Below are positions 1 through 40,522 of a DNA stretch of 40,522 nucleotides, in pieces (within the stretch, counting starts at the first letter, position 1; each line of letters begins with the position of its first letter). The stretch is from Folioceros fuciformis (Eukaryota). The stretch spans positions 260,451 through 300,972 of the forward strand of contig JBNGIO010006231.1 of the NCBI GenBank assembly GCA_049999805.1, given 5' to 3'. Below the pieces are notes generated by a model. That model was not told the DNA's origin and ran no database searches. It saw only the letters and a program-made list of their open reading frames with translations. The translations under genes were made by a program, and so were the position numbers.

Positions 1-2877
1 CGATCAATACCATCAAACCTCTGCGGAAACTGGACATAGCAGACTTTTGGCCCCACAGTGGGATCCATCATGAAGCACATGGCTTCTCTGATGGCCTTGC
101 TGTTATTGACGTAGTGATCACAATCGAGATTGAGAAGATACGGGGCATTCGTAAGGACGGCTGACACACGCACCTATAACGACAATCAAAGAGTTAGTAA
201 ATGCTGGACCATAGACGGATCGGATAACCAGAGTGAAAGCCCGAGAAACCGCAAACTACCATACCAAGGCATTCATGGCACCGGCTTTCTTATGATGGTT
301 GAACCCGGGACGTTTCTCTCGAGACACGTAGACGAGGCGGGGAAGCTCATTGCCCTCGGTGTCAAGGCCTCCACTGTTGCCAAGGAAGACCTAAGCAAGA
401 TTTCCAGGTTCCAACATGGTCAGGATCGTTACCACGGAGCACTCAAGCGGAACGGGAGGGCACCACCGACACCCCAGACAAACCTGAATCATTCCGGGAT
501 GATCTCGAGTGTTGTTTCCTGGCCAGGGAGTGCCGTCTTGCATAGTCCAGCCTTCATCTGGCACCTTCTGGGCTTTTGCAACCAGGGCATTCACTCTTAC
601 TTTGAACTCCTCATACTCCCTCTGCGACACTCAAAGATTGTTAAGAGTCCGACGGGACGCAGAGTTGCGGACAAGAAATGAAAAATTGAAGTGCGTACCT
701 TCATAGCACGCCTTTCCTTCACAAAGGTCGGTTGCACCTTGTCCTTGAGGTAGTCAATTTTCTTGGCGAAGTACACCTCAGGGGCTCGGGGCTCAATGTT
801 GAATTTCTTACAGAAGGGTACCCACTTCCTCGCAAACTCTGAGGTCTCCGACAAAGTCTCGAAGGTGAGCATAGCAGCACCATCATCAGATACGTAGCAC
901 GACACCTTGTCCACCGGGTAATCCACAGCCAAAATAGACAACACTGTGTTGGCTGTGACCAGAGGAGGCTCTTTCGTCGGATCCACAGTACTGACGTATA
1001 TATCAATTGGACTGAGCTGAGATGGCTCTCCTTCCCTCTCATACCTAAGGCAAAAGAAGAGGGGCTTGAGGGACAAACAAAATGGCAACGACAGCAAGGA
1101 AGGAAAGCAGATAGGATGAAGGGATCAGAAACGGTCAGAGAGAGTAACAGAACCTCAAGCACAGCCTGTCGAGGTAAGTTTCACGGTTGATGGGCAGCCA
1201 CTTGGGGAACTGATCCAGAATCCAGGACACTGCGAACCAGATCTCGCAGATAATTGACACCAACCACAATGCAAACGCATCGTTCACAGGGTTCTGGATT
1301 CGGTAACGGAAGAAAAAGCCCAGAATAACAAGCCGGAGGACAATAAGCATGCGGTAAGGATTGATCTTGCTGGACGCAATGGACACCTTCCTCGATAAAG
1401 GCTGCCTTGCCTCGTCCATACTGCACAGCAACCCCACGACAGGGCTCAATCAAGAGATGCCCACTGTTAAAGCACGTGACGCCGGGTTTGGAATATCCAG
1501 AAGGGAGAGACTCACATGGGCAAGTCAGGACCATTTGCACCACCATCGTCAGGATCAGCTCCCTTCGGAAGCTGCGTTCCTTCCGTCATCATCATCTGCA
1601 TTTTCTCCTGTTTCTGCTTCCAGCTCTCAACCCTGTCCTTCCAAGCGACGCTGCCGTAGCCGTAAGCAGCAAGATCCTTTGACGGGTCCATGGGCCTTGC
1701 TTGAGTCACTGACAGAGGATGCAGATCAGTTAGACACAACGATGAAGACAAGACTTTCGACACAACCCTAGGCAAGACCTTAGAAGCAGACGAGAATGCA
1801 CGAAGCAGATCCTACTTGGGAGGCTGGGATCGGGGAACGGCAGAGGGTGGACTCTCTTGCTCCCGCCTCCCATGATGGGAGGAACCACAATTGCCTGATG
1901 CTCCGGAGGAATGCCCTGAGGATCTCCAGTGATCTGGAACAGCGGAATCGGAGACATGAGATTCCACACATCCGGAGCTACAGCGCAGCATCAGGGGTCG
2001 GAGGAAGAGAACAAGAGAGACTCACCATCTGTCCGTTGGTGAGCAGTGGGAATTGAGGCTGCATGGGCTGCAACATGTGATGAGGCGACAAGTCATTCTC
2101 GTTGTAGCTGCCATGCAGCATGGTGCCATGAAGCATTGCCTCGGCCGTGAGCAGCTTGTCCTGCTTGTCAACGTCCGTGAAGTTGAACTCGTTCTCCAGG
2201 TCGTCAGTGTCCTCTTCATCGTCGTCGCCCTCCACCCGGGGACTCCCTGAAACCCAACCGAAGAGAGGAGCACAGAAGAGGGCGGTGAGCGAGCCGCGCG
2301 TCCTGATCTGGCGATGGCGTTCGCGGCAGATAGGGCAAGCAGGCGACGAAGGAAGGGAAGAGAAAGGGCATGCATGCAGAACCAACCTTTGTGGCGCTTG
2401 TACCGGGTCTTGCATTGAGGGCAGACGTGGTTCCCGTCCTTGCGCTCGTACTCGTAGCAGGGGCGGCAGACGGGGAATGCACATTCATTGCATGCGACGA
2501 AGAGCTCGCCCTCCAGCATGACACCGACATCGTCACCGCAGATTTGGCAGGTGTGTCCATTGACGTGGTTCAGTGGCTTGGGCTGCGGCAGGGCAAGAGC
2601 AAGCGGTTGAGAGGTCCCCCTACCGGGTTGCGGGCGGAGGGGGAAGAAGGCCGGGCAGAAATGTCGGCCAGGAAACAGCCGGGAACAGCAAAGGGCGAGA
2701 AGGCCAGAACAAGAGCAAAGCGCCGAATAGGGGTCGCAGAAGCGAGAGTACGGCAGAAGGAAATCACAGGCAAGAGCAGGAGGAGAAAAAAATCCTTACC
2801 CCTTCTCCATCGGGCCGGATGACGACGAGCTCATTCCGGTTGTGCGAGCCTGCAATCAGGCCTGCATTGGCCTCCAT
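1..2877 (-). CDS. CESA: Cellulose synthase catalytic subunit (GT2), 5' part; continues beyond the window start
   Basis: ATG at 2877 gives [26 protein letters not shown], then the zinc/RING domain [34 protein letters not shown], then [34 protein letters not shown] and [17 protein letters not shown] exons read by hand: 2877-2800, 2582-2387, 2246-2026, 1933-1816, 1708-1516, 1420-1154, 1044-699, 621-484, 390-265, 173-<1. Confidence 0.97.
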
Positions 2878-3635
2878 CCCCTACAACACGCAATCCCAGC
2901 GGAGTGGGACTAAGAGCGCGCCAGGCAGCCACCTCAATTGCGACGCCTCCAGCCGAGCTAAAGAAGCTGGTCAAACCAAGACACACCCGCGATCTCCCAT
3001 TGCCGAGGCACAAACCAAATACTGCAGGGGGGAACACCACAACACCACACACTACACACACCACACCACACGCCGGAACGGAGAAATGCAGACCAGGCCA
3101 AAGCAGGCCCCGGGAACCGAGGGACAAGAAATGCAGCAGCCGCTCTACCTCTCTATTTTCCACCCCCACAACTGCCAGGCAACTGTCCCGCCCAGAATGG
3201 GCGCAAATCCTAGCAAAGGCAGAAGCAGACTCGGCAGGGACAGCCCAGATCCGTGGCAATCATCCGCACAAGCACCCAAACCTCAGAAGTCACTCACTCA
3301 CCCCACAACAAACACATCAGCAGCAGCAGCAGCGGGAGGGAGGAAGAGGAAAGCAGTACAGCGCAGCCCAGGCAACCGCCCCTTCCTGCCGCCACAGCCA
3401 GGGCCGCCGTCGCCCGATCTGGCCTGCCTTGCGCAGGGTCAGGAGTAGGAGCGATGGCGGGGGCGGCAAAGAGGGGAGCGGAGCGCGCAGCAGGCGCACA
3501 CAGCCGAGCGAGCGGGGCAAGAGCGAGACACAAGAAGCCAAGCAGGCTAGGCCCCGGGGAAGGCACACTCTACTGCCTGCAGAAGCCTGGGAAGAAGGAA
3601 ACAAGAGGAGGTCAGGCTCGGGGGGAGGCCAGGTT

Positions 3636-3776
3636 CCGTCCCCGTCCCCGTCCCCGGCTCCGGCTCCGGCTCCGGCTCACCCTCTGCCTCTGCCTCTGTC
3701 CCTGCCTCCGCCTCTGCCTCTGGCCCTGGCCCAGGCCCAGGCCCAGGCCCAGTCTGGGTACAGAGAGAGAGAGAGA
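3636..3776. repeat. Compound hexamer microsatellite plus (GA)n upstream of CESA
   Basis: Successive units ccgtcc, ccggct, cctctg and ggccca, followed by gagagagagagaga. Confidence 0.85.
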
Positions 3777-4299
3777 AAGGAGTCTGGCCGCTACCAACAC
3801 CGACACCAGCACAAGATGCTACCGATACGGTAGAGAAATACAGCGGCTGCCCTGCACCAGCAGCAGGAGCAGCCTTGCTCTCCCATCCAGCACAGGAATC
3901 GAGCTAAGGCACTAGGGATTAAAAAATAATCATGCAAAACACCCACCAGACGCAGTGCACAGAAGGGGTGCCTGCACATGTATACATACCTCCAGCCACA
4001 CTCCAGCACCTTGCTCCGCCACCCACGTCGCCAAATGTTAACCCACCCGCTCTCAGACAAGTGACCATGCCGATGGCGGATAAAAGGTGGGCAGTAAAAG
4101 ATGGGCGGTGGGTCATGTGCAACAATGCACAATCTACCCTAATTTCTATCTATGTCCAAGTGCATGTCTCCACACCCATCTTGCATTATAAGTATCTTAG
4201 CAACTTTCTTACGGTAGTGTCATTTATCATCACCGACACCTCCAATGGGTGCTTCTAGAGGATGATGGTGGACTTCCAGACGACGAATATTGGATTGGA

Positions 4300-5070
4300 C
4301 ACCAAAATCTTGGGTCCGGACAACTGGTTATGACCGTTAACTCGAAGGTTAGATTCAGACAACTATTTATAACAGTTAAACCCAACAACGATTCACAACC
4401 GTTGGTTTATGTGACCGTTGTCCTGTGTTTGGTTAATGACAGTTGTGCGACTTAAAAAAAGACGGCGGGCCAGCTGGACCACACAGTGGCTGCCAGCTCA
4501 GCACATTGTTCCCGCCAGCTGGACGGCACTGTTCCCGCCTCTTTTCAAATCACCTCTCACGCCATTCCATTCCCGCCTTTCCGCAACATAAAATGCCAAT
4601 GGAAGATAACCATTATCGCAGAACTACTCTAAGCCTATTGGTTGCCACCACAAAGATTGATCTAATCATGGGTGCCACCTAACCTTCTTGAGGGATCTTA
4701 TAGCCACATGTGCGTGTAGTTTGGTTTCAGATGTGTTGTGACTTGACAAAAGGTTGGTCTGACTCAAGTTGTGATTTGATTTGTGCATTTGTGCAATGGG
4801 TGATTGGAAGAAGGCTAGTTCGTCCAATGGCAACAACAACAGCTATATCTTAAGATACGGACGCGCTGGATCCCGCAATTGTGTCTTAAAGATATGAGAT
4901 GTTGGATTGTGTCTCAATCGTGTAATGGTTAGATCGATTGTTGCATCTTAAAATATGGGTTGGTGGATTTGCAGTTGTCTCTCAATCGTGCAATGGTTGG
5001 ATCCCTTGTAAGGAGGCTTTGACAAGATGTGGTTGGATTGCTTGCAAGGAGGCTTTGACAAGATGGGTGA
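4300..5070. repeat. Degenerate short direct repeats, possible transposon remnant
   Basis: Repeated accgtt, gccagctggac x2, tgttcccgcc x2, tctcaatcgtg x2 and aaggaggctttgacaagatg x2. No coding motif or element termini identified. Confidence 0.35.
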
Positions 5071-5535
5071 TCATTGGTTGTGTTGTAGGCAAGCAAGTGA
5101 GTGAGTGACAAAGTGTATGACCCAAAGTATTGTAGGACAAGTTCAATTAGGTTTGGCAACTGATGAAGACAAAGATCAGTTAAGTGCAAGCCCTTATACC
5201 GCGAAACTAGGTTTGTTTTGGACTTGCATGATGAACTTGTTTCTTTGCTCCATAGCTGAGAGTAATCACGCAGAGCACTTGAAGTATGTAATTGTTAGTT
5301 AGATCATCAGTGTAGAGCAAGATCACAGCCCAGCAGAATAATTACGTGATGCGGAATTAAAAAAACGTTGTTAAGTAGGTCATTGGATAAGTGCGGGGCA
5401 TTAGGTAGCGTGACACCGACATGCACGACGACGCCCAGCCTGGGGGCCGCGAGACAGCTTAGAAGCTGGCTGGAAAGAGGTGCGACGTTGCTGGCAGCAC
5501 CGTGGGCCCCACTCATTATGTGGGTTTCGCCTGAA

Positions 5536-5660
5536 CCGGACCCGGACCCGGACCCGGACTCGGACCCGGACTCGGACCCGGTCCCAAACCCGGACTCGGA
5601 CCCGGCCCCAAACCCGGACTCGGACCCGGTCCCGCGCACGCACTCGGAACCGGACTCGCA
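5536..5660. repeat. GC-rich hexamer array (ccggac/tcggac) with a 24-bp higher-order unit
   Basis: ccggactcggacccggtcccaaac / ccggactcggacccggccccaaac / ccggactcggacccggtcccgcgc in tandem. Confidence 0.85.
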
Positions 5661-8600
5661 GCCCACTCTCTCCTTCTCGTTTTGCGCTCACGGTTCCCGC
5701 GTCTTGCTTTTGCCTCTTGGCCCTCTGGCCCTGTCCTCGTACAGCTGTGAAATTCTGGATTCACTATCCTCGCTTACGCCTCGTGTTAGGTGAGGACAGA
5801 CCAGGAGGACGCCATCTCCGCTGAGCACAACTTTTACTTGTAAGCCCGGAGCCTCGACTCGATTAGCTGACATACCATACCCTAAATGGCCATACGCTTT
5901 AGGGTGTTTCCTCTTTCATTGCTCCCGTTTCGTGCACCGCATGCTGGATGACTTGAATATCATTAGTACCTCCGGGATGCCATGTTGTACAACTGTCAAG
6001 TAGTGTAATCCAGGGTTATGCAAGGAGGAGCCTCGGTGAGGAATGATATGATTGCTCCTACACCGACAGGAAGGAAGGAAGCAAGGAAGGAAGGAAGGCA
6101 ATGGTGTAACTTGAAGCCAACATTGGCACTGGCCCTGGTATGCAAGGGTGTCGTCATTAATGTTTGCTGAAAATGCAGGAAAAGGGATGCCTGAAACGGA
6201 AAGGAGAAAGGGCACTGGAATGAATCGCTTAGGTGGAGTCCAGGGGCACACAGACTTGACAGCGTACGGGCGGCGAGGCGCCAGACAGACAGTTGGAAGG
6301 AAAGGTGTGTCGGTGGTGTAGACTGTAGTAGAGCAAGAGCAACTCCGGCAGGACCGCAACCTGCAATCCTAACACCACCAGTGCAGTATGTCGAGTATCG
6401 AAAGATAAGGGATGGATTTCATTGCCTCCGCGTTACCCTTCCTCACCCGGCCAGGCGTGGCTTCACGCGGTTCACCGTTTCCCGAATCGCGTCCCACGGG
6501 ACCTTGTGCCACTCTGCCACTGTCACTGCCACTCCGGCTCGGCGCCAAAGCCAGCCTCGCGCTTTCAGGTGACGCCTGTCCCGAGGAACCGCGCGGTCGC
6601 GGAAAGGTGCGCTCCATTTGCATCTCCATGTCACGCGTTATGGCAACGGCTCGTATGGCAATGGCCACGGTACATGCAGCTACCTCCTGCCTGGAGTGAT
6701 CAGTGATGTCATCTGCCAATGATGCACTAGGCTGGCTTGCCGTATGCCATCGCCTCTCCTCCCAGCTGCCCCTGTGCCTGGGCTGAGCTGTGCTGTGCGG
6801 AATAGTGGCTGTCTTGCGGATTAAGAAAACAGATCATCCACCAGCGGCATGTAAGTTGTCTTGCAGGAACGGCAAGTCCCGCAGAATGCGACGAATTTGT
6901 CAGCCCTAGCCTTAGGCCTAGCCCTAGTCAGGGTGAGGAATGTGTTTGGAGAGTGGGACGCACGGAGCAACAAGTACATACATTACATACTTGGTAGAAG
7001 CTCCACCAGTCTAGTCTATCCGCGAGGAGATGCGCGATGCGATGCCAGTGCGCAGGCTGCACACACACACATCGCTTTGCTCTCTTGTCAGAATCGTACC
7101 TTGAGCACGTGCCGGCGTGCTACAGCAGCTTGCGAGGGGTTTGTGTTGCGGACTTGCATGTGCAATATTGCACCTAGGTTGGTGAGACGGGGGCCTACAT
7201 ATCTGCCTTGCACATGAATGGATGCAAACGTTTGCGCTGCAAGAGCCATGCACAATGGCGTGGTTGATGACCCGCTTAAGATGTGATTAGGACTCGCAGC
7301 CTGCAAACTGGAATTGAAGTATTGCCAAAAGGATGCAAAGATGCTTCCGTCATGCAAGACATGCTTAGGATGCGGACAACGAGCTTGCATCAAGTCCAAC
7401 GTCGGCAAGCCAGATCACGGCCATGCTGCCGGCTGGGAAAGGCAGATCTCCGGGAGACCTTTGTGTCCATCCATGGGGGCCTCGCCTCCCAGGGATGACC
7501 CGGCCGTGCCCGGTGGCTTTAGCAGGTGCATCCTTCTCTGGCCCATGCCTGCCCCCTGTCTTTGGAGTCCATGCAAAAGATCAGATCACGCAGAATCCGA
7601 TGATCCTCACCTACTAAACTCTCCGTTGCTGTGTGCGCTCTCACAGTCGTGGTCTGCAATTAGGGTTTGCCCCGAGGCCCCGCCGAGGTCGGGGCCTCGG
7701 ACTCAGAAATTTCGGAGCAGGCTTCAACATTCAGTCGCCTTGACTTTCGGGACGGACTGACGGACCACATGAAATAATTGCTGATGAGAGAATGAGATGG
7801 CATCCTGTCGCAGGGAACTAGTTTACTGTATTTTATAACACAACTGCCAGTCGGGTCGGGCAGGCGGGTCTGCGGACGATGCTGTATACTATGTACTAGA
7901 CATAAAATCACTCCACAAAGAGACGGAGCCTGTGGGTGATCTTTTCCTGTGCTTTTATGCGCCGTAAACAAGTAATTTCCTTTGCCTCCGGATATCTCTC
8001 CCCTTGCTCGTCTCCTTGGACCTCTTCCTCCACCTGATCACGCGACTGATCAGGACCAGCATCAGTCGTTGCGTTGGATTTTTTTTCTTGTGGCCATCGA
8101 ATTGGCGGGTACTTACTTACCTTGGATCCTTGCCTTCGACTTCGCCTATGGCATTTACACTTTATGTCGGTGAGGCGAGTGGTCCTGCTGGCTCTCACTG
8201 TGACCTTTGGATGCCATTCGCATTTGTCGAGCCTGGAAGCGAATCGGACTAGATTCTTCTACTGCTGCATTGGTTATGGGCAGTCGTTGTGATGGAAGTG
8301 TGAGAGTTTTCCCTGCACTCGGTCTCAAACTGGGAAAAGTATGCACATCCACAGGTAGCGGATGAATATGATTGAGAGACCCGGCGTGTATCCTCTTTCT
8401 TCTGCTCTCTGCTCAGATGATTGCATATTAGTGACGATTTCGGGGATGATCCATGAACACCGGTTATTATGCTGAAGTTGCAAACAATAACACAGTGATC
8501 CGGCTCCACTCGCAGGCTACTTTCTTTCACGGGACAAGGACTTGGATTCGGGCAGTAGCACTAGCAATAGCACTAGCACGAGCAGTGGTGTGTGATTTTT

Positions 8601-11561
8601 CCATAGAATCGGTCATGGGCATGGCCCATGCGAGTGTGCACCCGATCTCTGACAAACAGGGCGCACTAGCATGCCGAAGGCTCGTGGCTTCGTCCCGACT
8701 CGCAGCGGGGCCCAGACCGGGATGCTGGTCGGCATGTTGACAGGACGATTTGGATGGGGACAGGTTGACAACATTGATTCATGCCGGTTGGATTTGAGGT
8801 TGCCTCCCACCGCGTCTGGTAATGCGTCTTTAGTCACTCGCTGGGCAAGACGTCGCTGAGTGGTTAGCCCATCTACCCGTGAGAGGGTGTGGGCAGCGGG
8901 CACTTCTCAAACAGTAGAAGGATGCGGACGCGGCCTTTGTGGGAATGGAGTGGTGCGTGATGTCGTCAGTGCGGCTGGGGGACAAGGCAGATTTCGTTTC
9001 TCTCCTCCCCACTTCAAGCCCACAAGACGGGAACGGGGCTGGCTGGCTGGGTTGTGGGTGTGATGGAGGATCTGCCGAGTCGGCCAGCCAGGAGTGGAGT
9101 TCCGGGTGGACTTTTGTGGCGGTGGGAGGATCCCGGGTCCCCTGCTTGGCCAAGAATTAAACAGTTGGAAACCACGGCGTACCAAAGTTCGGGAGAAAGC
9201 GATAGCTTGTAATGGGTTCGCTGAGCCTGGACTGGACACGGGACCAGCCGGGTCAGTTCCCCGATCGGCAGGCTGGCGTGCACTGCCCCGGCCCCGGTCC
9301 TGGCCCTGCCTGGCCAGCACTGATGATTCTTCTCTCCGCAATAAGCGTGGAGGGCCAGGGTGGATGCCAGCAGCTTGTCAGAACACCACTGACCTCTCTC
9401 TCTCTCATGCAATTGTTCCCCACCCTTTTACTGCCTCGTGAAGGCAGGTCAATCAATGTGGGTGGCTGAGCATGTGTGGTTTTGCTTCCGGAGAATATGC
9501 AATACATTATGCATCCACAGCTCTCAAGGCATGAGAGATGGGCGCAGCATGGACATAACTATGTTGCACAAGCTTGACGGGTGGTTATTAAACTGCAGTG
9601 CCTACACGGCTGGTGCGGGGCCCGGAGCGGCATGGGCGGCAGAAGCCGTCGCGCAGCAGGTGGGGTATGGGGCCCTGCCTTGTCGTCCCGGGTCAAGGTT
9701 CCTTTTCAGGATGCCGACCAAGTACCGGCTCGCTCTATTGGCCAGGCATGCCTTGGCATGCTGCCGACAAAGACTTATGTTAAACTTGCTAAAGAGGGTT
9801 TGTGTGCTTTCCATCAAAATCTCAGCATGGATGCCTAATCCTTGCACCCTTGCCCTGATAACCTCAGAATGGAAACTCGCTTGGGATCCACTTTCTAAAG
9901 AGGCAGAGATGGGGGTGGTCTACCCGGACGTCAACATTGTTGGTGGGTTTAGGAAGCACCTTGCTCCGGAATCAAACATACATGCATATCACTACGGGGA
10001 GTATGTACAGAGAGAGGTGCTACACACCAGTGCAGTTATCGGTGGCTCGAAGGATCTGCATGCATATATATATAGGATCGTATCAGGAAGTCCCAAAGAA
10101 AGGACTGGGAGAACCCGAAGAGCACGTCATCTGCAAAGCAAGCGTTCCCAATATGTGGCGATAAGCTGCGTGTCTAATTCAGTCTTAAAAAGCAGGGCAG
10201 GAAGGAGAAGCGTGGCTACGTGCCACGTTTACTAGAACACAAAGGGGTGTGGGAAATGGAGCCCACGCTCAAGCTGTTGCCGCTCTTGTCCCTACGCAGT
10301 CAACTCCTGGCAGGGAGCAGAGCAGGGCTGGTTGCACTGTTCGTTTTTTCTCCTACTCTTCAGCCACACCACACCAGGTGGAATGGAGATGGCCCAGATT
10401 GGGCTGGGAATGCCAAGGTTCTCCTCATATGGCGCCTTAACACAGGGGAGTGGTGTGAAAGGACATCCTGGCCTGGTCCGTGGGGATGTCGGACCTCGGC
10501 CTTAGTGTGAGGGCCTGGTGGCGCATGAAACTGCGGATGGCCATTGATGAACTGCAGTTCTTCCACTCCCATTCCTCCCTCCCGTACCGCAGTAGAGGGT
10601 CCAGGGGTTTACGCCCCCATCCACCCTTCCGACGGGGGAGATCCGGGTGTTAAGCATCATCAACCAGGGATATTTGGGCACCCGGATATTTGTGGACTCC
10701 TCACAAGCAAGGCTGCTTCCTCCAGGGAAAAGTAGAAGGTGAAAAGAGCGCTCGGCTTGCTCCCCTCCCAGCCCACTTGCGCTGGAGGAGAGCAGGTCCT
10801 GACCACGCGACCACTTGGATGGCTGGCGTTGAGCTATAGTAAAAGGATGCCTATTGCGACGTCTCTCTCTCAGAAGACAGCTCGGCCCCACTTCCACGAG
10901 ACTCGTTCCCTTCGCTGTACGTACAGGATGGGGGCCAAAGGGAAGACATAACAGGGAACAGTTGCAGGCCTTGGACAGAAAGAAAGCACAACTCCATGCA
11001 GCAGTTGCCATAGGTTCTGCACATAGGGTACGCAATACAAACATGTGCAACACAAATCTGCACATCCTCGTAGCACTCTGTCAGGAATTGCATATGTATG
11101 TGTATATGTATCTCCTGTGCTTTCTTCGATCCTAAAGGCAAGAACCGCACAAGCTGCTGCATTGTATCGCACCCTGTGCAGGCTCCTGCACCACCCTTTC
11201 CCCCTCCCAAAGTCCCTGAAGCCGGCCAGCATGATGGAAGAAGCAAGCTTGCGAGGAGCCCGGGCCCGCCAGCAAAAGCCTGTATCTTTTGTTGCAGGCA
11301 CACCCGACAAGTACACTTGAAAGAATCGGGAGAGGGTGAAAAGGAGCGTCATACAGTTGAGTGTGTGTCTATATATGTGTTTGTGGAGAGGGTAGCGAGC
11401 TTCGGCATAGCACGCGTCCACTGCCAGCCTTGAACGCCCTGCTTCTGGTCGAGGTCGTTTCCGTGGCAAACTCATGACCTAATCAGCATCAGCTGGCCGA
11501 TCGCCTTCGGCAGCTGGTATGATACGCTGTGGCCCAGCTGCAGAGAGCAGACTCTGGCGCC

Positions 11562-11610
11562 CCAGTCTAGTCTAGTCTAGTCCAGTCCAGTCCAGTCCAG
11601 TCCCGTCCAG
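11562..11610. repeat. Pentamer microsatellite (tctag/tccag)n
   Basis: tctag units grade into tccag units. Confidence 0.85.
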
Positions 11611-12585
11611 GCTGTAGCTGTGAGTGCAGTACAACCACCCACAGGCCCCTCCCCAATCATTGGACGCCAGTCACGCTAACCTAAGAGAGTGTGCTAACAA
11701 AGCGGGGATGGAAGCAGGGAGCGCCGAGGGAGCAGGGTCAGCATCCACGGTGGCGGGACTGGCACTGGGAGAGCAGCTAATTCTAGCCAGGAAGGTGCTC
11801 ACACACAACCTAATTCCGCCTTCCCCGTGCACGACTGGAAGAGGTGGAAGAAAGCCGGCGAGCGTGGACACCAGCATGAGAAGCTCGGTTTCCCTCAGTC
11901 CCACAGCCCCGCAGGGCATGGAATGCCTGGCATCAGTCAAGCAGGCACACATGATTTGCAAATCCCGCTACAGCATGCAACAGCACCCCATTTTGCTCTC
12001 CACTCCCCGATAGCGTAGCCTGCATGACTGCATTTGGAGGAGAACAAGAACAGCAGTCCCGAGCCTGCCGTGACCCAGACCGCCATCTAAACCGGGTTCA
12101 ACTTCCAGGAAGGCCCCACTCGACCCGACCTGGTGACCCGACCCGGTGACCCGGTGTTCATTCCCATATCCTATTCGCGCACGCTTGCCCCGGAACGCGT
12201 TGGGTTCAATCACGCGTGCCCAGGCGCCAGTAACCCGCCTGCTCCTGGCCCTCGGATGCTGCCATCCAACGGCCACCACCGGCTGTCCAGCCTGGCATGG
12301 CCCGGGTGAAGGTTTGTCGTCATGTTGTGATGCCCACGTCTCCGCCTTCCGAATCGAGTCGGAATTCCCCCGTCCCGTCGTCCCCTTTCCTCTTGTTACA
12401 CGGACAGTTAACGTTAACCAGACGCGTCACACTCGAGGGGGGCACAGATCCCGGAAGGCACCACCTTGGATGCTCTTTACCGTTGCAGGAACGGCGACTG
12501 CCCGATGAGAAGAGAAATTAACACAGCAACGGATGTATAGGGCGTAGGCCGCGTAGGGGATTGGATGGGACTATGGTATGCACAG

Positions 12586-15500
12586 CTACAAGGTACAATC
12601 CACCAGAAGCCTGGGGTAGTTGGCAGAGTCTGCACTGGCAAGAGTTGCGTCTGCTGTCAGTTCTTGGGACTGCTGCGATGTGACCAGGCTGGTGTCTTGG
12701 ACGTCAGATGCTTCAGACTTTACGTCATCCGTGAGCTCCATCACCTTCGCGAGGATGGTGTCGTAGGCTGCATGGCTAGTGTCTCCTGCCAGAAACGAGT
12801 GCACCAGCTCCGAGTGCTCGATCCAGCTGATACCCGGTTTCTTCCAGGCACCTGCACGCCGTCTCATGTCTTCCACCTTGTTGGCCTCGTCTGTCATGAG
12901 GGCGTCCGCATATATGTTCGACATGAGAACGTACGGCGCATCCAGTTTCGGTTCCAACTTCACCGCATACTCGAAAGCTTGCCGACCCAGCTCCACGTTG
13001 CTGTGCTTCTGGCATGCCCCAAGGAGAGCGAGCCACAGTGGCAGAGAAGGCTCCATAGGCATGTTTGAGATAACTTCTGCTGCCTTATCCAGGAGGCCTG
13101 CACGGCCAAGGAGGTCGACCAGGCTCACGTAATGCTCTGTTGTGGGGGCGATATTGTGGTCTCTCATCATGGAGTCGAAGTACCACAGACCCTTCTCCAC
13201 CATACCGCCGTGGCTGCATGCTGCCAGCACCGACAAGAAGGTCACTCCATGTGGCTTGATGCCTGAGTGTATCATGTCTTGAAAACATTGCAAGCTCCTT
13301 TTGCAATCCCCTTGCCGGGCATATCCTGCGAGCAGGGCAGTCCACAAGAACACATCTCTGTGCGGAGAGGCTTCGAAGACACGCTGTGCGTGCATCATGC
13401 TCCCACACTTGCTGTAAGCATGGACCAAAGTGGTGGTCAGCTTGTCACTAAGCTCCACCCCACTCTCCAGGATATCTGAATGGATCTGATGACACATTTT
13501 CAGAGAGCCAGTACTGCTGCAGGCTTTGAGGATGCAAAGAAAAGTAGTCTCATTAGGCCTCACACCTGCTGCTTGCATCTGGGCATACAGTTGCATTCCT
13601 TTCTCACCTTCCTCTTGCTGCGCATAGCCTGCAATCATTGCTGTCCAGGACACCACGTTGGGCTCCATGATCGTGTCAAAAACATGTCTTGCCTCCACCA
13701 GATCTCCGCAGTTGGCATACATGTCTACGAGAGTGTTGGAGACAAATGCATGTGATTCGTATCCAAGTTTCGTAACTGCTGTATGGATCTCCTTTCCTTT
13801 CTGTAATGAAATTGGTTTCAGCAGCTGCCCATTCACGAGAGTGGCTGGCTCTGATGCTGCCAAGGTCCCACATGCTTTCAGCACGCTGACAAACGTCCAG
13901 CTGTCGGGAGCAACACGTTCCTCTGCCATTTGAGCATATAGCTCCAACGCCCTGTCAGCCTCGTCTTGCTGAACATACCCAGCCAGCATCGCATTCCATA
14001 GTACAACGTCACTCTCTGGAAGACTGTCAAATGCATTCTGCGCATCAACCATACTCCCACAACTTGCGTACATTGCAACAACCGACGTTGCCACAAACAC
14101 ATCCAACTGCACTCCTCGTCTGATTGCTTCAGCATGCACCTGCCTACCCCTATGTAGTGATGAAATCCTTACAGATTTTCCATCAAGAACCAGCGGTTGC
14201 TCCATGCTTCCACATGCCTTGAATGCACTAACAAAAGTCCGACTCTCTGGCTTCAGGCCCTCCTCTTGCATTCGGGAAAACAGTTCTAAAGCCCTTTCAC
14301 CATTTTCTTGCTGGGAATAACCAGCAACCAAAACATTCCACGACACCAGATCGCGCATTGGCAATTCATCAAACACGTGCTGCGCATCGGACATGCTTCC
14401 ACACTTTGAATAAATGTCAATCAACGTGTTGCAAACGAATTGATTACCTCCATGGCCACTCCTCATTACATGTGTATGCACCTCCTTTGCAATTTTCAGG
14501 GAGCACAATCTAACCATTTGTCCATCCAAATCCACAGGCTGCTCCACAGCTGCCAGGCTGCCACATGCTTTCAACACGCTGACAAAAGTGCGGTTGTTGG
14601 GTTGGACCCCATCTTTCTGCATTTGAGCAAAAAGCTTCAGAGCTTTGTGACCCTGTCCTTGCTGGGCATAACCTGCAATCATAGCTGTCCACAGCACGAC
14701 ATCTCGGTTAGGCAGCTTCTCAAACACCTCCGCAGCTTCTACCATACCTCCACAGTTTGCATACAAGTTGATAAGACTTGCGCTCATGAATGCATCCCCC
14801 TCATAGCCCAGTTTAGCAGCCTCAGCATGAATTCCCTTGGCCTGTTGCAAGCACCCTGCTTTGACCAAATGCCCATCCATCAAAACAGGTTTTTCTTGAG
14901 CCGTGAGGGAGCCATATGCTTTGAGCACACCAACAAAGGTGCGATTATCCGGCCCTACACCTTCCTCCCGCATTCGGGCAAATAGCTCCAGAGCTTTTGC
15001 CCCTTGCTCTTGCTGTGCATAGCCAGTAATCATTGCATTCCAGGATGCAAGATCTCGCTGAGGCAATGAATCGAAAACAGCCTGAGCATCTACCATGCTT
15101 CCACATTTGGCATACATCGCAACCAAACTGGTCACAACAAACAGATTGGACTGGCAGCCAGTTCTCATGACCGCAGCATGAATCTTCCTCCCGCTATCCA
15201 AGGCTCCTAAGGTGGCACAGGCCTTAAGTAATTTCACAAGAGTGTATTCATTCGGCTGCACACCTTCCGCTGCCATCACCTGGTACATCCTAAGCGCCTC
15301 TTGCTCCTGTCCTGCTTTCACGTAGCCAGTGATGATGGCAGTCCACGAGAAACCAGTCCTTTCCGGCAGTATATTGAACACCTGCACCGCATGTGCCAAG
15401 CTCCCACACTTGAGAAATGTGTTTACAAGCAAGTTGCCCAGATAACTGTTGGCCTGTATTCCCTTCACACCGATATGAGCATGCACCCGCTTAGCCTCAG

Positions 15501-15909
15501 CCAGAGCCTTCCTTGTTATACAGCACCGAAGCAGATGACCATAGCACTCAACAGTGGGCACAGTTTTCTGCAAATCCATCTGCCGCAGAACTTCCATTGC
15601 CTCCTCCAAACGTCCATCTCCACACAAGCTCTTCAACTTCTCTGCAGCCACGTCGCTTTTCCGTTTCTTTGGTGTCACCTCTGTAGGTCGAGACTTGCTC
15701 CACCAAGCATCCTTCAGCTTCGGTAGAGTCTTTGGACCGCTGGAGGGAGGCGGTCTCCCAGCAGGTGCTTGCACCCCACAGCTCACCCACAAGGAACCTT
15801 CTTTCCGCCTGAAGCCGAAACCTGGACACTTGAGAGACAAACCTAGCACGAAATCCGACCCTGGCCTAATAGCAGGATCTGCCCAGGCACTGGGGCCACA
15901 CCCTGCCAT
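12586..15909 (-). CDS. PLS-class PPR protein (E+ type), putative organellar RNA-editing specificity factor, 1107 aa
   Basis: Intronless ORF from ATG at 15909. Ser/Arg/Pro-rich transit-like N-terminus, repeated P-L-S triplets (WNAMITGYAQ / TFVSVLKAC / LIDIYSKCG), E1/E2 (HYVSLVDLLGRAG..WLALLGAC..YVLMSNIY) and PG-box KKPGISWIE..HSFLAGD. No HxE..CxxC or DYW. Confidence 0.93.
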   Translation of the reverse strand: MAGCGPSAWADPAIRPGSDFVLGLSLKCPGFGFRRKEGSLWVSCGVQAPAGRPPPSSGPKTLPKLKDAWWSKSRPTEVTPKKRKSDVAAEKLKSLCGDGRLEEAMEVLRQMDLQKTVPTVECYGHLLRCCITRKALAEAKRVHAHIGVKGIQANSYLGNLLVNTFLKCGSLAHAVQVFNILPERTGFSWTAIITGYVKAGQEQEALRMYQVMAAEGVQPNEYTLVKLLKACATLGALDSGRKIHAAVMRTGCQSNLFVVTSLVAMYAKCGSMVDAQAVFDSLPQRDLASWNAMITGYAQQEQGAKALELFARMREEGVGPDNRTFVGVLKAYGSLTAQEKPVLMDGHLVKAGCLQQAKGIHAEAAKLGYEGDAFMSASLINLYANCGGMVEAAEVFEKLPNRDVVLWTAMIAGYAQQGQGHKALKLFAQMQKDGVQPNNRTFVSVLKACGSLAAVEQPVDLDGQMVRLCSLKIAKEVHTHVMRSGHGGNQFVCNTLIDIYSKCGSMSDAQHVFDELPMRDLVSWNVLVAGYSQQENGERALELFSRMQEEGLKPESRTFVSAFKACGSMEQPLVLDGKSVRISSLHRGRQVHAEAIRRGVQLDVFVATSVVAMYASCGSMVDAQNAFDSLPESDVVLWNAMLAGYVQQDEADRALELYAQMAEERVAPDSWTFVSVLKACGTLAASEPATLVNGQLLKPISLQKGKEIHTAVTKLGYESHAFVSNTLVDMYANCGDLVEARHVFDTIMEPNVVSWTAMIAGYAQQEEGEKGMQLYAQMQAAGVRPNETTFLCILKACSSTGSLKMCHQIHSDILESGVELSDKLTTTLVHAYSKCGSMMHAQRVFEASPHRDVFLWTALLAGYARQGDCKRSLQCFQDMIHSGIKPHGVTFLSVLAACSHGGMVEKGLWYFDSMMRDHNIAPTTEHYVSLVDLLGRAGLLDKAAEVISNMPMEPSLPLWLALLGACQKHSNVELGRQAFEYAVKLEPKLDAPYVLMSNIYADALMTDEANKVEDMRRRAGAWKKPGISWIEHSELVHSFLAGDTSHAAYDTILAKVMELTDDVKSEASDVQDTSLVTSQQSQELTADATLASADSANYPRLLVDCTL

Positions 15910-16171
15910 CCTCCTGCTACTTCACCGACAACACATTAAACTGACACCGAATGGCTTCCAACTTCACAAGATGCTTGAGATTTCCATAACCGCGAGGGAA
16001 AGAAAAATAAAGGATTTGCCAGGGATTTTAATCACGATGTCTCCCCAAATGTGGCCTCAGTAAAATTTCTCATACAAAGAAAGGTCCTCAGTATGCAGCA
16101 CAAGCACTGGACTGCATAACTTGGGACCAGAGAACAGAAGCCCTTTCCCGCGTCCCAAATCATGTACATGC

Positions 16172-16542
16172 CTAGTGTTTTTCCTCCTTCGGAATGGACT
16201 TCTCACCAGTTCCCAGCTCTTCCTTCGGCTTTGTGGCACCAGCCCTGCACAATAGAGACCAGGCAACCGTGAAACTTGGATGTCCGCCATCACAAAGAGG
16301 TGTCAACACGCATCCCATCCTAGACGACGTAAGTCCGAGCTTAATCCCAAAAGCACTACACACAGTGTCAAGAGAACAGGGGTTACAGACTTGGAGGCAG
16401 CCGCTGATTCTTCCTCTAGCCACTGGCGGATATGACGTAGATTCCGACGAAGCACAATTCCAGATTGCCGCACATCACCCCGTAGCATCATGTAGGCGGC
16501 TCCTACTGCCACGACCGTCACAACAAAATTGCTCAGCGCCAT
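16172..16542 (-). CDS. Small conserved plant protein of unknown function (74 aa, N-terminal hydrophobic segment)
   Basis: Exon 16542-16391 (MALSNFVVTVVAVGAAYMMLRGDVRQSGIVLRRNLRHIRQWLEEESAAASK) joins exon 16244-16172 (AGATKPKEELGTGEKSIPKEEKH*) in frame across a GT-AG intron. Resembles an uncharacterised plant family with DVKQS..RRN..HIR.WLEEE, recognised from memory. Confidence 0.8.
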
Positions 16543-18326
16543 GTCAGCTTCCCGCTCTCTCGTTGTTGGATCCACTTTGCATAAACGGCTAGCACAGCTC
16601 GCGCCACATCGCCAGAGCTCGTGTGATCGATAAACTGGATTGGAGCGGATGCTAATCCTGCATGATGTGCACATCGACTGGACGCTCTTCTCGGTGGGGG
16701 CATTTGGAAGAAAAATAAGCAATAATGAAAGCTAAAAAGAAAACCGAAACGAAATAGGGTAGGAAAAAGACTTCTGTACCTCGAACAAGAGAAAAGACAA
16801 TAGATAGGAGTAAGCATGACAAAGCTATTGCTACCAAAACGAATACAGATGCAAGAAAAAGGGTCAGCATATCATGTTTCGAGATCAGTCGGCGCCTTCA
16901 GTAGGAGCCTAGTTGCTGTTGTCCACCTTTATTTTTCGTGCCATTTTTATCGTTCTTCTTATCAATGTAGGAGCTTACAACTAAGCTCCTTTGCACACCG
17001 GCCTTCAGGATCTTCATCCATGTGCAATTTGAGGACTCTGACCTAATCCTACACTGGTTCTTTTTCCCAAAAGCTTTCTTAGGCTCTCTCAGCCCTTACA
17101 TTGACGTCTTGCATTTCTTTCATAGTGGCATGCTCTCTCGGCCCTGGCATTTCCTTCGGGGAAGCGAATGACATGCTTTGTGCGTACCTTTAATGGGAAC
17201 TACTATTTCTTCTTCACCTTCAATGATTTGCAGGGGTTACAAGGATTGCTGCTTGAGAAGCACTAGGCTAAGCTTTCTAGTCCGTCTCTTGGAGCTCTTC
17301 ATCCCTGAGTCCTAAGGAGCTGAACTGCGCTCTTGTCCTGGTAAGGTACAAGCGCTTAGCTCCTCCACTCATCCAGGGATTTATTATCACAACCACGCCC
17401 TCTAGCAATGCAATGCGATTCCGCCTTAGCCTACGAATATGATGCAATTCCGCCTTCTGCTAATCTACCGTGTGGAGTCGTCTGTCCTCACTTGCGAGTC
17501 CGGTTCTGCCTTTGATGACTTTGCACCTTGCCCTACTACTGTGGAAACGTAAGCTTAACGAAGGGAGTTTCTTGGAGTCATGGCAAATAGAAGGCCTCCA
17601 TGCTAGGGAAGGAGCACACCAGGCTAATCCAAACTCGTATGTACTTCTTCGGCGCTGAGGATAACTGTTGGAGCAAAAATGCACTAGATGCCTACTGCTT
17701 GTGTACAGATCCAGTTCCTTGCGCGCATTTGTGCCCTGCGGTCGTGACTTTATTGAGGTCGCGTAGTAAGTGTTCCATTCCTTTGTTCCATGACGCATTG
17801 TGATCTTAGGAACTTACAGTCTCCCGAAATACGACGCGTCACATAAGTTTGAGACAAAGACGAAACGAGTGTTGGAAGGAGGGACACACAAGGCAAGCAA
17901 TTCGTCGAGCAGGTGCTTTGGTAGCGTTTAATAGAAGTGCGAGGTCTATGTGGAGAGCGCGCTCTGCGTATAATGCAATAGGCACATCGCTACCTACTTG
18001 CATACGCGAGTCTCAGAACGTAAGTTCTTCACTTCGTGCCATCACATGGACTTGTGGACACCGCAAAGTTATGTCACAAGCCAGGAGTGAAACCTGTCGC
18101 TGAGTAGCATGACGCCAGAATGAATACAAAAAGTAGCACACATTTTCCTAAAAGTTTCACACGTCCACAGACCTTTGAAACGCTTTCGTCCTGGAAGCGC
18201 AAAGAGAAAAAGCTTCTCTCCTTCACACTACTGGACGCACAGTATTCCGGCACATGGATGCACAGGAAGGAAGGAGCCAGCTTGGAAGTCAGAAAGGGTG
18301 CGGATGCTGGGATGCACAAATCGGTT

Positions 18327-19071
18327 CTAGAATACAAGAGGAGTCCTGGCCACCTTGCCCTTCTTGTCAACCAACACGTAAACTCGATTGCGTGTGTAAG
18401 CAAGCTTCACGGTGTTGAGGGCGTCTTCGGGCACGTAGCGGACGATGACACCGTAGAAATCATTGAGAATGGTCTGGACGGCATACTTGTAGTCCTTCCC
18501 TACCAGGTTGGGCCAGCCAGGGTACACCCCTGCCATTGCCGGTGCGGCGGACAGTCAAGTCAATTCACACGCATGCGCAAGAGCTTGAAATGCAAGGTCC
18601 CTTAACAGACGACAAATCCATGACTCAGGAAGGGCACCAGCGATGGTATGACTCACGATTAGGATGCCACACCCCGCGCTGCGGAATCTCGTACACTTCG
18701 TCATTCTGGTCGGTGTAGATCCATACGTCCTGTGGCGTGCCGCGGTTGGCAGGCGCTTCAGGAGGGGGAGTGTCGCCGGTCTGGAAGGAGGGCGCCCACA
18801 CGCGCACGTTCTTCACCAGGCCGCTGTCCTTGATGGCCTCCACCGCCTTAGCGCTCTTCCAGCCCAAGTACTCGGGCCACGCATTCTTAGCACTCCCTGC
18901 ATTACAAGCCTCAGGCCTCACGCAAATCCGGGTCCACAGCAACGGCAGGGCCGCGGCTTCGAGAGTGGGCTATTGCTCACCTTCCTTGAAAGGCGCACGA
19001 TACGCAGCTTCCACACCCCCCAGCATCAGCACCGCAGCGCACACGAGAGCCAGCACCCAACGCACACCCAT
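18327..19071 (-). CDS. Secreted protein with two tandem potato-inhibitor-I (I13)-like domains, 177 aa
   Basis: Exons 19071-18981 (signal peptide MGVRWVLALVCAAVLMLGGVEA), 18896-18657 (KNAWPEYLG..AVEAI..VWIYTD.NDEVYEIPQRG) and 18529-18327 (WPNLVGK..AVQTI..NRVYVLVDKKGKVARTP*). Both introns are phase-1 GT-AG and keep the frame. Confidence 0.75.
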
Positions 19072-19380
19072 GGCACCGATTGCACAAAGAGGCCCACCTG
19101 CCGACGGATGGATGATCTCCGACGGGTAAGAACCGTTCTCAAAGCCAGAGTGCTCATTGATGAGTCTTATACAAATTGCCGACAACCAGAAAAGCCGCCG
19201 CTCGGTCAACGGAGAAGCTTCCTTCCCATGTGCAAAATGCGGCTGCTGAAATCATGGAAGTTTGTAAATCGCAGCTGGAGTCATCCGCTCTTCACGCACC
19301 GACACGATGGTGCCTTTATCCTCGAAGCCCGCCAATTGCACCACGCCGATGCCCACCTAACACTCCTTCCTCTTTTGTCT

Positions 19381-22300
19381 TCACTCGGTGTAGAGCTGCA
19401 CGGGTCGGGGCCACCTCTGCCCGTAGACGTCGGGGGCTGGGCACGACCGGTCCCAGGACCATGGTACATCTGAACGTACACAAACAGAGTTAGCTCATGT
19501 CCCCTGCCCCACAGCACGAATGTTCTCTGCTAAAAAACGAAGCACACAGTAAGGTACCTTCCTCTGGGTTGTAGGGTGTGGGGGGAATGGAGTAGGGTAA
19601 TGGAAATCGGATGAGGTGGGTGGACTCCTGTGATTCACCACTCCATTGGGCAGTGACGAATTTCACGCTTCTCAGGCCTTCTTCTGTGCCGCTGCTTGAG
19701 GCTAGATCTGCTTTCAGTTCAGGTGCCTACCCCAAGAATAACTTGCACAGATCAGACTCCTGACTGACCCACAACGCAGATGCTGCAAAAAGGCATGCGT
19801 GATGTGCTTTCTACAAAGATGAATAGCATTAGAGATTAGTCTGGTGAGTACAGGGAGTGGGTTTTTTTGATCGGTGCATGAGAAAGGATGGAGACGCTGT
19901 TTGCGTGCCAAGGAAGGTACGAAGCAGACTCCAAGCTGCACAGACAATGCACCTTGATAAGCTTCATAGTCACTGAAAAGCACATGAGAGACTGCATAAA
20001 GTCATGGCGAGTGCTGAATAGACCTCGTACGAGCGAATCATCAGTTGGCTTGAGTTCTTTTGCAGAGCCCCCCAGGCAGCCTTACTCAGATTTGAGGACG
20101 TCAAGAGAAACCATCTGCAGGAATGAGGCTGGTCAGGTCAAGCCCAGAGACGAGCCTTGCAAGATGACTTCGTTTGAACGATGCTTTTCTGAAGATGAGT
20201 TACTCACGCAATACTCTGATCATGGTAGCGGACGAACGTTTTGATGTGTGGCATCGCCCGGCTGCACGTTTTCCAGGAAGCAGTTAGCATGCCTGCACAT
20301 CATGAACGCGATTTCAAGCTCATGTGAAGTAGCAACGACTGACCTTCTGCCAGAGTGCTCTGCTTGCCAGCGAGACCAATATCTGGAAAGGAAACTTTTC
20401 TGGATGTTCTTCAAGGGACTTGGTAGTGCATTTCCTGCGGCATAGCCCTGAAAGTTGAGCATAAGATCTTGTAAGAAGAATGGACTTTGGGTTCCCAGAG
20501 CTGCAGTCTTCAAAATCTCACCTCAAGTGACCATCGAACATTCTCTACCGTTGGCCATATGATTTGCACACTTCCAGGTCCCAGTGGTTTTTTCTCTTGA
20601 GTAGTGCCAGCACAAACAGATGCTGAAAACTCGGTCAGCCACTTTTCATCAAGGGAACCGAGAGAGGAGAACTGCAGACGCAGACAGACAGACACAGCTG
20701 ATTACACAGTCACTTATCAGAACATTGTCACTAATCCCAAAATCAAAACCATGGGATGATCAAGGACACACCTGATACACAACAGGAGCCCCAATAAACT
20801 CATCATCAAACCGCTCATTGGCCAATATCGTTCGCAGCTTCATATGACCCCACTTGGTGAGATTCCGTCCATTATGGTAACCGGGTACTGACGCTACCAA
20901 TCGAACCTTAGCCAGATGCACAGAATTTTCCAACAATTCTTCTGTCAGCAGGCTTACTACAACAGCAGAGACATTCAGACATATCCTGAGTAGCATCCTT
21001 AGGTTCACGTATGTAAGGATGCAATAGTTCTGACAATTGAGCATCCTTACTTACAGAAGCATCGGCAAAATTGAATCTCCGAAAATACGCAGCAGTCACT
21101 TGGACATCCCCTTGCCCAGGTATTGATGCTTTACATCCAGTCCACTGCTAGCCATGAAGCAAATAGGTCAATCGAAAATTCCCTTTGGCACCGCAAACAT
21201 TGGCAACGAGTGACGCCATGACGCCTTCATAATCCGGCTGCAGGAAGAAGTGTCGGACGTGCCTCCAGTGCTGTTAAGTATTCGACCAGATCATCCTCAA
21301 ACACCGAGCTTTCCTTTGAAGCTGTCTTACTCTTCAGAGGAAAGTCCTGCATCCAGAGGCCCTGTGACTTGTTGTTCCAATCAACATGGATCAAATTCGC
21401 CGTGTGGATAATGATTCGGACCCCTGTCCTATAAATAAGGAACATGGCTTTTGAATGATGTGTGCCATACGAAATCCGAAGAGGGGGCTTGTACAACAAC
21501 CAATGTGAGGGCTTGTGAGCCTGCACTTCAGAACACGGATATCAGACGGGAAACACACATTAAATTAAAATACTTCACAATCGGAAGACCAAACCAAACA
21601 CGATAACCAAGATTGGGAAATAAAGATCTGAGAGTTCCCCCATGCCTGAAGGTGATCCAGAGACCCTCCGCCCTCTCCATGGAAAATTACGACTCGAGGT
21701 ATCTCCTTGAGGAGTGGGCAAGCTGCCAACAACCACACCCATCAGAATGCAAAACGAAAAGATCCCAGCCGGCTATGCGACAGTCTAGCATGGGTTCGAT
21801 CGCAACTTCCGCTACCAAACACGGAACCCCACCAGATAAAAGCCATTGCAGATCGACCATGTAGTTGGAAATAAGGGCCACTTGTATGTCACCCTGCAGC
21901 GTACACCCGCCACTGTTACTCACCATACTGGAGTGGAGGAACATCAACATTACCCTTTCAAACTTATCCCCAAGGCAAAGCCAGCTTGACGAAATGCCGT
22001 GTGTCTAAATACAAAGCTTCAGACCTGTATAACATCCCCCACGGTCACACATCCTGCATTAGCCCAGCCAGGAAGATTCGCAACGCGCATGAGTCTGAAC
22101 GTTGAAGAGAGCTCTGACACGCTGGGCTTTCCAGGCTCGACGGGCAAACTACTTCCCGCAACCATGCTGGCAGCTTGTGTAGACCCAGAACTGAAAGACC
22201 TCCTAACTCGCTCCAGCTCCAGCTTCACAGCCCTCTCCTCTTCCTCCTGCCACACACGCACGAGAAGGCGATGAATTGGGTCCTGAAACCTCAGTTACTG

Positions 22301-22422
22301 GAAGAAACTCGAATGTCCGTCGAATGCACCTGCAAACTCCGCGCCAGAGCCTCATCTTCGCTTATCTGCCTCTTCCGTTTCCTGGAAAGATCCTCCTCCT
22401 TCTCTCCACTACCACCCGTCAT
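19381..22422 (-). CDS. TDP1: Tyrosyl-DNA phosphodiesterase 1
   Basis: Two HKN catalytic motifs: [14 protein letters not shown] and [21 protein letters not shown]. Also [26 protein letters not shown] and [10 protein letters not shown], with C-terminus [24 protein letters not shown] (stop 19381-19383). Start [28 protein letters not shown] at 22422 is inferred. About 13 exons. Confidence 0.93.
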
Positions 22423-22460
22423 GGCCAGGAAAGCACAGGTCGAGATTAGCCTGGTCGACT

Positions 22461-22468
22461 GCGCGAAA
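22461..22468 (-). promoter_or_regulatory. Candidate E2F site TTTCGCGC upstream of TDP1
   Basis: Exact TTTSSCGC match ~40 bp upstream of the TDP1 ATG. Fits a DNA-repair gene, but an 8-mer can occur by chance. Confidence 0.35.
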
Positions 22469-22585
22469 CCCCGAGCACAACTCTGCCAAGTGGAAATCCT
22501 CGCAAGGCCGTCACCTGGAAGAAGTTAGAGGAGTAGAAATTATACTCTAAAGTTTATTTAATTAAAATGCAATGTCTCCTGTCTT

Positions 22586-22669
22586 CCGACTTTAGCTCAG
22601 TTGGTAGAGCGGAGGACTGTAGAGTCGACAGATATCCTTAGGTCGCTGGTTCGAATCCGGCAAGTCGGA
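22586..22669 (+). tRNA. tRNA-Tyr(GTA): Nuclear tRNA-Tyr (GTA) with an 11-nt intron
   Basis: CCGACTT/AAGTCGG acceptor stem, A-box TAGCTCAGTTGG, anticodon GTA at 22619-22621, intron 22623-22633 at position 37/38, B-box GGTTCGAATCC and discriminator A. Mature length 73 nt; T-runs downstream at 22682 and 22695. Confidence 0.97.
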
Positions 22670-23007
22670 CTGTATCGTACATTTTCAAAAATGCTTTTTA
22701 CTCCTTGGTAATCTGTCTTGTCTAAACCAAATTCGGAATTACAAATTTTCGAGGAGAAAATTGGGTAGACTACTGTCGTCCGTGGAAGTGAGAAAAGTGA
22801 AACTGCAATGGTAAAGTCAGCCCTTTCCTTTCAGCCAATTATGGGACATTAACCCTTTCATGTGAGAAAAACGTCTGGGACCTTGCTTTGATTACTTGTG
22901 TCATTATACACGATTAATGAGCTCCATACAAGGGGCAACTCTAGAGTCGGTCAGGGTTAGACGAGGATCCGTCCTCCTGGAACGTCCGGGGTGCTCCACG
23001 ACGCGCA

Positions 23008-23107
23008 NNNNNNNNNNNNNNNNNNNNNNNNNNNNNNNNNNNNNNNNNNNNNNNNNNNNNNNNNNNNNNNNNNNNNNNNNNNNNNNNNNNNNNNNNNNNN
23101 NNNNNNN
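23008..23107. other. Assembly gap (100 N)
   Basis: Run of N. Confidence 1.
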
Positions 23108-23830
23108 CGGGCGACACGTCCGACACCGGTGCAGGAGAGGATGCCAGAGGCACGACGCCGGCAAGAGGCGGCGCAGGCGGAGTCGATCCATCACCATGGG
23201 CACCAGGCGGAGCGCCTGAAGCTGGGCCGAGTCCGAGTCCGAGTCCGAGTCCGCGTCCACGTCCAGCAGCATGAGTGCACGTACTGCTCCACCACGGGGT
23301 TCTGGAATCCCTCGTAGTCTCGTTCACCAGGTACCCGGCGCCGTACGCCATGAGCTTGCCGCGGTGCAGCTCCAGCCCCCGCACATGGTGCGACGAGTGG
23401 CGTAGGGGATGTCGGCGGTGACTGTGCCGTGGCGCTCGCTGGCGAAGGCGCGGAGGAGGGCGCGGGGTTCAGGTGGTACATGATGCCCTTGGATGACGCC
23501 ACGTCCGGGTTGGCGATGGAGTCGGTGACAGAGGTTTCCAGGTTGAGCAGGCAGGCGGAGGTGCGGGGGCGGGGAGATGTGCAGGTTGAGGTAGTCGCCC
23601 CACAGGTACGGCCCGTCTTCGTTCAGCTGGTGGATGGTGGAGAGCGGCAGGTCCGTGGCCGGGTCGCTTGGGTGCAGACTGATGTCAAGGTATTGCCATG
23701 CCGGCATGGAATCCTTGACTGCCTCCTCACCAGGCGTGCGGTGGAAGGCCGACAGCTGCACGGCGCGGCCCAGCATGGTGGCGCCTCCCATGAGAAGCAT
23801 TCGGATGCTTCTCCCCGACGCCATTCCCAT
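23108..23830 (-). pseudogene. capA-like: Frameshifted, internally deleted CapA/PGA_cap-family (metallophosphatase-like) gene
   Basis: Joined across frames: MLLMGGATMLGRAV..YLWGDYL..PHLRL/LNLETSVT..KGIMYHLNP / HSSHHVRGLELHRGKLMAYGAGYLVN/DYEGF / LMLLDVD..LQALRLVPMVMDRLRLRR. These match CapA motifs GDxMLGR, YIWGD, NLET, GHSSHH and YGxGDxxNDYEG. Intronless and GC-rich. Confidence 0.8.
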
Positions 23831-24029
23831 CCCAAATCACGATTCTCGCCATGATGGATGAGCTCGCCTTCGCAAACGCCATTCCTTCGGGGAGGATGCG
23901 GACACGGATCGCCTGTCTGGCGACGGCGCTGTTAGACATATCAGGATCCAGTGTAGTGCAAGTGGAGGACGCAGCTTGCTATTTCCTACCTACACGCCTT
24001 TCGCTGCTACTGTCCGTGTCGCGGATTGT

Positions 24030-24256
24030 CTCTTAGTGAACTGAACCAACTCCTCACAAACAGCTCACTTACTGAAGAGAACGAACAGCTCAATTTCTGA
24101 AGACAACATACAGCTCATTTACTGAAGAGAATACACAACTCACTTAGTGAAGACAACACACACCTGGCTCACTTACTGAAGAGAATAAACACCTGGCTCC
24201 CTCATTTAAGAGAATGGACACATACTGTGGCTCATCGCTTAGTGAAGAGAACAAAC
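24030..24256. repeat. Minisatellite, ~25-30 bp unit, about 7 copies
   Basis: Units such as cagctcacttactgaagagaacgaa, cagctcaatttctgaagacaacata and cagctcatttactgaagagaataca; they degenerate toward 24256. Confidence 0.85.
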
Positions 24257-25266
24257 GGATCACGTAACTGAGCTCATCATAGAAGCTCTCACTACGGCAT
24301 CATGACTGGACGTCTTACTTGACTAGACCCCGTCTAGCAAGGCGGAAGCATGATCCGTCACGGCAGCCACGTGTATAGGTGGGGAAGGATAGTATTTAAG
24401 TGAAGGCCACGTAGAAGGATCGACGACGATCAAGGTTGGGCGGCCAGACAAAATACAAGAGGTGAGTTCTTCCACAATTTGGAGTGCAGGTACCGTCTTA
24501 CATACATAGGTACAACGCCTCTCCGACACCTAGATCTCTGAGACCACCTACGCCCATCAATAAAAAAAAAAGGAAAAAAAAGGGTAATCTAGACAACCAC
24601 ATGGGTTGCGGTCACCGCTAATCCCTCTTCTCCCCGTCCTCCCCCCAACTTGGATGGCATCAATAGCTACCTCGGGAGCAATTACATCCAGAAACCAGGT
24701 CATGCGACTGACAAAGAATCAGGCCAAGAATCAGGCCAAGAATGCCCCCACAACCTGGAACTCAAGCAAACACTGACTTTGGCACAATATCGTGCTGCCC
24801 TCGTCGGCCCCTTCATCATCCAGCAACCTATCTGCCACAACATGAAGACTATAAGCTAACATGTACAGGTGCAACAAGTCAGAACCCATCACGTCCCACA
24901 CCACATGCACACTCATGCACCTTTCTCCAAATCCAGCAAATAAGCACGTCCCAAAACTGCCACACTTTCTCATCACTTTCTCTTAACATTCCTCTAGACT
25001 CAGATACAACAACATTCAGTTAAACTGCACAACCCAAAAAACAAAAAATTTCAACATAAACCAAATTTTTGCCCACACGAGACCTCAAGCCTCCAATGTC
25101 ATTCAACAAAGCAACTCGAACTATGTGCCGACCACCTATTCGAACAAGCGGCTGCTCCCTACACATTGCTAGTAGAAATGTGAGCATCTCCTGGCCGTTT
25201 CCGAGACAGAAGTTCCATCCAATAATGGAACAGCTAACTTAGCAGTCAAGATCCTAGGTTATCACC

Positions 25267-26834
25267 TCAAGAGCAGCATCCGCTTTTCTGGGCAAGCGGC
25301 TGAGATTTCATTTGCACAGTGTTTGGCTTGCTGCTATTGAGAGCTGGTTGGGAAGCCATCCTACACAAACAACAGGATGCACCGATCACATTTCTGTCTG
25401 AATAGCAAAGCACCACCACACCAAGCTCTTAGAAGACGGAAATCAAACCTGTTCTTAATTTCAGCTGCCATGGTCATGAAAGCCTGCTCCACATTAGTTG
25501 CATTCTTGGCACTGGTCTCAAGGAACGGAATGCCAATTTCATCAGCAAACGCCTGCATTGAAAGAGAAAAAGGTCAGAACACGTCACANNNNNNNNNNNN
25601 NNNNNNNNNNNNNNNNNNNNNNNNNNNNNNNNNNNNNNNNNNNNNNNNNNNNNNNNNNNNNNNNNNNNNNNNNNNNNNNNNNNNNNNNTTATTAAAGCTT
25701 TCCTGGTCTGTGACATCGTACACGACCTGCAGTTCCCATCATAAAAATTCAGCTCCACAATCCAGAACTGCGACAGCAGGCCTCCAGCAGATAAAGCATG
25801 GGTAGAAGGAATGATAGTCACGATGATTCCATGAGCTCCACGGTAGTAACTGCTGGTAATGGTCCTGAACCGCTCTTGCCCTGCGGTATCCCACTAAGGT
25901 AGCAGCACAAAACCGGACACCCACATAACTCAGAATACATTGAAAAGGACAACGCAAGCCGCATTCAGATGACCATTGATAAAAGTTCCTGTGAAAGAAT
26001 GAAATCAGGCTGCTACGTACGATTTGCAGTTTGATAGTCTTCCCATCGAGCTCAACTGTGCGAATTTTCTGCATCATACACACACGTGTCCAAAGTTATT
26101 GACCTAAGTTGCATATGCGGGAAGAGGCCCTCAGAGTGCTAACATCCATCCACGCTCGCCCTGCACCAAAACTTACGAAATCAACACCGATGGTACTGAT
26201 GTAGCTATCCAGATAGGAGTCGTCCTGCACAACAGGAGAGGCCCTGAGTAAGAAACAAGTGATCCATGTCTTCCTTGTCGACAAGGAGAAAAAAACGCCA
26301 CCTTCCCCTGATGCGGTCATGCGAGCTTCCCGTGTTTCCAATATAGTCAGCCCGTTACCATCTGTCAACTACGTAGCACCTATAACCTAAACCGGCAACA
26401 ACTAGACCTCCTCCCCCGCCAGTTCCCGGGCACATGTCCGACGCATCGAGCCACAACTTACAGCAAAACGAAGCAAAAGACATGACTTCCCCACTCCCGA
26501 GTCCCCAATCAGCAGCAGCTTGAAGAGGTAGTCACTGCACAGAGCCAGAACGGCGTAAGCACAAGGGGGAAAAAGACATGGCATCACGCGCAGGCCACTC
26601 CAAGCAGGTCCGACCAGCGCATGCGCTCAGACGGCAGCGATCTTAGATTGCAGCCGAGAAATTCCCCAGACTGCTTCTAATTTCACATTAACAAGAGCGG
26701 CAGGGCAGATCATCCGCAACCCTACCCCCGGCCATGACAGCCGAGGCAAAACAAACGGCGATCTCGGCAACCACGCGGAAAGCGAGGCCACAGAGCCATG
26801 TCTGGAGCAGCAACACTCACTATTCGGGATTCAT
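25267..26834 (-). CDS. RABD2: Rab GTPase, RabD/Rab1 (YPT1) subclass
   Basis: [45 protein letters not shown] and C-terminal GCCS* prenylation motif. Exons 26834-26821, 26534-26462, 26224-26177, 26068-26021, 25893-25822, 25726-(gap), 25552-25449, 25360-25267. The NKxD region falls in the N gap. Confidence 0.96.
25589..25688. other. Assembly gap (100 N) inside RabD exon 6 / intron 6
   Basis: Run of N. Confidence 1.
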
Positions 26835-27109
26835 GCTCTCTGGCCTTGCAGACGCAGCCAAGGCCGCCCCGGATCTGATACCCCACAGCAAGCAAGCAAG
26901 ACGCCTGCCTATTCGTCCACCTTCCCCCGGTCTTGCACACGGTTCCTTCTTTCCTTGGCCTCCTTCTGCGAGCAAAAGAGAGCCGCTGCAAACGACAGCA
27001 GGCGGTGGTGCGCCTGTGTACTGCTGGACAGCGGTCGGCCGAGGGGAGGGCGGTCCGAGGAGAGAAAGGGTGAGCGATGAGCGCGACACAGCCCAGACGA
27101 GACCGCAAC

Positions 27110-27149
27110 GAGAGAGAGAGTAGGCTAATAGAGGTGAGAGAGAGAGAGA
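27110..27149. repeat. (GA)n/(CT)n tracts in the RabD leader or promoter
   Basis: Two short GA runs, which read CT-rich on the RabD sense strand, typical of plant 5' regions. Confidence 0.6.
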
Positions 27150-28112
27150 TGAGGGGTTGCTGCTCGCACACGATTTCTCATTACATCTGTAACCATGTTC
27201 CTCTTCTTGCTGCCCATCCGTCGCATTATTACCATCACAGATAAATATCGAACAGTAAAATTTTACTCGCGTCTTCCTTTCCCTCCTCCTTCGATTGCCG
27301 TAAGTAAGCCCACATTATGCCCCTTCCCAAGGGCGGTTTCCTCTTGTCACACCAACATTCCTGTGCACAGATCTCTCCGTCTCCCTTCCACAACAAGCTC
27401 TTCATCCTAACATCACCTTAACACGGTCCTTAATGCTCCTAGTTGCCACAAATCTTCACAAGAGGCAAAAGGAAGTCCTCTTCTGAAGAAGTCACAGCTG
27501 AAGAAGACAGAGTCTTGAGCTCATTCATTCCGATGGCTTGATTCATTTCATTGCACTTCAAAGGAGAGGTTGGGAAGGTTGGGTGGCCAACGCATCTGCG
27601 GTGTGTTTGGGTCCACGGACATTTCTAGGGGCTGATTCTACACAACTCTGGGAGTTTCGTGGTTTCTTCAGGCGAAGTGAGAGACAGGTAAGTTAAATTA
27701 GTATTGTTTGAATTCCGCGACAAGAAAACCAGTGACCGTTCTGGGAATGACTGCTATGCGACAGATCCGGTGGGCACGTTACGTCCCTGTCTGTTCTAGC
27801 ACGCGAGACACAGGTGTTCTCCAGGAGGCTTCGCTTCCCTTCGCTGCTCTTCACTTCATGGCGCTTTGGTGCACAGGGAGCAGCGGCCTTCTTCTAGAAA
27901 ACATGGACGTGAAAATGCCTTCCCGCGCAGCCGGAAGCATCGCCTCGCTCCTTCTCCCCATGTGCGTGTGCAGTCTAGTGTCGAGTCGTCTTCACGACTG
28001 GAACTCGGTAACAGCAATAGGGCAGCGGTCCACGTCGTGAAGAGTACATGCAGGATGTGTACCCGGAGCACGCGGGTTTTGCAACCACGATCTGGATGCT
28101 ATGGATTGGCAG

Positions 28113-31064
28113 CTACTGCACCACGAGGTGATGCGTCGCGCAGTTGTTGGTCCTGGTACATGATGCAGGGTGCGGTGGTGCGGTTACGGCACCCGAGTTC
28201 ACGATCGGGTGGGTGTTGTTTAGGTCAAGGGAGGAAGGAAGGGTACAGACTACAGAGGCTGGGTTTTGGATTGCCGTCAGCAGGGCTTGTAACCTTGCGT
28301 AGATTTGTGGAGTATCGGGATGTCGTCTATCAGCCACCGAGAAGACATGGGAAGTCCCGTCCTCGTCCGTCCACCAGCTGCGGCCTGGTTCTTTCCGTGC
28401 TCCCGCTTTCAGTCTCATGTCCTGGACCTGCCTTGCCTCGTCGGGCATGAGTGCAGCGGAGTAGATGTTGGCCATGAGGACATACGGGGCGGGGTCGAGC
28501 ATGTCCTGCCTCACTGCACCCTCGAATGCCTGTCTTCCCAGCTCCACGTTCCCCCATTTTTGGCACGCACCCAAGAGGCTTTTCCACACCTTGGTGTCCG
28601 GCTGGAAGGGCATGGAGTTCACCGTCGCCATGGCCTGCTCGATCTGGCCGGCGCGGCCCAGCAGGTCAACCATGCAGCTGTAGTGCTGGATTGTTGGGGT
28701 GATGCCATGCTGCTTGATCATGGCTGCGAAGTACTTCTGGCCCGTGCCCACCAGACCCACATGGCTGCATGCCGTGAGGACACCCAGGAAGGTGATGTCG
28801 TTGGGCTGCGTGCCCGCCTCCTGCATTCTGCTGAACAGCTGAAACACCGCCTCCTGCTGCCCTTGCCGGGCGTAGCCCAGAATGAGGGCGTTCCAGGCAA
28901 CGATTTCCCTCTTGGGGGTTGCGTCGAACACCTGCTGGGCGTCCACCATGGACGAACACTTGCTGTACATGTCGATCAGGCTGTTCGTCATGAAGGGGCT
29001 GGACTGCAGGCCTGCTTTCTGGATCTGGGAGTGGGTTTCCCTCCCTTTCGCCAGGCATGCCACTGTGCCACACGCGTTGAGGATGCCCACGTATGTTCGA
29101 TCGTTCGGGAGCACGCCTTGCTCTTGCATTTGCCTGTAGATTAGCAGTGCCTCTTCACCCTGATCCGTCTGAGCGTACCCGACGATCATGGCTGTCCAAG
29201 ACACCACATTCTTGGTGGGCATTCCATCGAACACCTGCCTGGCATCCTCCAGGCTCCCACATTTGGCGTATGCATCTACGAGCATGTTCCGCACAAACAT
29301 GTTGCACTCGGAGGTCTCGTTCAGAGCGTCCGAGTGGATGCCTCTCACGATTTCCAGGCACCGTTTCTTCGTAGCGACATCATCATCACCATATCGCTCC
29401 CCTGATTCTGCGATGCTGCTGCAGGCCTTCAATGCACCAACGTACGCTCTGTCGTCGGGGGCCACAGCTTCATGTCGCATTCGTCTGTATAATTGCAATG
29501 CCTCCTCGCCCTTGTCGTTCTCCACATACCCCAGCATCATAGCAGTCCAGGATGCAACGTCACGGTGGGGCATTGTTTCAAACACCTCCCTACCACTCTC
29601 CAAGCTCCCACATTTGGAATACGCATCCACCAGCATAGTACCTACAAAAACATCCAACCCAGACTTCCCAGCATCGGCATGAATGGTTTTCAGAATCTTC
29701 AAGCATCGGCTTTTCAAAAGTATTTTGTCACCGCCATCTGTCTCCCACAATTCCGCCAGAGCAGTGCAGGCTCTCAGTGCTCCAACATGTGTTCGGTCAT
29801 TAGGTACGACGCCTTGCTCTCTCATTCTTGTGTACAGCTGCAAAGCCTCTTCTCCCTTCTCCATCTGGGAGTACCCTAAGATCATGGTATTCCAGGACAC
29901 AACATCCCGACGAGGCATTTTATCAAACACCCGCCTTGCATCCTCCAAACTCCCACATTTTGCATATGCATCTACGAGCATGTTTCCCACAAACGCATCT
30001 GTCTCCAACTCCCTCGCACAAACGTCATGGTGGATGCCTCTCACCGTTTCCAAGCAATGTATCCTCACGTCCACTCCATCATTCCCATCCCTGTTCCCGC
30101 TTTCAGCAAGCGAACTGCAAGCCTTGAGCACACCAACATAAGCTCGGTCGTCGGGGACAACACCTTCGCGTTCCATTCTTCTGTACAGCCGCAAAGCCTC
30201 TTCACCCTGCTCCTTCTGGGCGTACCCCAGGATCATTGCAGTCCATGACACTACAGTGCGGACAGCCATTTTCTCGAACACCCCTCTGGCATCCTCCAGG
30301 CTCCCACACTTGGAATAAGCATCTACCAGCTTGTTCCCCACAAAGACATTGGACTCCAAATTCGCCTTCACAATGTCCGCGTGGATGCCTCTCACATTCT
30401 CCAGCCACTGTCTCCTAACACCTTTCCAATCGCTGCCTCGATCCTCCTCTGCTTCTGCAATGCACCCACAAGCCTTGAGTGCGCCAAGAAAGGTCCTCTC
30501 ATCACATACCACGCCCTCCTGCTGCATCCGTCCGTACAAACTCAAAGACTCTTCACCATTCCCCACCTGCGAGTAACCCAAAACCAGAGCATTCCATACA
30601 ACCACGTCCCGATGACGCATTTCCTCGAACACCCTCCTGGCATTCTCCAGGCTCCCACATCTCGTGTAGGCATTCACAAGCATGGTACCCACATACAAAT
30701 CCGTCTCCAACCCACTCCTGACCACGTCTGCGTGGACCTCTTTAGCACAACTCAACTCTTTCAAGCTACTGCATGCCTTCAGCAAAGCCACGAATGTGTG
30801 CGGGCCCGGTTCTACTCCATCCTTCCGCATTTCCTCATACATCTTCAGAGCCTGTCTACCCTGCCCAGACCTGGCCCGTTCCATTATCAGCCCAGTCCAG
30901 GCAGCCTGCCCCCGTTGAGGCCATCCCACCCCTGCAGCTACCACGGAGCCAGTACCGCTCTCATCCGTCAACCTGGTGCCACGATCATCAACATTCCCTG
31001 TCACCCAAGGTGGAATCCTCCTCACGTCAACAATCCGCAGCATGGTCTGCGCGCAGCATGACAT
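28113..31064 (-). CDS. PLS-class PPR protein with a WW-type PG-box and no deaminase core, 983 aa
   Basis: Intronless ORF from ATG at 31064. P-L-S triplets (WTAMILGYAQ / YVGVLKAC / LVDAYAKCGSLEDAR), E1/E2 (HYSCMVDLLGRAG..WKSLLGAC..YVLMANIY), then KEPGRSWWTDEDGTSHVFSVADRRHP and an unrelated tail. Confidence 0.92.
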   Translation of the reverse strand: MSCCAQTMLRIVDVRRIPPWVTGNVDDRGTRLTDESGTGSVVAAGVGWPQRGQAAWTGLIMERARSGQGRQALKMYEEMRKDGVEPGPHTFVALLKACSSLKELSCAKEVHADVVRSGLETDLYVGTMLVNAYTRCGSLENARRVFEEMRHRDVVVWNALVLGYSQVGNGEESLSLYGRMQQEGVVCDERTFLGALKACGCIAEAEEDRGSDWKGVRRQWLENVRGIHADIVKANLESNVFVGNKLVDAYSKCGSLEDARGVFEKMAVRTVVSWTAMILGYAQKEQGEEALRLYRRMEREGVVPDDRAYVGVLKACSSLAESGNRDGNDGVDVRIHCLETVRGIHHDVCARELETDAFVGNMLVDAYAKCGSLEDARRVFDKMPRRDVVSWNTMILGYSQMEKGEEALQLYTRMREQGVVPNDRTHVGALRACTALAELWETDGGDKILLKSRCLKILKTIHADAGKSGLDVFVGTMLVDAYSKCGSLESGREVFETMPHRDVASWTAMMLGYVENDKGEEALQLYRRMRHEAVAPDDRAYVGALKACSSIAESGERYGDDDVATKKRCLEIVRGIHSDALNETSECNMFVRNMLVDAYAKCGSLEDARQVFDGMPTKNVVSWTAMIVGYAQTDQGEEALLIYRQMQEQGVLPNDRTYVGILNACGTVACLAKGRETHSQIQKAGLQSSPFMTNSLIDMYSKCSSMVDAQQVFDATPKREIVAWNALILGYARQGQQEAVFQLFSRMQEAGTQPNDITFLGVLTACSHVGLVGTGQKYFAAMIKQHGITPTIQHYSCMVDLLGRAGQIEQAMATVNSMPFQPDTKVWKSLLGACQKWGNVELGRQAFEGAVRQDMLDPAPYVLMANIYSAALMPDEARQVQDMRLKAGARKEPGRSWWTDEDGTSHVFSVADRRHPDTPQIYARLQALLTAIQNPASVVCTLPSSLDLNNTHPIVNSGAVTAPPHPASCTRTNNCATHHLVVQ

Positions 31065-31742
31065 CCTGGTGCATCACCTCATGCAAATCTCCCGCCGTCC
31101 ATGGCACGTCCTGTTTTATCCTCATCGACGCCACCACCTTGACGGAAGGCCATGTTTGGCAAGTTCGAAACCCATCAGCCATGTCCATTAATTCACACAA
31201 GATGTTGGCATTATGGTCTCCTTTTTCAATGAAAATACGTACATGTGTAGCTATTTTACGATGAAATCCGCGACACCAGACTTGCACTCGCGACAGTCAT
31301 GCGACGTGGAATGCTGATGACGTAAAGCTGCGACCGTGCGCGGGATTGTTTGAAGCAAGGTTCGATCAGGCTGTGCGTCAGACAGTCCGATCGACCTTCA
31401 CCAGACGCTCCCTGCGAGGGTGGATCCTGCAGACTGGAGCTCCGGCCCTGTGCTCGGGCTGGCTACTACGACATGCGCGCGCTGCTGTTGGACGAGGGGG
31501 TTTCACACAGAGGCGGCCCTACTGGGAGCCTTCAGCCAGCTCCTCTGCGGACATGACAGGGCGCTCGCTGGAGAGCTAGTCCGGATTCGAGGTGGATGAG
31601 CGAGTTTGAGGATTTTGGATCCGTAGATTCAGCGTGCAGCAGGCAATTCGGCAATGTGCACCTGTGGATTGGTTTGGGGCCATCGCGGGCGATCTGAGTA
31701 GCAGCAGTAGGATATAGGGCGGGAGCTGGGTGTGTCTCCGAC

Positions 31743-34700
31743 ATGGCTGCCCAGGACAGTTCAGGGGGGAGCCTCATGGATCTCATGACCGCAGATGTGC
31801 CGAGTTCACCCAACCTTTTGTCACCGGGACTCCCGTCTCCCAGTGGCAAGGCAGCTAGGGGCAACAGGAAGTTGGGATTGGTTCCCGTGCCTGAAACATC
31901 TATAGCGCCTCTATCTCCTGTAGCATCCGGGTTCGGTGCTTTGAAACAAAAGAGAAAGGTAGCACGATTACCTTGCCTGTTTTGGCGTTCGGGAGGTGTT
32001 GTTTGCAATCAAGGCTGACTGTGTTGTGTGTGGTTCAGCCGGTGTCGTACGCTCAGCTTGCCAGGAGTCTTCACGAACTTGCGGCCAGTGCTGACCAGGT
32101 TTCTTTCCCGCCTCGTATGAGTATGGTTTTGGTTTATGGAAGTCTGTTTGCACGACCACTTTGACCGTTGGTGATGTCTGCAGAAGAGTTCGCAGAAACA
32201 ACTGGTGCATCAAGTCTTTCCGAAACTTGCTGTGTACAGCACAGTCGACCCATCTTTGGTTCCGTCTCTTTTGATGGTACTGCCCGTATTCGAAGATCTT
32301 GCTCTCGTATATCCGTCTATGTACCCTCCCTTGTCGTGTATCAAATTGACACATCCTCGTTTTTTCCCCGCCCATGTGCCCAGCTTCAGGAGCAAACTGA
32401 GGATACTCAGGTCCAGCGGTACTGTTATTACTATGTTGCGCGCATACTCGCTGAAAGTGGTGCTGACGGAGGAACTCCAGGCGGGGGAATACCGACTCCT
32501 AACTGGGATGCTCTTGCAGACCTCAACGTGGTTGGAGGTGTTACAAGAGCTGATGTTGTACCTCTCATTCTTTCAAAGCTTCGCACTGAAGCTCTCAATA
32601 CGGACAATGCACGTAAGCCATAGTGTTTTGAAGCCTTTCCTTCTTGGAGTTCATGTTCTCCATTCTCTGTTGAATGCCAGGATAGTAACAAAGCTATTGG
32701 CGTTGTAATCATATCATGTACTCTGACCCACTCGGAACTTCGGACTAGCTGCTCCTCCTAAAAGTTTTGGTTTGGGCATGCAGTTCATGCGCGGCGCATT
32801 GCTGCAGTGAAGGCCCTGAGCTATGCTCCCACAGATACAAATGATGTCCTGGACAGCCTATATGAGATCGTTTTTGGCATCCTGAGCAAGGTCTTGAAAC
32901 ACATGTTTGTGGATGCTGTGCCGTTCCCCTATCATAACATGGAAAATAACAAATCTCTTTGGATCCGTTGTCAATTCGCAGGTTGCAGATACTGGCAAGC
33001 TGAGAAAAAAGAAAGGCATGTTTGGCAGGCAGACTGTGGACAAAGAGGTGAGGATCATCGGTTGTTGTGTTTTTTCGTGGCTGGGAGTCTCTTCGGGGAG
33101 GTTTCTGCTTGTCAAAAGATGCATAAACATTAGGGAGTATAGTAAGGCTTGTCGTGTGGCCTTCCAGCAAGTATTGGTTACCTTGCTTGTTTGGTTGCAG
33201 TCAGCAATTCGCAGCAACTTACAATCTGCTGCTCTGAGTGCCTTGAGAAGGCTTCCTTTAGATTCGGGAAACCCAGCTTTTCTCCATCGCTCTGTCCAGG
33301 GGTACATGTCTTCCCTTCAATATGCAGTCAAGGAAGAGGAATTCCTTTGCAGTTGGTTGGGCCCCTCACATGAATGTTTTTGAAAACTTGCACTGAAAGT
33401 CTGTTTTTTTATTGGTATCAGGATTTCATGTGCTGATCCTGTGGGAATTAGACATGCCTTAGCAATGGTTTGCGACTTAGCGGTTCGAGACCCATATGCA
33501 GTTGCAATGGCAGTAGGTAATACATTTTCCAGCTTATTTCCATCGTGTAATTGTTTTCTTTAACTTGCATTTGCTTCTAACTATGTCATCTCTTGTTGTG
33601 ACTGGCAGCCAAACTGTCTCTCGCGGGAGGTATGTCACATGTTTTCTGTCAACTGCGCTGTCTTTAGCTAAGCTAAAGCGTGATTCCAAGATGAAGTTGC
33701 TGGCATGCTTTTGGCAAGACAACTAATATTCTTGTAATTCCTAGCAGGTTCTCTGCATGAGGTTCTGCATGTCCACGACGTGATGGCACGAGTTTATTTG
33801 ACACGTCTTTGCTACACTCTTGCAAGGGCATCTGTGCTTGATGGTATGGAATCCAGAGCCCGACTTTGTCAGTGTTGGTTTGTTCCACCAGCTAATAGCC
33901 GTTTCTAACCTACTAGAGATTATATGGATCTTAAGTCCTTTGGTATGAAGTTGAGGGATTCTCCTCTGAGAGAATGTCTCTTACCTGGTCTTAACCTGAC
34001 ACTGTTCGGGTTTTGCAGAACGGCCAGATTTGAAATCCCAGTTTTCTACAATCCTTTATCAGCTTCTTTTGGACCCAAGTGAGCGGGTTTGCTTTGAGGC
34101 TATCCACTGCATAGTTGGGAAGTTTGACAAAACTGAAAGGTAACGAGATTTTCTCTGTTCTGGACCTGCTTGTAGGCAACTGTGATGTTAACATGTACTG
34201 AATCAAAGCATATGTGTAGCCATTGTCTAGCTTTCATGGCAGTATTTTGATCCCAATTGGATGGTCTCACGAGTTTTTCTCGTTTCCAAATCTGCAGCCT
34301 TGAGGACAGAGCTGCAGGCTGGGTGCTCTTGACTACAGCAATGCTCAAGTTTCCAGATCTGTCTGCTATTTCTAAGGCTGTTCAACAGAAAGATGGGGGC
34401 ACTGGCAAGGATGGAGTGCCTCCAAAAGTCCCTAAGGACCGACCTACTCCACGGCCTCGCCGTCCTCAACGAGTGATCAAGGTGGTCATGAGGAGGTAAC
34501 TCCCTGAAGCTGATGCTGTGCTATGCCCACTGCATTCTACATTTCAGTTGTACTCCTTGGGTATTTGACGGTTTGGTTTAACAGGCTGGAGGCAGCTCTG
34601 CGAAGCCATTCAAGGCCATTGCTGCATGCTGCAGCACGAACTGTGCAGGAGCTAGGCAAGAGTCGGGCAGCTGCAGCTGCTATGGGGCATTATGGTATAG

Positions 34701-37700
34701 AGGATGAAACATCACTTGATAGTTATGCCAATGGCACTGAAACAATCGAGTCAGAGGTTGGGGATGAAGACGGTATGTATTGAAATCCTCATAGCCACGT
34801 TGGAGTAATTTTATTTGTTTTCTTCCAGCAGTATCTTGTTGACTTCAGAGCTTATAAACTCTTTTTTAACTTTTGGAAGTTTGCAGGTGGACGAATCAAA
34901 AGTGTTATGGTGAAGGAGTCGGTCGGAGATATGCTGTCAGCCCTGATGGAAGCAGTTCGGACAACAGTTGCCTGTGAATGTGTGTATGTTCGAGCTGCAG
35001 CGATCAAGGCCATGATATGGATGCAAAGTCAGTATGAGTCAGTTGATGAACTGAAGGCCATCATTGATGGCGAGCTTTCCGACCCAACATGGCCTGCCTC
35101 ATTGCTGAATGATATACTTCTGACACTTCATGCTCGATTTAAGGTGTGTGTAAATGCCGCAGAATTAAAAGCCTGTGAACACATTCTAGCTCATGATGAC
35201 ATTTGAACCACATCAATGGCTGCAGGCCACACCTGGAATGGCTGTGATCTTACTAGAGATCTCTAGACTTTTTGCAACAAAGTCCCCTGGCAAGATGGAC
35301 TCAGATGTCTTACAGCTGCTTTGGAAGGTAGTGCTGGACGTCAAAATATCTCTTTGCCATTATTATTCTGGCTGGCTGTTCCTGTCGGATTTATCCTTCA
35401 CAATTATGCATTTGCTGTCATTGACTATTTGACCAGGCTGATTGGTTTCTGGTCTATTATCTACAGACATGCCTCATAGGTTGTGGACCAGAGGGCAAGC
35501 ACACTGCACTTGAAGCAGTAACTGTTGTGCTTGATCTTCCTCCACCGCCTCCAACGTCCATGTCTGTTGCTGACAGATCTGGTACATCAGATCCAAAATC
35601 TGCCATTGCATTCCAACGGCTTGTTCAGGCTGCGGTAGGTTTTACATGTTGAATTTTGTTGCCGGGTTGTGATCAAAGCTGACTGTTGCAATATAACTTG
35701 TTTTGAAGGTCTGGTTTCTTGGTGAAAATGCTAACTACGCAGCAGCTGAGTATGCTTGGGAGTCTGCCACTGCACCTGGGACTGCAATGTTGATGCTCGA
35801 CAGGGAGAATATGGTGGCTGCAGCTAGTTCAAGAAATCCAACTCTGGCAGCAGCAATGACTCGTCTCCAGCGCTGTGCTTTGAGTGGGAGTTGGGAGGTC
35901 ATTTGCACCCAACGCTTTTGTTGTTGTACTGATTGATCAAGACTGTAATGATGTGCAAGAAGCTCATCATTCTGCTCTTCTTGCAGGTGAGGATTGTAGC
36001 TGCCCAAGCTCTGATGACCGTTGCCATACGATCAGGAGAGCCATACCGGATTCAGATTTATGAGTTTTTGCATGCGCTAGTACGGGGAGGTGATCAAACA
36101 AGATTCAGAGATGAGTATTCCACCTATGGACAGAATCAGGGGGCAAGTGGAACTGGACTTGGCACTATCCTTTCGCCAATGCTTAGAGTGCTAGATGAAA
36201 TGTACCGAGCACAAGATCAGTTAATCAAGTAAGTTGGACGGTATCTACTCTCATGAGGGGAGGAAGTGGATTTAAGAAGCTCAAATAGTGCAGTTAATCT
36301 ACTTTCTGCTCTGTTATTAACAGAGATATGAGGCTTCATGATAACAACAAGGAGGAATGGACTGACGAAGAGCTGAAGGCACTGTATGAGACCCATGAAC
36401 GTCTTCTAGATTTTGTGTCTTGTTTCTGCTATGTTCCTCGGGGACAATACCTGCCGCTTGGACCAATAAGGTGCTCATCATGCTGGTTAGATTTTCATAT
36501 TGATGAGTTATGTAACTAACACCTGTTAAGGGTATAGCACCTGCCCGGGGCAACTTTGTCGGATGACTGTGCTGGCATGGTGGGTTTTTGCAGTGCAGGG
36601 CTGATAAACATTTACAGAAATAGACACCGTATTGATGTTGCAACGGGTCTGAATGATCCGGCAGTTGCCACGGGAATATCTGATCTTTTGCATTTTACGG
36701 GAGATCAGACCATCTACCCCCCTCCTCAAGTGGAGACACCAGAACCTACCAAACCTAGACTTTATCAACAAGAAGATCAAACAGGAATTTGGTCCATATC
36801 ATCGCAAGGAATTGACAGGGTAAGAATATTGCTGCACTGTCTTTTGATATTGGCGTTGTTCAACATGAAGGGGGCGAGCGCTTGCCAACTATTATTCATT
36901 GTTTCTAGTTCAGTTGTTCAGGAAAAACACGCTGTTGAGAATTCTGCAGCATGTGGCTAGTTGACAAGTGTTGCCTGGCAGGTGAATGACTATCTTGGTG
37001 GTGCTGGGACTGATGCTCCTGATGTGGAGGAAGAAGCTACTGTTGCGCAGGAGTCAGCCAGCTATGACGACATGTGGGCCAAGACACTTCTTGAAGCATC
37101 TGATGGGGAGGCACGTGTCTGTCTGGGAGCAATGTTTTTCTTCTGCTTCGTATCTGAAGATGAAAGCATTCTCAGTTGACTCGTTCTGTCTGTGAAATAC
37201 ACAGGGTGGGGATGGGCACTCATCTGGCTCCTCCTCTCCTGGGTCGGAGTCTACTACAATGTCCCGGTATGGAAGTTTGCGGTACCCATCTTTGTTTGGG
37301 GGAACACAACCAACTAATGCTGCTCAGCGGGTTTGTTGTCCATCCCTTTTCCCGTAGCATTCCGTGTGCTTGAATTATGCACTGGCAACCTCTCATAGAA
37401 CTATTCCATCCGGTACAGGACGAAAAATATACATCAACCCGCCTCTCTAATGCGTCGGCAACGTCCACTTTGCCTACTTTCCAAGATGCATTGGTAACCC
37501 GTCTTGCATTCAGCGGTTGTGTTTGCTTTCGTTTTAATGACAGCGTTATAAGTACAATGTTTTGTGGCTGCCCGGCCCAATTCTTATGTATCTCATATGT
37601 GCAGGCTGGATCTGGTGCAAGGAAACCTGTGCTTGACACAAGTTTCCCCGTGTCAAATTCATTTGACACCAACTTGCCTGCACAGAACAATGAAGAGTAC

Positions 37701-38116
37701 CTAGACAGCCCACAAGATGATGAAAGAGAAGGATTTGGCGTTGCGTTGTATGACTTCACCGCCGGCGGGGAGGATGAGGTGAATAGCTGGCTTGGCTATG
37801 TGTTTTGGGCCGTTCGTCATGCTGGCTACACGCTAACACAGTAGGTTGCACAACTGCAGGTGAATCTGGTGGCAGAAGAAGAGTTGGAAATCAAATATGA
37901 AGTCGATGGGTGGTATTTTGTGAGTGCCTCCTTCTGAGCTCTTTAGTACTTTGGCGGAAATGAGATGATCTTCCACGGTAACGTGTTTCCTTTCAATTCT
38001 CCATGCGTTTCCTGAGAATATCCTTTGTAAATTGTGTGCAGGTGAGAAAAAAGAGGCCTGGTAGAGATGGCAAAATCAGTGGCCTGGTACCAGTTACTTA
38101 CGTAGACTTCCTGTAG
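31743..38116 (+). CDS. TASH3: TPLATE-associated SH3-domain protein (TPLATE endocytic adaptor complex subunit)
   Basis: MAAQDSSGGSLMDLMTAD, PVSYAQLARSLHELAA, QLVHQVFPKLAVY, GGGIPTPNWDALAD, VACECVYVRA, WFLGENANYAA, AIRSGEPYRIQIYEFLH, YDDMWAKTLLE, and C-terminal SH3 ALYDFTAGGEDE..EVDGWYF..GLVPVTYVDFL* (TAG 38114-38116). About 22 exons. Confidence 0.93.
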
Positions 38117-38514
38117 CTGATTTCGTGATCTTGTATTCTAGTGTGAAGTGTCAGTCTGGTCATCAGGCTGCCGGTGAGATTTTCACTTAGGCTAGGTATT
38201 CATCCCAGAAGAGTCAATTTTTGAATCAATTTACTCTACAAAATTTAGGCTGTTTATCACTTTTCTCACAAGAAGCGGTACACTCTCGTTTGGATCGGCT
38301 ACCCATTTGTCACGTACATGTTTGCGATCGTGTACACGTCGTATAGTATAAGGGGCTTTATAACTATGGGGCACGTCTCAATTCGCCAAAAAAGCACAGG
38401 GCTCGCGCTTGTCTTTGACTCTAGTTCTCCGTACGATGTATGTCTGTCCTAATGTGTGAGACTTTCGGACTTTGTTGGTTGATTTATGCGTGATGTAGTA
38501 TTGTGGATGATAAC

Positions 38515-39360
38515 AATCTTCTCAAGAACTTTTGATGGTACCGCTTACTACTTTCCAATATATTTGTGGTCTTGTCTATGATGAACTTGAATCTACAACT
38601 ATACAAAGGTTCTCTCAAATTATTAGCAAGTCATTGCATTGCATTATTGCTAGTCAAGAACAAGTGGCAATAGCTCTCCATCGTTTGGCTCTTAAGGGAT
38701 TCTACAAAAGCTAAGAGGAATAGTTTTTGTAGGTACTACCATAGCTTTCGTTTGTGCTCATTATTTCATTCAAGTATTGCTAAAATGTGGTGTGCACCAC
38801 CTAAGATGGCCAAATTTGTCTTCCTGACAAAGATAGCCAAATGTGGCACAAGAAGAAGGAATCAAAGAGGATTTAGAATGGGTTTCTTCTTAATTGTATG
38901 GGAACCATTGAAGCCATTCACTTTCCACAAATTAACCAATGGGGGAACAATAGTTTACTTGGTATGGCAATAAAAGCCCTTCAATGGTGGCCATGTAGAT
39001 CATTGTTGTCCCGGATAAACGGTTCCTCGATGTGGTTACCAAGTGGGATGGCAAGACCAATGATATAAGTATATTGATGTACTTTGGAGTCTACCGCGTA
39101 GCAGTAGTAGAAATTCGATTGAATGGTTCTAAGCAAATGATTCTCAGGTTTGAGGTTGAAGAACATACCTCAGGGTATACTCGAAATTCACTTGCCATTC
39201 TTCATTGTGCCGATTGCTGAAATTAGTCTGTCAACAGCGGATAACAATTTTAATTACAAACAATTCTCTACTCAATGGTTGTGGAACTCCGAGTAGAGGA
39301 ATGTTTCGATGGCTCCACAACCATAGAGGTTACATAAAATCTTTACTTGGATGGTTGTGG
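38515..39360 (+). mobile_element. Degenerate PIF/Harbinger (ALP1-like) DDE transposase relic
   Basis: Collinear motifs across frameshifts and stops: TFQYICGLV..QEQVAIALHRLA, HHLRWP (38795-38812), LNCMGTIEAIHF (38889-38924), RFLDVVTKWDGKTND..RLNG, and GMFRWL. The region is AT-rich. Confidence 0.8.
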
Positions 39361-40317
39361 ATTTATGTAATTGGTTTCATGTGGCTGAGCCACTTGAAAA
39401 CCAGCCCTTAACCCCTTGGCATTGGGCATTAGAGATTTTGTGCCTAAGGCCTAGCCTTTGCCCCCATCCCTGCTAGCACCGAATGTGTGGAGCTCAAGTC
39501 CCACTCTCCATGTGGTCAGTATGATAGGACACTAGAGTGCCTATTGAACTATACAACCAATGCCTTGTGCTTGTCTTACCAGACATGCAGTGACCTATGT
39601 AGCTAAGAACAATATCCTACACAAGGATACACATACTGATAAGATTATAATTTGCATTCTCATCGTTGTCGGGTGCAATTAATGTGAACCATATTTTAAA
39701 CTCAAGCATTGATAATGGTGAAGACCTCAAAGGTGTCGAAGACCTAATGCAAATCACTAATCAAATGTTTAATAATATTAATAAGTATTAAGAAGTAAAG
39801 ACCCATGAAGACGCCTAACAGTCAATGTAACTAATTGTTTGCACATAGAGGACAAACAGTGTACGCCTAATTTAAATTATGATGCAACACACATTTTCAA
39901 TTCCGACCCTATTGTACATAATACAGTGCTTACATGCAACCACCCACCTCGTGGACATACAGTCAGACCCCTCTAATTGGGACCTCTATAAATGGGAACC
40001 CCTTTCAAATGGAACGCCCGGGCTTACTCCCTTGAGTGTGCTACATGCTAAATGGAAAACCCCTCTAATTTTTACATGGGAACCTGTCTCCCAAACATTC
40101 AATGTAAGTACACCTCTATAAAAGGGAAAATACATATTTAAAAAAAATGAAGAAATTATCTTATCATGAGTTATTAAGATTATGTCAAGTTAAAGGCTAT
40201 CGAGATTATATCATAAAACATAGACAGTGATCGAGATTGTCATCGAGATTGAGCCTATATATGTAGTAGTTCTGTACACTATGCTTTGTGATCAAAAGCA
40301 TTGTTCCTAGTACATAA

Positions 40318-40400
40318 GTTGTTTCATTGTACAAGTTGTCTTATAATGTTGTAAGTTGTGTTATGGTGTTGTAAGTTACGTTATGGTGTTGTAAGTTGTT
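40318..40400. repeat. ~20-bp minisatellite
   Basis: tgttgtaagttgtgttatgg / tgttgtaagttacgttatgg / tgttgtaagttg, plus a diverged upstream copy. Confidence 0.75.
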
Positions 40401-40522
40401 GTCTTGCTGTGAGATATTTTGTATGTGTTCCTTACCCATTCTCTTTGACGTGTAGGAACAATGCCACCCAAGCCACCGCGCAAGCATGCTACCCTAACGA
40501 AGCAACAAAAGAAAGAGGTTTG

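Follow-up and report, generated by a model that had tools for sequence, protein, structure and literature searches.

The CapA/PgsA component of bacterial poly-gamma-glutamate synthetase bears an N-terminal membrane anchor and belongs to the same Pfam family (PGA_cap, PF09587) as the locus described here, but to another clade. In another bacterial system, the lasso-peptide epimerase MslH, the residues Asn87, His88 and Asp91 supply a metal ligand and the catalytic dyad, according to the available text of its report (PMC10406935). Among multicellular eukaryotes, a PGA_cap gene is tabulated as horizontally acquired in the nematode Globodera rostochiensis, in the part of that source available to us (PMC4901422). 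For land plants, inserts resembling nucleocytoplasmic large DNA viruses (NCLDV), many of them pseudogenised, are described from Physcomitrella and Selaginella in the available portion of a further study (PMC4083422). Our literature search, whose scope left aside supplementary gene lists on horizontal transfer, found nothing on the CapA/PGA_cap family in land plants, and no functional study of the eukaryote-type CapA clade was found in the literature.

We analysed a window of 40,522 nucleotides (the whole stretch of DNA presented here) from Folioceros fuciformis, and found on its minus strand, from 23830 to 22957, what is almost certainly an intronless pseudogene with a CapA/PGA_cap domain. The best explanation overall, which we consider likely, is that this relic is a dead eukaryote-type CapA/PGA_cap gene in the nuclear genome of a land plant, probably acquired horizontally.

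Identity and lesions of the relic

The minus strand of 22400-24600 was read in three frames. The results showed that all of the hidden CapA-order motifs listed in a preliminary description of this DNA are present in the order of the family, with HSSHH exactly at the 23385-23399 given there. The first 88 in-frame codons had a single match among 5.8 billion protein clusters (72 candidates), the protein P0001, which carries PF09587 and is 57% identical to this N-terminal piece (E 5.9e-19). A tblastn search of the whole window with P0001 found colinear pieces (Table 1) with E values of 1.8e-29 and 7.7e-16. The 15-residue match beyond the assembly gap has an E value of 2.6, insignificant alone, and is supported by its colinear position, spacing and frame. 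The same region (22900-23900) was matched at E<=1e-3 by 246 of the 249 family proteins, with an identical frame pattern. Judged by sequence, the homology of the relic to the family is far above the chance level. In a Pfam scan of the relic's frame pieces, PGA_cap was detected in one of six, at profile positions 228-253 (15.5 bits, E 0.012), which is below the gathering threshold of 27 bits, as expected for a fragmented gene; P0001 scores 79.6 bits against the same profile, and four other relatives are likewise above the threshold. Because its own pieces fall short of 27 bits, the relic's membership of PGA_cap is one of transitive homology: the family assignment made earlier holds through colinear homology to the threshold-passing P0001, but not through the score of any piece of the relic itself.

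Table 1. Features of the relic and its surroundings, with the colinear matches to P0001, in positions of the window (X1 and X2 are public sequencing runs)
Feature	Position	Strand	Basis
Spacer, from Rab-like last-exon acceptor (24831) to relic ATG	23831..24833	minus	unbroken X1 contig
Start codon ATG	23828..23830	minus	N-terminus aligns with starts of full-length family members
Segment 1, 93 codons: N-terminal strand, GGA, clade-specific insert, YLWGD	23552..23830	minus	alignment
GGD to GGA, Asp to Ala, codon GCC	23782-23780	minus	alignment
Tandem 4-bp duplication cctg/cctg, frame-shifting	23548..23555	minus	sequence reading
Segment 2, 28 codons, shifted frame: NLE metal-ligand motif through YHLNP	23464..23547	minus	tblastn/alignment
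Second frameshift, 3n+1 deletion, about 3 residues short of P0001, back to first frame	23464..23467 (approximate)	minus	
Segment 3, 22 codons, last residues IPYA	23399..23464	minus	tblastn/alignment
Joint of large internal deletion, frame changed	23398..23400	minus	tblastn/alignment
Segment 4, 26 codons: HSSHH..GLE..YGAG	23322..23399	minus	Pfam piece/tblastn/alignment
GAGD to GAGY, conserved Asp to Tyr, codon	23333-23331	minus	alignment
2-bp (ga) insertion upstream of DYEG	23320..23321 (approximate)	minus	sequence reading
Segment 5, 13 codons: DYEGFQNP...	23281..23319	minus	tblastn
3n+1 frameshift deletion, about 4 residues fewer than P0001	23279..23280 (approximate)	minus	alignment
Segment 6, 57 codons: C-terminal domain without stop	23108..23278	minus	tblastn/alignment
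Hexanucleotide repeat GACTCG, 5.3 copies	23227..23258	minus	repeat analysis
Assembly gap, 100 N; true length 72 letters in X1 and X2 contigs	23008..23107	.	
C-terminal end, 16 codons and TAA stop (22959-22957)	22957..23007	minus	tblastn/translation
AT-richer stretch past the stop, within the 1937-nt X1 contig	22869..22956	minus	
P0001 residues 1-143	23776-23399	minus	tblastn
P0001 residues 341-367	23399-23319	minus	tblastn
P0001 residues 367-379	23319-23281	minus	tblastn
P0001 residues 376-424	23302-23138	minus	tblastn
P0001 residues 463-477, past the N gap, terminating at the stop	22998-22954	minus	tblastn

The relic retains both ends of the gene, a start codon and a stop codon. It had previously been placed at 23108-23830; the end at 23830 is indeed the ATG, but the other end was set too short, for the relic continues past the N gap to a TAA. 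The lesions described before were found again at their places. Dropping one copy of the duplicated cctg brings back the family reading RLLNLET, the 2-bp ga insertion lies before DYEG, and the further frameshifts that had been mentioned could now be located as two 3n+1 deletions. The out-of-frame stretch between the cctg duplication and the first of these deletions is only 28 codons long, and the NLE motif (23547-23539) is kept in this shifted frame only. The central deletion, described as removing the ANNH region, corresponds to P0001 residues 144-340 (about 197 codons, about 590 nt), including ANNHxMD and HWGPNW, so that the ANNHxxD and HWG motifs are both absent from the relic, inside one deletion. 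At the joint at 23399 the flanking IPYA and HSSHH codons have one base in common, and beyond it the GH..H motif (HSSHH) followed by GLE is retained. The (GACTCG)n expansion, also noticed earlier, inserts six in-frame residues (DS repeats) relative to P0001.

Single residues have changed as well. The relic has GGA at a place where GGD or CGD stands in all 10 of the remaining full-length sequences in the alignment, and the Asp of GAGD that it has lost is likewise conserved in every other aligned row. Among the columns that are at least 90% conserved in the 56 other clade members, 9 of the 62 retained by the relic are changed, compared with 6 of them in P0001 and a median of 1 in the 56 others. 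Because of the four small indels, the deletion of about 590 nt and the two Asp replacements, the relic is unable to make an enzyme. Programmed frameshifting and RNA editing were considered as ways of rescuing the frame and excluded, since the catalytic core is deleted. We also excluded a processed retrocopy, as there is no A-run past the stop and no direct repeat flanking the GC-rich island that holds the relic.

Independent contigs and the host neighbourhood

Three public runs from two samples and two studies cover the stretch and were checked over 22300-25500: X1 from 2017, of a separate sample and study, and X2 and X3 from 2025. The results showed that the contigs of X1, X2 and X3 have no other letter and no gap relative to the relic, and that the frameshifts are present in three of three runs. 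Record 9 of X2 spans 22640-24656, from within a tRNA gene across the gap and the entire relic, while record 1 of X1 (1937 nt) spans 22869-24833, with cover absent at 22300-22868. The depth of X2 is 9.8 on the relic versus 12.8 and 9.3 on the adjoining contigs. Loose ends of X2 were seen at 23190, 23224 and 23570, which may reflect another occurrence of the hexamer repeat in the genome or a partial paralogue.

A 100-N scaffold gap within the relic and an abrupt change of GC at its borders are what one would see if a contaminant contig had been scaffolded into the assembly, or if an intact gene had been damaged by assembly indels. Such an artefact is scarcely conceivable here, because the contigs of two studies cross the gap and both flanks with no differences and at host-like depth, and all three runs have the frameshifts in common. 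Since these identical and independent contigs join the relic to the tRNA-Tyr gene and the Rab exon, the lesions are not assembly errors and the segment is not a contaminant. The earlier reading as a pseudogene, as opposed to a chimeric join or indel errors, is upheld by them.

The true length of the gap also bears on the frame. The difference between 100 and 72 is 28, and 28 mod 3 is 1, so the C-terminal end is in frame with segment 6; the spacing that bridges the gap is 37 codons in the relic versus 38 in P0001. We infer this continuous frame from the length of the gap alone. In the assembly as shown, the 100-N gap makes the C-terminal end look frame-shifted.

The window also encodes exons of cellulose synthase (CesA), two long intronless PLS-type PPR ORFs and a Rab1-like gene. 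For one PPR ORF, the best organism-named relatives are the lycophytes Diphasiastrum and Selaginella (about 42%), followed by ferns, conifers and bryophytes; contigs without an organism name match it at up to 55%. The tRNA gene at 22586-22669 (Rfam tRNA, 61 bits) contains an intron and reads from its sequence as tRNA-Tyr GUA. Its distance from the relic, previously put at about 440 bp, is 438 bp when counted from 23108 and 287 bp when counted from the true stop codon. A significance of the neighbouring tRNA was dismissed, as there are no flanking repeats. We regard the host as a land plant, and probably a seed-free one; the relic lies in its nuclear genome, with the Rab1-like gene on one side and the tRNA-Tyr gene on the other.

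Two joints occur in X1 only; they leave out 434 nt and 88 nt, respectively, and have GT..AG ends on the minus strand. The Rab stop codon lies a few codons past the acceptor at 24831, and the joined X1 exons give a Rab C-terminus that ends there with GCCS-stop. These two GT..AG joints suggest that X1 contains spliced RNA of the upstream same-strand Rab gene. X1 includes an unspliced contig at 24804-25295 as well. The 1937-nt X1 contig has its first letters at the Rab acceptor site and then runs through the relic. Between the two, the spacer has a GC content of 56-59% at about 23837-24010 and a tandem array of 25-29-nt units at 24029-24262. From the spliced Rab RNA in X1 and the contig that links the Rab exon to the whole of the relic, we conclude that the relic is probably transcribed, where the RNA nature of X1 is a guess from its record, none of the public runs covering the stretch is listed as RNA, and the contigs are strandless and not single-molecule. 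Its RNA might be the tail of the upstream Rab transcript, a read-through or an overlapping transcript, and transcription of the relic would be without consequence at the protein level.

Composition, relatives and origin of the relic

The relic was said to be richer in GC than its neighbours, which agrees with our values of 66% versus 48% in each flank; the GC island extends over about 22955-24010, about 1.05 kb. In the ancestral frames GC1, GC2 and GC3 are 0.68, 0.46 and 0.87, respectively, whereas GC3 is 0.54, 0.65 and 0.61 in three host coding stretches of this window only; a fourth host stretch, the CesA zinc-finger, was left out of the contrast for its odd GC2. The codon usage of the relic is unlike that of the neighbouring host genes. 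There are no stop codons among its 255 ancestral-frame codons, which under an equal-rates approximation limits the neutral divergence accumulated after inactivation to less than about 0.13 per site (95% level). The GC3 of 87% versus a GC2 of 46%, together with the lack of stops, suggests that the loss of constraint and the decay of the relic are fairly recent, and that the source genome was rich in GC3.

The only close relative of the relic is P0001 (477 aa, from a Logan contig), at 61% identity over 232 aligned columns. The two have derived changes at conserved columns in common (Q to R and H to N). Both appear GC-rich, as the GC3 of the relic is 87% and the residue make-up of P0001 departs from that of the alignment, a bias that we read as GC-driven. 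Unlike the relic, P0001 has an open frame of 477 codons in which ANNH, HWG and the central domain are all preserved. P0001 is itself divergent, as it departs from the conserved state in 8 of 96 columns, and its gene call starts at an internal Met. Its organism may be a plant.

A protein search with P0001 gave 226 matches at E<=1e-5. The listing covered 120 of these, 19 of them with a named organism, and the names among the matches listed include Plasmodiophora, four diatoms, Chromera, ten oomycetes and the prasinophyte Cymbomonas, as well as one giant virus and two bacteria (Lysobacter and Streptomyces). Among the 19 listed matches with a named organism there is no land plant and no fungus. 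Ten further cluster representatives contained three with a named organism (Paulinella, a Bdellovibrionales MAG and Pythium), none of the three being a land plant. In an exhaustive phmmer search of 1.84 billion representatives, the protein closest to P0001 came from Plasmodiophora (53%).

Two trees were calculated, a careful one of 43 rows (LG+C20, 6 bacterial rows) and a quick one of 75 rows (LG+G4, 17 bacterial rows). In the 43-row tree the relic and P0001 are sisters with a support of 100/90, inside a eukaryote-type clade supported by 100/100, and the 75-row tree places them identically. In both trees a long stem parts this clade from all sampled bacterial CapA rows. As placed by their sequences, the named members of the clade are Plasmodiophora, Paulinella, diatoms, oomycetes, Chromera, Cymbomonas and a giant virus. 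The relic has the clade-specific insert (..Q..PGEE..DS..) and the long C-terminal domain, which are absent or shorter in the bacterial rows. The backbone of the clade is unresolved, so the donor cannot be named.

These results bear on the earlier proposal of a horizontally acquired microbial gene in two ways. A horizontal acquisition is likely, given the foreign composition and the fact that no land-plant homologue was found in these searches, but a bacterial or fungal source is not supported, as the relic falls within the eukaryote-type clade (100/100). On balance, we lean towards a horizontal and non-bacterial origin. The donor of the whole gene would have been a eukaryotic microbe or else a giant virus, with no direct bacterial step, and the gene would then have decayed; what is left would be a dead copy of a soluble, eukaryote-type CapA/PGA_cap-domain gene without introns.

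Vertical descent would mean that the green-lineage ancestor had the gene, that nearly all streptophytes lost it, that it died recently here, and that P0001 is a surviving plant or algal orthologue. When the relic, P0001 and Cymbomonas were forced into one clade, the cost was 35.8 log-likelihood units with a p-AU of 0.097 (LG+G4, quick tree); this grouping passes the AU test and leaves room for ancient vertical descent with many losses. The unresolved backbone, the distribution of the family over several eukaryotic supergroups and the fact that deposited proteomes are missing for many seed-free plant genomes are consistent with such a history. We nevertheless consider it unlikely, because no land plant or streptophyte appears among the organism-named matches listed (0/19 and 0/3), whereas searching the same database with the PPR sequence did bring up proteins of lycophytes, ferns, mosses, liverworts and conifers. 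Moreover, the GC3 of 87% differs from the 54-65% of the adjoining host genes, and the unconstrained trees leave the relic apart from Cymbomonas. The name that the Pfam family takes from bacterial capsule synthesis might instead suggest a poly-gamma-glutamate capsule gene transferred directly from a bacterial or fungal donor. Bacterial CapA proteins are 33-37% identical to P0001 and have HSSHH..GD..DYEG in common with it, and the protein P0247 of the Bdellovibrionales MAG scores amid the eukaryote-type matches. Against this, the relic and P0001 lie within the 100/100 eukaryote-type clade, separated by the long stem from 6/6 and 17/17 bacterial rows; the clade-specific N-terminal insert of the relic is missing from Lysobacter and Streptomyces; and the 14 residues before GGA (ancestrally GGD) are too few for the membrane anchor of PgsA/CapA. 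As there is also no fungus in the 19 organism-named rows among the matches listed, a direct transfer of this kind is very improbable.

A remnant of an integrated giant-virus (NCLDV) genome is improbable too, although relatives of viral origin exist. P0070 lies on a 1.6-Mb contig labelled 'uncultured virus', a 12-row profile found three IMG/VR loci, one of them from a giant-virus MAG, and the Physcomitrella and Selaginella inserts provide a precedent in plants (PMC4083422, as far as the available portion describes them). However, the viral copies are distant, with 34% identity over about 110 residues (three loci), P0070 and the relic do not group together in either tree, and no relative was found when viral contigs were scanned with P0001 alone. 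The GC island measures no more than about 1.05 kb and has host genes on both sides, and the inserts of PMC4083422 are described in its available portion as AT-rich and silent, unlike the relic locus. With host genes as neighbours and viral relatives at no more than 34% identity, the locus does not read as part of a giant-virus genome. Returning to the horizontal, non-bacterial origin, we can extend it tentatively: a seed-free land-plant lineage may have acquired a soluble CapA enzyme, whose donor was a protist, an alga or a giant virus with GC-rich DNA and not a bacterium, and used it temporarily, with P0001 as an intact orthologue surviving in a related plant or an intact paralogue in this one, a scenario that is conceivable but rather doubtful.

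Meaning of the relic and comparison with known systems

Taken alone, the relic is a dead gene from which no phenotype is expected. Its value is that of a foreign-looking segment within the nuclear DNA of a plant, with lesions that are known exactly and with the backing of independent read sets. The likely type of source is a eukaryote or a virus, not a bacterium, and to our knowledge gene transfers into plants from eukaryotes or viruses have been catalogued far less than bacterial ones. The relic also draws attention to a widespread eukaryote-type CapA clade, which includes Rhizaria, stramenopiles, an alveolate, a prasinophyte and giant viruses. Should this plant or one of its relatives still possess an intact copy, the CapA family would become testable in a land plant. 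If the reading of acquisition and use were true, some land plants would bear a live and uncharacterised eukaryotic enzyme family, and this locus would date its loss.

The relic and the eukaryote-type CapA proteins have in common a short N-terminus followed directly by the GGD strand, the clade's own insert next to MLGR, the block HSSHH..GAGD..DYEG, and a C-terminal domain that is about 100 residues long. Unlike the relic, these proteins are intact and come from organisms other than land plants; among the matches listed they are 37-45% identical to P0001. The bacterial CapA/PgsA proteins differ at the N-terminus. Only 14 residues, which are not hydrophobic, stand ahead of the relic's GGA (ancestrally GGD), so there is no N-terminal membrane anchor, and a role as an anchored part of a CapA/PgsA capsule synthetase is unlikely. 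Globodera rostochiensis resembles the relic in having PF09587 in a multicellular eukaryote, with horizontal transfer attributed in the nematode (PMC4901422); in the part of the source available, it has an annotated gene model in an animal, whereas the relic is a dead copy in a plant, and the likeness is one of description only.

MslH (PDB 8GQ9), which has the calcineurin-like metallo-enzyme fold of the PGA_cap family, is the only solved structure that matched, and the match is distant (E 2.5e-12 with a profile, in two stretches only). As a bacterial enzyme it acts on a RiPP precursor, according to the available text (PMC10406935). Its Asn87, His88 and Asp91 align to the family's ANNHxMD and its His259 to the HWG block, both of which are deleted in the relic, while Asp11 would be the equivalent of the Asp in the family's GGD, which is Ala in the relic. 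These alignments, together with the lack of room for a membrane anchor, suggest that the ancestral protein was most likely a soluble metal-dependent enzyme. Of the MslH residues compared, His295 aligns to the fourth residue of HSSHH, which the relic has kept.

Closest relatives of the relic

P0001, the 477-aa PGA_cap family protein closest to the relic (the decayed intronless CapA/PGA_cap-domain gene), is itself unusual, and may be diverging or decaying too. Because its gene call begins at an internal Met, it lacks the strand carrying the conserved GGD motif. It also carries long low-complexity inserts, and 8 of its 96 conserved columns are changed, one of these being the Glu in G.E.

Among the matches of the eukaryote-type clade (CapA-domain proteins of Rhizaria, stramenopiles, Chromera, a prasinophyte and giant viruses), we found P0247, a "CapA family protein" from a Bdellovibrionales metagenome-assembled genome (MAG), which ranked above the remaining bacterial proteins (E 1.6e-64, 44% over matched stretches). 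P0247 could be either a MAG contaminant or a genuine bacterial member of this clade, and the trees of the relic family were built without it.

Scaffold gap and flanks of the relic

The scaffold gap at 23008-23107 is represented by 100 N in the assembly, versus 72 letters in the read-derived contigs of the public sequencing runs X1 and X2. Spliced contigs of X1 bore out both introns of the neighboring Rab1-like gene (24832-25265 and 25360-25447), and the tandem array also falls within an X1 contig.

The tRNA gene beside the relic scored 61 bits with the Rfam tRNA model. The ARAGORN call was "tRNA-???", its anticodon given as four letters; from its sequence, we read the gene as tRNA-Tyr(GUA). 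Several further contigs of X2 and of a third run, X3, matched the tRNA stretch alone, indicating that this tRNA is multi-copy in the genome.

Other host genes and repeats

Among the matches listed, the pentatricopeptide-repeat (PPR) ORF at 28113-31073 showed at most 42% identity to the best organism-named plant proteins, and up to 55% identity to contigs without an organism name. In the two microsatellite regions, several frames yield runs such as GSGSGS, TRTRTR, and PEPEPE.

Features annotated in the window
Feature	Position	Strand	Remarks
Cellulose-synthase (CesA) exons, including zinc-finger region	597-2795	-	By eye, from ORF translations only
GC-rich microsatellites, dinucleotide/hexanucleotide-type	3550-3750 and 5400-5700
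PLS-type PPR ORF, very long, intronless	12586-15921	-	1111 codons, stop to stop
Intron-bearing tRNA	22586-22670	+	ARAGORN and Rfam
Tandem array, 8 degenerate 25-29-nt units	24029-24262		Between Rab gene and relic
Rab1-like GTPase gene	24400-26100	-	Two introns
Second N gap	25589-25688		Inside Rab1-like GTPase gene
PLS-type PPR ORF, very long, intronless	28113-31073	-	986 codons, stop to stop
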